Shown here: in pieces, positions 1 through 43,970 of the stretch
Layout: the number at the start of each line of letters is the position of its first letter
Numbering within the stretch: the first letter of the stretch is position 1
Assembly (NCBI GenBank): GCA_017418905.1
Contig: JAFOMO010000025.1
Location: forward strand, 1 to 43,970
Direction of reading: 5' to 3'
DNA from: Clostridia bacterium
GTDB taxonomy: Bacteria > Bacillota > Clostridia > Oscillospirales > Acutalibacteraceae
Length of the DNA stretch: 43,970 nt
Position numbers and translations under genes: made by a program
Notes under the pieces: model-generated
The model's input: the letters and a program-made list of their open reading frames with translations, nothing else
What the model was told of the DNA's origin: nothing
The model's database searches: none

Positions 1-390
1 AAATCCTCAATATGTTCATATTGATCAAAATATTCGGGCTGATATGGATCAAATCCCATTTGAAGCAAATATTCAATATATTTCAATTCTATCGGTGCGG
101 GTTTATAAATGTGCCCTTTGGAAAGATTATGCTTGGTTTCTTTATCATAGATAACACCATTTTCATCTATCACTATGTTGAGACATAGCTCCGCGGCAGA
201 CTCAAGAACCAAATATGCGTACTTATCTTGGAGATCATCTATATTAGCCTCAATAAATCTCTTTGCGGAACTAATATCACTATCGTTTAGTTTCGCTATT
301 ATTCGATACTGTAATGGAATATTAGGGTCGTAACTCATTGTCTGTTCGGCTTCTTTCAGAAAGTCATCGGTTAAATCAAGATAATCCATA
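1..390 (-). CDS. hypothetical protein, 3' end cut by the window edge (first 130 codons present)
   Basis: Open minus-strand frame from ATG 390-388 (MDYLDLTDDFLKEAEQTMSYDPNIP...) to position 1 with no stop. GGAG lies about 10 nt upstream. It is absent from the ORF track because no stop lies inside the window. No recognisable motif. Confidence 0.4.
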
Positions 391-464
391 AAAAATCAAC
401 TCCACTGATACATGATTTATTATTCTATTTTACCACAATAATAAATCAAACTCAACATCGATTA

Positions 465-1190
465 TTACTGAACTTTCGGATAATCCAAAAATTCCTCCGC
501 CGAGCCGCAAAACACATTCATATCAATATACTTCTCTTCCCCATCGTAACTGTCAAGGTTCATTCTGTTTGAGTACTGCCAGAATATCCAATTTACATCT
601 TTGTTTGGCTTTGAATAAACGCTGCGTATCCAGATATCATAGTCGGGAAATGAATCCTTGATTAGCTTATTGTACCACTTTGACGTTGTGTAGATGATCG
701 GCTTTATACCGTAATATTCTTCTGTCACTGTAAGCCAATCGGTCAGCTCGGATACGTCTTTTTCGGTTATTTCCTTATATGTACCATAAGGCTCCACATC
801 GACAACGGGCGGCAGCATATTCGGAACGGACTGCACCGAATCACAGAAATGTTCTGCTTGTAATTTACCCGACGATTCAAGACTGAAAAAGTGGTACGCA
901 CCTATTCTAAGATCGGTTTTTGAAGCTTTCTCCCAATTCTCGGAAAAATGCTCATCTGTATAGCTCGAACCTTCCGTTGCCTTGATAAATGCAAAATCTA
1001 TATCCCGAGTCACTAACACACTCCAGTCGATATTGCCTTGATACTCGGAAACGTCAACACCTCTTACCGGGTACTTGTCCTTTGATGGGTGGTTTATCTG
1101 CACGATACCGAAATACAGTAACGACGCTGTGGTTATACATATTACGGTAATTGCTGAAAACGCTATAAAAAGCTTTTTGTTCACCTTCAA
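465..1190 (-). CDS. GH25-family lysozyme (muramidase) with N-terminal membrane anchor or signal
   Basis: An N-terminal hydrophobic helix (LFIAFSAITVICITTASLLYF) is followed by GVDVSEYQGNIDW...DFAFIKATEGSSYTDEHF..NW....LRIGAYHFF. This is the conserved GH25 catalytic-core pattern. Confidence 0.8.
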   Translation of the reverse strand: MKVNKKLFIAFSAITVICITTASLLYFGIVQINHPSKDKYPVRGVDVSEYQGNIDWSVLVTRDIDFAFIKATEGSSYTDEHFSENWEKASKTDLRIGAYHFFSLESSGKLQAEHFCDSVQSVPNMLPPVVDVEPYGTYKEITEKDVSELTDWLTVTEEYYGIKPIIYTTSKWYNKLIKDSFPDYDIWIRSVYSKPNKDVNWIFWQYSNRMNLDSYDGEEKYIDMNVFCGSAEEFLDYPKVQ

Positions 1191-1218
1191 ATCAAAAATC
1201 CTTTCTGTTTAATTTGCA

Positions 1219-2139
1219 TTAAGTGCTGATATGATTTACACTGCGTTCTTCATAATCATTCTTTTTATTTATTTCATTGGGATACTTTATTCTGTGAAAT
1301 TCATCTATTATCATCTGTACCTGATATTCATTAAGCTCAACCTCAACTTTAGCTGTACTTCCGCTTTTAGGTATTCTGGCATTTACAACAGCGTAATGGT
1401 CGTATCTGTTCCCGGTATACATAGAATCATCAAACTCCTTCACCCTGACAACCTTGCGTGTAATATCATCAGCGATCCGGTAGTCAATAGCATAAATGTT
1501 GTCTGCAGTAAAAATATGGATATGAGTTGTGCCAAGAATTATACCTGAATTTTTATAAGTAAGCATCTTTCCCTTAAGATACGATCGTTCAAGGGCAGGG
1601 TAGTCGATATCACGCTTTAAAAACTTTCGAACAGTTTTACCTGTATAATCGTTAAGGAAAGATAATCCTAAGTACAGAAAAAGAACAATTCCGATTGGAT
1701 ACCACCATTCAAATTTTATAAACATCATCACTGTCATCAGTATCACAAAAAGAAAAAACAAAATGATCAAAATTAGAGCGTTTTTGTTCCTGTATTTTGC
1801 ATACAAATCCGATTTCATGCTTTTTCCTTTAGGTTTTTCAAATGGATGTTCCATACGATATGTTATATACTGTTCGTGCCACTGAGAGTTTCTGAAATAT
1901 GAATCGTTAAGGATCTCGGTACTTTTGTCCACAGCGTTTTTATCGTCCTTTTTCTCGTGAAAATAAGAATAAACAGTCCAGATAAAAACAGCAGGCGTGG
2001 CGATAACAGCCGATACAATATACTTAATGTCATATCTGCCCATAAATAATAAAAATATATCTGCGATGAGCATTAATAAACATAGATTCACCAGATTTTT
2101 CTTGGAATTTAATACGTCAGGATCGTTCCATCTTTTCAA
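1219..2139 (-). CDS. membrane protein of unknown function (4 predicted TM helices plus a C-terminal soluble domain)
   Basis: 306-aa ORF with two pairs of hydrophobic helices. The C-terminal domain (YKNSGIILGTTHIHIF...) resembles those of the ORFs at 4410-4985 and 6935-7531. Confidence 0.55.
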   Translation of the reverse strand: MKRWNDPDVLNSKKNLVNLCLLMLIADIFLLFMGRYDIKYIVSAVIATPAVFIWTVYSYFHEKKDDKNAVDKSTEILNDSYFRNSQWHEQYITYRMEHPFEKPKGKSMKSDLYAKYRNKNALILIILFFLFVILMTVMMFIKFEWWYPIGIVLFLYLGLSFLNDYTGKTVRKFLKRDIDYPALERSYLKGKMLTYKNSGIILGTTHIHIFTADNIYAIDYRIADDITRKVVRVKEFDDSMYTGNRYDHYAVVNARIPKSGSTAKVEVELNEYQVQMIIDEFHRIKYPNEINKKNDYEERSVNHIST

Positions 2140-2203
2140 TTATATATCATCTCCGTTTATTTACATTTTTATTATAACTAACAGTCTTCAGAACATTTCT
2201 ATC

Positions 2204-2767
2204 CTACGGTTCGATCTCAATGCTTTTTGCTATTTTGCTGTTCGGGTAAAATTCGATGGTAATAGCTTTCGTATGAGCATAAACCGACATAGCATCTGAG
2301 ACCTTCAGTGTTCGGTTTTTATCAATTTCGTTGTAGCTGTTGTGGATACATTCAAGCTGCGATTTTGTAAGATATATTGTTCTGTCCTGCCCGTCCGGAT
2401 AGTAGATCAACAGTTTCTGAGATTTTAAAAAGGTCTGATAATAACTTGTTTGAAAGATCTCAGTACCTTTTATCGAATCCTTTACAAACGGCACAGTGAT
2501 TCCGGACATAGCAAAACAACAAATGAGGATGAGAATACATATTACCTTGTATCTTCCAAAATTTCGCTTTACTCCGCTGTCAACACGGCTGCGTATCAAA
2601 ACATATGTCATATAAACAGAATTCAATATGAACAACAGCCACAATAATGGAATAAGATAAACGGCAATAAACCCAAACCGTCTTGGAATTTGTGACATAA
2701 AAGCAATTCCGCAAATTAACAAAGCATTAAAGGCTGTTGAATTAGACAGTCTATTCTGCGGTGACAT
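2204..2767 (-). CDS. membrane protein of unknown function (3 TM helices plus a C-terminal domain)
   Basis: 187-aa ORF with three hydrophobic segments, then a polar about 90-aa tail. No recognisable motif. Confidence 0.5.
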   Translation of the reverse strand: MSPQNRLSNSTAFNALLICGIAFMSQIPRRFGFIAVYLIPLLWLLFILNSVYMTYVLIRSRVDSGVKRNFGRYKVICILILICCFAMSGITVPFVKDSIKGTEIFQTSYYQTFLKSQKLLIYYPDGQDRTIYLTKSQLECIHNSYNEIDKNRTLKVSDAMSVYAHTKAITIEFYPNSKIAKSIEIEP

Positions 2768-2943
2768 CTTATCATTCCTTTCTACATTTAAATATATTGT
2801 CTGTATCCATCAATATATAGTATACATTAACAAAGGTGGATTTTTCAAGTAGCACATCAAAAATAATGCAACCACAAAAGGTTATCAATTTTGCGAGCTC
2901 GTAAACGAAATAGTTCTTTGACCCAAAAGGCATTATGTTTTTC

Positions 2944-2972
2944 TTGACAAAATCAATATTATTATGTAATAT
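2944..2972 (+). promoter_or_regulatory. sigma-A-type promoter for the cysK-like gene
   Basis: TTGACA (2944-2949), 17-nt spacer ending in TG, TAATAT (2967-2972). It lies 33 nt upstream of the ATG, so the leader is too short for a riboswitch or T-box. Confidence 0.45.
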
Positions 2973-3004
2973 TAGTTTATCTGCTTTTTTTGGAGGATTT
3001 TACT

Positions 3005-3934
3005 ATGATATACAATAACATATTAGATGCTGTCGGAAAAACGCCAATGATAAGACTTAACAGAATCTGTGAACCGGACAGTGCAGAGATACTTGTAAAG
3101 GTAGAGGCATTAAATGTAGGCGGTTCAATAAAAACCCGCACCGCATTGAATATGATAGAACAAGCCGAGAGAGAAGGACTTATAAATAAAGACTCTATTA
3201 TTGTAGAGCCTACAAGCGGTAATCAAGGGATAGGTCTTGCACTGGTAGGGGCAGTAAAAGGCTACAAAACGATAATAATTATGCCTGATTCTGTAAGCGA
3301 AGAAAGAAGAAAGCTTGTAAGACATTACGGTGCACAGGTAATGCTCATACACGATGCGGGAGATATCGGAAAGTGCATAGAGGAATGCTTGCAGACAGCT
3401 CTGCGTATGAAAGAACAAGACCCTAAGGTGTTTGTACCTCAGCAGTTTGCAAACAAGCATAATACTCTTGCACATAAACGTCATACCGCACTTGAAATAA
3501 TGGCACAATCAGCAAGACCGATTCACGGCTTTTGCAGCGGAATAGGTACAGGCGGCACTATAACGGGCATTGGTGAAGTGCTTAAAGCACAATATCCCGA
3601 TATAGAAATATGGGCTATTGAGCCTGAGAATGCAGCAATACTAAAGGGCGGAACTATCGGTACTCATATACAAATGGGGATCGGAGATGGTATCATACCC
3701 GATATTCTTAACAGAAATATTTATGATGAGATATATGTTGTTTCTGATGAAGAGGCACTCGAAACTTCAAAGCGTCTTGCTCGTGAAGAGGGCTTGATGT
3801 GCGGTATATCAAGCGGTTCAAATGTAGCTGCGGCAATTAAGCTTGCCAAAAAGCTCGGCAAAGGTAAGACTGTTGTAACTATTTTACCCGATACCGCCGA
3901 GAGATACTTTTCTACTCAGTTGTTTTTTGAGTAA
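3005..3934 (+). CDS. cysK: cysteine synthase (O-acetylserine sulfhydrylase) family PLP-dependent enzyme
   Basis: Motifs: GGSIKTR (PLP lysine), TSGNQGIGLA, GIGTGGTITG. Length is about 310 aa. I moved the start from the TTG at 2990 to ATG 3005, which has GGAGG (2992-2996) 8 nt upstream. Confidence 0.8.
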   Translation: MIYNNILDAVGKTPMIRLNRICEPDSAEILVKVEALNVGGSIKTRTALNMIEQAEREGLINKDSIIVEPTSGNQGIGLALVGAVKGYKTIIIMPDSVSEERRKLVRHYGAQVMLIHDAGDIGKCIEECLQTALRMKEQDPKVFVPQQFANKHNTLAHKRHTALEIMAQSARPIHGFCSGIGTGGTITGIGEVLKAQYPDIEIWAIEPENAAILKGGTIGTHIQMGIGDGIIPDILNRNIYDEIYVVSDEEALETSKRLAREEGLMCGISSGSNVAAAIKLAKKLGKGKTVVTILPDTAERYFSTQLFFE

Positions 3935-4001
3935 ATCAGATTTAAACGACTTTTACTATCATTTTTATTACTTATTAATAGCTATTATAATTATAAAAAT
4001 T

Positions 4002-4040
4002 ATCCGATATACAAATGCTATTGTATATCGGATTATATTT
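4002..4040. terminator. bidirectional hairpin terminator downstream of cysK
   Basis: 13-bp perfect stem ATCCGATATACAA / TTGTATATCGGAT (4002-4014 / 4021-4033) with a 6-nt loop and AT/T-rich flanks on both strands. Confidence 0.5.
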
Positions 4041-4165
4041 ACATATCGTATATAGAACAATAATTATAGGTTTTAGATATAATACTGATTTCTAACATTC
4101 CCTATTCCGCTTACTATCCGATAATAAGCGTTAGAAGTTATTTTATATACTATTGCAAAATGCAT

Positions 4166-4249
4166 TTATAAATACTCCTGTGTTGGTGTTATTTTGCTTT
4201 GATTGTCCCAAGGGGTTCTTTTTCTTGACTTGCTTCTATTTTTCATCAT
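4166..4249 (-). CDS. candidate small ORF encoding a 27-aa basic peptide (MMKNRSKSRKRTPWDNQSKITPTQEYL)
   Basis: GGAGGTGA (4259-4252) lies 5 nt before the ATG (4249). An upstream promoter-like pair is TTGCGC (4305-4300), 18 nt, TATAAT (4281-4276). The ORF is below the length cutoff of the ORF track. No homology recognised. Confidence 0.25.
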   Translation of the reverse strand: MMKNRSKSRKRTPWDNQSKITPTQEYL

Positions 4250-4409
4250 CGTCACCTCCGATTGAAGTGACTTTTATTATACTATTAATTAGGTGCTGTG
4301 CGCAAGTCTGGATTTTTAGTTTTTTACTGAAAAATGCGTTATGATCAAGTAACCCACAGCTAACCTGAACAAGTTCATGAATCATTGCAGAAGAATCATT
4401 GTTTGTATA

Positions 4410-4985
4410 CTACCTGACTTCGATATGAGGTGCTGCCTGTTTGAGATATTCTCTCATTTCTGCCCATTCTCTTGCAAATTCTCTGCTGGTAGGCAAGTAA
4501 CATAGCTTATAGGTCTGACTGCCAACATCCGCCGCAAGATAACGTCTTTGAAACACAGTACCCTCAATAGTATAACGATCCATTGTAACATACAGCACGG
4601 ATATTTCATCATACAACAGCATTACGCCCAGACCCTTGCCTATTATACAATCGTTTCCCAACAATACTGTATCTTTGAATTTGAACGTACCCTTTTGCAT
4701 ATCAATAACAGCATAGTCAAGCCAGCCTTTAATTTTAAGATAGTTTACTCTTCCTGTAAAGACCCTGCGAGGGTAGTATATCATTTTGTAAAAGAAAAAT
4801 CCACCTGTACCAAACAATATTACAAACGCCATAAGTCCGGATATTATCAGATCGTCTGTATCACTTTCTTCAGAGCCGAGAAAAATCAATATAGTCAATA
4901 CAGGTTCCAATACCACAAAATATAATAATGCAAGCGAAAAAAACTTTTTTCTGCTTGTTAAGCAAAAACTTTCTAAATATTCCAT
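4410..4985 (-). CDS. 2-TM membrane protein of unknown function, paralogue-like to 6935-7531
   Basis: 191 aa with two N-terminal hydrophobic helices, then a beta-rich domain (FKFKDTVLLGNDCIIGKG...EWAEMREYLKQAAPHIEV). This is colinear with the 6935-7531 product. Confidence 0.55.
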   Translation of the reverse strand: MEYLESFCLTSRKKFFSLALLYFVVLEPVLTILIFLGSEESDTDDLIISGLMAFVILFGTGGFFFYKMIYYPRRVFTGRVNYLKIKGWLDYAVIDMQKGTFKFKDTVLLGNDCIIGKGLGVMLLYDEISVLYVTMDRYTIEGTVFQRRYLAADVGSQTYKLCYLPTSREFAREWAEMREYLKQAAPHIEVR

Positions 4986-5000
4986 TGATGTTCAACCTTC

Positions 5001-6788
5001 TTAAATTGGCTCAAAGTCTGCTGCACCGTGTTTACACAGTGGACAGATATAATCATCAGGCAATACATCTCCCTCGTAAATATATCCGCAGATCTTGCAG
5101 ACAAAGCCTTTTTTACCCTCTGACTGCGGCTTTGGCTTTACGTTGTTCTGATAATATGTATAAGTCATCGTTTCTTTCTCGGAAACTACTCTTGCTTCGG
5201 TCACACTGCATATTAACATACCGTGAGTATCGAGGTCGATATACTGCTCAACCTTCAACGACATAAAAGAGTTGATATATTTAGGTAGGAACGCAAGTCC
5301 GTTATCTGAGTACAAAGGAGTAATGTTCTCAAATTTATTATTATCTCTGCCGCTCTTGAAGCCGAAATCTTCAAACACGCTGAACGGTGCGTCTGTTGAA
5401 AGACAGTTCACGTTCATTTTTCCTGTTGACTTGATCACCTCATGGGAATAGTTTTGCTTGTTTATAGTAACTGCGATCCTGTTTGGAGTATTGGTTACCT
5501 GAGTAACAGCGTTTACAATAAGACCGTTGTCACGCTTGCCGTCATTGGAAGTAACGACATACAAACCGTAACCAATGTTGAACAAAGCTGTAAGATCGTT
5601 CTTATTTGCTGTTTCTTCATGCTGTGCGAGATAGTCCATACAAAGCTCGTTTGCAAGCTTTTCTATTTGTTCACGGCTTTCATCATTGAGGGCAGACATA
5701 ATTCTTACCGTATTTTCTGTGAAGTTCAGGTTTACGCACCCTTCAAGCATTTTACGCATTGTTTTTGCTGCAAGAGGTGCCCAAGAACCGTTTTCGATAA
5801 GTGCTATCGTCTTGTTTCTGAAATTCCTCTCGGTAAGATGTTCTATGAACTCTCTCATAAACGGGAAAATTTCTGCATTATATGTAGTTGTGGCAAGAAC
5901 TATTCTGCCATAGCGGAATGCGTCTTCAACAGCTTCTGCCATATCGCATCTTGCAAGATCGTTTACAACCACCTTCGGGCAGCCCTTTGCTGTAAGCTTT
6001 TTAGCAAGCAGCTCTACAGCAGCTTTTGTGTTACCATATACAGACGTATATGCGATAACAATACCTTCTGATTCAACAGTATATTTTGACCATGTATCGT
6101 ATAATCCTATATAGTACCCAAGATTTTCTGTAAGCACAGAACCGTGCAGAGGGCAAATGATCTTAATATCAAGCACAGACGCTTTTTTGAGCAGTGCCTG
6201 AACCTGAGCACCGTATTTACCTACAATTCCTATATAGTAGCGGCGAGCCTCGCAAGCCCAGTCCTCTTCAACGTCAAGAGCTCCGAATTTTCCGAATCCA
6301 TCAGCAGAGAACAAAACCTTATCAAGACTATCGTACGTTACTATTACCTCAGGCCAATGTACCATTGGAGCTTCAACAAAATTAAGGGTATGAGAACCTA
6401 ACTCTAAAAAATCTCCCTCACGTACAATTATTCTTCTGTCCTCAAAATCTGTGCCAAAGAAGTTTTTCATCATGGCAAAAGCTTTTTTTGATGACACAAC
6501 AACAGCATCGGGATATTTTTGCATGAATACTTTGATATTTGCCGAATGATCAGGTTCCATGTGCTGTACAACAAGATAGTCGGGTAAACGTCCGTCAAGA
6601 ACATTTTCAAGATTTGACAGCCACTCGTCTTTAAAATTGCGGTCTACCGTATCCATAACCGCAATTTTTGAATCGATGATAACATAAGAATTGTACGCCA
6701 TACCGTTAGGCACGTCATACTGACCCTCAAAAAGATCGACATTATGATCGTTTACACCTATATAGCGAATGTCATTTGTTATTTTCAT
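5001..6788 (-). CDS. multidomain flavodiiron protein: metallo-beta-lactamase-like diiron domain, flavodoxin, flavin-reductase-like domain and C-terminal rubredoxin
   Basis: Diiron-site motif HMEPDH. A flavodoxin-like block follows (VIAYTSVYGNTK). A roughly 160-aa FMN-reductase-like segment follows that. The C-terminus is CKICGYIY...CPLCKHG (rubredoxin CxxC...CxxC). I moved the start to ATG 6788 (MKITNDIRYIGV), with GGAGG 7 nt upstream. Confidence 0.85.
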   Translation of the reverse strand: MKITNDIRYIGVNDHNVDLFEGQYDVPNGMAYNSYVIIDSKIAVMDTVDRNFKDEWLSNLENVLDGRLPDYLVVQHMEPDHSANIKVFMQKYPDAVVVSSKKAFAMMKNFFGTDFEDRRIIVREGDFLELGSHTLNFVEAPMVHWPEVIVTYDSLDKVLFSADGFGKFGALDVEEDWACEARRYYIGIVGKYGAQVQALLKKASVLDIKIICPLHGSVLTENLGYYIGLYDTWSKYTVESEGIVIAYTSVYGNTKAAVELLAKKLTAKGCPKVVVNDLARCDMAEAVEDAFRYGRIVLATTTYNAEIFPFMREFIEHLTERNFRNKTIALIENGSWAPLAAKTMRKMLEGCVNLNFTENTVRIMSALNDESREQIEKLANELCMDYLAQHEETANKNDLTALFNIGYGLYVVTSNDGKRDNGLIVNAVTQVTNTPNRIAVTINKQNYSHEVIKSTGKMNVNCLSTDAPFSVFEDFGFKSGRDNNKFENITPLYSDNGLAFLPKYINSFMSLKVEQYIDLDTHGMLICSVTEARVVSEKETMTYTYYQNNVKPKPQSEGKKGFVCKICGYIYEGDVLPDDYICPLCKHGAADFEPI

Positions 6789-6859
6789 TAATATGCCTCC
6801 CTTTGAACCGTTGATACATATAAAACGGATAAAAAAAATCAACAGCTCTTTATTTTTTT

Positions 6860-6888
6860 ATTATATCATAATCAATTATAAAACACAA
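6860..6888 (-). promoter_or_regulatory. promoter of the flavodiiron gene with an AT-rich near-palindrome in the spacer
   Basis: Minus-strand reading: TTGTGT (6888-6883), 17 nt, TGATATAAT (-10 at 6865-6860). The spacer contains TTATAATTGATTATGA (6881-6866). Confidence 0.4.
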
Positions 6889-6934
6889 CAATAATTTATA
6901 CAGTATATTAAGAAATACATTTTTTTCGGTATTA

Positions 6935-7531
6935 TCATTCATAACTTTCTTCCACAAAAACAGTCTTTGTTTGGATATGTCGCTTAACCTTAATATCCGG
7001 ATTTACGGATGTAAGCTTTTTAGCTAAGTTCTCCCATTCGGACTGATAGTAATAATCCGAATGATAAAACAATATATCCATTCCGTTTTCAATTAAATAA
7101 TAATCCCATTCTATATCAGTTACTGCCCCTGTATATATGATCTTGACAATCTTCATACCATTCAGAGAAGAAATAGGCAGTACTCCTACCCTATTGAGAC
7201 CAAATATAAATTTATCTCCTATAAGGATTCCGTTTTTAAAATATGTCTCGGCATGAGTAAAATCATCTTCCGCCAGCTTTAATATACCTCGTTCTTTAAG
7301 CAGTTTCATATTCCTCTTATATTCTTTAAGTTGATAAGCATAAGAAAAATAATATTTATATACAACTATGATCCAAAGCACTATATCAATAACCACCAGC
7401 AAAGGCAGATTAGTAAAACTATCCTTTTTAAAAACGAGTAAGTATGTTAGGAATATCGGAAGGATCAAGGAAAATCCTATCTTAACGGAAGCACTGCCTA
7501 TATCGGGCTTTAAATATTTTTGTAATGTCAT
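6935..7531 (-). CDS. 2-TM membrane protein of unknown function, paralogue-like to 4410-4985
   Basis: 198 aa with two hydrophobic helices, then YFKNGILIGDKFIFG...EWENLAKKLTSVNPDIKV. Confidence 0.55.
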   Translation of the reverse strand: MTLQKYLKPDIGSASVKIGFSLILPIFLTYLLVFKKDSFTNLPLLVVIDIVLWIIVVYKYYFSYAYQLKEYKRNMKLLKERGILKLAEDDFTHAETYFKNGILIGDKFIFGLNRVGVLPISSLNGMKIVKIIYTGAVTDIEWDYYLIENGMDILFYHSDYYYQSEWENLAKKLTSVNPDIKVKRHIQTKTVFVEESYE

Positions 7532-7548
7532 AAATTTTTCACCTTTAG

Positions 7549-7587
7549 AAAAACAGTCTGCGCTGTTTGAAGTGCAGACTGTTTTTA
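7549..7587. terminator. bidirectional intrinsic terminator after the aquaporin gene
   Basis: Stem AAACAGTCTGC (7551-7561) / GCAGACTGTTT (7574-7584), flanked by an A-run and a T-run. Confidence 0.6.
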
Positions 7588-7599
7588 ATATTATGAATG

Positions 7600-8373
7600 T
7601 TACTTTTTCTTTGACGTTTTCTTTGACTGTGATGAAGATGTATTTGTCTTTGCAACGGTTTTTTCGGGTGCGGCAGTTTTTCCTGCTTTATCGAGATAAT
7701 TGTATGCCAAAGCTGCCAATGCACCGCCAACAAGCGGAGCAAGCAAAAATACCCAGACCTGAGAGAGTGCTGCAACACCGTTATTGCAGCCGAATATTGC
7801 CGATACGAAAGCTGCGCCGAAGCTGCGTGCAGGGTTTACGGAAGTTCCTGTCAAGGGCAGACCGAGCAAATGAACCAATGTAAGTGCAAAGCCTATTACA
7901 AGACCTGCGGGCTTACTGAACTCGGGTTTGCTTGTAACACCGCAAATAGCAAATACGAATACAAACGTCAATACTATCTCAGCGATTATTGCACCGAAAA
8001 GTGTTATTCCAGTTGCGGAAAGATCACCGTAACCATTTGTACCCATTCCGTTCTCTGCCAAAAAAGGTGTGCCTGCAAGCATTGCATAAAGAATGAATCC
8101 GCCTAATGTCGCACCGATAAACTGGCTTACAACATAGCCTACAAATTCTGTGGGAGTAAGCTTTTTGTTGATAAGCATAGCAAGCGATACAGCAGGGTTA
8201 ACATGACAGCCCGAAATATTGCCGACAGAATATGCCATAGCAATTATTACAAGTCCGAAAGCAAGGGCAATGCCGACATAACCTGCACCCAAACCGTTTG
8301 TTGCTGCAACACCGCAGCCGAATGTCACCAATACGGCAGTACCCAGACACTCTGCAATAAACTTTTTCATCAT
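7600..8373 (-). CDS. MIP-family channel (aquaporin/aquaglyceroporin) with a Ser/Lys-rich C-terminal tail
   Basis: Two NPA boxes (SGCHVNPAVS and GTSVNPARS) and six hydrophobic helices. The likely start is the ATGATG at 8373/8370, downstream of GGAGG. Confidence 0.85.
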   Translation of the reverse strand: MMKKFIAECLGTAVLVTFGCGVAATNGLGAGYVGIALAFGLVIIAMAYSVGNISGCHVNPAVSLAMLINKKLTPTEFVGYVVSQFIGATLGGFILYAMLAGTPFLAENGMGTNGYGDLSATGITLFGAIIAEIVLTFVFVFAICGVTSKPEFSKPAGLVIGFALTLVHLLGLPLTGTSVNPARSFGAAFVSAIFGCNNGVAALSQVWVFLLAPLVGGALAALAYNYLDKAGKTAAPEKTVAKTNTSSSQSKKTSKKK

Positions 8374-8412
8374 AAACAACATCCTCCTATCAAAATGGAA
8401 TATTATATTTAT

Positions 8413-8441
8413 ATATTAGCACAATAATACCACTTTGTAAA
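8413..8441 (-). promoter_or_regulatory. sigma-A-type promoter for the aquaporin gene
   Basis: Minus-strand reading: TTTACA (8441-8436), 17 nt ending in TGC, TAATAT (8418-8413). Confidence 0.4.
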
Positions 8442-8498
8442 TAAAAAATTGTTATAATTATGAAAAAATTTATAATTATTATATAATCATATAAATGA

Positions 8499-10571
8499 TT
8501 ACATCGTTCTCAGTATCTGAGTAATAAGAGCATAATCATTTATAAACAATTCATTTTCATTAGCAAAGATCATAAGATAGCCTATTACTATTGTAATTAT
8601 AAAGATCACAGAAAGAGTTATATAATAACCCGATCTGAATCTGTGTGTCGATCCTGCGGCTATCTCAGCAAGCTTAAATAACACTATAATCGATACTATT
8701 CCCAGCGGCAGAAGAATATCAGAGACATATCTGTAATGAACGCCCGCTTTGCACATATTCAAAAATGCAACTATTATTACGCTTATAAAGAGAGTAAGCG
8801 TAAAATTGGTTTTAAACTTATCCTCTTTTTTCAGAGCGTAAGGCAGAAACAGCGAACCCCACATTACAGGATAATTAAACGCACCCATGCTGTATGCAAG
8901 ATATGTATATCGAGGATAACCCGAAAGAACCGTATTTGGCATATCAAAATAAGGGAATTTTGTTTTAAACTCTAAGGGCTGCAAAAAATAGTGAAATATC
9001 ATAAATGGAATATACCCTACAAGTATTTTATTTGCCTCTGCTGAACTTACCGTGATCTGATAAGTAAAACCAAATTCTAAAGGCGACGAAAAACGAGCAT
9101 AGTTGTATATCATTATCGAAACTGCACCTATCATTACAGGTACACCTATGCTGCAAAGATAAAGTATTTTATGTTTAACACTTATTTCTTTATCTTTCAA
9201 AAGCCACAGCAGAGGAGCGACTGCAGTCATACAATAAACGATCGTTCCGGGGCGTGACGCTGCCATAAGCACCACAAATGCACCTGTTATCACAAAATAC
9301 AACGTCTTTTTAAGAACACTCGTTTCGTAATACGCCTTTATAAGGAAAGCAAGATAACCGGCAACCGCAGTAATAGCAGATATTACTGCTATAAAATAAA
9401 AATACTTATCGGAAGCCAATGCAAATACAGATGAAGAAAGCCATATCACAGGCAAACCTGCTATAACAAAGATAAAAGGCGTATTTTTGCAAAAACGCTT
9501 TATTACCTCGCTGTACAATATGGTCATACATATTACGGCATATATCGCAGAGATAGTGCACGCCAGAACAGAGCCGGCAACCTTATGGGTCACAAGGAAC
9601 ACGGGAAAATATACCGTAAAGACAGGAGCAACACCAAAATATGAATAGAATTTTCCGTTGTAATATGCACGATCCCACTGATCGCCCGTCAGATGCGTAC
9701 TGTCTCTTTCGCTTCTGTCGTATGGATTTTGCATTTGTTCGTATTCCTCGGGAGAAAAGTTTACATTTATATAAAGTCTGCCCTCTTTGAACGATGAAAA
9801 CAATTGCTGATATTGATCCATAGTAACCTCGTTTTCGAGAGGGTATTCGTCAAGCATCGGTTTTTCGGTAACTTTCGAGATAAAAAATGAACTTCCAATC
9901 AATACAAAGCATGCAACCCCTGCCATTGCATATAGTATCAAATGATCTTTTCTGCTGAAATGCCATTTCCACGCTTTTAAAAATATACAGACGCAAGCAG
10001 ATATTAAAAATATCAATCTGATATAGCTTATATGAAAAGCTTGCGGCGAGTTTATCTTTATACTGTCTACTTCCATTGCATAATGATTATCAGAAGGAAA
10101 TCTGACCTCTAATGTACCTATATTTCCGTATGATCTTACATTATAATAGCTTTTAACATTATTACCTACAAAAATTTGCAGATTTGCTTTATTGTAATTA
10201 AGTCCGTCTTCATAAGCAAAATTATCATCAGTATAGGCTATTTCGGGATAATAGTATTCTTCTCCGCCTTGAGAAAACTCTATACAGACGTTATACAAAG
10301 GTACGTTTACATTCTCGAATCTAATCGTACCTTTGTTTATTTTCGCTCTCGGCTTATCGGTATACCTTACTTGAATATCATCAGAGTAATGTGCGAAGCT
10401 CAGATCCAAATCACATTCTTTGACATGAGAAAACATCATTGCAATAGCTGTATAGTTTGAGATGCAGATCTCGACAATTATACACAACACAAGCGACAAT
10501 ACAAGCCTCATCTTTCTGTTTTTCAGTACATCGGACAGCTTATCGAATGATTTTTTTGTTGATTCTTTCAT
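8499..10571 (-). CDS. large polytopic membrane protein, possibly a GT-C-fold glycosyltransferase (function uncertain)
   Basis: About 690 aa. Layout is one N-terminal TM, a roughly 150-aa extracytoplasmic beta-rich domain, then at least 10 TM helices. A long loop reads YDRSERD...WDRAYYNGKFYSYFGVAP, which resembles ArnT/PMT-like loops. I moved the start from the TTG at 10604 to ATG 10571 (MKESTKK), preceded by AAGGGGA. Confidence 0.55.
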   Translation of the reverse strand: MKESTKKSFDKLSDVLKNRKMRLVLSLVLCIIVEICISNYTAIAMMFSHVKECDLDLSFAHYSDDIQVRYTDKPRAKINKGTIRFENVNVPLYNVCIEFSQGGEEYYYPEIAYTDDNFAYEDGLNYNKANLQIFVGNNVKSYYNVRSYGNIGTLEVRFPSDNHYAMEVDSIKINSPQAFHISYIRLIFLISACVCIFLKAWKWHFSRKDHLILYAMAGVACFVLIGSSFFISKVTEKPMLDEYPLENEVTMDQYQQLFSSFKEGRLYINVNFSPEEYEQMQNPYDRSERDSTHLTGDQWDRAYYNGKFYSYFGVAPVFTVYFPVFLVTHKVAGSVLACTISAIYAVICMTILYSEVIKRFCKNTPFIFVIAGLPVIWLSSSVFALASDKYFYFIAVISAITAVAGYLAFLIKAYYETSVLKKTLYFVITGAFVVLMAASRPGTIVYCMTAVAPLLWLLKDKEISVKHKILYLCSIGVPVMIGAVSIMIYNYARFSSPLEFGFTYQITVSSAEANKILVGYIPFMIFHYFLQPLEFKTKFPYFDMPNTVLSGYPRYTYLAYSMGAFNYPVMWGSLFLPYALKKEDKFKTNFTLTLFISVIIVAFLNMCKAGVHYRYVSDILLPLGIVSIIVLFKLAEIAAGSTHRFRSGYYITLSVIFIITIVIGYLMIFANENELFINDYALITQILRTM

Positions 10572-10595
10572 TTGTGATCCCCTTTTTATTATTGT

Positions 10596-10739
10596 TTTCT
10601 GCAATTCAAGCGAAGAATAATTTGTTCTGTATTAGGCACAATACCGCAGGAATACTGACGTATTTCAAGGTATTGTAACGACACACAGGGCAAATTAGGC
10701 GAGCATGAAAGTGCAAGTTATTTCTTGACGATTCCTTAG
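10596..10739 (+). repeat. intergenic structured repeat, copy A (family 1, 5'-truncated), sense strand +
   Basis: Positions 10601-10739 are the reverse complement of 36785-36923 with 134/139 identical bases. The copy contains the shared core CGCAGGAATACTGACGTATTTCAAGG (10645-10670) inside the hairpin 10637-10677. Confidence 0.85.
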
Positions 10740-10769
10740 TTCCTTTTTGCAGTAAAATACCTCAGAGTA

Positions 10770-10798
10770 TTGAAATAATTGGAACTATGTGTTAAAAT
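10770..10798 (+). promoter_or_regulatory. sigma-A-type promoter for the SulP transporter gene
   Basis: TTGAAA (10770-10775), 17 nt ending in TGT, TAAAAT (10793-10798). The ATG is 33 nt downstream. Confidence 0.4.
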
Positions 10799-10830
10799 TA
10801 TTAAAAATCACTAAGAAATTAGGTGCAATT

Positions 10831-12834
10831 ATGCTGAAAGGTCTTAAAACTTGCAAAACAAGCAATCTGAAAAATGATATTATCAGCGGTATAATTATTG
10901 CTCTCGTATCTATTCCCATATCTATGGGATATGCTCAGATAGCCGGTCTGCCTGCTCAATACGGATTATACGGTTCTGTTATACCTGTCTTGATGTTTGC
11001 TGTATTCTCGTCATCTCCGCAATACATATTCGGCGTTGACGCAGCCCCTGCTGCACTTGCGGGCGGTACGCTTGTTTCTATGGGTATTACTTTTGAGTCG
11101 CCGCAGGCAATTGAGTTTGTACCTTTAATAACATTTTTTACGGGTATATGGCTTTTGCTGTTTACTCTTCTCAGATTCGGCACGCTCACCCAATTTGTTT
11201 CTTCACCTGTAATGGGCGGCTTTATCAGTGGAATATGCGCAACGATTATACTGATGCAAACACCGAAGCTTTTCGGCGGCGGTGCAGGTATCGGAGAGCT
11301 TTTTGAGCTTATCGCTCACATTATAGCAGAATTAAAAAATAATTTCAACTTTTTGTCGCTTGTAGTATCAGTTTTTTGTATTTTTATCATTCAGCTTTTC
11401 AAAAAAATAACGCCGAAACTTCCCGTATCGGCATTTGTAATGGTTTTAGGCGCATTATTTCAGCTGATCTTTGACTACTGTGGCAAATGGAACATAAAAA
11501 CACTTACTGCAGTTTCTAAGGGTATAATTGCCCCTTCTCTTCCGACTGTGAAATACGAATATATATTGACTGCACTGTTATCTTCATTTTCAATAGCTGT
11601 TGTTATAGGCTCGGAAACACTGCTTGCAGAAAAAAACTTCGCTCAGAAAAACGGATACAAAATAGATGACAACAGCGAGCTGTTAGCTTTTTCGGTGTGT
11701 AATATATCAGCCGCATTTTTTGGTGTATGCCCCGTAAACGGCAGTGTATCGAGAACCTCAATGAACGATCAGTTCGGTGGAAAAAGTCAAATAACATCAA
11801 TCACTGCAGCACTTGTAATGACTGCTATACTTTACTTTACAACGGGATTTATTAGCTTTCTGCCTGTTCCCGTATTGACCTCTATCGTTGTATGCGCACT
11901 ATGGAGCGGTACTGAGTTTCATCTTGCAAAGAAGCTGTTTAAAAGCAGCCGAAAGGAGTTCTTCATCTTCTGCGCCGCATTTATCGGCGTTCTGATATTT
12001 GGAACTATCTACGGCGTATTAATCGGAGTTATACTTTCGTTTTTCAATATTGTTATTCGAGAAAGCAAGCCGTCTACCGCATTTCTGGGAGTAATACCGG
12101 GAAGAAATCATTTTTATAATCTCAAAACCTACGCAAAATCAAGACCTATAAAAAATGCTGTAATATACCGCTTTAAGGGCAATCTGTTTTTTGCTAATAT
12201 AGATATTTTCAGAGAAGAAATAGAACAAGCTATTCAAAGCGATACAAAATACTTTATCGTCGACGCAAGCGGAATAAGCAGTATAGACTCTACCGCAGCA
12301 CAAGCATTAGACAGTATGTACAGAGATCTGTCTGAGAAGGGTATAAAATTCTTTTTGGTAGAACATATTGCAAAGGTAAACGAAGAAATAAGAAACTACG
12401 GTTTCGGGCATATTATCGAGAGCGGCGGTGTTCGCATAACCATTACAGACGCTCTGAGCGCAGTTGGACTTAACAGACCTTTTCCATTATGCAACAAATA
12501 TAATAATTCCGAGGTAAATGAAGATACGGCGATTATACAGGAATTTGAATGGGCATTCGGCAAAGACGCTCGTCACTACATCGACATTTATACGGAAAAG
12601 ATACTGCGAAACGCAAAAGCAATTAATCCGAAAGCAGGTAATGCAGATGAAGATTTTGCCCATTTATGGGACGGCATATCTCCTATCAGCGATCATATCC
12701 TGCTTGATTACATAGAGGGCAAAACTCACGAGTTATCAGAGAAGTATGAAATAGACGAAAATATTATACGTCTTATTCTCAAGAAACACCGCAGTGATCT
12801 TGTAGAGAGTGGATACAAAGAAAACGCTAATTGA
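10831..12834 (+). CDS. SulP-family anion transporter with STAS domain and an extra roughly 120-aa C-terminal extension
   Basis: The SulP membrane core (PISMGYAQIAGLP, GVDAAPAALA, multiple TM helices) is followed by a STAS-like block (VIYRFKGNLFFANIDIF...IVDASGISSIDSTAAQAL). I moved the start to ATG 10831, with AGGTG 5 nt upstream. Confidence 0.85.
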   Translation: MLKGLKTCKTSNLKNDIISGIIIALVSIPISMGYAQIAGLPAQYGLYGSVIPVLMFAVFSSSPQYIFGVDAAPAALAGGTLVSMGITFESPQAIEFVPLITFFTGIWLLLFTLLRFGTLTQFVSSPVMGGFISGICATIILMQTPKLFGGGAGIGELFELIAHIIAELKNNFNFLSLVVSVFCIFIIQLFKKITPKLPVSAFVMVLGALFQLIFDYCGKWNIKTLTAVSKGIIAPSLPTVKYEYILTALLSSFSIAVVIGSETLLAEKNFAQKNGYKIDDNSELLAFSVCNISAAFFGVCPVNGSVSRTSMNDQFGGKSQITSITAALVMTAILYFTTGFISFLPVPVLTSIVVCALWSGTEFHLAKKLFKSSRKEFFIFCAAFIGVLIFGTIYGVLIGVILSFFNIVIRESKPSTAFLGVIPGRNHFYNLKTYAKSRPIKNAVIYRFKGNLFFANIDIFREEIEQAIQSDTKYFIVDASGISSIDSTAAQALDSMYRDLSEKGIKFFLVEHIAKVNEEIRNYGFGHIIESGGVRITITDALSAVGLNRPFPLCNKYNNSEVNEDTAIIQEFEWAFGKDARHYIDIYTEKILRNAKAINPKAGNADEDFAHLWDGISPISDHILLDYIEGKTHELSEKYEIDENIIRLILKKHRSDLVESGYKENAN

Positions 12835-13363
12835 TCTTATACGTTTTAATGAAATTCTTTGGTTCAATTCCTCGTTTTATACATTCAAGAAATATCTTTG
12901 CACAAGCTATGCTGTCACTGTCTGCTTTGTGATGATCCAATTCAATATTCAGGTAATCGCAAAGAATATTCAGCTTATGATTTTCAAGCGTTGGAAAGCA
13001 TTTTTTGCTCATACGAACAGTACAGGCGTAATCAAAATCTGATATATCTTTAATGTTATATGCATTTATACATTTTGCGAGTACACCCATATCAAATGTG
13101 GCATTGTGGGCTATCAGAATTCCATTTTTAAAAATAGGCTCAAGCTCTTTCCACACTGCCTTGAAATTTGGAGAATTTTTTACCTTTTCTTTGTTGATCC
13201 CTGTAAGCTCGATATTGAATGAAGAAAAATATGTTTCGGGGTTTACAAGAGATGAATATGTATCAACTATTTTTCCGTTTTCTATAATTGCCGCTCCTAT
13301 TGAGCTTATACGATCGTTTCTGGCGTTTGGTGTTTCTACATCAAACGCTATATATCTTTTCAT
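12827..13363 (-). CDS. stand-alone DEDDh 3'-5' exonuclease, PolC-exo/DnaQ-like
   Basis: ExoI FDVET, ExoII AHNATFDMGVL, ExoIII HHKADSDSIA. The block NHKLNILCDYLNIELDHH is colinear with the PolC exonuclease domain. The start overlaps the upstream stop (ATGA at 13360-13363). Confidence 0.8.
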   Translation of the reverse strand: MKRYIAFDVETPNARNDRISSIGAAIIENGKIVDTYSSLVNPETYFSSFNIELTGINKEKVKNSPNFKAVWKELEPIFKNGILIAHNATFDMGVLAKCINAYNIKDISDFDYACTVRMSKKCFPTLENHKLNILCDYLNIELDHHKADSDSIACAKIFLECIKRGIEPKNFIKTYKIN

Positions 13364-15942
13364 TTAAGATTCCTCTTTTCTTTGTTTTCAGATAGTATAG
13401 TCATTATACTTGCTTCGGCAGTTCTAACCTCTGACAGAAACGTCTGTGAAGGTACTCTCAATGCACCGCTTCCAAGTATTATCAGCTGTTCCATACCGTC
13501 TGATGTGACTACTCTTACCCTATTGTTCTTTGCGAGCTTATAAGCGGCTTTTTCAATGTATGTATCTGCTGTTTCGGCTTCTTTTGTATACACTATCGTT
13601 ATTCCGCCTATACGTTCTGTTTCGCCCTTGCCGCCCTTGACCTTATATGCGTCAAACACAAGTATGAGTCTGCACCCCTTATACCCCTGATAATTGCAAA
13701 GTATGTCAATAAGTCTGTCTCTTGCGGAAGAAATATCTGCTCTGGCAAGACTTTTCAACTCTTCCCAAGAAAAGATCACGTTGTAGCCGTCTACAAGAAG
13801 ATAGTCGTTACCGTCAAAGCCCGATTTTCCCGGACGCTTGTATTTCTCGAAATTTTCCGACTGATACTTCTTTGCGGAAACAGCGGTATTTTTCGGTTTT
13901 ACAGCACCGTATGTTCTCTCGAATATTTGCATTAATTCTTTATCTGAAGCTTGCGGTCGGCTTTTGTATTCGGACTCAATATTATCCTCTGCAACTTCAT
14001 CGCCGTTTTCTTTCAGTACATAGTCAAGGTGCATATACTTCTCGGTTTCCTGCCAATTTACGGTAAACCCTGCACCGTGAGAACAAAACACCGAGTCGGC
14101 AGTGTTTTCTATATCGCTGTCGGGATCATAACCGATATTCTCTATAACTTCGTCTGAATTATGACAAGGCTCATAACCGTTGAGTATGCACATAAGTCTG
14201 CCCTTGCCCTTGGTATACTTCAACACCTCACTGTGATAATTCCTCATACAATAAACAGGAGCTTTTCCTGTCAATACGGAAATATCACCTTTAATTACAG
14301 GGGGCTCAAAGCTTCCGTACATCTTCTGAATATCAGACATTGCTCTTCCTGTATTTTCCGAGGGTACTTCAAGGGTAAACTCATACACCGGCTCTAACAG
14401 AACGCTTTCAGCTTTTCTCAATCCGTGACGAACTGCACGATATACCGCCTGTCTGAAATCTCCTCCTTCGGTGTGCTTTAAGTGAGCTTTTCCCGTAAGG
14501 AGCGTTATTTCTATATCGGTAACCGGCGAACCTGTCAATACGCCCTTATGCGTTCTCTCGCTGATGTTTGTAAGAATAAGCCTTTGCCAGTTTCTGTTTA
14601 GAACATCTTCACTGCAAATGGAATTTATTATAATTCCACTATCTTTTTTACCCGGTTTAAGCCTTAAATGCACCTCGGCATAATGACGGAGCGGCTCAAA
14701 ATGACCTACTCCCTCTACTGTTGAAGCGATCGTTTCTTTATATATAATATTGCCTTGTCCGAAAGCAACTGAAATTCCGAACTTATCTTTAATAAGTGCT
14801 TTCAAGACTTCAAGCTGTATTTCTCCCATTAGCTGAATCTGTATCTCTCCTAAGGTATCGTTCCACAATACATTTAACATAGGGTCTTGATGTTCGAGTA
14901 TTCTGAGCTTATCGAGCAGCTTATGAGAATCCACTCCCTGAGGCGGTATGATCCGATATGTCAAAACAGGCGATAATACAGGCAAAGACGAGTCGTTTTC
15001 AATTCCAAGACCCTCTCCCGAACGTGCGCCCGTAATTCCTGTTACAGCACAGATAGTGCCTGCGTCTGCGGATTCCGTCCGGGTATACTTATTACCCGAA
15101 TATATGCGTATCTGATTTACCTTTTCACCTTCAGGGCTGTTTTTGGTTTTAAGTATTTGCCGAACTTGCAGACTGCCGCCTGTTATCTTCATAAATGTTA
15201 AAGGGGCGTTTTGTTCGTCCTGCGATATTTTATAGACCTTTGCGCCGAACTCAGAGGGATAATCGGGCATTTTTGTATATTTACAGAGAATATTTACAAG
15301 TGTATCTATACCCTCAAATTTCAGTGCAGAACCAAAAACACAGGGAAATACTCCTCTTTTTGATATTTCTTCGGTGATAGTATTTGAACCCACTGTAAAA
15401 TTTTCGTTATACTCTTCAAACAGATCATCACTGCACAAGGCTATATTTTCGAAGAAAATATAGCTGTTATCATTTGTAAAATCTACAATGTTGTCGCTTA
15501 AATTAAACTTTAAGCTGCCCAATACTGTATTGTTATCTTTATCTGTAAGATCCATTTTGTTTACGAACAGAAAACAAGGAATATTATACTTTTTCAATAA
15601 TTTCCAAAGAGTGGAAGTATGACTTTGAACGCCTTCTGTTCCGCTTATTACAAGAACGGCATAATCAAGCACTTGAAGTGTTCGCTCGGTTTCGGCAGAA
15701 AAATCAATATGTCCCGGAGTATCGACAAGTGTTATTTCGGTATCATCATATTTTAAAACGGCTTGTTTTGAGAATATTGTTATGCCCCTTTTCCGTTCAA
15801 GCTCATAATTATCTAAAAAAGATGTTCCGTGATCTACTCTTCCAAGCTTGTTGATACTGCCGCTGCTGTATAATAATGCCTCTGATAATGTCGTTTTGCC
15901 TGAGTCAACGTGTGCAAGTATTCCTACCGATATTCTTTTCAT
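13360..15942 (-). CDS. Tet(M)/EF-G-like translational GTPase fused to a C-terminal Rae1/YacP-type NYN ribonuclease domain
   Basis: G1 AHVDSGKT, G3 DTPGH, G4 NKMD, with colinearity to ribosomal-protection/EF-G-type factors over about 640 aa. Residues 713-860 (nt 13363-13806) read DYLLVDGYNVIF..LVFDAYKVKG..YTKEAETADTYIEKAA..VVTSDGMEQLIILGSGALRV, which matches YacP/Rae1. Confidence 0.85.
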   Translation of the reverse strand: MKRISVGILAHVDSGKTTLSEALLYSSGSINKLGRVDHGTSFLDNYELERKRGITIFSKQAVLKYDDTEITLVDTPGHIDFSAETERTLQVLDYAVLVISGTEGVQSHTSTLWKLLKKYNIPCFLFVNKMDLTDKDNNTVLGSLKFNLSDNIVDFTNDNSYIFFENIALCSDDLFEEYNENFTVGSNTITEEISKRGVFPCVFGSALKFEGIDTLVNILCKYTKMPDYPSEFGAKVYKISQDEQNAPLTFMKITGGSLQVRQILKTKNSPEGEKVNQIRIYSGNKYTRTESADAGTICAVTGITGARSGEGLGIENDSSLPVLSPVLTYRIIPPQGVDSHKLLDKLRILEHQDPMLNVLWNDTLGEIQIQLMGEIQLEVLKALIKDKFGISVAFGQGNIIYKETIASTVEGVGHFEPLRHYAEVHLRLKPGKKDSGIIINSICSEDVLNRNWQRLILTNISERTHKGVLTGSPVTDIEITLLTGKAHLKHTEGGDFRQAVYRAVRHGLRKAESVLLEPVYEFTLEVPSENTGRAMSDIQKMYGSFEPPVIKGDISVLTGKAPVYCMRNYHSEVLKYTKGKGRLMCILNGYEPCHNSDEVIENIGYDPDSDIENTADSVFCSHGAGFTVNWQETEKYMHLDYVLKENGDEVAEDNIESEYKSRPQASDKELMQIFERTYGAVKPKNTAVSAKKYQSENFEKYKRPGKSGFDGNDYLLVDGYNVIFSWEELKSLARADISSARDRLIDILCNYQGYKGCRLILVFDAYKVKGGKGETERIGGITIVYTKEAETADTYIEKAAYKLAKNNRVRVVTSDGMEQLIILGSGALRVPSQTFLSEVRTAEASIMTILSENKEKRNLK

Positions 15943-16030
15943 TTTTAAATGCCCCTATCAAAGTAATAGAATTATTGTATCATAATATCGGGAATAATTC
16001 ATTGATTTTTTATGAATACATAATACCGCT

Positions 16031-16173
16031 CTCAAATTAAAATCTTTAAGTCTTTTCGGTCTAATTTCCGCAATACATCGTCATCGACCTTGAAATACGA
16101 CAGTATTCCTGCAGTCTCTTCCTCGTCTTGCGAAAATTATACTCGAAAATGCTTATAAAGCTTTTAATCTGAG
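16031..16173 (-). repeat. intergenic structured repeat, copy C (family 2), sense strand -
   Basis: About 85% identical to 37089-37232. Terminal inverted arms are 16031-16058 and 16144-16173. The shared core lies at 16088-16114 inside the hairpin 16069-16132. Confidence 0.8.
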
Positions 16174-16181
16174 ATCAGTAT

Positions 16182-16220
16182 AAAAACAGCTCCGTTTTTG
16201 AGGAACGGAGTTGTTTTGTT
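16182..16220. terminator. bidirectional intrinsic terminator after the HAD hydrolase gene
   Basis: Stem CTCCGTT / AACGGAG (16190-16196 / 16204-16210), flanked by an A-run and TTGTTTTGTT. Confidence 0.55.
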
Positions 16221-17031
16221 ATAGCATATATTTATCAACTATATCGGCTATACCGTCATTCTCGCTGCTGCCTGCAATAACATCAGCTATAGATTTTACC
16301 TCTTCTTCACCATTTTCCATACATACTCCCAGACCTGCATATTTTATCATACTTATATCATTAAAGCTGTCGCCGCATGCAATTATATGTTCTCTGTTAA
16401 ATCCTGCATGTTTTGCAAGAAATGAAAGTCCGAAGCCTTTATTGATACCGTATGGCATTAACTCCAGAAAAAAAGGACAGCTTTTAAAAACATCAAGAAC
16501 GCCTTTGTATTTTTCCTCAATTATCCTTTTATAGCGATCAATAAGGCTCGGCTCCCCGGTAAGCAGTATTTTGTTAATATCGAATGATACATAGTCGATA
16601 AATTTATTGACTATTTTATAAGGCAACCCGATAATATCAACTTCTATTTGTGAATACTCATTAAATTTATCGTTTAATACTATCGTATTATTTTCATATG
16701 TTATTACAGTAATGTCATCACCTGACACACAATCACAAACTTGATTGAGATATTCTCTCGGAAAATAAGCCTCAAATAATACCGTATTATCGTAAGCGTT
16801 TATTATTCTGCCGCCATTGAATGACATAATATATCCGCCGTACTTTGCAAGCTGCAATTCATCTGCATAACGCTGCATTGCGCTGTTATGCCTGCCCGAG
16901 GCAAGAATTACTTTCTTTCCTCTTTTCTGAGCTTCGATAAGAGCATTTCTTGTACGCTTGGTTATCTCTTTTTTGCTGTTGGTAAGAGTACCGTCAATAT
17001 CGAGAGCAATTACGTCATAGCTCATATACAT
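16219..17031 (-). CDS. Cof-type HAD-IIB family phosphatase
   Basis: Motif I DIDGTL, motif II ASGR, motif IV GDSFNDISM. 270 aa. Confidence 0.8.
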   Translation of the reverse strand: MYMSYDVIALDIDGTLTNSKKEITKRTRNALIEAQKRGKKVILASGRHNSAMQRYADELQLAKYGGYIMSFNGGRIINAYDNTVLFEAYFPREYLNQVCDCVSGDDITVITYENNTIVLNDKFNEYSQIEVDIIGLPYKIVNKFIDYVSFDINKILLTGEPSLIDRYKRIIEEKYKGVLDVFKSCPFFLELMPYGINKGFGLSFLAKHAGFNREHIIACGDSFNDISMIKYAGLGVCMENGEEEVKSIADVIAGSSENDGIADIVDKYML

Positions 17032-17043
17032 ATGCTCCCTATA

Positions 17044-17787
17044 TTACAGAACGCTTGCAAGGAATTGCTTTGCTTTATCTGTTTTAGGCGAGGTGAATAT
17101 TTCCTGCGGAGTGCCTGTTTCGAGAATTTTTCCGTCTGCCATAAATATTACCCTGTCAGCAACTTCTCTTGCAAATCCCATTTCGTGTGTAACTACAACC
17201 ATTGTCATGCCCTCTTTTGCAAGCGATTTCATAACATCAAGAACTTCGCCTACCATTTCAGGATCAAGTGCAGATGTAGGTTCATCAAAGAGCATTACAT
17301 CAGGCTGCATGCACAACGCACGAACTATTGCTATTCTCTGCTTCTGACCGCCGCTTAGCTGTGACGGATATGCAGACGCTCTGTCTGCAAGTCCTACTTT
17401 ATTTAATAGCTTCATAGCCCTTTCTTCAGCTTCTTCTTTTGAAAGCTTTAAAAGCTTAATGGGAGCTATTGTAATATTTCTTAATACTGTCATATGTGGG
17501 AACAAGTGAAAATGCTGAAACACCATTCCCATTTTTTGTCTGTGCTTATTAATATCAACAGACTTATCAAGCATATTGACACCCTCGAAAATTATTTCTC
17601 CGCCTGTAGGAGTTTCGAGAAGATTCAGAGACCGCAAAAATGTTGATTTGCCCGAACCCGATGGACCGATTATTACAACAACCTCGCCTTTGTTGATCTT
17701 TGTTGATACACCGTTAATTGCATGAAGGTCGCCGAAATGCTTTTCAAGGTTGTTAACTTCAATAAGACTTTCTTTATCAATGTTCAC
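17044..17787 (-). CDS. amino-acid ABC transporter ATP-binding protein
   Basis: Walker [10 protein letters not shown], signature LSGGQKQR, Walker [12 protein letters not shown]. GlnQ/PAAT-type length of 247 aa. Confidence 0.9.
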
Positions 17788-18505
17788 TGCTTCTCAGCTT
17801 CCTTTCAAGTATAGATACAAGTTTTGTTAAGATCATGACTATCACGAGATATATCAAAGCAACGGCAATAAGGGGCATAAAAGCGTCAAATGTTCTTCCT
17901 CTGATAATATCTCCGCCCTTTGTGAGGTCTTGAAGTGCAACGTAACCCGAAACAGATGTTTCTTTAAGCAATACAATAAACTCGTTGCACAGTGCCGGCA
18001 AAATGTTTTTAAACGCCTGCGGAAGTATTATATACCACATTGTCTGAGCATAGTTAAATCCAAGTGAGCGTCCTGCTTCAAATTGACCGTTGTCTATCGA
18101 CATAATTCCGGCACGAACAATTTCTGCAACATATGCGCCCGAGTTTATACCAAAAGCGCATATCGCAACAATTATTTCATTGACACCGAGAGGCGCAAGT
18201 ATAACAAAGTATGTAATAAGCAATTGTACTACAACAGGAGTTCCTCTGATTACCGTAAGATAGATCTGACAGATAACATTCAGCACTTTAAGCTTTCCTG
18301 TTTTATCGTGAGTGGAGCGTATAGCTGCAACTAAAAAGCCTAAAATTATGCCTATTACCACTGCACCGAGAGTTATTTTAAGCGTTACGCCCAAACCGTT
18401 CCACAAATACTTCCAACGGTTGTCTGTAATAAAGTCGTTTATAAATCTGCCTTTGTATTTCTCTAACCACTCCGAAAAATCAGCGGAGAGAATAGGTATG
18501 TACAT
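17777..18505 (-). CDS. amino-acid ABC transporter permease
   Basis: Polytopic protein with an EAA-like loop ([25 protein letters not shown]), typical of the His/Glu/Gln/Arg permease family. It overlaps the ATPase gene by 11 nt. Confidence 0.85.
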
Positions 18506-18622
18506 CGTTTTACCTCCTCATACTGATCTCTGATTAAAAGTATGATGAATTTAATTCGAGAGCAGTATCATATTATATTAGAAAAACAGCCGATCAAAAC
18601 CAATACTGTATCATAATTTAAA

Positions 18623-18655
18623 ATCACCGGTCAAGCATGATAGTTAACCGGTGAT
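18623..18655 (-). terminator. intra-operon hairpin between the binding-protein and permease genes (partial terminator or stabiliser)
   Basis: 9-bp stem ATCACCGGT / ACCGGTGAT (18623-18631 / 18647-18655), followed on the minus strand by TTTAAATT. Confidence 0.35.
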
Positions 18656-18680
18656 CTTAATGATTTAATCAGCCTTATTA

Positions 18681-19502
18681 TTATTCTTCGGGAATATATT
18701 TTTTGATAATTGAATCGAGTGTTCCGTCTGCTTTCAATTCACCCAAAGCCTTGTTGATCTTCTCTTTAAGCTCTGTATTCTCTTTGCTTATTGCAATAGC
18801 ATACTCTTCATCGGCATAGCTTGTTTCGAGAATTGCCAATCCATCATTAGCTGCTACATAAGATTTTGCAGGCTCGTTGTCAATAATAACTGCATCAATG
18901 ATACCTGCTGCAAGTGCTGCAACTGCATCGTTGCCCTTGCTGTATCTCTTGATGTTCTCCTCGCCAAAATCTTCTGAAGCGTAAATATCGCCTGTTGTAT
19001 TTTCCTGCACACCGATCTTCTTGCCTGTGAGATCGTCAACAGACTGAATTTCACTGCCCTCTTTTACGATAACTACCTGTACAGCAGTTGCGTATGTGTC
19101 GGAGAAATCGACTGTAACAAGACGATCTTCTGTAACAGTCATACCTGCCATACCCATATCAACAGAACCTGTCTGCACTGCACCAATGATAGAACCGAAC
19201 TCCATGTCTTTGATCTCAAGCTCCATACCAAGCTTATCTGCAATAAGTGCTGCAACCTCGGCATCGATACCTACAATGGTCTCGTTCTCGTAATACTCAT
19301 ACGGTGGGAAAGATGCATTTGTTGCCATTACAAGCTTGCCGTTAGTCGGCTTTGCTTCGGCTGCATCGGAGGTAGCTTTCTTACTCTCCTGTGAACCTGT
19401 TGCACTTGATGAAGTGTTGTTCGTTGTTGTTCCACATGCTGCAAAAGCTATGCAAAGCACAACTGCAAGAACAAGTGCGATCACTCTTTTAACTGCTTTC
19501 AT
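18681..19502 (-). CDS. amino-acid ABC transporter substrate-binding lipoprotein
   Basis: Signal peptide with lipobox (IAFAAC), a Ser/Thr-rich linker, then a family-3 solute-binding fold (GIDAEVA...MGMAGMTVT). Confidence 0.85.
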   Translation of the reverse strand: MKAVKRVIALVLAVVLCIAFAACGTTTNNTSSSATGSQESKKATSDAAEAKPTNGKLVMATNASFPPYEYYENETIVGIDAEVAALIADKLGMELEIKDMEFGSIIGAVQTGSVDMGMAGMTVTEDRLVTVDFSDTYATAVQVVIVKEGSEIQSVDDLTGKKIGVQENTTGDIYASEDFGEENIKRYSKGNDAVAALAAGIIDAVIIDNEPAKSYVAANDGLAILETSYADEEYAIAISKENTELKEKINKALGELKADGTLDSIIKKYIPEE

Positions 19503-19639
19503 AATTCTTTTATCCTCCTAAATCTTTTTGTATCTATTTTCAGATAGAATACAATTGCACCCGATAATACTAACATAATTTATTATTAATAGTCAATAAT
19601 TTTTGCAACAATGTTACCTTTTGTGTTAATTCTTATAAA

Positions 19640-20845
19640 TTATAATAGTTCCAAACAGGTTTCTTTGAATGTTTTTATTATAAACTCAACCTCTTCATCT
19701 GTAAGCAGCGAATAAAGAGGAAGAGATACTTCGTTTTTATACATATTATATGCTTCGGGGTAATCTTTAATATCAAACCCTAACTGCTTATATGCAGTAT
19801 GCATCGGCAACGGCTTATAGTGTACGTTTGTAGCAACACCCTTTTCAAGCATTCTGTCCATAAATCGGTTGCGGAAGTTTTCATCCTTTTCTGTAAAGCG
19901 CACCATGTACAAATGCATACTTGATCCTAAGCTTGTAAAGTGGTCTATCGATTCAACTCCGTTTATTTCCGAAAAAGCTTTATCATACCTTTTAACTATA
20001 CTTCTTCTCTTTGATAGTATTTCGTCTGTTCTGGAAAGCTGAACCAAACCTATTGAGGCTAATATATCAGTCATATTGTGCTTATACCCTGTATAAACAA
20101 TGTCATACTCCCAGAATGGTTTTTCTCCCTCGGGCTTAAAGGCTCTGTCTTGTCCATGACAGGCAAGAAGTGCAAGCTGTTTTTTCAAAGCTTTTCCGTC
20201 TATTCCCTCTATTGGTTTAAAGGCAAGAATACCGCCTTCGGCAGTGGTAAAGTTCTTTACTGCATGAAAGGAAAAGCTTGTAAAATCTGCAAGCTCACCT
20301 GAACGCTTTCCGTCAGCACGTTCTGCCATAAATGAATGTGCACCGTCTGCAACTATCGGTATTCTGCCGATAGCCTTTTGCAGATCGTTTTTCGGCTTAA
20401 AAACAGTTTTCTTGCTTTCAGATATTTCTAAAAGCTTGTCATAATCGCACAATACACCGCCCAGATCAACAGGTACTATCGCCTTTGTTTTTGATGTGAC
20501 TGCTTTCTCTGCTGCCTCGTATGAGATATGGAACGTACCGGGTTCGACATCTACAATTACGGGTGTTGCTCCGACGTGTTTTATAACGCTTGCGGAGGCT
20601 GTGTATGTATAAGCAGGTACAATGACCTCGTCGCCCTCGCCTATACCGAGAAGTCTTAATGCCATTTCATGGCACGCTGTTGCGGAGTTCATACAAGCTG
20701 TATACGGAACATGACACAACTGCGCCGCTTTCTGTGACAGCTCTTCTGTTTTTGGTCCTGTGGTTATCCAGGACGACTTCATTGTTTCAACTACTGCGTC
20801 TATTTCTGCCTGACCTATGTCCGGCGGTGAAAACGGTATTTTCAT
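19640..20845 (-). CDS. DegT/DnrJ/EryC1/StrS-family PLP-dependent aminotransferase
   Basis: MKIPFSPPDIGQAEIDAV... The family-typical lysine block is SFSFHAVKNFTTAEGG. 401 aa. Confidence 0.85.
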   Translation of the reverse strand: MKIPFSPPDIGQAEIDAVVETMKSSWITTGPKTEELSQKAAQLCHVPYTACMNSATACHEMALRLLGIGEGDEVIVPAYTYTASASVIKHVGATPVIVDVEPGTFHISYEAAEKAVTSKTKAIVPVDLGGVLCDYDKLLEISESKKTVFKPKNDLQKAIGRIPIVADGAHSFMAERADGKRSGELADFTSFSFHAVKNFTTAEGGILAFKPIEGIDGKALKKQLALLACHGQDRAFKPEGEKPFWEYDIVYTGYKHNMTDILASIGLVQLSRTDEILSKRRSIVKRYDKAFSEINGVESIDHFTSLGSSMHLYMVRFTEKDENFRNRFMDRMLEKGVATNVHYKPLPMHTAYKQLGFDIKDYPEAYNMYKNEVSLPLYSLLTDEEVEFIIKTFKETCLELL

Positions 20846-20860
20846 TATATAATATCTCCC

Positions 20861-22519
20861 TTATTTTGAATTAAGCATTTCTTCTGCGTGCTGTAATGAC
20901 AACTCAGACGGATTATTTCCGTCAATTATTCTTGATAACTCGTATTTTCTTTCTTCTAAGTCTAACTTTTTAACGGTAGTATAAGTTCTTCCATCGGAAA
21001 CATTCTTGCTGATAAACAAATGAAGATCTGCAAGCGCCGCAATCTGCGCCTGGTGAGTTATACACAACACCTGATGCGTTTTTGAAAGCTGCTGAAGCTT
21101 TCTGCCAACCTTTGACGCTGCTGAACCGCTGATTCCTGTGTCTATTTCGTCAAAGATAAGAGTTGAGATTTCATCCTTTTCGGCAACGATTGTTTTTATT
21201 GCAAGCATTATTCTTGATAGCTCTCCTCCCGAAGCAATTTTTGACAAAGGCTTTGGCTCTTCTCCGGGATTTGCGGATATTAATATCTCCAGTCTGTCAC
21301 AGCCTGTTGAAGAATAGTCGCATTTTGTAATATCAGGCACCATTATCATATTTGGCATATCAAGAAAACGCATTTCCTGCATTACTGCGGTGCAAAATTC
21401 ATTCGCTGTTTTTGTTCTCTGTTCTGTGAGAAGCTTCGCTGCGCCAATCATTTCTTTTTTTGCAGCTTCAAATTTCTGTTCAAGCTTTTCTTTGTTTTCG
21501 TCAAACTGAATAAGCTCGTCAAGCTCGTTTTGCGATCTCTCGCAATACTCCAGAATCTCTGAAATAGTATCTCCGTACTTTCTCGACAGAGTTCTTATAA
21601 GGTCATAACGATCTTCTACTTCATTGAGTTCGTTAGGGTCTGCGTCTATCTCGTCTAACAAATTGCTTATCTCGTATTGACAATCCTTTAATTCTTCATA
21701 AGACGACTGTATTCTTTGTGAAAGCTCGTCTATTGCAGGGTACAATGACGATATTTCAGACAATGAATTGCTTACATTATCCACAGCGGAAACTGCGCCC
21801 TCTTCGTCCTCGCCTGCAAGCAAAGCATACGCATAAGAAAGCCCCATTCGTATTTTTTCACTGTTTGCGAGAAAACGTCTTCTTTCTTCCAGCTCTTCAA
21901 GTTCTCCGTCTTGCAGCTCTGCGTCCTCGATCTCTTGTATCTGATACTGCAAAAGGTCTATTCTGCGTTCTCGCTCCTGAATATTATCCTGCATATCGTT
22001 GAGCTTTTTACGAATACCGCTGAATACTTCATACTTCTGCTTATAATCATTATATATATCATCGTATTCGCCTACTGCGTCTATATAGCTCAAATGGCTG
22101 TCGGCAGTCATAAAATCATAGCCTTCGTTCTGACCGTAAATATTTATCAGCGCAGGACCTATTTTTTTCAGATTAGAAAGCGGAGTTGGACGGCCGTTTA
22201 TTTTACAGATGTTTTTTCCTGCAGCTGTGATCTGTCTTTGAAGAATAAACATATCGTCATCGCACTCACAGCCCATTTCATCAAATAACTCTAATGCACT
22301 TTTTGATACATCTGAAAATGTTGCTATTATCATTGCCGAGTCACAGCCTGAACGAATCAGCTCTCTTGAAATTCTCTGACCCATAATAGCGTTTATAGAG
22401 TCAATTATTATCGACTTACCTGCGCCCGTTTCACCAGTCAGAATATTGAAGGATTCGTCAAAATCTATGCTTGCCTTTTCTATTACAGCAACATTTTCTA
22501 TATATATATTCAATAACAT
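20861..22519 (-). CDS. recN: DNA repair protein RecN
   Basis: N-terminal Walker A (GETGAGKS), a long central coiled-coil, and C-terminal SGGELSR and LIFDEIDTGISG. It follows argR, as in other Firmicutes. Confidence 0.9.
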   Translation of the reverse strand: MLLNIYIENVAVIEKASIDFDESFNILTGETGAGKSIIIDSINAIMGQRISRELIRSGCDSAMIIATFSDVSKSALELFDEMGCECDDDMFILQRQITAAGKNICKINGRPTPLSNLKKIGPALINIYGQNEGYDFMTADSHLSYIDAVGEYDDIYNDYKQKYEVFSGIRKKLNDMQDNIQERERRIDLLQYQIQEIEDAELQDGELEELEERRRFLANSEKIRMGLSYAYALLAGEDEEGAVSAVDNVSNSLSEISSLYPAIDELSQRIQSSYEELKDCQYEISNLLDEIDADPNELNEVEDRYDLIRTLSRKYGDTISEILEYCERSQNELDELIQFDENKEKLEQKFEAAKKEMIGAAKLLTEQRTKTANEFCTAVMQEMRFLDMPNMIMVPDITKCDYSSTGCDRLEILISANPGEEPKPLSKIASGGELSRIMLAIKTIVAEKDEISTLIFDEIDTGISGSAASKVGRKLQQLSKTHQVLCITHQAQIAALADLHLFISKNVSDGRTYTTVKKLDLEERKYELSRIIDGNNPSELSLQHAEEMLNSK

Positions 22520-22528
22520 TATATCACC

Positions 22529-22987
22529 TTATTTATCGTAGATCGAATTTAATCGAAGTTTTGAACAAATGCTTTTTGCTGTCTCAATAGAATCGGCGGC
22601 AAGAAAAATAGTATCGTCTCCGGCGATCGAACCCAAAACGCCTCTCAGTCCCACTGCATCTACGGTAGTACAAACCGCCTGAGCCATTCCCGATTCTGTT
22701 TTTATTACTACAAGGTTTTGAGCGCAGTCAACGGAAATAACGGACGATGAAAAAAGCGACTCAAAATTCGCCATAACATCTGTATGCTTTTCTTCTGAAG
22801 CTGCATAACAATACTTACCTGAATTTGTAAGCCTTTTAATAAGCTTGAGTTCTTTGACATCACGAGATACCGTTGCCTGAGTTACGTTAAAACCGTCTGC
22901 TCTAAGCTCTGAAAGAAGTTCGTCTTGTGTGCTTATTTCTTTTGATTGTATAAGCTCGATAATTCTTGAATGTCTGCCCTTTTTCAA
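22529..22987 (-). CDS. argR: arginine repressor ArgR/AhrC
   Basis: Winged-helix N-terminus (QDELLSELRADGFNVTQATVSRDVKEL) and a C-terminal GSIAGDDTIF oligomerisation/arginine-binding motif. Confidence 0.85.
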   Translation of the reverse strand: MKKGRHSRIIELIQSKEISTQDELLSELRADGFNVTQATVSRDVKELKLIKRLTNSGKYCYAASEEKHTDVMANFESLFSSSVISVDCAQNLVVIKTESGMAQAVCTTVDAVGLRGVLGSIAGDDTIFLAADSIETAKSICSKLRLNSIYDK

Positions 22988-22988
22988 T

Positions 22989-23846
22989 TTATGTTCTCCT
23001 TTCGGTGAGCTTGTCGTTTAATATTCGATAAAAATTCTTATTGTTTAGCTTGATAAAGTCTGCCGTAAGCTTTGAGCGTTTTACTGTAATGCTGTCGCTT
23101 TTGTCTATCTTGAAAGACTGTATTCCGTCAACAGTCACAAAGATGTCTGCGTCACACCTTTCATTCGGCATCACAGATACTTGTGAATCATCAGAAAACA
23201 GTACCGAACGAGTAAACAGAGAATGAGGACAGACAGGAGTCAGCAAGATACACTTCATATGCGGTTCTATAACAGGACCTCCAGCAGACAAGGAATAGGC
23301 GGTTGACCCTGTGGGCGTTGAAAGAATTAGTCCGTCTGATCGGTATGAGTTGATAAACTCGCCGTTATACTTTACGTCCAATTCTACCATTCGTGACAGA
23401 GAACCTCTCGAAACGGTAACATCATTGAGCGCATAAAGAGTGTTGGCTCTGTTTTTACTGAAAACGGATACTTCGAGCATCATTCTCTCGTCAATAGAAT
23501 ATGTTCTGTCAAAAAGCTTTGACAACAGAGGAATATCGGCAGGCTCTAAGTTTGCAACAAAACCCACCCTGCCGCAGTTTACTCCGAGTATAGGCTTATT
23601 TAGTGTGGCTGCGTGCTTTGCTATGTGTATAATAGTTCCGTCGCCGCCGATAGCTATTACTATATCAGATTTTTCTATGGCTGCAAGGTGTGTTGCATAA
23701 TACGATATATTATTACCCTTTATCGTATTTTCAAACACCCTCGGTACAGAAAAACTGATATTATACCTTTTCAAAAATGAAATAATATCTTTTGCTGTGT
23801 TTATTGCCTCCGTCTTGTCATGGTTAGGCATAATTGCAATTCTCAT
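22989..23846 (-). CDS. nadK: NAD kinase
   Basis: GGDGT motif (IAIGGDGTIIH), NDV..SRG, and TPTGSTAYSLSAGGP. Confidence 0.9.
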   Translation of the reverse strand: MRIAIMPNHDKTEAINTAKDIISFLKRYNISFSVPRVFENTIKGNNISYYATHLAAIEKSDIVIAIGGDGTIIHIAKHAATLNKPILGVNCGRVGFVANLEPADIPLLSKLFDRTYSIDERMMLEVSVFSKNRANTLYALNDVTVSRGSLSRMVELDVKYNGEFINSYRSDGLILSTPTGSTAYSLSAGGPVIEPHMKCILLTPVCPHSLFTRSVLFSDDSQVSVMPNERCDADIFVTVDGIQSFKIDKSDSITVKRSKLTADFIKLNNKNFYRILNDKLTERRT

Positions 23847-23861
23847 TGTCTGCTCTCCAAA

Positions 23862-24671
23862 TTATTTATCAAGAGTTTCATGTGAACGGCGTACAACCTC
23901 TTCTGCATTAACACTGACCGATTGTTCGGTATCATCATAATTTCCCAAAAACAAAAGATACTCTATATTCCCTTCGGGTCCCTTAACAGGTGAAAAATCA
24001 AGTCCTAAAACAGAGTAACCGGTATCTTTTGCAAAAGATACTATCTTTTCAATAACCTGTGTATGTATTTTGGGATCTCTGACAACACCGTTTTTGCCTA
24101 CGTTGCCTTTTCCTGCTTCAAATTGAGGCTTTATCAGACAAACAGCTTTTCCTCCCTGCTTGACAAATTTCTTTGCAACCGGCAGAATAAGCTTCAATGA
24201 GATAAATGATACATCTACACTGAAAAAATCAATGGGTTCTGTTATCTGTTCGGAGGTCACATATCTGAAATTTGTGCGTTCAAGATTTACAACTCGCTCA
24301 TCACTTCGCAGCTTCCACGCAAGCTGACCGTATCCTACATCGATCGCAAAAACCTTTTTTGCTCCATGTTGAAGCATACAATCGGTAAAACCGCCGTGTG
24401 AAGCCCCTATATCCATAGCGGTAACACCACTCAGTTCTAAATCGAATACCTCTACTGCCTTTTCAAGCTTTAAGCCGCCTCGGCTGACATATTTTAAGGT
24501 ATTGCCTCTCACTTCAATTTTTGCAGTTTCCGGATAGCAGGTTCCAGGTTTATCGGATTTCTGATTATCAACATACACTATACCCGACATAATTATTGCC
24601 TTTGCCTTTTCTCTGCTCTCTGCAAGCCCTTTTTCAAAAAGCAAAATATCGAGTCTTTTTTTTTCTGCCAA
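23862..24671 (-). CDS. tlyA: TlyA-family rRNA 2'-O-methyltransferase (S4 domain plus FtsJ-like methyltransferase)
   Basis: S4-like N-terminus (KRLDILLFEKGLAESREKAKAIIMSG) and an AdoMet motif (DIGASHGGFTD). Confidence 0.85.
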   Translation of the reverse strand: MAEKKRLDILLFEKGLAESREKAKAIIMSGIVYVDNQKSDKPGTCYPETAKIEVRGNTLKYVSRGGLKLEKAVEVFDLELSGVTAMDIGASHGGFTDCMLQHGAKKVFAIDVGYGQLAWKLRSDERVVNLERTNFRYVTSEQITEPIDFFSVDVSFISLKLILPVAKKFVKQGGKAVCLIKPQFEAGKGNVGKNGVVRDPKIHTQVIEKIVSFAKDTGYSVLGLDFSPVKGPEGNIEYLLFLGNYDDTEQSVSVNAEEVVRRSHETLDK

Positions 24672-24680
24672 AAAATCACC

Positions 24681-26540
24681 TTAGTTCCATGTTAGTTTAT
24701 TTACTATTCCGTCACAGTCAAGTCCCAGATCCGACAACGCCTGCTGTACGGTTGACTGCGGTACAAACTTATCATCTATTGCAGTCAAAGAAAAATCTCC
24801 CTTATACCCATATTCACCCAGCATACAGCAAAAGCTCTCTCCTATTCCCCCGCACTTTATACCTTCTTCAAAGAAATATACCTTTTTGAACTCTGCAGCG
24901 AGTAATACAGCCTCACGGCTTATGGGCTTTATTCGTTCTAATTTTATTATTGTAATATCTTTATTATTTTTATCTTTTAAAACTTCTTTAGCTTTGCAGG
25001 CATTTGCAAATATTCTGCCGTAAGTTACAACTACGGCATCTTTTCCGCTGCCGTAAACAGTGTATTCTTCTCCGGAAATGTAATCATCAGGCTTATAGGG
25101 TTCGCCGCCCCGAGGGTATCTTACGGCAGTAATACCGTCATACTTATATATAGCCTTATGAAGATCACGTTCAAGCTCATCAAAATAACAAGGGGAATAT
25201 ACAGTCGCTCCGGGAACAGAATTGAGCATTGCTGTATCGAATACACCCTGATGTGTTTCGCCGTCCTCTCCCACAATGCCTGCACGATCAATAGCAAGAA
25301 TCACATGAACATCTTGTGCGGCAACATCATGTATGATCTGATCGTATGATCTTTGCAGGAAAGAGGAATATACAGCAAACACAGGTATCATACCCTCTGT
25401 TGCCATTCCGGCGGCAAATGTAACTGCATGTTCTTCAGCAATACCAACGTCGAAGAATCTTTCTTTATATTTATTTGAAAACGTCACAAGACCTGTTCCA
25501 AGTTTCATAGCGGCAGAAATTGCGCAAATGCGGCTGTCACGTTGAGCCATATCGCACATTGCATTTCCGAAATATGCTGAAAAACCGTCTTTGGAGCTTA
25601 ACGGTTCTCCGGTATCTATATCAAATTGCCCTATTCCGTGAAATGCTGTCGGTTCTTCTTCTGCGTAAGAGTAGCCCTTGCCTTTTTTGGTCATTACATG
25701 AATAAGTACACCTTGATTTACATTTTTTGAAGCATTTAGAGCATCTATAAGCTTACCTATATCATGACCGTCCACGGGACCGTAATATACAAAACCAAGA
25801 TCTTCAAAAATCGTATTCCTGTAAACTGAAACACGAAGCTTAGATTTTGAATGAAGCATCATTTTTCTGATAGGGTTGCCTATTACGGGCGTATGAATAA
25901 GAATTTTTTCAACTATCTTTTTTGTTCTGATGTAGGCCGGTCTTATTCTGATATGAGTAAGGTATCTTGCAATTGATCCCACATTACGAGAGATCGACAT
26001 TTTGTTGTCATTCAGTATAACAGTAAAATTCTTCGGTGAACGTCCTGCATTATTCAAGCCTTCAAAAGCCAGACCGCCTGTTAATGCGCCGTCACCTATT
26101 ACGGCAATAGTTCTGCCCTTTTCGCCTTTTACTGCACGGGCACGGGCGATTCCGTAAGCGGCAGAAATAGATGTGCTGCTGTGTCCGACATTAAAAGCGT
26201 CATATTCGCTTTCACTGCGTTTTGGAAAACCCGACAAGCCGCCCTTTGTTCTTATAGTTGAAAGCTTATCTTTTCTGCCTGTGAGTATTTTATGAGTGTA
26301 GGACTGATGACCTACGTCCCACACAATTTTATCGGTCGGCGTATCATACACATAGTGCATTGCAACAGTCAACTCAACAGTTCCTAAATTAGGAGATAAA
26401 TGACCGCCGTTATTTGCAACGGTTTTTATTATCAGATCTCTGATCTCGGAACACAGTATATTCAACTCATCTATTGATAGCTTTTTCAAGTCTGCGGGTG
26501 AATTGATCTTATCAAGATATTCATATATTGAATCACTCAA
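24681..26540 (-). CDS. dxs: 1-deoxy-D-xylulose-5-phosphate synthase
   Basis: GGHLSPNLG, WDVGHQSY, and the ThDP motif IGDGALTGG...NDN. 619 aa. Confidence 0.95.
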   Translation of the reverse strand: MSDSIYEYLDKINSPADLKKLSIDELNILCSEIRDLIIKTVANNGGHLSPNLGTVELTVAMHYVYDTPTDKIVWDVGHQSYTHKILTGRKDKLSTIRTKGGLSGFPKRSESEYDAFNVGHSSTSISAAYGIARARAVKGEKGRTIAVIGDGALTGGLAFEGLNNAGRSPKNFTVILNDNKMSISRNVGSIARYLTHIRIRPAYIRTKKIVEKILIHTPVIGNPIRKMMLHSKSKLRVSVYRNTIFEDLGFVYYGPVDGHDIGKLIDALNASKNVNQGVLIHVMTKKGKGYSYAEEEPTAFHGIGQFDIDTGEPLSSKDGFSAYFGNAMCDMAQRDSRICAISAAMKLGTGLVTFSNKYKERFFDVGIAEEHAVTFAAGMATEGMIPVFAVYSSFLQRSYDQIIHDVAAQDVHVILAIDRAGIVGEDGETHQGVFDTAMLNSVPGATVYSPCYFDELERDLHKAIYKYDGITAVRYPRGGEPYKPDDYISGEEYTVYGSGKDAVVVTYGRIFANACKAKEVLKDKNNKDITIIKLERIKPISREAVLLAAEFKKVYFFEEGIKCGGIGESFCCMLGEYGYKGDFSLTAIDDKFVPQSTVQQALSDLGLDCDGIVNKLTWN

Positions 26541-26556
26541 AATATGTCATTCCTTT

Positions 26557-27438
26557 TCAGTAAACACGTTTAGCCAGATCTAAAGCCAATGATCTTAAAA
26601 AATCCGCACTGCCGTCAAATACGTTTAATTCAATTATAGCATTTTTTGTCAGATCATTTACTATTTCACGGCTTTTCTCCAGTCCCAACACAGTAACATA
26701 GTTGACCTTTTCGTTTTCTTTATCGCTTCCGACAGGCTTTCCAAGCACCTCTGGTGTTGATGTAACATCCAATATATCGTCAACTATCTGAAATGCCAAA
26801 CCGATATTCTCTGCATATTTCTCGGCGGCTTTTATTTTTTCATCATCTGCATTCGCCAAAATACAGCCCATAACACAGGCGGCTTTTATCAAAGCACCTG
26901 TTTTCTTAGAATACATCAAAGTGAGCGTATCGAGTGAGGGAGATTTTCCCTCGGTTTCAAGGTCTATTACCTGTCCGCCTGCCATTCCGACAGCACCGCT
27001 GCACTTTGCAAGAACTCCTGCGGCTTTGGCACCGTTTAACCCTGTTTTTTCGAGTGCTTTGCTGCTGAGCATAACCTCAAAAGCCAAAGTCTGCAAAGCG
27101 TCCCCTGCAAGCAGGGCAATATCTTCTCCGTATACTATATGATTTGACGGTCTGCCTCTTCTCAGATCGTCATCATCCATACAAGGAAGATCGTCATGGA
27201 TAAGCGAATATGCGTGTATCATCTCAACTGCGCAGGCATAAGGCATTGCTGCTTCTGTGTCACCGCCGCAAAGCTCGCAGAAAGACAATAGAAGCGTCGG
27301 GCGCAGCCTTTTTCCTTTTGCCAGCAGACTGTATTCCATAGAGCGAATGAGGTTCTTTTCTTCACATTCCGCTGACGGTAAAAGGGTAGGCAGATAATTA
27401 TCTATTCTTTCAATAAAATCATTCTTCATTGCTGTCAC
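26557..27438 (-). CDS. ispA: farnesyl/geranylgeranyl diphosphate synthase (polyprenyl synthetase)
   Basis: FARM motif LIHDDLPCMDDDDLRRG and SARM motif FQIVDDILD. Confidence 0.85.
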   Translation of the reverse strand: MTAMKNDFIERIDNYLPTLLPSAECEEKNLIRSMEYSLLAKGKRLRPTLLLSFCELCGGDTEAAMPYACAVEMIHAYSLIHDDLPCMDDDDLRRGRPSNHIVYGEDIALLAGDALQTLAFEVMLSSKALEKTGLNGAKAAGVLAKCSGAVGMAGGQVIDLETEGKSPSLDTLTLMYSKKTGALIKAACVMGCILANADDEKIKAAEKYAENIGLAFQIVDDILDVTSTPEVLGKPVGSDKENEKVNYVTVLGLEKSREIVNDLTKNAIIELNVFDGSADFLRSLALDLAKRVY

Positions 27439-27631
27439 CGATATTTTCCAAAGAGATCTGAGAGAATTTCAACTGAGCTTCTTTTAGCTTTTCATAACAA
27501 AAAGCCGTAAGCTTTGCTCCCTCTTGATAAAGGTCTATCGTCTGCTGTAAAGTTATATCTTTATCTTCGATCTTTGAGGCGATCTCTTCAAGTCTTTTTT
27601 TTGCTTCTTCATAAGTATTATATTCATTCAT
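27419..27631 (-). CDS. xseB: exodeoxyribonuclease VII small subunit
   Basis: 70-aa helical protein (YEEAKKRLEEIASKIEDKDITLQQTIDLYQEG) immediately downstream of xseA. Confidence 0.85.
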   Translation of the reverse strand: MNEYNTYEEAKKRLEEIASKIEDKDITLQQTIDLYQEGAKLTAFCYEKLKEAQLKFSQISLENIGDSNEE

Positions 27632-27636
27632 AATTA

Positions 27637-28848
27637 TTATTCTCCATGTATTATACTTTTAGCTGTACATAATACAGCACCGTCGGAAAGCTGTACCGTT
27701 ATCTCATCATCAACATTTATCTGATTCACCGATCTGAGCGTATAGCCGTCAATTGACGCAACACAGTATCCTCTCAAAAGCAGGTCTAACGGGTTTAAAG
27801 CGTTGATCCTGTTTGCAGAGGCTGTTATTTCCGATCTTTCAATATTGAGCTTGTTTTTTGTTTTGTTTTCAATTTCTCTTATTAAGCGGCTGATCTCCGT
27901 TTTTTCAGACTCAAAATATCTGTCTGGCTTTTTTGCAGAAATTTTCTCGTAAGAAAATCTGTCGAGCCACTGATATTCATCCTCGATCTTTGTTTTTGTT
28001 TTATACTGCAAATATGCGCAGATACCAAAGACTTTATCAAGAAGCTCTGTTCTGTCGGGTACAGCCAACTCTGCCGCCGCAGACGGTGTAGGAGCACGCA
28101 TATCCGATACAAAATCACACAAAGTATAGTCTGTTTCGTGACCTACCGCAGATATTACGGGAATATGAGAATTATATATCGCTCTGACAAGTCCCTCGTC
28201 ATTAAAGCAGTTTAAGTCTTCAAAAGAGCCGCCGCCTCTGCCGATTATGAGTACATCAACATTATCAAGCTTATTAAACAAATCAACTGCCGCTGTCAAC
28301 TGCGGAGGAGCTGTACTTCCCTGTACTGCCACAGGGCACAAAACTATCTCTGCAAGAGGATACCTGCGTGATACAACATTGCGTATATCTTGTATTACCG
28401 CACCTGTGGCAGATGTGATAACACCTATTCTTTTTGGAATTTCGGGAATGTCTTTCTTATGTGCAGGATCAAACAATCCCTCTTTTGCAAGCCTTTCTTT
28501 TAACTGCTCGTAAGCAAGAGCCAGAGAACCTATGCCGTCGGGCTGCATACTGTAAGTGATTATCTGAAACTGTCCTGCAGCAGAATATACGGTAGCTGAA
28601 CCGCTTAATATGACTTTCATGCCGTCTTGCGGTACAAACCGAAGCTGTGAAGCATAACCCGAAAACATCACGCACTTCACAAGACATGAATTATCTTTCA
28701 AAGAGAAATACAAATGTCCCGATCTTGCGTTGTTATAAAAATTTGATAGTTCTCCTGTAACATAAATATTTTTTAAGGTATCGTCATCTTCTACCATTGA
28801 TTTTGTATAAGTCATAAGCTGAGATACTGTTAATACAGAAATACTCAT
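27637..28848 (-). CDS. xseA: exodeoxyribonuclease VII large subunit
   Basis: OB-fold N-terminus (VTGELSNF....SGHLYFSLKD) and a catalytic core (GRGGGSFEDL, GHETD). Confidence 0.9.
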   Translation of the reverse strand: MSISVLTVSQLMTYTKSMVEDDDTLKNIYVTGELSNFYNNARSGHLYFSLKDNSCLVKCVMFSGYASQLRFVPQDGMKVILSGSATVYSAAGQFQIITYSMQPDGIGSLALAYEQLKERLAKEGLFDPAHKKDIPEIPKRIGVITSATGAVIQDIRNVVSRRYPLAEIVLCPVAVQGSTAPPQLTAAVDLFNKLDNVDVLIIGRGGGSFEDLNCFNDEGLVRAIYNSHIPVISAVGHETDYTLCDFVSDMRAPTPSAAAELAVPDRTELLDKVFGICAYLQYKTKTKIEDEYQWLDRFSYEKISAKKPDRYFESEKTEISRLIREIENKTKNKLNIERSEITASANRINALNPLDLLLRGYCVASIDGYTLRSVNQINVDDEITVQLSDGAVLCTAKSIIHGE

Positions 28849-29807
28849 AAATGCACCTCTTTATTGTATAAAAGCGAAGCCAGCACAGATGTACCGCAGG
28901 CATTATCTGATGAATATTCGGGCTGTGCGAAAATACAGTCGAATTTTTTTGAAAGATCTTCTCTGATAATACTGTTTGACATAACTCCGCCTGCAAACAG
29001 TATAGGCATTTGTCCGTACTGTTCCAAGACTGCACTGCACATCTGCTCAATTGTTTTGCTCAAAAACTTCAGACAAGTCAAAGCAACAAGCTCTTTGCTT
29101 TCGCCCTTGTCAAGTATATTTCTGCAAATATTCTCAATGCCCGACAAACAACAGTCACTGCCCTTTAAGCACGTCTTTACCTTTACGATCTGAGTACAGC
29201 TCAAAGCAAGCTTTTCAAGCTCTCTGCCGCATGGAAATGACAGCCCCAAAGCAACACCCACACGATCGACAGCCTGCCCTGCGTGAAGGTCAAGCGATCT
29301 TGCAGCTAATTGTGTACAAAAAATTTTGTCTTTATCGGGTGTTACGATAACAGCCTCGGTCGTACCGCCCGAAACGTGAAATGCTATAAATTTTCTGTTA
29401 TACAAATACTGCGTACCCGAGGAATATATCGCCGCTGCAATATGACCCTGCTGATGAGAAAAATTATATACGGGTACAGACAACACAGATCCTATAATAT
29501 TTGCCGTATTCACTCCTACCGAAAAGCAAGGCATATATGAACCGTCTTTATCTATGGGGCGTGACGAAACGCCGACAGCTTTAATTATCGGTTTATACCC
29601 CACATCAAAAAACAGGCTTGATATTACCTTATGAAGCTGCCGGGTATGGTGAAACACAGCGTCACTCTGACGTAATCCACATTGACCATCAGGTACTGGT
29701 AAAAGCTTGCGCTGTCCTGTTACCTTGTGAGTATCTAAATCGTAAATTGCGGCAGAAGTGGTATAGTTGCTCGTATCTATTCCAAGAACAACATTATGCT
29801 CTTTCAT
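28845..29807 (-). CDS. TsaD/Kae1 (peptidase M22/ASKHA) family paralogue
   Basis: VLGIDTSNYTTSAAIY, the metal-site-like HQQGH, and FHVSGGTTE...DLHAGQAVDRVGVALGLSFPCGRELEKLA are colinear with TsaD. The start overlaps xseA by 4 nt. Confidence 0.65.
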   Translation of the reverse strand: MKEHNVVLGIDTSNYTTSAAIYDLDTHKVTGQRKLLPVPDGQCGLRQSDAVFHHTRQLHKVISSLFFDVGYKPIIKAVGVSSRPIDKDGSYMPCFSVGVNTANIIGSVLSVPVYNFSHQQGHIAAAIYSSGTQYLYNRKFIAFHVSGGTTEAVIVTPDKDKIFCTQLAARSLDLHAGQAVDRVGVALGLSFPCGRELEKLALSCTQIVKVKTCLKGSDCCLSGIENICRNILDKGESKELVALTCLKFLSKTIEQMCSAVLEQYGQMPILFAGGVMSNSIIREDLSKKFDCIFAQPEYSSDNACGTSVLASLLYNKEVHL

Positions 29808-29809
29808 TG

Positions 29810-30247
29810 TCAGATACCGCCGTTTCTTGACATTGCGCCGAGTACACCGTTTATGAATGCAGCGTCCTGTTCGGTCGAGTATTTCTTTGCTATTTCAACA
29901 GACTCGTTGATAACTATGCTTGCAGGTGTTTTTACAGCTTTGACCTCTGCAACAGCGCACCTTAATATACTGCGTGTTGTTCGGGAAAGTCTGTTCAATG
30001 TCCACTTTTTTAAATTTGATTCGATAAGCGAGTCTATCTCTGATTTGTTTTGCTCAAAACAGTGAAGAATATTCATCATAAACTCGTCAGTTTCTATAAG
30101 ACGAGATTCAACAGCCTTATCAAGTATTGTATCTATTGATTCATCACTAAAGGTCATCTCAAACAAAACAGCAAAACACTGCTCTCTCTTTTCTCTTCTG
30201 TCACGAACAAATGCCTGCTTTTCTTCTTTTGTCTTTTTCTTATCCAT
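29810..30247 (-). CDS. nusB: transcription antitermination factor NusB
   Basis: NusB fold signature (LNRLSRTTRSILRCAVAEV...IVINESVEIAKKY...FINGVLG). The start is probably ATG 30247, with GAGG 9 nt upstream. The ORF-track ATG at 30295 would lie about 3 nt from the predicted transcription start. Confidence 0.8.
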   Translation of the reverse strand: MDKKKTKEEKQAFVRDRREKREQCFAVLFEMTFSDESIDTILDKAVESRLIETDEFMMNILHCFEQNKSEIDSLIESNLKKWTLNRLSRTTRSILRCAVAEVKAVKTPASIVINESVEIAKKYSTEQDAAFINGVLGAMSRNGGI

Positions 30248-30304
30248 ATCTTCATACCTCTGTTTTGTTCTTTTAATAACGCTATAAATATCCATTATGT
30301 TCTA

Positions 30305-30333
30305 ATTATATCACACAATATAAAATAAAACAA
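30305..30333 (-). promoter_or_regulatory. candidate promoter of the nusB-to-recN operon
   Basis: Minus-strand reading: TTGTTT (30333-30328), 17 nt, TATAAT (30310-30305). Confidence 0.35.
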
Positions 30334-30380
30334 TAGAAAGAATTGTCGAAAATATTACAGTTTATCAAATAAGAGAAAAT

Positions 30381-30413
30381 ATATTAAGAAAAGCTGCCGC
30401 AAAACTGCAGCAG
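30381..30413 (-). terminator. intrinsic terminator after the histidine kinase gene
   Basis: Minus-strand reading: GGGAGCTGCTGCAGTTTTGCGGCAGCTTTTCTT, a hairpin followed by a T-run directly after the stop at 30431. Confidence 0.5.
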
Positions 30414-30430
30414 CTCCCGAATAAATACTA

Positions 30431-31909
30431 CTATTTTGATAGATCAAGTTCAATTACAAACGTACTGCCCTTTCCCTCAGTGCTATTGGCATAACAATTT
30501 CCGCCATGCATTTCGGCAGTCTGCTTAACTATCGCAAGACCAAGACCTGATACGCCCTTTCCTTTTCTTTGACGGAAAGTATAGTATCTGTCCCAGATAT
30601 GTTCTATCTCCGATTGCGGTATTCCGCTGCCGTAATCGGTCACTTCGATTTTTGCTGTCGTTTTATCTGCGGTAAGCTTTACAGTTACTGTTCGACTTTT
30701 GTCGGTATAGCGAAAAGCATTATCTATCAGATTATACACGGCACGTTCAAGCCGTCCCGAAATACCGTCAACGAAAACGGAATCTTGAATTTCTGTTTCG
30801 ATATTCTCCTCTTTTCCTTTATAAAGTTCTTCAAAGCTTTTGCAAACCTTTTTAACGAGTGCGCTAAGATCAACTTTGACAAGTTCACAAGGAACATCAC
30901 CCGTTTTAAGTTCGGAATACTCCAGTATCTCGTTTACAAGAGAAGTTAGTCTGTCTGTTTCTCTTATTATTACAGCTACATCGGCTCTGCACTGTTCTTC
31001 ATCGTCCCAAGATGTATCTGCGATTATTTCTGCATAGCCTTTTATCATTGTAAGAGGTGTTCTGAGATCGTGAGATACATTGGCAAGAAGTTCTGTCTGG
31101 AATGTCCGTGTTTCTATAAGCTTTTCCGATGTACTGTCAAGCTTTCGGCTCAGGTCATCCAACTCGGAGCAAAAGCCCTCTTCAAATTTTTCGGGGTAGT
31201 CGGGTTCTCCCAAACGGTTTGCTTTCTCTGATAACTGTGCAACGGGTTTTCCAAAGCTTCTGGCAATAAACCACGCAAAAACAAAACCTACTATAAGTGA
31301 TAACAGTGTAACCCAGACGAGCTGAAATCTTATTATTGTTACGGCAGAACCGACAGGATCGAGAGTTGTACTTACATAAAGAATAGCCTTCTCCTCTGTA
31401 TCGTAATAATCTATATATGTACCGTAAACGTAAATATTATCTTTACTGTACTCGATCGTATCTGAGCCGCTGTTAGTGAGCTTTTCAAGAAAATCTCCAT
31501 AACCCTCGGGCAAATTGCGAAAGCTTGCGCCGTGTTTAAACCTCATTCCGTATCCGGGCGGCTCTCCACTTTCCGGATGTTCGTCATTCGGTTCACCAAG
31601 ATTTCTGTTCTTCTGTCCTGCGCCTTTGAACTCATCGGAAAAATACAAAACCTTTCCCTCTTCATCTGTAATAAACACAAGCACAGAATCATCCCACGAT
31701 ACGGAATCTATTATGCTTGTAACATCTTCGCAGTCGCTTTGAGCACTTATTTTTTCTGCGGCTTTCTTTGTATTTTCTATGAGCATTCTGTTATAGAAGC
31801 TCTGTAAAAATACAGTTTGCAAAAGCCACAATACAGAAAAAATAACGGCGGCAAAAAGCATAAAGTATATAAGCAGTTTATTTTTAAAGGTCTTAGGTCT
31901 TTTCTTCAA
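30431..31909 (-). CDS. sensor histidine kinase (two TM helices, HisKA and HATPase_c domains)
   Basis: H-box SHDLRTPLT, N-box LIDNAFRY, G-boxes DYGSGI and GLGLAIV. It overlaps the response-regulator gene by 17 nt. Confidence 0.85.
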   Translation of the reverse strand: MKKRPKTFKNKLLIYFMLFAAVIFSVLWLLQTVFLQSFYNRMLIENTKKAAEKISAQSDCEDVTSIIDSVSWDDSVLVFITDEEGKVLYFSDEFKGAGQKNRNLGEPNDEHPESGEPPGYGMRFKHGASFRNLPEGYGDFLEKLTNSGSDTIEYSKDNIYVYGTYIDYYDTEEKAILYVSTTLDPVGSAVTIIRFQLVWVTLLSLIVGFVFAWFIARSFGKPVAQLSEKANRLGEPDYPEKFEEGFCSELDDLSRKLDSTSEKLIETRTFQTELLANVSHDLRTPLTMIKGYAEIIADTSWDDEEQCRADVAVIIRETDRLTSLVNEILEYSELKTGDVPCELVKVDLSALVKKVCKSFEELYKGKEENIETEIQDSVFVDGISGRLERAVYNLIDNAFRYTDKSRTVTVKLTADKTTAKIEVTDYGSGIPQSEIEHIWDRYYTFRQRKGKGVSGLGLAIVKQTAEMHGGNCYANSTEGKGSTFVIELDLSK

Positions 31910-32570
31910 ATTTATACCCCACCCCTCTTATAGTTTGAACAGTGTCACGGTATTTTCCGAGCTTGTTTCGCAAAAGCTTGATCTGCCAATCAACCGTTCT
32001 GTCATCCCCAAAATAATCATACCCCCAAACGGCATTGAGTATTTTATCTCTTGTCAAAACTATTCCTTTGTTTTCTGTCAAATACAAAAGTATCGCATAT
32101 TCCTTTGCGGTAAGGTCTGTTTTTTCTCCGTCGATATAAACATTATGACCTAGAGTATCTATCTCTATTCCACCAACCTTAATATGGCTGTTCTCTTCAG
32201 GCTTCTGAACAGTGTGACGGCTTATTATTACTTTGATTCTTGCCATTAACTCTTTAGGAGAAAACGGTTTTGTCACATAGTCGTCAACTCCTACCTCAAA
32301 ACCGAATAGCTTGTCATATTCAGTTCCCCTTGCGGAGAGCATTAATACCGGAATATCTTTAAATTCACGTATTTTTTTGCAGGCTGTAAACCCGTCTGTA
32401 TCGGGCATCATAACATCCATTACGATAATGTCAAAATCATTGTTTTTGCAAAGCTCTATTGCCTGACTGCCGTCATCTGCGCTGACTGTTTCATAGCCCT
32501 CACGTTCCGCATAACGCTTGATTAGCTGTATAATGTCGGGTTCATCATCAACGATAAGTATTCTATACAT
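31893..32570 (-). CDS. OmpR/PhoB-family response regulator
   Basis: Receiver domain (ILIVDDEPD...DIIVMDVMMPDTDG...KPF) plus a winged-helix C-terminus (LTAKEYAILLYL...RTVDWQIKLLRNKL...IQTIRGVGYKF). I moved the start to ATG 32570 (MYRIL), which has a GGAG ribosome-binding site. Confidence 0.9.
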   Translation of the reverse strand: MYRILIVDDEPDIIQLIKRYAEREGYETVSADDGSQAIELCKNNDFDIIVMDVMMPDTDGFTACKKIREFKDIPVLMLSARGTEYDKLFGFEVGVDDYVTKPFSPKELMARIKVIISRHTVQKPEENSHIKVGGIEIDTLGHNVYIDGEKTDLTAKEYAILLYLTENKGIVLTRDKILNAVWGYDYFGDDRTVDWQIKLLRNKLGKYRDTVQTIRGVGYKFEEKT

Positions 32571-32767
32571 AAGTTTTATCTCCTCTTTTTTTATTATACC
32601 TATTATACACCAAAACAAAAATTATGTATAGACAATTTTTCAAAGTAGAATTATTTTAAAAAAGTGGAAAGTGGAATTCTTCTTACTTAATCTATACGCA
32701 ATTACAGACCGCACATATAGGCACGATCTGTAATTGTTATTCCTTGAATAATGTTAGTCGATGTATC

Positions 32768-33193
32768 TTACTGAACAGGACTTACTGTCGACTTTGAAGA
32801 ATTGTTCTTCTCGGTATCTGTCGTAGTTTTTGAAGAATTATTCTTCTCTGTATCGCTTGATGTGCTATTGCTTTCGCTGTCTGTCTTTTTCTTCTTGCGT
32901 CTGTGCTTTCTCTTAAATGTACTGCCGTTTTCATCGGTTTTCGGTCTTTGCTTTTTACCGTCCGGAGAAACCGAAGAATCATCTGTACTCTCTGCTGTGC
33001 GAGAATGTCTGCCTGTATGCTCTGAGTCGTTGTTGTCACTGTCTGTGCTTTTCTTTTCTGTGTCGCTGCTTTTTGCGGAAGATGATGTACTGCCTGACGT
33101 TGTGTTATCTGCCGCATAAGCTGTCACTGTGCCTGCCGCTGTAAGCAATAACATCATTGCGCACACTGCAGCAAGAATCTTTTTACTCTTCAT
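32768..33193 (-). CDS. secreted low-complexity Ser/Thr/Lys/Asp-rich protein
   Basis: Signal peptide (KILAAVCAMMLLLTAAGTVTAYA), then a compositionally biased sequence with a tandem DTEKNNSSK repeat. Coding status rests on the signal peptide and its position in the operon. Confidence 0.5.
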   Translation of the reverse strand: MKSKKILAAVCAMMLLLTAAGTVTAYAADNTTSGSTSSSAKSSDTEKKSTDSDNNDSEHTGRHSRTAESTDDSSVSPDGKKQRPKTDENGSTFKRKHRRKKKKTDSESNSTSSDTEKNNSSKTTTDTEKNNSSKSTVSPVQ

Positions 33194-33267
33194 TTTTACC
33201 ATTCCTTTTTCATATTTTTATCGGGTGTGTGTTAACTTTATTGTCAACACACACCGTTTTTAACAAA

Positions 33268-34683
33268 TTAGAAATTAAAGGCTGCACCGGGTCTGTTGCC
33301 AAATCCGCCGGGACCTCCGCCGAAGCCACCGCCCATTCCGCCGGGACCTCCGCCGCCCATCATTGACTGCGGAATAGAATCTACCTGTTCACCGTTAATG
33401 ATGATCGTACCGCCCGTGTATGTTGCTGTGCCGTCACAATCGAATGATTCAGATGGAGCTTGTGCAGGGTACGTTATCGTAACAGTACCTCCGGAAACTA
33501 CTATATTTCCGTTTGAGTCGATACAGTCAACATCACCGCCGCTCATAGTTATAGTTACGCTGCCGCCTGTGATCTCAACTGTGGGAGTACCGATAGACTT
33601 GCTCTTCTGTGAAGCATTTATACCATCGTCTGTTGCAGTAACACTTACAGTTCCATTGTTTATCTGAATATATGTGCTTTCAATACCCTCATTTGAGGTA
33701 ATATTGATAATACCACCGTCTATCTGCGTATAGGTCGTACCTTGAATACCGTCCGAGCTTGCTTTGATGTTCAGAGTACCGCCCGTAATATAGATATATC
33801 CTTTTGTATCGTCGTCATCATTTTCACAATGCAATCCGTCCTTAGAGGAATTTATTGTAAATGTGCCGTCATATATTCTTATAGAGTCATTAGCCTCTAT
33901 CGCATCGCTCGTACTTGTGATATTGTATGTGCCGCCTGTGATCTTCAGATCATCTTTGCACGAAATACCGTTGTCGGAAGAACTGATATTCAGTGTACCT
34001 AATCCGTTAAGTACAATATCATCTTTTGAAAAGATAACAGCATCTGTATTTGTATCACTGTCTGCTGTGAACGTGCCTGTAACTGTGAGGGTGTTTTCGC
34101 TCTCAGTCGTGGTGATAAAGCATTTATCGGCTGATACCACATATATAGCAGGCATGCTTTCATTTGTGATGGAAACACCGTCAAAAACAAGCTGAACCTT
34201 TTCTGTGCTTTCTGTATTTACCTTTATTGTACAGTTTTTAGCCGTACCGCTTATAATGTAAACACCCTCTTCGGTTATCTCTATCGTTTTGCCGTCTGAT
34301 ACAGTGAGGGCTTTTGCGTCTTTTGTATCTGCTGTCTGAGAAAGATCTCTCGAACTGAACATATCTGTTGTATCTATTACACCTGATGTATTAAGAGTTA
34401 TCTCTGTTGACTTTTCGGAGCTTGTTTCTGTTTTTGTCTCTGTTTTGCTCTCGCTTTGCTTTGAAGCACTGTCTTTAGATGTTGTGTTCTCCGTGCTTGA
34501 TGAAGAAGCGTTGCTGTTTGTCGTGTCGGCTGTGTTGGCTGTAATGCTTTCTGTATAGCTTTCTGATGATACCTTTGTACTGTTGTCGGTTACACTGCTT
34601 GTATCTTTTACGGCTGAACAGCCTGTAAGGAACGTACCTATTAGAATAGCTGATAATACCATTTTTATAGAAGTCTTTTTCAT
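33268..34683 (-). CDS. lipoprotein with a beta-helix carbohydrate-binding-type domain (Cthe_2159-like, from memory) and a Gly-rich C-terminal tail
   Basis: Lipobox LTGC and a Ser/Thr-rich linker. The repeat pattern is ITEEGVYIISGT...IKVNT...KVQLVFDGVSITNESMPAIYV..ADKCFITT, with repeated ...GGT..I.S..DGI... turns. The tail reads MMGGGGPGGMGGGFGGGPGGFGNRPG. The start is probably ATG 34683, 8 nt after GAGG. Confidence 0.7.
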   Translation of the reverse strand: MKKTSIKMVLSAILIGTFLTGCSAVKDTSSVTDNSTKVSSESYTESITANTADTTNSNASSSSTENTTSKDSASKQSESKTETKTETSSEKSTEITLNTSGVIDTTDMFSSRDLSQTADTKDAKALTVSDGKTIEITEEGVYIISGTAKNCTIKVNTESTEKVQLVFDGVSITNESMPAIYVVSADKCFITTTESENTLTVTGTFTADSDTNTDAVIFSKDDIVLNGLGTLNISSSDNGISCKDDLKITGGTYNITSTSDAIEANDSIRIYDGTFTINSSKDGLHCENDDDDTKGYIYITGGTLNIKASSDGIQGTTYTQIDGGIINITSNEGIESTYIQINNGTVSVTATDDGINASQKSKSIGTPTVEITGGSVTITMSGGDVDCIDSNGNIVVSGGTVTITYPAQAPSESFDCDGTATYTGGTIIINGEQVDSIPQSMMGGGGPGGMGGGFGGGPGGFGNRPGAAFNF

Positions 34684-34724
34684 GATCATTACCTCGTTTC
34701 TTTGTTTCTTTATTTGTTGTCTGT

Positions 34725-34785
34725 ATTATAGCCCTGCTTTTAGGAACTGTTTGGGAAGTAATTAGGAATTTATGTGGAATTTTTT
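34725..34785 (-). promoter_or_regulatory. activator-type promoter: -10 TATAAT preceded by four 11-bp-phased direct repeats (nGGAAnT on the + strand)
   Basis: GGAA occurs at 34743, 34754, 34765 and 34776, an exact 11-bp period. TATAAT on the minus strand lies at 34730-34725. There is no -35 consensus. The 8-mer AATTCCAC recurs upstream of the response-regulator gene at 32671-32678. Confidence 0.45.
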
Positions 34786-34990
34786 TAAAGAGTGAAATCT
34801 ATAAATAAAAATCCACTCAAAATACCGATCTGTAAAAAAACGGTATAAGAGTGGAACAATACCTGAATAATAAGGACACTTTTCCGAAAAGTAGATAATT
34901 GTAAAATTTATTGGTGTGAAAATTTTTGAACTAAATATTTCGGAAAAATGCCCTTATCAACAAAATTTTAAGGACAGTAGAGTTACTGTC

Positions 34991-35160
34991 TTAAGGACAC
35001 CTCTAAAAACCTCACGCCGCCCATCTGCACCGTATCTTCAGCCGTCATCTTGCACAAAAAATCTTGACATACGTCAGTATGCCTGCGATTTCATTGTGCA
35101 ACCTGCCGACTAAATCTACGGCACATCTGAACAACGGCAGGTTTTTAGAGATGCCCTTAA
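34991..35160 (-). repeat. intergenic structured repeat, copy E (divergent), sense strand -
   Basis: 21-nt inverted termini at 34991-35011 and 35140-35160 (19/21 complementary). The core variant lies at 35062-35088 inside the 8-bp-stem hairpin 35050-35101. A second hairpin lies at 35101-35142. Confidence 0.7.
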
Positions 35161-35240
35161 AGCAACCTTTCGTATTAATTATAACAAATAATATCTATCG
35201 TTCAAATAGGTTTATGTATGTATTTTTTTGTTGTTTTATA

Positions 35241-35269
35241 TTGATTTTTTTATTACAAAGTGATATAAT
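35241..35269 (+). promoter_or_regulatory. sigma-A-type promoter for the Spo0A-like gene
   Basis: TTGATT (35241-35246), 17-nt spacer ending in TGA, TATAAT (35264-35269). The ATG is 50 nt downstream, with a GAGG ribosome-binding site. Confidence 0.5.
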
Positions 35270-35318
35270 TCATTTGATCAGTTTAATTTTATTGTTCTGT
35301 TATAAGAGGTATTAAAAC

Positions 35319-36128
35319 ATGAAACGAACATTATCTGTACTACTTGTGGACGATGATTTAACAACCTGCGACAGAATTAAAAGAATAGCAGAATCGTATA
35401 ATGATATACAATTGATAGCCTCGGTAAACAATGCCGAAGATGCTGTTAATTGTGTAAAAGAACAAAAACCCGATGCTATGATCTTAGACTTGGAGCTTCA
35501 TCACGGAAAAGGCAACGGATTTGACGTTCTGAAAGAGATAAAAACACTTGGTTTGTGTTCTCCTTTTATTCTTATCACCACATACAACACAAGCAGTACT
35601 ACTTACGAAATTGCAAGAAGACTCGGCGCTGATTTTATTATGTATAAAAAACAGGCTGAATACAGTGATGAAACTCCGATCAATTTTCTGAGAATGCTTT
35701 CCGATGAAATATTGTTCTGTGAAAGAAAGCCGAAAAAAGTTGTTGACAATAAGCAAGCTGTTTATACGGATCATTATCATGAATCGGAATATTCCGAAAA
35801 TGAAATCGATGATCTGATAAACGATGAGCTTATCAAAATCGGTATTAACCCAAAGGTTTTGGGATTCAAGTATTTAAAGGAAGCTATCAGAATTACCGTT
35901 AGCAACCCTACGCATAATATTTCTGCTAATATAGGGAAAAAGTTTGACAAATCTTCAGGAAGCGTTGAACGAGCTATGCAGAATGCTATTGAGCGTGCCT
36001 GGGAGCTTACCGATCTTGATGTATTGGCACAAAATTATACCGCAAGGATCAATTCTTCAAAAGGTGTTCCTACAATTCTGGAATTTATCTACTTTTATGC
36101 AAATAAGGTCAAACAAATAATCAGATGA
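35319..36128 (+). CDS. Spo0A-like response regulator (receiver domain plus Spo0A_C-type DNA-binding domain), divergent
   Basis: The receiver reads VLLVDDD...[20 protein letters not shown]. The C-terminus reads [19 protein letters not shown]...[24 protein letters not shown]...[18 protein letters not shown]. This is colinear with the Spo0A effector domain (IGVPAHIKGYLYLREAI...[24 protein letters not shown]...KPTNSEFIAMVADKL). Confidence 0.75.
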   Translation: [269 protein letters not shown]

Positions 36129-36135
36129 ATTTTTA

Positions 36136-36177
36136 ACTGCCTATGTTATCAACAGCTTAACATAGGCAGTTTTTTTA
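36136..36177 (+). terminator. intrinsic terminator of the Spo0A-like gene
   Basis: 13-bp stem ACTGCCTATGTTA / TAACATAGGCAGT, followed by TTTTTTT (36171-36177). Confidence 0.7.
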
Positions 36178-36181
36178 TTTG

Positions 36182-36763
36182 TTAGTTCTTTTCTTTGTTC
36201 TTTTGTTTAATTTTTTCTATTATCTTTTTCAGAAAAAAGAAATATATGCACGAACCGATCAATACACCAAACGTATTTGTTATCACATCATCTATATCTG
36301 TGAATCTCTCAAACAGCAATAATTGTGACAGCTCTATTATAACAGACATTATGAATCCGATCAATACATTTGTCTTTATGCTATCAAGCTTTTTTATACA
36401 ATTAGGAAAAATGATTCCGACAGGAATAAATAAGAAAATGTTTCCGAAATAATTGAACCTCGCCCATTTCGGAACCCATTGCACCATATGTATAATAGGT
36501 ACAAGATTCACATTGAACGGAAGTATCTTACTTGCATCAAAATTCAGATTACCAATATGCCCGTCTATTAATCCGTAAGGGAAATATACAAACCTTGCTA
36601 CTACAATAAGATAAATACAGACCGGCAGCAGCTTTAACTCATATTTAATATCAAACTGTTTAGTTTTTGCAAAAACAATTAACCTGACTGCTGCCCATAT
36701 TATTATGATTGCAGTTACAAATTCAAAAAAAGAGATTATTATCATCAAAAAACACATCCACAA
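36182..36763 (-). CDS. VanZ-like family membrane protein
   Basis: Four or five TM helices with the VanZ-type pattern NLVPI...FGNIFLFIPVGIIFP...SVIIELSQLLL..RFTDIDDVITNTFGVLIG. The start codon is uncertain: TTG at 36763 or ATG at 36757, both with a weak ribosome-binding site. Confidence 0.7.
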   Translation of the reverse strand: MWMCFLMIIISFFEFVTAIIIIWAAVRLIVFAKTKQFDIKYELKLLPVCIYLIVVARFVYFPYGLIDGHIGNLNFDASKILPFNVNLVPIIHMVQWVPKWARFNYFGNIFLFIPVGIIFPNCIKKLDSIKTNVLIGFIMSVIIELSQLLLFERFTDIDDVITNTFGVLIGSCIYFFFLKKIIEKIKQKNKEKN

Positions 36764-36784
36764 AAAAGCAGTACTCCGAGCATG

Positions 36785-36947
36785 CTAAGGAATCGTCAAG
36801 AAATAACTTGCACTTTCATGCTCGCCTCATTTGCCCTGTGTGTCGTCACAATACCTTGAAATACGTCAGTATTCCTGCGGTATTGTGCCTAACACAGAAC
36901 AAATTATTCTTCGCCTGAACTGCACAACTTATTTCTTGACAATTCCT
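36785..36947 (-). repeat. intergenic structured repeat, copy B (family 1, full length), sense strand -
   Basis: 25-27-nt inverted termini at 36788-36812 and 36921-36947 (2 mismatches, 1 bulge). The hairpin 36847-36887 carries the shared core. 134/139 bases are identical to the reverse complement of 10601-10739. Confidence 0.85.
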
Positions 36948-37088
36948 AATTCTAAACTACTATTATATTTTATCATTTTGTTTGCTACACTGTAAACAAT
37001 AATTGAGAGAATAAATATTTTTCTGCTATTTGTATATGTTTTCCCACTTCAATTTATACAAATCAAACAAACTTTATACTCATACTAC

Positions 37089-37232
37089 TATTCAATAAAA
37101 AACTTTAAATCTTTACTGTCTAATTTCCGCAATACGTCGTCATCGTCCTTGAAATACGTCAATATTCCTGCGTCCTCTTCCTCGTCTTGCGAAAATTATC
37201 CTCGTAAATCTTTTAAAGCTTTTTATTGAATA
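37089..37232 (-). repeat. intergenic structured repeat, copy D (family 2), sense strand -
   Basis: About 28-nt inverted termini at 37089-37116 and 37204-37232. The core lies at 37147-37172 inside the hairpin 37128-37191. About 85% identical to copy C. Confidence 0.8.
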
Positions 37233-37240
37233 TTAGTATC

Positions 37241-37283
37241 AAAAAAAAAGATCCCAACAATAGCCGGGATCTTTTATTTTTTT
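37241..37283. terminator. bidirectional intrinsic terminator after polC
   Basis: A9 run, stem GATCCC / GGGATC (37250-37255 / 37266-37271), then TTTTATTTTTTT. Confidence 0.6.
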
Positions 37284-37296
37284 ATACTTTAAAAAA

Positions 37297-40200
37297 TCAG
37301 AAAAATGTCATCTGATTTGATTCAGGAAGATCTCCGAATGCCCCAATTGACTTTAAAGTTTCAATTACTGTCTTTGATACTGTGGCCTGCGTCTGTATAT
37401 CTTCAATAGACAAAAACTTGCCTTTCTTTACAACATCAACAAGACTTTGGGCAGCAGCTTCACCTACGCCGGGCATTGAACAGTAAGGAAGTCTTAATGC
37501 ATCGCCTTCAATGACAAATTTTTTCGCCTCCGATTTAAATATGTTGATCGGCAGCACCTTTATTCCCCTGGCAAGCATTTCGTTAACTATTTGCAATGTA
37601 GCAAGGTCTGTTTTGTCCTTCGCCGTTGCGTTATTGCCTTTTTCAAGAATGTTCTTTATTTTTTCTGCCACGGCAGGTTTTCCGGCAAGTGCAGATTCTG
37701 CGTCAAAGCTTTCTCCCCGAACAGTAAAATATGCTGCATAATAAGCAACCGGTCTATGTACTTTATACCATCCAAGACGAAGTGTTGAGATCATGTATGC
37801 GGCTGCATGTGCTTTAGGGAACATATATTTGATCTTCATACACGAATCAATATACCACTGAGGAACATTATGTTCTTTCATAGCATTTATATGTTCTTCT
37901 GTGAGAAGCTTTGTTGCTTTTCCCTTTCGCACTATCTCCATTATCTTAAATGCCATTTTCGGTTCAAGACCTTTATGAAGCAGATAAGTCATAATACTGT
38001 CTCTTGTTCCTATTACCTCAGAAATTGTACAAGTACCGTTTTTAATTAGATCTGCAGCATTTCCTATCCATACGTCTGTACCATGTGACAGACCCGATAT
38101 TTGCAGTAGGTCGGAAAATGTTTTCGGCTGAGACTCTACAAGCATCTGACGTACAAAACTTGTTCCTGATTCCGGAAGAGAAAATGTTCCCGTTTGAGAA
38201 TCAATATCTTCGGGCTTTACGTTTAATGCTTTTGTTGACGTAAAAAGTGACATTACCTCCGGATCGCTCATTGATACATCCATAACGCTTATACCTGTAA
38301 ATTCTTCGAGATAATGGTATATAGTAGGAACATCATGACCGAGCTCGTCAAGCTTGCAGATCGTGTCGTGAATTGAATGGAAATCAAAGTGTGTTGTAAT
38401 ATTATCCGATTTCTGATCGTTTGCGGGACGCTGTATCGGACAAAAATCAAATACGTTCATACCTCTGGGCACAACTACCATGCCGCCCGGGTGCTGACCT
38501 GTTGTTCTTTTTACTCCTGTGCAGCCTGCCGACAATCTTTCTTCTTCTGCGGCGTTATAATTTTTTCCTGTCTGCTCTTCATATTTTTTTACATATGCAA
38601 AAGCAGTTTTGTCTGCAACGGTTGCGATCGTTCCTGCCTTGAACACATTCTCTTTACCAAACAAAGTTTCGGTATATCTGTGTGCCTGTGACTGATATTC
38701 ACCCGAGAAATTTAAGTCAATATCGGGCACTTTGTCACCATCAAAGCCCAGGAATGTTTCAAAGGGAATCTCGTGACCGTCACGGTGGTATGGTGTACCG
38801 CATTTAGGACAATTTTTTGCAGGAAGGTCAAAGCCGGAACCAACACTTCCGTCTGTAATGAACTCGCTGTTTTTACACTCGGGATTAGGACAAATATAAT
38901 GCGGACAAAGAGGATTTACCTCTGAAATACCCGACATTGTTGCAACGAAGGACGAACCTACCGAACCTCGCGAACCTACAAGATAACCGTGAGCCTCAGA
39001 GTCTGCAACAAGCTTTTGCGCCGTCATATACAAAACCGAGAATCCGTGTTTTGTAATAGAACCGAGTTCTCTGTCAAGACGTGCCTGCACTATTTCTGGC
39101 AAAGGATCGCCGTACATATCTTTTGCACGCTTCCATGTTATTGTGGTGAGCTGTTCTTCTGCGCCGTCAATAAAAGGCGGAAAATTTCCGTCCGGTATAG
39201 GCTTTATCTGCTCTATCATATCTGCGATCTTATTAGTGTTTTCAACGACTATCTCATACGCTTTTTCTTTTCCGAGGTATTCAAACTCATGCAGCATTTC
39301 TTTTGTTGTTCTCAAATAAAGCGGTGCCTGATGGTCTGCGTCTTCAAAGCCCTTGCTATTCATAATGATCTTTCTGTACTCAGACATATGTGGATCGAGA
39401 AAATGAACGTCACAAGTAGCAACTACGGGGATATTGAGATCTTCTCCGAGCCTGATGATAGTTTTGTTAAATTCTATTATTTCATCAATAGATTTAACGT
39501 AATTATTTCTTACCATAAATTCATTATTGCCCAAAGGCTGAATTTCAAGGTAATCATAAAATGATGCTATTTCTTTAAGCTCTTCATACGATTTTTCTCT
39601 TGATGAAACTGCATGATACAACTCGCCTATCTCGCAGGCACTGCCAATTATCAGTCCCTCCCTGTGACGCATTAAAACAGATTTGGGTATTCTCGGTCTG
39701 CGGTAAAAATAGTTTAAATGTGCATATGATATTAGCTTATACAAATTTCTGAGTCCTGTCAGATTTTTTACCAATATGATCTGGTGATACGCTTTAAGCT
39801 TTTTCAGCTCCTCATTTGAGAGCATTGAACAGTTTTCACAAATTGCGTCTTCGCCCTCAAAAGGCTTACTGTATTCAGAAACTGTGTCATCTACATAATA
39901 AGCCTCTGTACCATATATTACTTTGATATTGCCGCCGTTTTTCTGAATATCGTTCAAGGTATTCATAGCTTCGGGGAATGCCTGTGCAACACCGTGATCT
40001 GTAATAGCGATAGCAGGCATACCCCACTCATACGCACGCATAATAAGATCTTTTGCAGGCGTTACACCGTCCATATCCGACATATTGGTATGTAAATGCA
40101 GCTCGCAGCGTTTTTTCTCTTCTTTATCAACTACTTTTACCTTTTGAGCAGTTGCAATGCTGGAGGCGTGCATTTCTACGATCCTGTCGAAATCATCATA

Positions 40201-41157
40201 CTTAACTTCGCCTTTAACAATGATCGTTGTATTTGCTTTCAGCAATTCAAGCGGTTTGCATTTTTCAATAAGCTCAAAAACCTTAACATTGATTGAGCTT
40301 GTGTAATCCGTTATCTTTATATTAAAAATATATCTTTTTGAATCACGGGTCAAACGGAAATCTATACCAAAAATGTCCCCCCATATCATGGTATTACCTG
40401 TTTCGGCTGTAAGCGTATTTATGGGCACAACATCTACTTTTGTTATAGCTCTTCCGAAAAGCGGCTTCATTGATCTATCGGCTAATACAGGAAATAAAGA
40501 ATCTCCCTCTCTTATCTCGATCTCGGGCTTTGCCTTTTCTGCTTCTTGTTTATGTTTATCAGCAGATGACATTGATTCCTCGTATGTCTCATATTCTTCT
40601 ACTTGCTTTATCTGCTCTTCTTTTCTCTGCCGGTTCTCGATTCTCTCCTGCATTTTTATGTATTCGGCATTGTCAACACTCATTGACGTTAAGCCGTCAA
40701 ATTCAACGGTATAATGACAGCCGAACATATTCTCAATTGCCTTTGAGATCAGCAATGACGCATTCTGACCTTTTATTACAGCTTCGCCGCCGTGAAACAA
40801 TGTAATAATAAACCTGTCACCGTCAATTATTGCTTTTGCGTCTTTAAACGTTCCATTGAGCGTTGCATTATCTCTTTTTAAGTGTAAAACTATCTCATTG
40901 AAATAATCGGCAGAGAAAGACTCCTTCGGAAAAACAGATCTTATTCTTACCGACGAAAGCTCCAAACTTCTTACAAGCTCTCTCTCAAGTGACAGTATAT
41001 CGCTTTGTAAAACAAGCTTATCGAATTTTATAACAGCAGTCATTGCATTTGAGCTTCTGTTAATTTTTATACTCATATCAGCAGCTTCTCCGCATTTGAG
41101 CCTGCCTACAAGCTCAGGAGAAGCATAGCTGTCAAAAACGTCTAAAATATTACTCAT
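37297..41157 (-). CDS. polC: PolC-type DNA polymerase III alpha subunit lacking the internal 3'-5' exonuclease domain
   Basis: PolC N-terminal domain and OB fold. PHP motifs (ELHLHTNMSDMDG, AIAITDHGV). Zn-finger (CPHYICPNPECKNSEF...CPKCGTPY). Polymerase core (PDIDLNFSGEYQ, GQHPGGMVVVP). HhH tail. The protein is 1286 aa. Only about 37 aa sit where the exonuclease domain is normally inserted. Confidence 0.95.
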   Translation of the reverse strand: MSNILDVFDSYASPELVGRLKCGEAADMSIKINRSSNAMTAVIKFDKLVLQSDILSLERELVRSLELSSVRIRSVFPKESFSADYFNEIVLHLKRDNATLNGTFKDAKAIIDGDRFIITLFHGGEAVIKGQNASLLISKAIENMFGCHYTVEFDGLTSMSVDNAEYIKMQERIENRQRKEEQIKQVEEYETYEESMSSADKHKQEAEKAKPEIEIREGDSLFPVLADRSMKPLFGRAITKVDVVPINTLTAETGNTMIWGDIFGIDFRLTRDSKRYIFNIKITDYTSSINVKVFELIEKCKPLELLKANTTIIVKGEVKYDDFDRIVEMHASSIATAQKVKVVDKEEKKRCELHLHTNMSDMDGVTPAKDLIMRAYEWGMPAIAITDHGVAQAFPEAMNTLNDIQKNGGNIKVIYGTEAYYVDDTVSEYSKPFEGEDAICENCSMLSNEELKKLKAYHQIILVKNLTGLRNLYKLISYAHLNYFYRRPRIPKSVLMRHREGLIIGSACEIGELYHAVSSREKSYEELKEIASFYDYLEIQPLGNNEFMVRNNYVKSIDEIIEFNKTIIRLGEDLNIPVVATCDVHFLDPHMSEYRKIIMNSKGFEDADHQAPLYLRTTKEMLHEFEYLGKEKAYEIVVENTNKIADMIEQIKPIPDGNFPPFIDGAEEQLTTITWKRAKDMYGDPLPEIVQARLDRELGSITKHGFSVLYMTAQKLVADSEAHGYLVGSRGSVGSSFVATMSGISEVNPLCPHYICPNPECKNSEFITDGSVGSGFDLPAKNCPKCGTPYHRDGHEIPFETFLGFDGDKVPDIDLNFSGEYQSQAHRYTETLFGKENVFKAGTIATVADKTAFAYVKKYEEQTGKNYNAAEEERLSAGCTGVKRTTGQHPGGMVVVPRGMNVFDFCPIQRPANDQKSDNITTHFDFHSIHDTICKLDELGHDVPTIYHYLEEFTGISVMDVSMSDPEVMSLFTSTKALNVKPEDIDSQTGTFSLPESGTSFVRQMLVESQPKTFSDLLQISGLSHGTDVWIGNAADLIKNGTCTISEVIGTRDSIMTYLLHKGLEPKMAFKIMEIVRKGKATKLLTEEHINAMKEHNVPQWYIDSCMKIKYMFPKAHAAAYMISTLRLGWYKVHRPVAYYAAYFTVRGESFDAESALAGKPAVAEKIKNILEKGNNATAKDKTDLATLQIVNEMLARGIKVLPINIFKSEAKKFVIEGDALRLPYCSMPGVGEAAAQSLVDVVKKGKFLSIEDIQTQATVSKTVIETLKSIGAFGDLPESNQMTFF

Positions 41158-41171
41158 TTAATCCTTCCTTA

Positions 41172-42215
41172 TTACATCTTTTCCACTTCTTCCAATAAAC
41201 ACTCTACCAATAATTCTTCGGGTACTTTCTTTACGATCTCTCCCTTTTTAAATATAAGTCCTTCACCTTTGCCACCTGCAATGCCTATATCTGCTTCTCT
41301 TGCTTCTCCGGGGCCGTTGACAATACAGCCCATTACGGCAACGGTAATATCTTTCTTGCAGTCACGCAGTCTGTCTTGCACCTCGTTTGCAATTGATATA
41401 AGATCGATTTTTGTTCGTCCGCAGGTCGGGCACGAAATAAACTTGACTCCGCTTGTATCAACGTCTATCGCTTTAAGTATATCCTTTGCGGCATACACCT
41501 CTTTTACAGGGTCATCTGTAAGCGATACTCTTACTGTATCGCCTATACCTCTCAACAAAAGCGAGCCTAAACCTGCGGCAGATTTTATCAAGCCCATGCG
41601 CTCTGTACCTGCTTCGGTTACTCCGAGATGCAACGGATAATCACACTTCTCAGATGCCAGCTCATAAGCCTTTATCATAGTGCCGACTGTGGAAGACTTC
41701 ATTGACAAAACTATATCGGTAAAATCAAAGCGTTCAAGCAGTGACGCATGATAAAGTGCGCTTTCGCACAAAGCTTCAGCCGTAGGAGAACCGTATTTCT
41801 GCAAAATATGCTTTTCAAGCGAGCCTGAATTTACACCGATACGAATAGGAATATTCTTTTCTCTGCAAGCCTTTACAACAGCATAAACTCTGTCATCGCT
41901 GCCGATATTGCCGGGATTGATGCGTATTTTATCAATACCTGCGGCAGCGGATTCAAGTGCAAGGCGATAATCAAAATGAATATCGGCAACAAGCGGTACT
42001 GTGATCTTTGATTTTATTGCATCTATAAGCCGTACTGCCTGCATATCGGGAACTGCTATCCTGATTATCTGACAGCCTGCTTTTTCAAGCTTTACTGCCT
42101 GTTCGACACTTCCCTCTATATTATCCGCCGGTATATTCAGCATTGACTGAACAGTAATGGGCGCACCGCCGCCGATCTGCACATTGCCGGCTTTTACGTA
42201 TTTTTTACTTCCCAT
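41172..42215 (-). CDS. ispG: 4-hydroxy-3-methylbut-2-en-1-yl diphosphate synthase
   Basis: VQIGGGAPITVQSM, RINPGNIG, and the C-terminal 4Fe-4S ligands CPTCGRT...GCIVNGPGE. I moved the start to ATG 42215, with GAGG 7 nt upstream. Confidence 0.95.
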   Translation of the reverse strand: MGSKKYVKAGNVQIGGGAPITVQSMLNIPADNIEGSVEQAVKLEKAGCQIIRIAVPDMQAVRLIDAIKSKITVPLVADIHFDYRLALESAAAGIDKIRINPGNIGSDDRVYAVVKACREKNIPIRIGVNSGSLEKHILQKYGSPTAEALCESALYHASLLERFDFTDIVLSMKSSTVGTMIKAYELASEKCDYPLHLGVTEAGTERMGLIKSAAGLGSLLLRGIGDTVRVSLTDDPVKEVYAAKDILKAIDVDTSGVKFISCPTCGRTKIDLISIANEVQDRLRDCKKDITVAVMGCIVNGPGEAREADIGIAGGKGEGLIFKKGEIVKKVPEELLVECLLEEVEKM

Positions 42216-42226
42216 AATCACACCTC

Positions 42227-43594
42227 TTATCCACCTATTCCTGTGCCTGTGGCAATTCTTACTATATCATTAATTGTAATAACTGCTATAAAGCCTAACA
42301 GCAGTATAAATCCTGCCGCATGTACCCAGGCTTCGTATTTTTGCGGTACAGGCTTTCTGATTATCAGCTCAATGAGCATAAAAACAAATCTGCCGCCGTC
42401 AAGTGCAGGCAATGGCAAAACATTTACAATACCCAAATTAACTGTTATTATCATGAGCATATACAGAATATTATTTACAGCGTCTCCAAAGCTCGATTCA
42501 AGCCCTGCCTGTGCTGCCTGTGTTACAACAGACGCTGCACCTACCGGTCCTGCAATATCATTCATACCGTAAGTTCCTGTTGCAAGACCGTACAGGCTGA
42601 TCCAGATCATTTTTACAACAGAAACAGTACCCTTGACAGATTCTGAAATCAAAGTACCGAAAGTTTTATCAATTGCTGTAACAGAAAAATCAAGCGATAT
42701 GGCAGGATTACCGTCATCTCCCGGATAGGTGAAGAAATCTACATTATTGAGCATTATTTCTTCGTTATTTCTCAAAACCTTTACATCCGTTCTGAATCTT
42801 TTTCTCTCGGGCATATACTCGCTTTCCTCCGGAACGTATTCTACCTTTGAAAGAGTATTGACCTGCTCGATCGTTTCATTTGTTATTTTGTCGGCTTCAG
42901 ACTTATCTGCGGCATTGTTGAGCTTTTCTATACCGCTGTTAAAAGCTTGTGATATTGCTTTCAGCTCTTCTTCTGTATAATCCTCGGCTTTCAATGCACT
43001 GTATTGTCTTGCAAGAGTAAAACCGCAGTCTTCTTTATATATTGAAAAGTCTTCTCCGTCTACTATCTGTAAAGGTATCATAACCAAAGCAAAGGAAATA
43101 TCTCTCGAACAATTAATATCATAGCCGCCGATCTCGAGCAGCTTATCGCCTGCCTGCAAACCTGATTTTGAAGTAAATGCTGTTTGTGCAAAGCCTGAAA
43201 TTGTAGTTGATGAAAAATAAGGCGACTGTACAAGAAGGATCATCATCATTATCAAGCCGAGTATGATATTATTAAACGCACCTGCCAATACAACTATCAT
43301 TCTCTGCCAGACAGGTTTATTAATTAACGCACGCTCGTTGTCACTTTCTTCGTTTTCGCCCTCCATAGCACAAAAACCGCCTATCGGCAGTAATCTTAAA
43401 GAATATTCAGTTTCGCCTTTTTTGACGTGTAATATTTTCGGTCCCATTCCAAGAGCAAACTCATTGACCTGAACGCCAAATTTCTTTGCGGTTATGAAAT
43501 GTCCGAACTCGTGAATAAATATTATCAGCTCAAAAATCAAAACACCTATCACGATCAATGCAATTTTTGTAAGAATAAGATCAGATCCTTCCAA
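42227..43594 (-). CDS. rseP: RIP site-2 metalloprotease RseP/RasP (M50 family)
   Basis: HEFGHF zinc motif in TM1, a central PDZ-like region (GLQAGDKLLEIGG), and the C-terminal NVLPLPALDGGR motif. The start codon is uncertain: TTG at 43594 has no clear ribosome-binding site. Confidence 0.85.
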   Translation of the reverse strand: MEGSDLILTKIALIVIGVLIFELIIFIHEFGHFITAKKFGVQVNEFALGMGPKILHVKKGETEYSLRLLPIGGFCAMEGENEESDNERALINKPVWQRMIVVLAGAFNNIILGLIMMMILLVQSPYFSSTTISGFAQTAFTSKSGLQAGDKLLEIGGYDINCSRDISFALVMIPLQIVDGEDFSIYKEDCGFTLARQYSALKAEDYTEEELKAISQAFNSGIEKLNNAADKSEADKITNETIEQVNTLSKVEYVPEESEYMPERKRFRTDVKVLRNNEEIMLNNVDFFTYPGDDGNPAISLDFSVTAIDKTFGTLISESVKGTVSVVKMIWISLYGLATGTYGMNDIAGPVGAASVVTQAAQAGLESSFGDAVNNILYMLMIITVNLGIVNVLPLPALDGGRFVFMLIELIIRKPVPQKYEAWVHAAGFILLLGFIAVITINDIVRIATGTGIGG

Positions 43595-43681
43595 CTATAT
43601 TAAAATACCATAAGAAACTGTTCGCCCCCTTTGAGATCGGGAGCGACAGTTTTTCTATTGTGGGTTTCTCAGATATACCCA

Positions 43682-43970
43682 TTATGCGCTGTATGACACA
43701 GCGTATTCTCTTGCAGCTTTATCTGCTTTTATTATCGAATCCACATTGATAATATCTTCTATGGGCAGCTTTGTTATAGCTCCCCATACAATATCTCCTA
43801 TATCCGTAAAGGAGATCTTTTTGTCAAGGAACATTTGTACCGCTGCTTCGTTCGCACCGTTAGCAAGAACAGGAGCAGTACCGCCAAGCTTCATAGAATG
43901 CTTACACGCATTAAGACACTTAAAGGTATCGTAATCAGGCTGCATAAAGGTCAGACTGCCTACCTTTGTA
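43682..43970 (-). CDS. dxr: 1-deoxy-D-xylulose-5-phosphate reductoisomerase, C-terminal part (5' end outside the window)
   Basis: The frame stays open to the window edge (TKVGSLTFMQPDYDTFKCLNAC...GGTAPVLANGANEAAVQMFLDKKISFTDI). This matches the Dxr C-terminal domain, and the gene sits in the conserved dxr-rseP position. Confidence 0.85.
   Translation of the reverse strand, partial: TKVGSLTFMQPDYDTFKCLNACKHSMKLGGTAPVLANGANEAAVQMFLDKKISFTDIGDIVWGAITKLPIEDIINVDSIIKADKAAREYAVSYSA

What the first reader, a model, noticed from the sequence alone, without database searches (positions are those of the whole stretch)
12827..15942. Tet(M)/EF-G-like ribosomal GTPase fused to a Rae1/YacP NYN endoribonuclease and translationally coupled to a DEDDh exonuclease
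Seen in the sequence:
- One uninterrupted 860-codon frame.
- Residues 1 to about 640 carry G1 AHVDSGKT, G3 DTPGH and G4 NKMD. They are colinear with five-domain Tet(M)/Tet(O)/EF-G-type factors.
- A charged linker of about 70 aa follows.
- Residues 713-860 (nt 13363-13806) read DYLLVDGYNVIF...LVFDAYKVKG...YTKEAETADTYIEKAA...VVTSDGMEQLIILGSGALRV. This is colinear with B. subtilis YacP/Rae1 and keeps all four acidic positions of the NYN/PIN-like active site (VDGYN, FDA, ETAD, TSD).
- The stop overlaps (ATGA, 13360-13363) the start of a 178-aa DEDDh 3'-5' exonuclease.

Established knowledge: Rae1/YacP is a ribosome-dependent endoribonuclease that cuts mRNA in the A site. Tet(M)/EF-G-type GTPases dock at the same A-site/GTPase-centre region.

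Inference: the fusion would deliver an A-site nuclease to the ribosome under GTP control, and the coupled exonuclease could degrade the product. That would make a cut-and-degrade module, possibly for stalled-ribosome surveillance, stress-induced translation shutdown or phage defence. I know of no characterised protein with this architecture. A copy of the structured repeat (16031-16173) sits in the upstream region of this operon.
Basis: partly seen in the sequence, partly recalled or inferred. Interest (0 to 1): 0.8.

Follow-up and report, generated by a model that had tools for sequence, protein, structure and literature searches.

The report
Ribosomal GTPase fused to Rae1-type nuclease
This gene really does join an EF-G/Tet-like ribosome-binding GTPase to a Rae1-type RNA-cutting domain; the fusion is common in gut and rumen Clostridia, was noted in two surveys but never tested, and could show how bacteria find and cut mRNA on stalled ribosomes.

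Summary
A single 860-codon ORF (13360-15942, minus strand) encodes a five-domain translational GTPase, a disordered linker of about 70 aa, and a YacP/Rae1 NYN domain with all four catalytic acids. A 178-aa DEDDh exonuclease gene overlaps its stop codon (ATGA).

It is not an artefact or a one-off. More than 150 clusters at 50% identity carry the fusion, and its tree tracks Clostridia taxonomy in ordinary chromosomal contexts. The architecture is also not new: surveys in 2015 and 2017 recorded it, without testing it.

New here:
- The GTPase body is a separate subfamily, about 30% identical to Tet(M)/Tet(O) and below NCBI's Tet cutoff. It lacks the Tet loop motif.
- The body also exists unfused across Lactobacillaceae.
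- Residues specific to the fused clade cluster at the domain IV tip.

The exonuclease neighbour is confined to a few lineages (5 of 56 loci) and is of a DNA-acting type. The upstream "structured repeat" is an inserted dispersed hairpin element.

Best reading: a Rae1-type nuclease for stalled ribosomes, targeted by its own GTPase. Untested.

The parts
13360..15942 (-). Whole fusion gene (860 aa plus stop): Tet/EF-G-like translational GTPase, linker, Rae1/YacP NYN nuclease
   Evidence: ORF. Pfam and NCBIfam. Full-length homologues.
15274..15942 (-). G domain (residues 1-223) with G1 AHVDSGKT, switch I RGITI, G3 DTPGH (catalytic His78), G4 NKMD and G5 GSAL
   Evidence: GTP_EFTU 8e-51. The motif residues are invariant in 48 homologues.
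15028..15246 (-). Domain II (residues 233-305)
   Evidence: EF-G_D2.
14758..14973 (-). Domain III (residues 324-395)
   Evidence: EFG_III.
14407..14751 (-). Domain IV (residues 398-512), the most conserved part of the family
   Evidence: EFG_IV 1.2e-17. Mean column conservation is 0.80 against 0.65-0.74 for the other domains. On its own it retrieves EF-G and not TetM from the PDB.
14434..14493 (-). Domain IV tip loop (residues 484-503, GKAHLKHTEGGDFRQAVYRA). It holds family-specific invariant residues. H487 aligns with the EF-G tip histidine. TetM has GLYYSPVSTP here.
   Evidence: Six of the 17 residues specific to the fused clade lie here (P about 9e-6).
14155..14403 (-). Domain V (residues 514-596)
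   Evidence: EFG_C 1.5e-16.
14023..14154 (-). Conserved C-terminal element of the GTPase body (residues 597-640). Together with C593/H594 just upstream in domain V (nt 14161-14166), its C620 and H622 form a possible metal-binding Cys/His quartet.
   Evidence: Invariant columns. Conserved in the unfused Lactobacillaceae proteins, which end right after it. Small beta-hairpin plus helix in the model.
13807..14022 (-). Flexible linker (residues 641-712). Acidic then basic, disordered, with one conserved short helix (667-678; E669, I673, F674 and Y678 invariant).
   Evidence: pLDDT below 50 at 644-666 and 682-708. Conservation 0.475. Length is 64-120 aa in 98 homologues and never shorter than 64.
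13363..13806 (-). Rae1/YacP-type NYN endonuclease domain (residues 713-860) with D718, D764, D793 and D815
   Evidence: NYN_YacP 2.4e-48. 5MQ8/5MQ9 at E 1e-26. Catalytic residues invariant.
12827..13363 (-). 178-aa DEDDh (DnaQ-like) 3'-5' exonuclease gene. Its start overlaps the fusion's stop codon (ATGA). It is a neighbour only in a few lineages and probably not part of the conserved unit.
   Evidence: RNase_T 1.2e-24. PolC exonuclease 2P1J and DinG exonuclease 8ZEF are the best PDB hits. Adjacent in only 5 of 56 loci.
13371..13377 (-). Shine-Dalgarno-like AAGAGGA for the exonuclease gene, inside the end of the fusion ORF
   Evidence: Sequence.
15974..15982 (-). Putative extended -10 promoter element (TGaTACAAT) for the fusion gene. 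Inferred only.
   Evidence: Sequence. The same TATGATACAAT is conserved in the nearest relative L001. The consensus scan did not report it.
16023..16166 (.). 144-nt imperfect-palindrome repeat inserted between the terminator of the upstream gene and the promoter. Not part of the conserved unit.
   Evidence: Second copy at 37082-37225, 82% identical. Hairpin of -53 kcal/mol, z = -6.9. Absent from the same spacer in L001.
16190..16210 (-). Intrinsic terminator of the upstream Cof-type HAD gene, which sets the 5' limit of the transcription unit
   Evidence: The HAD gene is identified.

Best explanation
The gene encodes a ribosome-targeted mRNA endonuclease. It is a Rae1-type NYN nuclease permanently tethered to its own EF-G/Tet-like translational GTPase.

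Proposed mechanism:
1. The GTP-bound five-domain body docks at the ribosomal factor-binding site, as all five-domain factors of this class do.
2. Its highly conserved, family-specific domain IV tip reads the state of the decoding centre of a stalled ribosome.
3. The NYN domain sits on a flexible tether that is always at least 64 residues long. It cuts the mRNA at the edge of that ribosome or at a collision interface, which is where stand-alone Rae1 is now known to cut.
4. GTP hydrolysis then releases the factor. The truncated mRNA feeds ribosome rescue (trans-translation) and decay.

On this reading it is the Clostridia version of the Rae1 pathway for stalled and collided ribosomes, with ribosome recognition built into the same polypeptide.

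Shown here: the architecture, the intact GTPase and nuclease catalytic residues, wide vertical conservation, distinctness from tetracycline-protection proteins, the existence of an unfused sister form, and the clustering of fused-clade-specific residues at the domain IV tip.

Inferred, not shown: ribosome binding, the RNA substrate, where the cut falls, and GTP gating.
For: - Domains and catalytic residues are intact and invariant.
- The five-domain fold matches EF-G, EF-2 and TetM.
- The family is large and old: more than 150 clusters at 50% identity, nearly all full-length fusions. It is present in isolate genomes of Faecalicatena, Coprococcus, Agathobacter, Monoglobus and Bacilliculturomica.
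- The protein tree tracks genus and family, and the genomic contexts are housekeeping.
- Domain IV is the most conserved region. Nine of the 17 residues specific to the fused clade lie in domain IV, six of them in its tip loop (P = 0.0012 and 9e-6). This suggests that decoding-centre recognition co-adapted with the nuclease.
- The linker is disordered, varies in length and is never shorter than 64 aa. That fits a tether and not a rigid dock.
- Rae1 is a translation-dependent mRNA endonuclease that acts at stalled or collided ribosomes and feeds tmRNA rescue (PMC12407103; PMC13622287; PMC6613710).
- In Monoglobus, the rlmB locus lacks the usual stand-alone yacP, and the only NYN_YacP hit in any Monoglobus record is the fusion.
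Against: - There is no experimental datum for any member of the family.
- The GTPase body exists without a nuclease throughout Lactobacillaceae. It therefore has some function of its own that is unknown and may not involve mRNA cleavage.
- The geometry is unresolved. Rae1 cuts about 12 nt 5' of the A-site codon, on the far side of the 30S neck from the factor site. In tight disomes, bL9 of the leading ribosome blocks the factor site of the queueing ribosome (PMC10897467). The body would therefore have to sit on the leading ribosome and the tether would have to reach round it.
- The fused and unfused clades are also different taxa, so lineage alone could explain the clade-specific residues.
- The 'sole Rae1 homologue' evidence rests on one species whose genome coverage in PLSDB is unknown.
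- The model's inter-domain confidence is modest (pTM 0.53).
Confidence: 0.5

Rival explanations
1. It is a tetracycline (or other antibiotic) ribosomal protection protein that has gained a nuclease domain, as Atkinson 2015 suggested. The body would dislodge the drug from the A site and the NYN domain would add an RNase-based twist to resistance.
For: The best full-length PDB and NCBIfam matches are TetM, TetO and tet_protect. PGAP names the Agathobacter rectalis copy 'TetM/TetW/TetO/TetS family tetracycline resistance ribosomal protection protein'. The idea is raised in PMC4342817.
Against: - The tet_protect score is 446.6 bits against a cutoff of 775, and every specific Tet model falls far below its cutoff.
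- Identity to Tet(M), Tet(O), Tet(S) and TetB(P) is only 30-33%, against 48-58% within its own subfamily.
- The TetM loop 504-GLYYSPVSTP-513 is replaced by the invariant GKAHLKHTEG.
- Domain IV alone finds EF-G and not TetM.
- The gene is chromosomal, vertically inherited and in housekeeping contexts. It is not on conjugative elements as the tet genes are.
Confidence: 0.07
2. The nuclease targets the ribosome's own RNA or tRNA and not mRNA. It would be a GTPase-delivered rRNA processing, quality-control or ribosome-inactivation factor, cutting for example near h44, the 16S 3' end or the sarcin-ricin loop.
For: The body places the NYN domain close to rRNA. Stand-alone yacP sits in an operon with the rRNA enzymes mrnC and rlmB (PMC5499597), which led early authors to propose rRNA/tRNA maturation. 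The unfused GTPase shows that the body has a ribosome-directed function of its own.
Against: All validated Rae1 substrates are translated mRNAs (PMC12067863; PMC12407103). The fused NYN domain is a close Rae1 homologue (E 1e-26, 43-47% identical) with the same catalytic set. A long flexible tether is an odd way to aim at a fixed rRNA site.
Confidence: 0.15
3. One reading: a two-gene 'cut-and-degrade' module, possibly for phage defence or stress shutdown. The fusion would cut A-site mRNA and the translationally coupled DEDDh exonuclease would degrade the product.
For: The ATGA overlap and a good SD show co-expression in this genome. A distant DEDDh exonuclease is also adjacent to the fusion in Faecalimonas, on the other side. 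The exonuclease hits a generic DEDDh defence-associated model in PADLOC. In B. subtilis, 3' exonucleases do clear the upstream fragments left by Rae1 cleavage.
Against: - The neighbour is present in only 5 of 56 loci. In the nearest relative it is frameshifted and does not overlap.
- Its closest solved relatives are the DNA-acting PolC and DinG exonuclease domains.
- The fusion itself has no PADLOC hit.
- No defence island or mobile context was found. The 'phage' hits are unverified contigs full of bacterial housekeeping genes.
- The A-site premise has been superseded.
Confidence: 0.05
4. The single frame is an assembly or annotation artefact that joins two separate genes.
For: None found. A few database representatives are truncated or chimeric, which shows that such artefacts do occur in metagenome gene calls.
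Against: The same uninterrupted architecture recurs in thousands of independent assemblies, including isolate and complete genomes. The linker carries conserved in-frame motifs.
Confidence: 0.01

Closest known systems
Rae1/YacP of Bacillus subtilis (ribosome-associated endoribonuclease; PDB 5MQ8/5MQ9)
   Same: The NYN_YacP fold and all four catalytic acids are shared, at 43-47% identity over about 130 residues. Both are expected to act on ribosome-engaged mRNA.
   Different: Rae1 is a stand-alone protein of about 170 aa encoded next to rlmB. Its ribosome association is transient, and how it recognises ribosomes is unknown. Here the domain is the C-terminal module of an 860-aa GTPase, joined at Rae1's N-terminus by a tether of at least 64 aa. 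The gene is not in the rlmB operon.
Tet(M)/Tet(O) ribosomal protection proteins (PDB 3J9Y, 4V6V)
   Same: Five-domain, EF-G-like architecture with a short G' region. The match is colinear over residues 1-591.
   Different: Identity is about 30% and the score is below the NCBIfam Tet cutoffs. The Tet domain IV loop motif is absent. The C-terminal element is different and conserved. The gene is chromosomal and vertically inherited, not mobile. It also carries the extra linker and nuclease.
Unfused 'Tet-like/EF-G-like' GTPases of Lactobacillaceae (e.g. L. salivarius WP_283475094, 639 aa), uncharacterised
   Same: Same GTPase subfamily. They are 48% identical over the whole body and share the EGVGHFEPLRHY.EVHL and GGDFRQA loops and the PCHN...SVFC.HGAG..V.W tail.
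   Different: They end where the fusion's linker begins and have no nuclease. At the domain IV tip they carry S, V, S, V, E and W where the fused clade has H487, K489, T491, E492, Q498 and Y501.
SmrB (E. coli) and Cue2/NONU-1 (eukaryotes): collision-dependent mRNA endonucleases
   Same: The proposed job is analogous: cut mRNA at stalled or collided ribosomes to trigger rescue and decay.
   Different: Those enzymes use an unrelated SMR nuclease fold, recognise the disome interface directly and have no GTPase. The fusion would use a translation-factor body for recognition.
Dom34/Pelota-Hbs1 (eukaryotes, archaea): GTPase-delivered A-site probe of stalled ribosomes
   Same: The concept is shared: a translational GTPase brings a surveillance module to a stalled ribosome (established knowledge, not tested here).
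   Different: That system has two separate proteins, an eRF1-like module without accepted nuclease activity, and an EF-Tu-type GTPase rather than an EF-G-type one.

Membership tests
Translational GTPase, EF-G/Tet five-domain class | G1-G5 motifs, including the catalytic His of DxxGH | tested here: met
   AHVDSGKT, RGITI, DTPGH, NKMD and GSAL are present and invariant.
Translational GTPase, EF-G/Tet five-domain class | Domains II, III, IV and V in order, with an EF-G-like fold | tested here: met
   Pfam EF-G_D2, EFG_III, EFG_IV and EFG_C. Foldseek matches to EF-G, EF-2 and TetM at E down to 1e-52.
Translational GTPase, EF-G/Tet five-domain class | Ribosome-dependent GTPase activity | not testable with these tools
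   Needs biochemistry.
Tetracycline ribosomal protection proteins (Tet(M)/(O)/(W)/(Q), Otr(A)) | Score above the curated NCBIfam/AMRFinder cutoff for tet_protect | tested here: not met
   446.6 bits against a cutoff of 775. The M/W, Q, M and Otr(A) models score 264-306 bits against cutoffs of 900-1425.
Tetracycline ribosomal protection proteins (Tet(M)/(O)/(W)/(Q), Otr(A)) | Tet-type domain IV loop III (TetM 504-GLYYSPVSTP-513), which contacts the tetracycline site. The functional role is from my own knowledge and from PMC4342817. | tested here: not met
   The query and the whole family have GKAHLKHTEG at this position. Domain IV alone does not retrieve TetM at E <= 1e-3.
Tetracycline ribosomal protection proteins (Tet(M)/(O)/(W)/(Q), Otr(A)) | Confers tetracycline resistance | not testable with these tools
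   Needs MIC assays. The genomic context (chromosomal, vertical) argues against it.
Rae1/YacP NYN endoribonucleases (PF05991) | NYN_YacP profile match above the gathering score | tested here: met
   164.7 bits against 24.6, model positions 1-146 of 166.
Rae1/YacP NYN endoribonucleases (PF05991) | Four conserved acidic active-site residues | tested here: met
   D718, D764, D793 and D815 align with the Rae1 motifs in 5MQ8/5MQ9 and are invariant.
Rae1/YacP NYN endoribonucleases (PF05991) | Stand-alone protein of about 170 aa in the (mrnC)-rlmB-yacP-sigH neighbourhood | tested here: not met
   The domain is the C-terminal module of an 860-aa protein. Its neighbours are a SulP permease, an exonuclease and a HAD hydrolase. 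The canonical locus is shown.
Rae1/YacP NYN endoribonucleases (PF05991) | Translation-dependent mRNA cleavage at stalled ribosomes | not testable with these tools
   Needs in vivo or in vitro assays like those in PMC12407103.
Tet-like GTPase + NYN_YacP fusion family of Clostridia (recorded in PMC4342817 and PMC5499597) | Single polypeptide: TetM-like five-domain GTPase followed by a C-terminal NYN_YacP domain, in Clostridia | tested here: met
DEDDh (DnaQ-like) 3'-5' exonucleases (the neighbouring gene) | RNase_T/DnaQ profile match and Exo I-III motifs with H-x4-D | tested here: met
   RNase_T 1.2e-24. The sequence shows FDVET, HNATFD and HKADSD. PolC and DinG exonuclease domains are the best PDB hits.
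Anti-phage defence systems (PADLOC models) | Match of the fusion protein to any defence-system model, or a defence-island context | tested here: not met
   The fusion has 0 PADLOC hits. Its neighbours are metabolic and transport genes.

The most novel reading that the evidence does not exclude
The fusion is a bacterial, single-polypeptide counterpart of GTPase-guided no-go decay. An EF-G-like GTPase would recognise the stalled ribosome and license a Rae1 nuclease to cut the mRNA, which starts tmRNA rescue in Clostridia. By Rosetta-stone logic, the unfused sister GTPase of Lactobacillaceae would be the missing ribosome-recognition partner of stand-alone Rae1 in those bacteria. This would answer the open question of how Rae1 finds its ribosomes. 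Because the body should lock onto ribosomes with non-hydrolysable GTP, it would also give a way to capture a Rae1 domain on the ribosome for cryo-EM.
Probability: 0.25. Interest if true: 0.8.

Novelty: new member of a known kind. Interest (0 to 1): 0.6.

Why it matters
- Rae1 was recently placed at the centre of a rescue pathway for collided ribosomes in Gram-positive bacteria. How it recognises stalled or collided ribosomes is stated to be unknown, and no ribosome-bound structure exists because binding is transient (PMC13622287).
- A natural, widespread protein ties a Rae1 domain to a GTPase that should lock onto the ribosome with non-hydrolysable GTP. That gives a direct experimental handle on the question.
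- The family is abundant in major human-gut and rumen Clostridia (Agathobacter rectalis, Coprococcus, Dorea, Faecalicatena, rumen Ruminococcus), where RNA decay and ribosome rescue are almost unstudied.
- These genes, and their unfused Lactobacillaceae relatives, are annotated variously as 'TetM/TetW/TetO/TetS tetracycline resistance protein', 'TetM from Tn916' or 'elongation factor G'. This can inflate resistome counts.

Tried and rejected
- Rfam on the whole window at gathering thresholds gave 0 hits. Around the upstream repeat at E <= 1, only chance-level hits appeared. No known leader or riboswitch lies upstream.
- The upstream repeat is not a conserved regulatory leader. It is missing from the same spacer in the 87%-identical relative.
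- A conserved operon partner was sought by clustering the neighbours in 56 loci. None was present in more than 11 loci.
- Plasmid carriage was rejected. The 'plasmid' records that hold the fusion carry secA, prfB and map, so they are chromosome pieces.
- Phage carriage was rejected. The 'Bacteriophage sp.' records are unverified contigs with dapF and other housekeeping genes.
- PADLOC gave no hit for the fusion.
- The idea that the body docks on the trailing (collided) ribosome was considered and downgraded. bL9 of the leading ribosome blocks that factor site.
- The idea that fusions systematically lack Rae1's C-terminal tail (site of the R166P allele) was rejected. Tail length is bimodal, about 38-47 or 64-78 residues after the TSD Asp.
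- A few representatives lacking the NYN domain (P0311, P0379, P0389, and P0358 chimeric with an aminotransferase) were examined. Most look like truncations or gene-call artefacts, but P0389 resembles the real unfused form.
- Co-occurrence with a stand-alone Rae1 could be tested in only one species (Monoglobus).
- The papers by Condon 2018 (PMC6152456), Leroy 2017 (PMC5412759) and Saito 2022 (PMC8934283) could not be read. Several literature searches failed before succeeded.
- The 718-aa gene after rlmB in Vescimonas has no Pfam match.
Full report

Yes. The ORF list shows an uninterrupted 860-codon ORF at 13360..15942 on the minus strand and a 178-codon ORF at 12827..13363 on the same strand. 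Reading the junction gives ...AAG AGG AAT CTT AAA TGA. The exonuclease ATG is at 13363-13361 and the TGA of the long ORF at 13362-13360, so the ATGA overlap is real. A Shine-Dalgarno-like AAGAGGA lies 7 nt upstream of that ATG.

Pfam finds these domains in the long protein:
- GTP_EFTU, residues 3-223, 8e-51
- EF-G_D2, 233-305
- EFG_III, 324-395
- EFG_IV, 398-512
- EFG_C, 514-596
- NYN_YacP, 715-857, 2.4e-48

The short protein matches RNase_T (1.2e-24). The NYN part aligns with the B. subtilis YacP/Rae1 crystal structures 5MQ8/5MQ9 at E 1e-26. The four acidic residues D718, D764, D793 and D815 are invariant in 48 homologues. An AlphaFold2 model built on that alignment (mean pLDDT 76.8, pTM 0.53) gives confident globular domains and disorder at 644-666 and 682-708.

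**2. Artefact or one-off?**

Neither.
- A word-indexed search returned 8000 hits. The best 120 are all about 860 aa and all carry PF05991.
- An exhaustive HMMER scan of 1.84 billion cluster representatives listed 150 best hits. Nearly all are full-length fusions of 830-1156 aa at 42-58% identity.
- A scan of one genome per species found 55 loci. They include rumen Ruminococcus and Oscillospiraceae MAGs, and isolates of Faecalicatena contorta and F. fissicatena, Coprococcus and Bacilliculturomica.
- Annotated records of Monoglobus pectinilyticus and Agathobacter rectalis also carry the fusion.
- A neighbour-joining tree of 52 proteins groups by genus and family. This is the pattern of a vertically inherited chromosomal gene.

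**3. Is the architecture new?**

No. [quoted passage not shown] A search for papers holding both NYN and TetM returns only these two relevant papers. The recent Rae1 papers do not mention the fusion. The fusion is therefore recorded but uncharacterised.

**4. What is the GTPase body?**

It is not a tetracycline protection protein by the tests available.
- NCBIfam tet_protect scores 446.6 bits against a cutoff of 775. All specific Tet models fall far below their cutoffs.
- Against annotated plasmid genes, the body is 30-33% identical to Tet(M), Tet(O), Tet(S) and TetB(P), and 25-26% to EF-G. It is 58% identical to the Monoglobus fusion.
- The TetM loop 504-GLYYSPVSTP-513 is replaced by GKAHLKHTEG. 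This loop belongs to the domain IV tip, which in Tet proteins displaces the drug (PMC4342817).
- Domain IV alone retrieves EF-G (E about 1e-6) and not TetM. The invariant H487 aligns with the EF-G tip histidine (T. thermophilus H573).
- Domain IV is the most conserved part of the family: mean column conservation 0.80, against 0.74 for NYN, 0.65-0.69 for the other body domains and 0.475 for the linker.

**5. An unfused sister form.**

The body is 48% identical to a 639-aa L. salivarius megaplasmid protein that has no NYN domain. This protein keeps the family-specific loops EGVGHFEPLRHY.EVHL and GGDFRQA. It also keeps the whole C-terminal element PCHN...SVFC.HGAG..V.W. It ends exactly where the fusion's disordered linker begins.

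Homologues of this unfused form (640-665 aa) are chromosomal and widespread in Lactobacillaceae: Companilactobacillus, Levilactobacillus, Paucilactobacillus, Pediococcus and Loigolactobacillus. They are annotated inconsistently as EF-G, TetM or GTP-binding protein.

The body is therefore a distinct translational-GTPase subfamily with two architectures.

I compared 99 fused with 41 non-redundant unfused sequences. Seventeen positions are invariant in the fused clade and different in the unfused clade. Nine lie in domain IV (binomial P = 0.0012). Six lie in the 20-residue tip loop (P about 9e-6): H487, K489, T491, E492, Q498 and Y501. The caveat is that the two clades are also different taxa.

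**6. The neighbours.**

Clustering the flanking ORFs of 56 loci found no neighbour in more than 11 loci. The commonest are a methyltransferase, AspRS, a HAD hydrolase and glycerol kinase, each confined to one lineage.

The DEDDh exonuclease is adjacent in only five loci:
- In the window and its 87%-identical relative L001 it lies downstream.
- In three Faecalimonas loci it lies upstream, at about 30% identity.
- In L001 it is about 20 nt away, does not overlap, and carries a frameshift.

Its closest solved relatives are the PolC and DinG exonuclease domains, which are DNA-acting DnaQ-type enzymes.

The window context is ordinary: a SulP permease, a Cof-type HAD hydrolase, an amino-acid ABC transporter, a MIP channel and a flavodiiron protein. 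The fusion has no PADLOC hit. The 'plasmid' and 'phage' records that carry the fusion are chromosome pieces or unverified contigs with housekeeping genes.

The coupling to the exonuclease is thus real in this genome, but it is not a conserved feature of the system.

**7. The upstream 'structured repeat'.**

The 144-nt element at 16023-16166 has a second copy at 37082-37225 (82% identical). It folds into one long imperfect hairpin (-53 kcal/mol, z = -6.9). In both places it follows a terminator. In L001 the same terminator-to-promoter spacer lacks it, while the promoter-proximal sequence including TATGATACAAT is conserved. It is an inserted, dispersed palindromic element and not part of the operon's regulation.

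**8. Mechanism.**

That model came from docking and has been withdrawn by its authors. [quoted passage not shown] A 2026 preprint shows Rae1-dependent tmRNA tagging after ribosome collisions. It states that no ribosome-bound Rae1 structure exists and that the mode of recognition is unknown (PMC13622287).

The revision removes a steric problem. Domain IV of EF-G/Tet-type factors occupies the A site, so the body and the nuclease could never have shared it.

My best reading has these steps:
1. The GTP-form body docks at the factor site of a stalled ribosome.
2. Its specialised domain IV tip checks the decoding centre.
3. The NYN domain, on a tether that is 64-120 aa long in 98 homologues and never shorter, cuts the mRNA at the ribosome's edge or at the collision interface.
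4. GTP hydrolysis releases the factor.

In disomes, bL9 of the leading ribosome blocks the factor site of the queueing ribosome (PMC10897467). The leading, stalled ribosome is therefore the more likely docking site.

One further hint comes from Monoglobus. Its rlmB locus lacks the usual adjacent yacP, and the only NYN_YacP match in any Monoglobus record is the fusion. In Bacilli, C. difficile, Acetoanaerobium and Collinsella, by contrast, a stand-alone NYN gene sits beside rlmB. This suggests that the fusion is the lineage's only Rae1. It rests on one species whose genome coverage in the collection is unknown.

All steps beyond architecture and conservation are inference. I put the confidence at 0.5.

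**9. Rivals.**
- Tetracycline protection with an added nuclease: 0.07. It fails the Tet cutoffs and the loop motif, and the genomic context is wrong.
- An rRNA- or tRNA-directed nuclease: 0.15. This cannot be excluded by sequence.
The partner is not conserved and is of a DNA-acting type.
- Assembly artefact: about 0.01.

**10. Verdict.**

This gene is a new member of a family that was recorded in 2015 and 2017 but never studied.

Its interest lies in its fit to a current open question, namely how Rae1 recognises stalled or collided ribosomes, and in the experimental handle it offers. It also exposes systematic mis-annotation of this GTPase subfamily as tetracycline resistance genes or as EF-G. 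Interest: 0.6.

Noticed in passing
window 16023-16166 and 37082-37225; partial copies of the core at 10643-10671 and 36853-36881; L001 2444-2472 and 13478-13511: A dispersed palindromic repeat of about 144 nt forms one long hairpin (-53 kcal/mol, z = -6.9). In both full copies it follows a terminator. It is absent from the orthologous spacer in the nearest relative, so it behaves like a small mobile (MITE-like) intergenic element. It has no Rfam match.
   Followed up: partly
window 14023-14166 (residues 593-640 of the fusion): C593, H594, C620 and H622 are invariant or nearly so in both the fused and the unfused GTPases (PCHN...FC.HGAG). They may form a zinc-binding site in a family-specific C-terminal element that no Pfam model covers.
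   Followed up: partly
window 13909-13944 (residues 667-678, within the linker): A short helix, ELMQIFERTYG, sits inside the otherwise variable, disordered linker. E669, I673, F674 and Y678 are invariant. It may be a docking motif, but its partner is unknown.
   Followed up: no
L062 (L. salivarius NZ_CP114510.1) 2735-6920: The unfused GTPase gene lies next to a divergent ArsR/SmtB metalloregulator, a DsbA gene, an rpsN (S14) paralogue and a 'putative metal homeostasis protein'. Together with the Cys/His tail, this hints at a link to metal (zinc) status. It was seen in one species only.
   Followed up: no
L057 (A. rectalis NZ_CP143948.1) 7093-9894; L062 5001-6920; names listed: Members of this subfamily are annotated as 'TetM/TetW/TetO/TetS tetracycline resistance ribosomal protection protein', 'TetM from transposon Tn916', 'TetO' or 'elongation factor G'. 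They score below the curated Tet cutoffs, so this is a likely source of false resistance-gene calls in gut metagenomes.
   Followed up: partly
L001 8585-9117: In the 87%-identical relative, the exonuclease gene is split across two frames near codon 62 and is separated from the fusion's stop codon by about 20 nt. This is either a pseudogene or a MAG sequencing error.
   Followed up: partly
L060 (Monoglobus), L061 (Vescimonas), H53 (Subdoligranulum): In these Clostridia records, rlmB is not followed by a stand-alone yacP, unlike in Bacilli and C. difficile. In Vescimonas, rlmB is followed by a 718-aa protein with no Pfam match.
   Followed up: partly
window 8499-10604 (-) and 6935-7531 (-): Two sizeable ORFs (701 aa and 198 aa) downstream of the region have no Pfam match at E <= 1e-5.
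   Followed up: no
P0358, P0311, P0286, P0292 (family representatives): There are variant architectures among the homologues. One is joined to an Aminotran_4 domain and is probably a gene-call chimera. One has an unassigned C-terminus of about 260 aa in place of NYN. Two have large insertions in the G domain (1069-1156 aa).
   Followed up: partly
fusion family, C-terminal tail after the TSD motif: Tail length after the last catalytic Asp is bimodal: about 38-47 residues, as in the window protein, or 64-78 residues. Some lineages therefore keep a full Rae1-like C-terminal tail (the region of the B. subtilis R166P loss-of-function allele) and others have lost it.
   Followed up: partly

Follow-up and report, generated by a model that had tools for sequence, protein, structure and literature searches.

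The window, meaning the whole 43,970-nt stretch of clostridial DNA analyzed here, carries a short sequence that recurs in its intergenic spacers, and the question raised by this locus is whether the repeats are RNA structures that serve the genes beside them or copies of a mobile element. A first-pass annotation had counted five copies of the core, always intergenic, and favored a cis-acting leader or protein-binding RNA, with a MITE-like mobile repeat as the alternative. A search with the 26-nt core at ≤3 mismatches returned exactly five matches, where none was expected from 100 dinucleotide shuffles, and all of them (5/5) were located between open reading frames, in agreement with the earlier count; the ends that had been given for copies C and E were one base too long. 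A covariance model was built from 115 relatives and run on the window with the filters off. It recovered the same five copies at 64.8-80.7 bits, with the next match at 14.3 bits.

Table 1. Positions of the five cores and of the elements that contain them in the window.
Feature	Position	Strand	Basis or description
Core of copy A	10645-10670	+	Core search, ≤3 mismatches
Core of copy C	16088-16113	-	Core search, ≤3 mismatches
Core of copy E	35062-35087	-	Core search, ≤3 mismatches
Core of copy B	36854-36879	-	Core search, ≤3 mismatches
Core of copy D	37147-37172	-	Core search, ≤3 mismatches
Copy A	~10598-10736	+	5'-truncated, ~139 nt, A/B subfamily
Copy C	16026-16178	-	Full-length, 153 nt, C/D subfamily
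Copy E	34994-35157	-	Full-length, 164 nt, AGGGCATCTC...GAGGTGTCCT
Copy B	36788-36947	-	Full-length, 160 nt, A/B subfamily
Copy D	37085-37236	-	Full-length, 152 nt, C/D subfamily

Every copy in the window folds as a single long imperfect hairpin, end to end, with the core as its tip (Table 1), and the full-length elements measure 152-164 bp. Copies A and B share 96% identity, and copies C and D share 87%. The inner hairpin proposed in the first-pass annotation, GGAAUAC-UGAC-GUAUUUC, was confirmed in the sequence, as were the compensatory double change from A-U to C-G in copy E, the C to U change in copy D, which gives a U-G pair, and a G-U pair that is invariant in the window copies. The outer stems that it quoted were also found, but they had been described as unrelated between subfamilies, whereas the arms share blocks, for example AUUUUCG.../...CGGAAAU, in which a U-G pair keeps its position.

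The immediate surroundings of the copies differ in detail. The 3' end of copy A reads ...CGATTCCT and is followed by TA; TA flanks copies C and D on both sides; copy E lies between duplicated TA dinucleotides at 34992-34993 and 35158-35159; and copy B is flanked by TT and TA. Copy C comes directly after the T-tract of the upstream terminator, and copy D directly follows the T-tract of the dnaE terminator (37275-37246). A promoter-like site (36996-36967, TTTACA-18-TAAAAT) is located just upstream of copy B, and a conserved -10 box precedes the insertion point of copy E by ~20 nt. Copies A and E sit in divergent spacers.

Comparison with sister species, which have ~80% nucleotide identity to the window and a conserved gene order, revealed that all five window copies (5/5) are missing from the orthologous spacers. 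For copy E, a clean empty site was found in two sister species, with CTGCC-TTA-C/T-AGCAACC in the empty state and CTGTC-TTA[AGG...CCT]TA-AAGCAACC in the filled state. Relative to these empty sites, the insertion consists of the 164-nt element and a duplicated TA, and the examination of target-site duplications and empty sites that the annotation had proposed thus gave a clear result at this copy. Two sister-species sequences (L150, L151) lack both copy B and copy D in the vanZ-dnaE spacer, which is 237 nt long there, compared to 552 nt in the window. Copy C is missing as a 161-nt block in two sister species (L152, L154) and is also missing in a third sequence, the syntenic sister-species contig L155, whose orthologous SulP spacer lacks copy A as well. 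At the copy C junction the sister-species sequences have no TA, and the duplication is ambiguous there; the junction of copy B is likewise ambiguous in the filled/empty comparison. L155 also provides the reverse case, an E-family insertion of its own where the window has none. The elements are fixed within this species and missing at the same sites in sister species.

Within the species, copy C is present in 10 strains that are ≥99% identical, and every strain contig of ≥99% identity that covers the site of copy C, D, or E contains the copy in question. A number of the strain contigs retrieved break off where a copy of the repeat lies. Copy B is present in the strains but has lost its apical 77 nt in L119, L121, and L125; the endpoints of this deletion are TCGCCT direct repeats, between which the apex was lost by slippage. 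Decayed cores were found in old copies, and there were many mini-derivatives without a core, whose deletion endpoints differ from one to the next. With high confidence, the window copies represent a selfish, non-autonomous element that inserted recently in this gut or rumen bacterium.

The wider family was mapped by scanning one genome per species with the pattern GCAGGNATAYTGNCGTATNTCAAG. The scan gave at least 122 matches in at least 118 stretches, from at least 56 assemblies. The carrier assemblies among the matches listed are named Ruminococcus, Acutalibacteraceae, Oscillospiraceae, Ruminococcaceae, or Clostridia, and the isolates among these matches include R. flavefaciens FD-1, Clostridiales bacterium NK3B98, and Ruminococcaceae bacterium P7. 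The closest named relative of the window is an Acutalibacteraceae MAG. Outside cellular genomes the element was found in only eight viral contigs and a few unannotated gut-virome records, and a plasmid search gave no match to it. Rfam 15 at the gathering threshold returned nothing for the window, nor for 17 loci at their core positions, and at an E-value threshold only chance or terminator matches appeared; the first-pass annotation had likewise not recognized a named RNA family. A literature search found no description of the core sequence or of the family, and a large MITE survey mentions Ruminococcus and Faecalibacterium in passing only (PMC11602168).

In the relatives, the elements are non-coding, almost end-to-end imperfect palindromes of 150-180 bp, and the open reading frames that overlap them are only spurious, element-internal ones. 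Their arms pair end to end as terminal inverted repeats, and the ends read AGG...CCT or CTA...TAG in all subfamilies. All loci of cluster 1 (10/10) have unrelated flanks and have in common only TA-GGGTGTATC...GATACACCC-TA. Junctions of the AGGCAAC subfamily (sf1) read TA-AGGCAAC...GTTGCCT-TA, with many copies in the form TTA-AGGCAAC...GTTGCCT-TAA. Insertion occurs into intergenic DNA at TA, often in a TTAA context, with duplication of both bases; the TT/TA flanks of copy B and of its closest relatives require the assumption of a subfamily that lost its 5' terminal A.

Bacterial MITEs are defined as elements of 100-200 bp with terminal inverted repeats, TA termini, a target-site duplication, and long stem-loop transcripts (PMC2229807). 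The elements described here match the definition in size, which also falls within the wider limits of about 50-800 bp for such small, non-coding elements, and in terminal inverted repeats, TA termini, target-site duplication, dispersal, and presence/absence differences. It is very probable that the five sequences are copies of a non-autonomous MITE, and the elements form a large, previously undescribed MITE superfamily across the Oscillospirales (Acutalibacteraceae, Ruminococcus, Oscillospiraceae). The mobile-repeat alternative of the first-pass annotation was thus the one that held, on the evidence of filled and empty sites with TA duplication, terminal inverted repeats, dispersal without an associated gene, and the decay of old copies.

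The tip hairpin distinguishes these palindromes, and its motif is conserved across a whole bacterial order. In 115 distinct copies, it consists of a Y-G closing pair, a GCA/AA internal loop, a 7-bp stem with an invariant G-U, and a UGNC loop, among which the fixed positions of the search pattern do not count as conserved. Pairing in the tip was found in 94.7% of cells, compared to 79.3% in shuffles (0/500 reached the observed value) and at most 49.6% in slid controls, and the covariation score of the tip was 0.363 versus 0.105. Stem position 3 was occupied by A-U (81), C-G (29), or U-A (4), and for the four pairs just outside the core, both sides had changed in 32-56 sequences. Among 14 by-catch variants from the same loci, the G-U pair was never replaced by G-C, and U-A took its place only twice, in inverted secondary hairpins. 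Five further hairpins, which carry four quite different GC-rich stems, came from a generic search for GCA-7 bp-UGNC-7 bp-AA, compared to none in shuffles; the inverted second hairpins retain GCA...UGAC...AA although their stems are entirely different. Subfamily arms, although diverged, still pair, with compensatory changes. The earlier observation of conserved loop bases, compensated stems, and a structure that favors one strand was right, and is extended here to 115 copies.

This asymmetric, conserved tip gives each copy a polarity, with which it can be shown that, irrespective of genomic orientation, one strand holds most of the wobble pairs and purine-purine mismatches. The sense strand was more stable in 90/94 copies (mean -78.8 versus -59.5 kcal/mol) and was favored in 12/14 sequence clusters. 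An arm-against-arm alignment, in which both strands are treated alike, gave 566 G-U versus 278 A-C combinations, and 885 purine-purine versus 157 pyrimidine-pyrimidine mismatches; in the sense strand, G exceeds C and A exceeds T. A local mutation bias linked to transcription or replication was considered as the source of the G-U excess and was ruled out, since the asymmetry is equal in co- and anti-directional copies, the sense strand folding better in 24/24 of the former and 23/23 of the latter. With DNA energy parameters the sense strand was still more stable in 93/98 copies, and because the asymmetry persists under these parameters it cannot tell RNA from single-stranded DNA. Neither the conserved center nor the one-strand wobble and purine-purine bias is explained by ordinary DDE transposition of double-stranded DNA. 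The polarity of the tip makes it testable whether fully palindromic MITEs are selected as single-stranded hairpins.

These properties bear on three other explanations. An element transposed as single-stranded DNA, of the IS200/IS605-PATE or REP/REPIN type, would have its tip read by an HUH (Y1) enzyme and would insert 3' of TTA with no duplication. A strand-specific hairpin with conserved unpaired bases and a mismatch is what HUH enzymes read as their sites, the greater stability of the sense strand under DNA parameters agrees with it, and the junction of copy E formally fits insertion after TTA by an element ending in TTA, an event from which a TA duplication is formally indistinguishable. 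The matching non-TA flanks TT/TT, found in three copies, nevertheless argue for a true 2-bp duplication. The absence of bias in the orientation of the elements relative to genes, and hence to the direction of replication, also speaks against a replication-fork-dependent route of the IS200/IS605 kind, for which lagging-strand integration would be expected to produce such a bias. In addition, a single palindrome spans the full element in place of distinct hairpins at its left and right ends, the hairpin that is recognized would lie ~70 nt from the cleavage sites, and no Y1 transposase gene was found among the neighbors. Taken with these points, single-stranded DNA transposition of this type is improbable.

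Regulation of the downstream gene by a cis-acting structured leader or protein-binding RNA module, the reading that the first-pass annotation had favored, is less probable still and is very unlikely to account for the elements. The covarying stems and conserved loop bases, and the enrichment of G-U pairs on one strand, would suit such an RNA, but a DNA palindrome would give the same covariation counts, so covariation does not discriminate in favor of a leader RNA. Promoter-like sites lie just upstream of copies E and B, and in the window copies B, C, and D point the same way as the gene that follows. The earlier claim that every copy points to a downstream gene thus holds in the window, though trivially for copies A and E because both are in divergent spacers, and fails across genomes: among the matches listed, 24 copies are co-directional and 24 anti-directional with respect to the flanking genes, with 18 divergent and 7 convergent. 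Random orientation, together with the empty sites in sister species, indicates a mobile element rather than a gene-specific leader, and no copy was found conserved at an orthologous position. The neighboring genes are unrelated to each other, the copies decay and lose their core, and the lack of an Rfam match also counts against this reading. The weakest alternative, that the elements are mobile small-RNA genes or are copied via an RNA intermediate, with a sense RNA hairpin that is functional or propagating, draws on the purine-rich sense strand, the frequent wobble pairs typical of structured RNA, and a polarity that is independent of genomic context, and is hardly credible given that homology ends exactly at the hairpin base, which leaves no promoter or terminator within the element, that a 2-bp TA duplication and terminal inverted repeats are the signature of a DNA transposon, that no reverse transcriptase occurs in the neighborhoods, and that we know of no bacterial precedent of this kind.

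For a TA-duplicating MITE, the proposed mechanism is that a transposase supplied in trans would cut and paste the element. The 2-bp duplication, mostly TA, would point to an IS630/Tc1-mariner-like, an IS30-like, or an IS5-subgroup enzyme. MITEs derived from IS630/Tc1-mariner have a strict TA target with a 2-bp duplication; a TA duplication is seen here, along with the few copies flanked by TT/TT. Insertion takes place in either orientation, and individual copies afterwards decay or lose their apex by slippage. The propagating lineage, rather than each insertion, may be selected as the folded single-stranded form of one strand, in which the tip would be the recognition site for a mobilizing or host protein. 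This folded-strand role of the core is suggested by the way in which the tip is conserved, by the polarity of the hairpin as a whole, and by the occurrence of core-less derivatives only as unique decay products; we put it forward tentatively, as a possibility somewhat short of even. The broader idea that TA-duplicating MITEs may propagate via, or be licensed by, a folded strand of one polarity, either single-stranded DNA or RNA, that is read by a dedicated protein, is more doubtful. If it were true, single-strand recognition would be a mode not known for TA-duplicating MITEs, and it would explain palindromy along the whole length of the element.

The search for a partner covered clusters of open reading frames, Pfam matches of the recurrent ones, inverted repeats 0.7-3.5 kb apart, and solo terminal inverted repeats, and returned only MITE pairs, mini-derivatives, and housekeeping genes. 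The recurrent neighbors belong to common families only (ABC transporters, histidine kinases, LRR proteins, and similar), and clustering of the neighborhood open reading frames showed no protein gene that travels with the elements and no recurrent transposase-like neighbor among them. An autonomous insertion sequence with matching ends was not found in ~1 Mb of neighborhoods by open reading frame clustering, long-range inverted repeats, or solo terminal inverted repeats, and for this reason the transposase is one that we infer rather than one that was identified.

Where a copy is co-transcribed, consequences for the neighboring gene can be envisaged by analogy. Sense read-through transcripts of a copy would be expected to form a dsRNA-like hairpin of roughly 60-80 bp, as is likely for copies E and B. 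Such a hairpin could affect how the mRNA is processed or how stable it is, effects that have been reported for Correia and ERIC elements. Copies E and B are located in likely 5' leaders and may alter the expression of the adjacent genes; by analogy only, an effect on mRNA would be a side effect and not the reason why the copies are present.

The closest analogues of the elements are ERIC, Correia, and RUP. The ERIC traits of palindromy, TA termini, an RNA hairpin, and occurrence in both orientations were reportedly described by De Gregorio et al. in 2005. Like the elements studied here, the ERIC/IRU sequences of Enterobacteriaceae (ERIC, 127 bp) are intergenic imperfect palindromes with a conserved central inverted repeat; they are miniature mobile elements with TA termini and a target-site duplication, and they form a long RNA hairpin when co-transcribed, in both orientations (PMC2229807). 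ERIC differs in belonging to another phylum and in having another tip motif, and the present elements are longer, at 152-180 bp. There is no sequence similarity between the two, as judged by a search of 5,426 E. coli genomes at blastn sensitivity, in which copy E matched nothing. In contrast to ERIC, the elements here comprise many diverged subfamilies that have nothing more in common than the tip and a few blocks in the arms.

Correia/NEMIS elements of Neisseria resemble the present family in their terminal inverted repeats, TA duplication, and many intergenic copies (~107-155 bp, hundreds), have a functional site, for IHF, in their center and no known cognate transposase, and give transcripts whose hairpins are cut by RNase III (PMC2229807). 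The central site described here behaves instead as a hairpin, with a covarying stem and conserved loops, rather than as a duplex protein site. The terminal inverted repeats also differ between subfamilies here, and the distribution extends over several families of an order, whereas Correia is found in a single genus.

Stowaway-type Tc1/mariner MITEs insert at TA and are small, hairpin-forming, and non-autonomous. RUP of Streptococcus pneumoniae, which is mobilized by IS630-Spn1, shares with the present elements TA insertion, small size, a hairpin formed by the whole element, and non-autonomy (PMC2229807). The insertion sequence that matches RUP is known from the similarity of its terminal inverted repeats, and here no insertion sequence with matching ends was found in the ~1 Mb of neighborhoods. 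REP/REPIN-RAYT systems are also dispersed intergenic hairpins with an imperfect stem and some conserved unpaired bases, and their hairpins are recognized as folded single strands. REPs, however, are 20-40 nt long, carry a GTAG or CGTC head, and cause no duplication; in REPINs the flanks are conserved rather than the tip, and a RAYT gene accompanies them. The elements studied here showed none of these traits.

The family explains many contig breaks and much of the variation in spacer length among rumen and gut Oscillospirales MAGs. It can serve as a marker for strain and species typing, and it should be masked before structured-RNA searches are made in these genomes.

Several more specific readings of the conserved sequence were considered and rejected. 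Consensuses of the K-turn, the CsrA site, the Spo0A box, cre, and the LexA box were compared by eye, and none of them fits the conserved positions. A kissing interaction in which the UGNC loop of the tip would pair with GUCA loops in side or upstream hairpins was rejected; the third loop base was without covariation in L006, L019, L023, L037, and L045, and only L014 fits. A tRNA-like reading of the ~108-nt class, behind which comes a T-arm-like hairpin, GGUUCGAGUCC, was also set aside, as ARAGORN found no tRNA at this place. In L014 and L088, GGUUCGAGUCC pairs with an upstream inverted copy, and it therefore represents the outer arm of a larger element of ~270 nt.

In three strain contigs (L119, L121, and L125), copy B has lost its apical 77 nt (window 36835-36911), including the 26-nt core at the tip of the hairpin; short TCGCCT direct repeats bound the deletion. 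This loss is a case of palindrome instability, which leaves a core-less stump at the site. Internally deleted mini-derivatives, 30-90 nt long, are numerous in loci from other assemblies; these retain both ends of the terminal inverted repeat (TIR; for example, TTAAGGCAACACCGCACA...TGCGGTATTGCCTTAA) and have lost the core. The deletion endpoints differ in every mini-derivative, and none was found twice among the matches listed.

Coordinates of related elements and of other features in the window (L-numbers denote loci from other assemblies)
Feature	Location	Strand	Remark
Internally deleted mini-derivatives	L016:2772; L075:3207 and 585-630; L099:2356; L107:3860, 3945 and 6567		
Composite relatives, ~270 nt	L006, L014 (2538-2812), L034, L042, L023, L067, L102		
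E-family copy (relative of copy E)	L155:~20070-20306		Orthologous to window spacer 6842-6935, empty there
Different MITE, empty site	window ~34926-34931		Filled at L122:3426-3613 and L119 ~725-913
860-aa protein, EF-G-like GTPase + NYN_YacP	13360-15942	-	Pfam
Spo0A-like response regulator (Response_reg + Spo0A_C)	35319-36128	+	
Short in-frame tandem repeat, GCCnnnCCGCCGGGACCTCCGCCG-like	33298-33355		Within 473-aa ORF 33268-34689

Larger relatives were also found. The composite elements carry an additional core-like hairpin, which is reversed in orientation and built on another stem (GCA-GCAAGGC-UGAC-GCCUUGC-AA). Those in L006 and L034 also contain a perfect look-alike of a tRNA T-arm, GTGACAGGTTCGAGTCCTGTCAC, the counterpart of which in L014, GGTTCGACTCTCGCC, is instead a piece of the outer inverted repeat. 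In the E-family copy of the sister species (L155), a GC-rich insert of ~66 nt interrupts the core just past CGC; it holds two small hairpins, CAGTCTGCCGGTGGCAGACG and GTTGCCGCAAGGCAAC, and may represent a further tiny element nested within the copy. There is also a possible solo end, GGGTGCCCTA, 40 nt downstream.

The settings of the window copies C, D, and E may point to a preference of the elements for TA sites adjoining stem-loops. Copies C and D start 0-3 nt from the T-tract of an intrinsic terminator (window 16179-16212 and 37237-37275), and the insertion of copy E adjoins a small hairpin with the arms GACAGT...ACTGTC and TTA after it. A different MITE near copy E, ~182 nt long, core-less, and bordered by a direct TAAATA, has the TIR CCTGAATCCGTGAAAC; it is present in two strains that are elsewhere 99% identical to the window.

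Among the genes of the window, the 860-aa protein joins EF-G-like GTPase domains (GTP_EFTU, EFG_III, EFG_IV, and EFG_C) to a C-terminal nuclease-like domain, and is also kept in the sister species, as judged from Pfam lists. The gene for the Spo0A-like response regulator is divergent from the lipoprotein/two-component operon, and its nearest relatives outside the genus are just 45-49% identical. The tandem repeat in the 473-aa ORF probably encodes a Gly/Pro-rich low-complexity stretch.

Follow-up and report, generated by a model that had tools for sequence, protein, structure and literature searches.

A DEDDh 3′–5′ exonuclease domain inserted within the PHP domain is a hallmark of canonical PolC. 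A minority of PolCs are built differently: in the study of Timinskas et al. (NAR 2014; PMC3919608), the Exo insertion was missing from 6% of PolCs, all but one of these came from Clostridia or Negativicutes, and exo-less PolCs were confined to organisms in which PolC is paired with DnaE1. Examples in that study include Acidaminococcus fermentans and A. intestini, both with nine of nine residues at the PHP site; the A. fermentans protein (YP_003399045.1, 1191 aa) is described there as NTD, OB fold, PHP, Pol3 and HhH, with no Exo in PHP. A comparable deletion was engineered for crystallography in the G. kaustophilus PolC delta-N delta-Exo construct (PDB 3F2B, 3F2C and 3F2D), where the exonuclease is likewise swapped for a short linker in PHP. 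Among other C-family polymerases, M. tuberculosis DnaE1 and T. thermophilus Pol III alpha, both of the DnaE1 type, have an intact nine-residue PHP site with measured exonuclease activity and no bound DEDDh proofreader. In epsilon, a stand-alone DEDDh enzyme serving a C-family polymerase, the catalytic domain is accompanied by a clamp motif and by a C-terminal tail for binding to the PHP domain of alpha.

Here we analyze a 43,970-nt stretch of DNA (hereafter the window) from a gut or rumen Clostridia bacterium, a host class consistent with that of the exo-less PolCs. Further hints of the host are a spo0A gene within the window and the name Acutalibacteraceae carried by a sequence in the 90%-identity cluster. 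An earlier note on this DNA left open whether exo-less PolC had been described before; the class has been known since 2014 (PMC3919608), and the window adds one more lineage to it.

The polC gene, its locus and its relatives

The window's polC (37297..41157, minus strand) encodes a PolC-type DNA polymerase III alpha subunit of 1286 aa, without the DEDDh exonuclease insertion. The protein scores well above the cut-offs of both curated equivalog models for PolC, NF001688 (1498.6 bits versus 873) and TIGR01405 (1377.4 bits versus 1043). Its Pfam domains follow the PolC-specific order, with DNA_pol3_a_NII at residues 84–201, an OB fold at 272–334, PHP at 352–534, DNA_pol3_alpha at 669–859, DNA_pol3_finger at 954–1094 and HHH_6 at 1198–1280. 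The polymerase catalytic motif PDIDLNF lies at residues 811–817 (38707..38727, minus strand) and aligns to the palm of G. kaustophilus PolC. The C-terminus (...SNQMTFF) ends in a PolC-type beta-clamp-binding motif, QMTFF (residues 1282–1286; 37300..37314, minus strand); extreme C-terminal clamp motifs in table S1 of Timinskas et al. (2014; PMC3919608) include QITFF, QLSFF and QIELF.

What is missing is the exonuclease. A Pfam scan found no RNase_T domain in the PolC ORF, and regular-expression searches for FD.ET, HN[AV].FD and H.A..D gave zero matches in the whole protein. An alignment with full-length relatives shows a clean gap of ∼200 exo-region columns between YGTEAYYVDD and YHQIILV. The NF001688 match is split over two stretches, the better of which pairs residues 444–1286 with profile positions 602–1444; profile positions 423–589, which are matched by a stand-alone exonuclease encoded elsewhere in the window, have no counterpart in PolC. 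When a PolC exo domain was compared with all six frames of the window by tblastn, that stand-alone gene was the sole match, leaving no frameshifted exo remnant.

At the usual insertion point, a linker of 33 residues (425–457; 39787..39885, minus strand), which translates to TVSEYSKPFEGEDAICENCSMLSNEELKKLKAY, joins one half of PHP to the other. The spacing from E418 to H458 is 39 residues, compared to at least 185 in exo-containing representatives. The motif SkP..geD.iceNCs is kept within the clade (30 exo-less clade members compared), whereas Acidaminococcus has a shorter junction than this linker with SKPFEGEDAICENCS. AF2 predicts mostly coil and one short helix over the linker, with block mean pLDDT values of 84, 68, 68 and 85. 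A zinc-knuckle reading of the CENC element was set aside, given only two cysteines and these pLDDT values. On the missing domain the earlier note and our analysis agree: its 1286-aa PolC with NTD, OB fold, PHP, polymerase core and HhH matches the ORF and Pfam results, the linker sequence it quoted is the translation we obtained, and its claim that the DEDDh domain is absent is borne out by HMM scan, motif search and alignment.

Directly upstream of polC lies ispG (41172–42221, minus strand; assigned by synteny), preceded by rseP (42227–43594, minus strand; product Peptidase_M50). The window thus has rseP and ispG where the dxr-rseP-ispG-polC arrangement that marks the orthologous position places them, and the order rseP-GcpE-polC is also found beside a full-length PolC (L007–L009) and beside exo-less PolC in two clades (L097–L099). 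This conserved synteny indicates that the window gene is the orthologous primary polC. One caveat here is that genome content was judged from the 44-kb window, with dnaE1, any second polC and other DEDDh genes lying beyond its view. Phylogeny and synteny thus identify the protein as a PolC ortholog, but, with the hallmark insertion missing, one of non-canonical, exo-less architecture.

The same architecture recurs among relatives. Of the 120 best PolC clusters, 31 are exo-less, and 29 of these 31 fall in the window's clade; in a broader set clustered at 50% identity, 23 of 130 PolC representatives are exo-less. Linkers among these 23 are unrelated and span 11–61 residues between the flanking PHP ligands. 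The window's exo-less clade was monophyletic in 30/30 neighbor-joining bootstraps, and P0089/P0117 formed a separate exo-less clade, also in 30/30; all exo-less sequences together were monophyletic in 0/30. A third small exo-less group (P0415, P0565–P0567) appears among full-length PolCs in the match list. These data show that, as read from the sequences, exo losses were independent in neighboring lineages. Unlike the PolC of Acidaminococcus, that of the window belongs to a lineage of its own, an uncultured Acutalibacteraceae-like clade with 39% GC, and reflects an independent loss.

PHP metal site and proofreading

All nine PHP ligands (HHDHEHCDH) are present in the window PolC. Nonad mapping places H354, H356, D363, H388 and E418 in the N-terminal half of the domain (residues 352–424; 39886..40104, minus strand), where the Pfam PHP match begins, and H458, C508, D583 and H585 in the C-terminal half (residues 458–585; 39403..39786, minus strand). 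C508 aligns with the ligand position occupied by C670 in G. kaustophilus, which the C. thermocellum preprint equates with C. thermocellum C669. An AF2 model of residues 340–640 (pTM 0.85) has 3F2C and 3F2B as its top structural matches, superposing on them over 303 alignment columns, and residues 246–1286 match delta-Exo 3F2B in one stretch. Whereas the G. kaustophilus protein is an engineered construct, the window PolC is a natural, conserved gene product that keeps its N-terminal domain. The HHDHEHCDH site, the C-terminal clamp motif and a host in Clostridia are features it shares with exo-less PolCs of Clostridia and Negativicutes. It is also like M. tuberculosis DnaE1 and T. thermophilus Pol III alpha, which we propose as a working model, in its intact PHP site and its lack of a bound DEDDh proofreader, although by its sequence it is of the PolC rather than the DnaE1 type.

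Conservation of the nonad accompanies loss of the exonuclease. The nonad is intact in 32/32 close exo-less PolCs, and among the representatives in 22/23 exo-less versus 64/103 exo-containing sequences (Fisher P = 0.001). Phylogeny confounds this association, degenerate PHP sites occurring, we assume, mostly in Bacilli and Mollicutes. The nonad is also kept in most exo-containing clostridial PolCs, and hence its conservation alone is no proof of proofreading. We found no published enzymology of 3′–5′ exonuclease activity for the PHP domain of any PolC. In C. thermocellum PolC, the PHP ligand mutation C669Y gives a roughly 30-fold mutator (C. thermocellum preprint), an effect that could be structural rather than due to loss of a catalytic ligand. 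According to a 2026 survey, most Clostridia have three ‘active’ proofreaders, and the PHP site of clostridial DnaE1 is active.

Against this background, the likeliest proofreader of the window PolC would be its own PHP metal centre. We consider it probable that the window's natural exo-less PolC, a member of the known minority class, proofreads through PHP and that the 178-aa stand-alone exonuclease is unrelated to it. An ancestor of the uncultured Acutalibacteraceae-like clade lost the ∼200 aligned exo columns in frame, leaving the conserved 33-residue loop. The remainder of PolC is intact, from the NTD and OB fold through PHP and a polymerase core that keeps its catalytic aspartates to HhH and the C-terminal clamp motif, and the gene still occupies the ancestral polC locus. 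The host replication system would be of the PolC + DnaE1 type seen in Clostridia and Negativicutes, and proofreading would fall to the metal-dependent 3′–5′ exonuclease site formed by the nine PHP ligands. Potential proofreaders in Clostridia would include PolC PHP, PolC DEDDh and a third from DnaE1; with several at hand, the DEDDh module may be dispensable in this group and hence repeatedly lost.

The strongest competing explanation assigns the burden of fidelity to the other polymerase. DnaE1, with its own active PHP, would be the main high-fidelity replicase and PolC would be reduced or specialized, loss of proofreading being tolerated either way. Timinskas et al. raised this idea, and it is consistent both with the restriction of exo-less PolCs to DnaE1-paired systems and with the active clostridial DnaE1 site noted in the 2026 survey. 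However, clamp motif and catalytic site are retained in the window PolC, its PHP nonad is complete, and its clade (71–95% identity among members) has diverged no faster than full-length PolCs, which argues for an unchanged core role. Moreover, a PHP mutation in PolC alone produces a 30-fold mutator in C. thermocellum, so an organism of the PolC + DnaE1 type does depend on the fidelity of its PolC. We therefore regard such a division of labor as unlikely, though it deserves more weight than the alternatives below.

The stand-alone DEDDh exonuclease

The other candidate proofreader in the window is the stand-alone DEDDh 3′–5′ exonuclease of 178 aa (12827..13363, minus strand; RNase_T E = 1.2e-24), located 24 kb from polC. 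Its active site is complete: the Exo I (DxE), Exo II (D) and Exo III (Hx4D) residues D8, E10, D91, H145 and D150 do not vary across 29 family members. The earlier note proposed that this protein supplies proofreading in trans, as in a split PolC, and in a broader form the idea covers either a relocated PolC domain or a recruited epsilon-like subunit. In its favor, the DEDDh enzyme is intact and falls in the DnaQ, PolC-exo and DinG-exo group, a second genome with an exo-less PolC also has a homolog (adjacent GenBank accessions MBQ3692553 and MBQ3692904), and mycobacteria offer a precedent in which a non-canonical DnaQ operates alongside a PHP proofreader.

As an origin for the protein, however, excision from PolC finds no support. 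It is just 28–39% identical to the exo domains embedded in the nearest PolCs, compared to ∼61% (minimum 46.5%) expected for an excised domain, the expectation being drawn from PolC pairs as diverged as the window PolC is from its nearest full-length relatives. The best 120 matches are all stand-alone proteins (177–262 aa, 52–90% identity), and the family signature is FDVETPN rather than the FDIETTG/FDTETTG of the aligned full-length PolCs. In one pair of exo-less genomes, the PolCs share 82% identity but the stand-alone exonucleases only 57%, whereas embedded proofreading domains at that divergence share ∼78%. The earlier description of the protein as PolC-exo-like and colinear with the PolC exo domain holds in a generic sense, but the family profile scores the DinG exonuclease domain (84.7 bits) about equally with PolC exo domains (78 bits), with epsilon at 42 bits.

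Recruitment as an epsilon-like subunit fares no better. The protein consists of the catalytic domain only, ending at residue 178 with no extension, whereas epsilon has both clamp motif and alpha-binding tail; visual inspection found neither an epsilon-like C-terminal tail nor a QxxLF-type clamp motif in the 178-aa protein or the family consensus. Scores against the epsilon equivalogs fall well under the cut-offs (NF004844, 158.9 versus 373; TIGR01406, 69.2 versus 222.7), so the protein is not assigned to Pol III epsilon. Gene neighborhoods vary in every lineage looked up, with no adjacent core replisome gene, and family loci range from 39% to 66% GC, far wider than the window's exo-less clade. 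The family also occurs in Pseudoflavonifractor, Ruminococcaceae bacterium D16 and Acidaminobacterium, whose PolCs were not returned by a homology search seeded with P0415, an exo-less PolC of higher GC. Among the matches listed, which cover at least 13 stand-alone loci, no single genome combined the stand-alone exonuclease with a full-length PolC, which leaves a trans role some probability. On balance, the 178-aa protein appears to be a member of a distinct and widespread family of stand-alone DEDDh enzymes rather than an excised PolC domain, and we consider proofreading of PolC in trans by this enzyme improbable.

A looser connection can also be envisaged, in which the stand-alone family would act as a non-canonical, loosely associated fidelity factor of Oscillospirales, akin to the mycobacterial DnaQ beside its PHP proofreader, and thereby have enabled the loss of the PolC exonuclease. 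A MutT-like NUDIX gene adjoins family members in three other genomes, and recurrent adjacency of this kind would fit a role in fidelity, be it in this form or in service to PolC directly. We see only a slim chance that this is so.

In the window, the ATG of the exonuclease overlaps the TGA stop of a gene for an EF-G/Tet(M)-like GTPase fused to an NYN_YacP RNase domain (860 aa; 13360..15942, minus strand; Pfam and NCBIfam), forming a 4-nt ATGA. A conserved GTPase-NYN-exonuclease operon was considered and rejected: the GTPase-NYN gene was seen in 0/5 homolog neighborhoods looked up and near the stand-alone exonuclease in just 1/13 genome loci among the matches listed, there 5.5 kb away. As its second alternative, the earlier note had tied the exonuclease functionally to this operon and supposed another mode of proofreading for the replicase. 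The latter part, with an exonuclease unrelated to the replicase, is the best fit to our data, whereas the tie to the GTPase-NYN gene is local only. As to a possible role in defence, PADLOC returned only generic DEDDh and PDC-S48 matches for the exonuclease and none for the adjoining GTPase-NYN gene.

Implications of exo-less PolCs

The notion that the short PolC is a collapsed assembly or a decaying extra copy, for which its unusual length is the sole point, is effectively refuted by an uninterrupted 1286-aa frame with no exo remnant in any frame, by 29 other clusters of its clade with the same architecture (ENA, NCBI, JGI and Logan; contigs up to 201 kb), by the canonical locus, and by full conservation of catalytic and PHP residues. 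The favored explanation remains a natural exo-less PolC with PHP as its probable proofreader; for the window itself, the outcome is a further lineage in the 2014 class and removal of the ‘split replicase’ interpretation.

Exo-less PolCs are natural experiments on the degree of redundancy in proofreading that a bacterial replisome requires, and they are the best candidates for demonstrating that the PHP domain of PolC is a working proofreader. They are also relevant to estimating mutation rates in Clostridia that abound in gut and rumen, and they may matter for the spectrum of PolC-targeted antibiotics.

PolC without an exonuclease insertion

The polC ORF (37297–41157, minus strand; 1286 aa) encodes, by Pfam, an N-terminal domain II, an OB fold, a PHP domain, the Pol III alpha core, a finger and an HhH tail; the same scan found no RNase_T or DEDDh domain in the protein. 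Against NF001688, the curated NCBIfam PolC equivalog (cut-off 873), it scores 1498.6 bits, with the match split into two parts. The best of these begins at residue 444 and corresponds to profile positions 602–1444, and positions 423–589, which are matched by a stand-alone exonuclease, have no counterpart in this PolC. In an alignment with full-length relatives, ∼200 exo-region columns are cleanly gone between YGTEAYYVDD and YHQIILV, and the catalytic motif PDIDLNF and C-terminal clamp motif QMTFF are kept. All three Exo motifs are likewise missing from the sequence. Because a six-frame tblastn of a PolC exo domain against the window matches only the separate gene at 12827–13363, the window holds no frameshifted exo remnant. 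The earlier note had claimed the absence of the domain and proposed the HMM scan and alignment; its observation is confirmed as a real feature.

The coordinates it gave (39787–39885, minus strand) translate exactly to the linker TVSEYSKPFEGEDAICENCSMLSNEELKKLKAY, residues 425–457. A motif in this linker, SkP..geD.iceNCs (39820–39870, minus strand; residues 430–446), is conserved in the exo-less clade, its N and C being invariant across 30 clade sequences. In our reading of the alignment, the linker start resembles the strand entering the exo domain of full-length PolCs (AFDDEFICFD). If it is that strand, the deletion would have started just ahead of the Exo I motif.

The best PDB sequence match is 3F2B, in one stretch (window PolC residues 246–1286). 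This structure is an engineered delta-N delta-Exo G. kaustophilus PolC, to which the natural protein aligns unbroken. An AlphaFold2 model of residues 340–640 (pTM 0.85) superposes best on 3F2C/3F2B (303 alignment columns), and the linker, covered by blocks of mean pLDDT 84, 68, 68 and 85, is mostly coil with one short helix. As modeled, the PolC fold tolerates loss of the domain.

We searched a 5.8-billion-protein collection for PolC homologs and examined the best 120 clusters. The exonuclease domain is absent in 31 of these, which derive from ENA, NCBI, JGI and Logan assemblies, on contigs of up to 201 kb. Twenty-nine of the 31 are 71–95% identical to the window PolC and form one clade with it (30/30 neighbor-joining bootstraps, 1264 shared columns), so that an assembly artefact is ruled out. 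One member of the window PolC's 90%-identity cluster is annotated as Acutalibacteraceae, and related contigs were sampled from rumen metagenomes.

The window gene is the primary polC. It is preceded by rseP and ispG, the order seen at full-length polC of relatives (loci L007–L009), and exo-less polC likewise follows these genes in two clades (L097–L099). Otherwise the window carries ordinary chromosomal genes, including spo0A and a nusB-xseA-ispA-dxs-tlyA-nadK-argR-recN block; genes for DnaE1, any second polC and further DEDDh proteins would lie outside it. A 701-aa protein (8499–10604, minus strand) has a multi-pass membrane look on visual inspection and no Pfam match at E ≤ 1e-5, as is also the case for ORFs 1219–2139, 2204–2767, 4410–4985 and 6935–7531.

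Repeated loss of the domain

The earlier note asked whether such a PolC had been described. It had: Timinskas et al. (NAR 2014, PMC3919608) reported that 6% of PolC sequences lack the Exo insertion, which they called surprising, and the window PolC thus belongs to a class published twelve years ago. All their cases lay in Clostridia and Negativicutes, where PolC is paired with DnaE1 and the summary table gives a figure of 16%, the single exception being an extra Thermotogae copy. The Table S1 entries for Acidaminococcus fermentans (1191 aa) and A. intestini (1210 aa) both read NTD+OB+PHP+Pol3+HhH, with a 9/9 PHP site.

Our own data are in line with that report. A second exo-less clade, sequences P0089 and P0117 (30/30 bootstraps), is 69% identical to full-length PolCs versus 59–63% to the window's clade, and monophyly of all exo-less sequences together was recovered in 0/30 bootstraps. 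A third small group (P0415, P0565–P0567) falls, by hit list position, amid full-length PolCs of Hydrogeniiclostridium, Caproicibacter and Caproiciproducens. An exhaustive survey of representatives clustered at 50% identity yielded 130 near-full-length PolCs, 23 of which have only 11–61 residues between the flanking PHP ligands, with linkers unrelated to one another in sequence. Taken together, these patterns argue that loss of the domain is common and has arisen many times over.

Four among representatives P0432, P0453, P0491, P0494 and P0523 carry inserts of 142–184 residues at the exo position in which BLAST detects no exo domain; the inserts may be exonuclease domains that have degenerated. 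In P0523 (1178 aa), exo domain and PHP nonad are both missing (HRSLENADQ). In Bacillus sp. FJAT-42315 (L042, 10526–15852), ∼2.8 kb breaks the PolC match between the residues aligned to window PolC positions 1122 and 1110, which could be an intein or mobile insertion.

The stand-alone exonuclease

The separate gene noted earlier does encode a DEDDh exonuclease (12827–13363, minus strand; 178 aa), with D8, E10, D91, H145 and D150 intact. The protein is a catalytic domain only, and visual inspection of its sequence and the family consensus found no epsilon-like tail or QxxLF clamp motif. Family profile scores for the DinG exonuclease domain (84.7 bits) are close to those for PolC exo domains (78 bits), with epsilon far behind at 42 bits. 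Members occur in Acidaminobacterium chupaoyuni, Pseudoflavonifractor phocaeensis, Ruminococcaceae bacterium D16, Lawsonibacter sp. and Faecousia sp., at loci of 39% to 66% GC. Some (P0149, P0170, P0173, P0179, P0237, P0166) have extra domains, either DUF1653 (PF07866; proteins of 256–262 aa) or a topoisomerase-type C4 zinc finger (PF01396).

Recruitment of this exonuclease as a trans-acting proofreader for exo-less PolC is unlikely. Its repeated adjacency to a MutT-like gene and the precedent of mycobacterial DnaQ leave such a role a small probability, and no assembly among the matches listed pairs it with a full-length PolC. No core replisome gene lies beside it in any neighborhood looked up. 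In a second exo-less genome (MBQ3692553, MBQ3692904), the exonuclease is 57% and the PolC 82% identical to its counterpart in the window; embedded proofreading domains at that PolC identity are ∼78% identical, so the stand-alone gene changes far more rapidly than a replicative proofreader does.

A NUDIX_4 (MutT-like) gene directly adjoins the exonuclease in Acidaminobacterium chupaoyuni, in metagenome contigs with the Ruminococcaceae bacterium D16 exonuclease protein and in an uncultured Oscillospiraceae genome (L001 5589–6564, L094 9612–10588, L019 10001–10953). Either gene may come first; L094 shows a 4-nt overlap of the gene ends and L001 a 4-nt gap. That the two genes pair repeatedly is a hint of a function in DNA or nucleotide fidelity.

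In the window, the exonuclease start overlaps the stop codon of the upstream gene by 4 nt (ATGA). That gene (13360–15942, minus strand; 860 aa) fuses an EF-G/Tet(M)-like translational GTPase, with all EF-G domains (tet_protect 446 bits, below the 775-bit cut-off), to a C-terminal NYN_YacP RNase (residues 715–857). Judged by its domains, the protein could be a ribosome-associated RNase; an ortholog (50% identity, 858 aa) occurs in an uncultured Oscillospiraceae genome (L012). The pairing with the exonuclease is not conserved: the GTPase-NYN gene is nearby in only 1 of 13 stand-alone genome loci listed, 5.5 kb off. Neighborhoods differ in each lineage looked up (MutT-like NUDIX; HSP33 and methyltransferase; three small ORFs and an ABC transporter; epimerase-methyltransferase), and hence the overlap is a local arrangement. 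A SulP/STAS transporter ORF (10789–12834, plus strand), with a ∼140-residue extension past the STAS domain, converges on the exonuclease, the 3′ ends overlapping by 8 nt.

A split PolC, also raised earlier, is not supported, and the 178-aa protein as an excised exo domain is out: against the domains embedded in the 89 closest full-length PolCs it reaches 28–39% identity and no more than 110 bits. In PolC pairs that match at 66–70% outside the exo domain, as the window PolC does with its closest full-length relatives, exo domains average 61% identity and never fall below 46.5%. Its best 120 matches (52–90% identity) are all stand-alone proteins of 177–262 aa. Among the genome matches listed, stand-alone loci (45–54%) and PolC-embedded domains (≤41%) separate cleanly.

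The PHP domain as candidate proofreader

All nine PHP metal ligands are present in the window PolC (H354, H356, D363, H388, E418, H458, C508, D583, H585; HHDHEHCDH), and the full nonad occurs in 32/32 exo-less sequences of the PolC neighborhood. Editing in this PolC would then probably fall to the PHP domain and its retained metal site. Among the 50%-identity representatives, a perfect nonad is found in 22/23 exo-less versus 64/103 exo-containing PolCs (Fisher P = 0.001), an association confounded by phylogeny. With that caveat, a PolC without the DEDDh domain appears almost never to have a degenerate PHP site too, as would be predicted were a minimum of one proofreader required.

Clostridium thermocellum provides genetic support: the PolC change C669Y gives a roughly 30-fold mutator, and C669 is matched by the study's authors to the metal ligand C670 of G. 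kaustophilus PolC (bioRxiv 10.1101/2021.07.30.454558); the corresponding nonad position in the window is C508. A polymerase survey (PMC12926913) counts three active proofreaders in most Clostridia, whereas in organisms with PolC and DnaE3 the DnaQ domain of PolC is typically the one that proofreads. Exo loss is seen only in organisms with PolC and DnaE1, presumably because clostridial proofreaders are redundant. Such redundancy would make loss of the DEDDh domain tolerable, with PHP-based proofreading sufficing, and we infer that this is the most likely mechanism.
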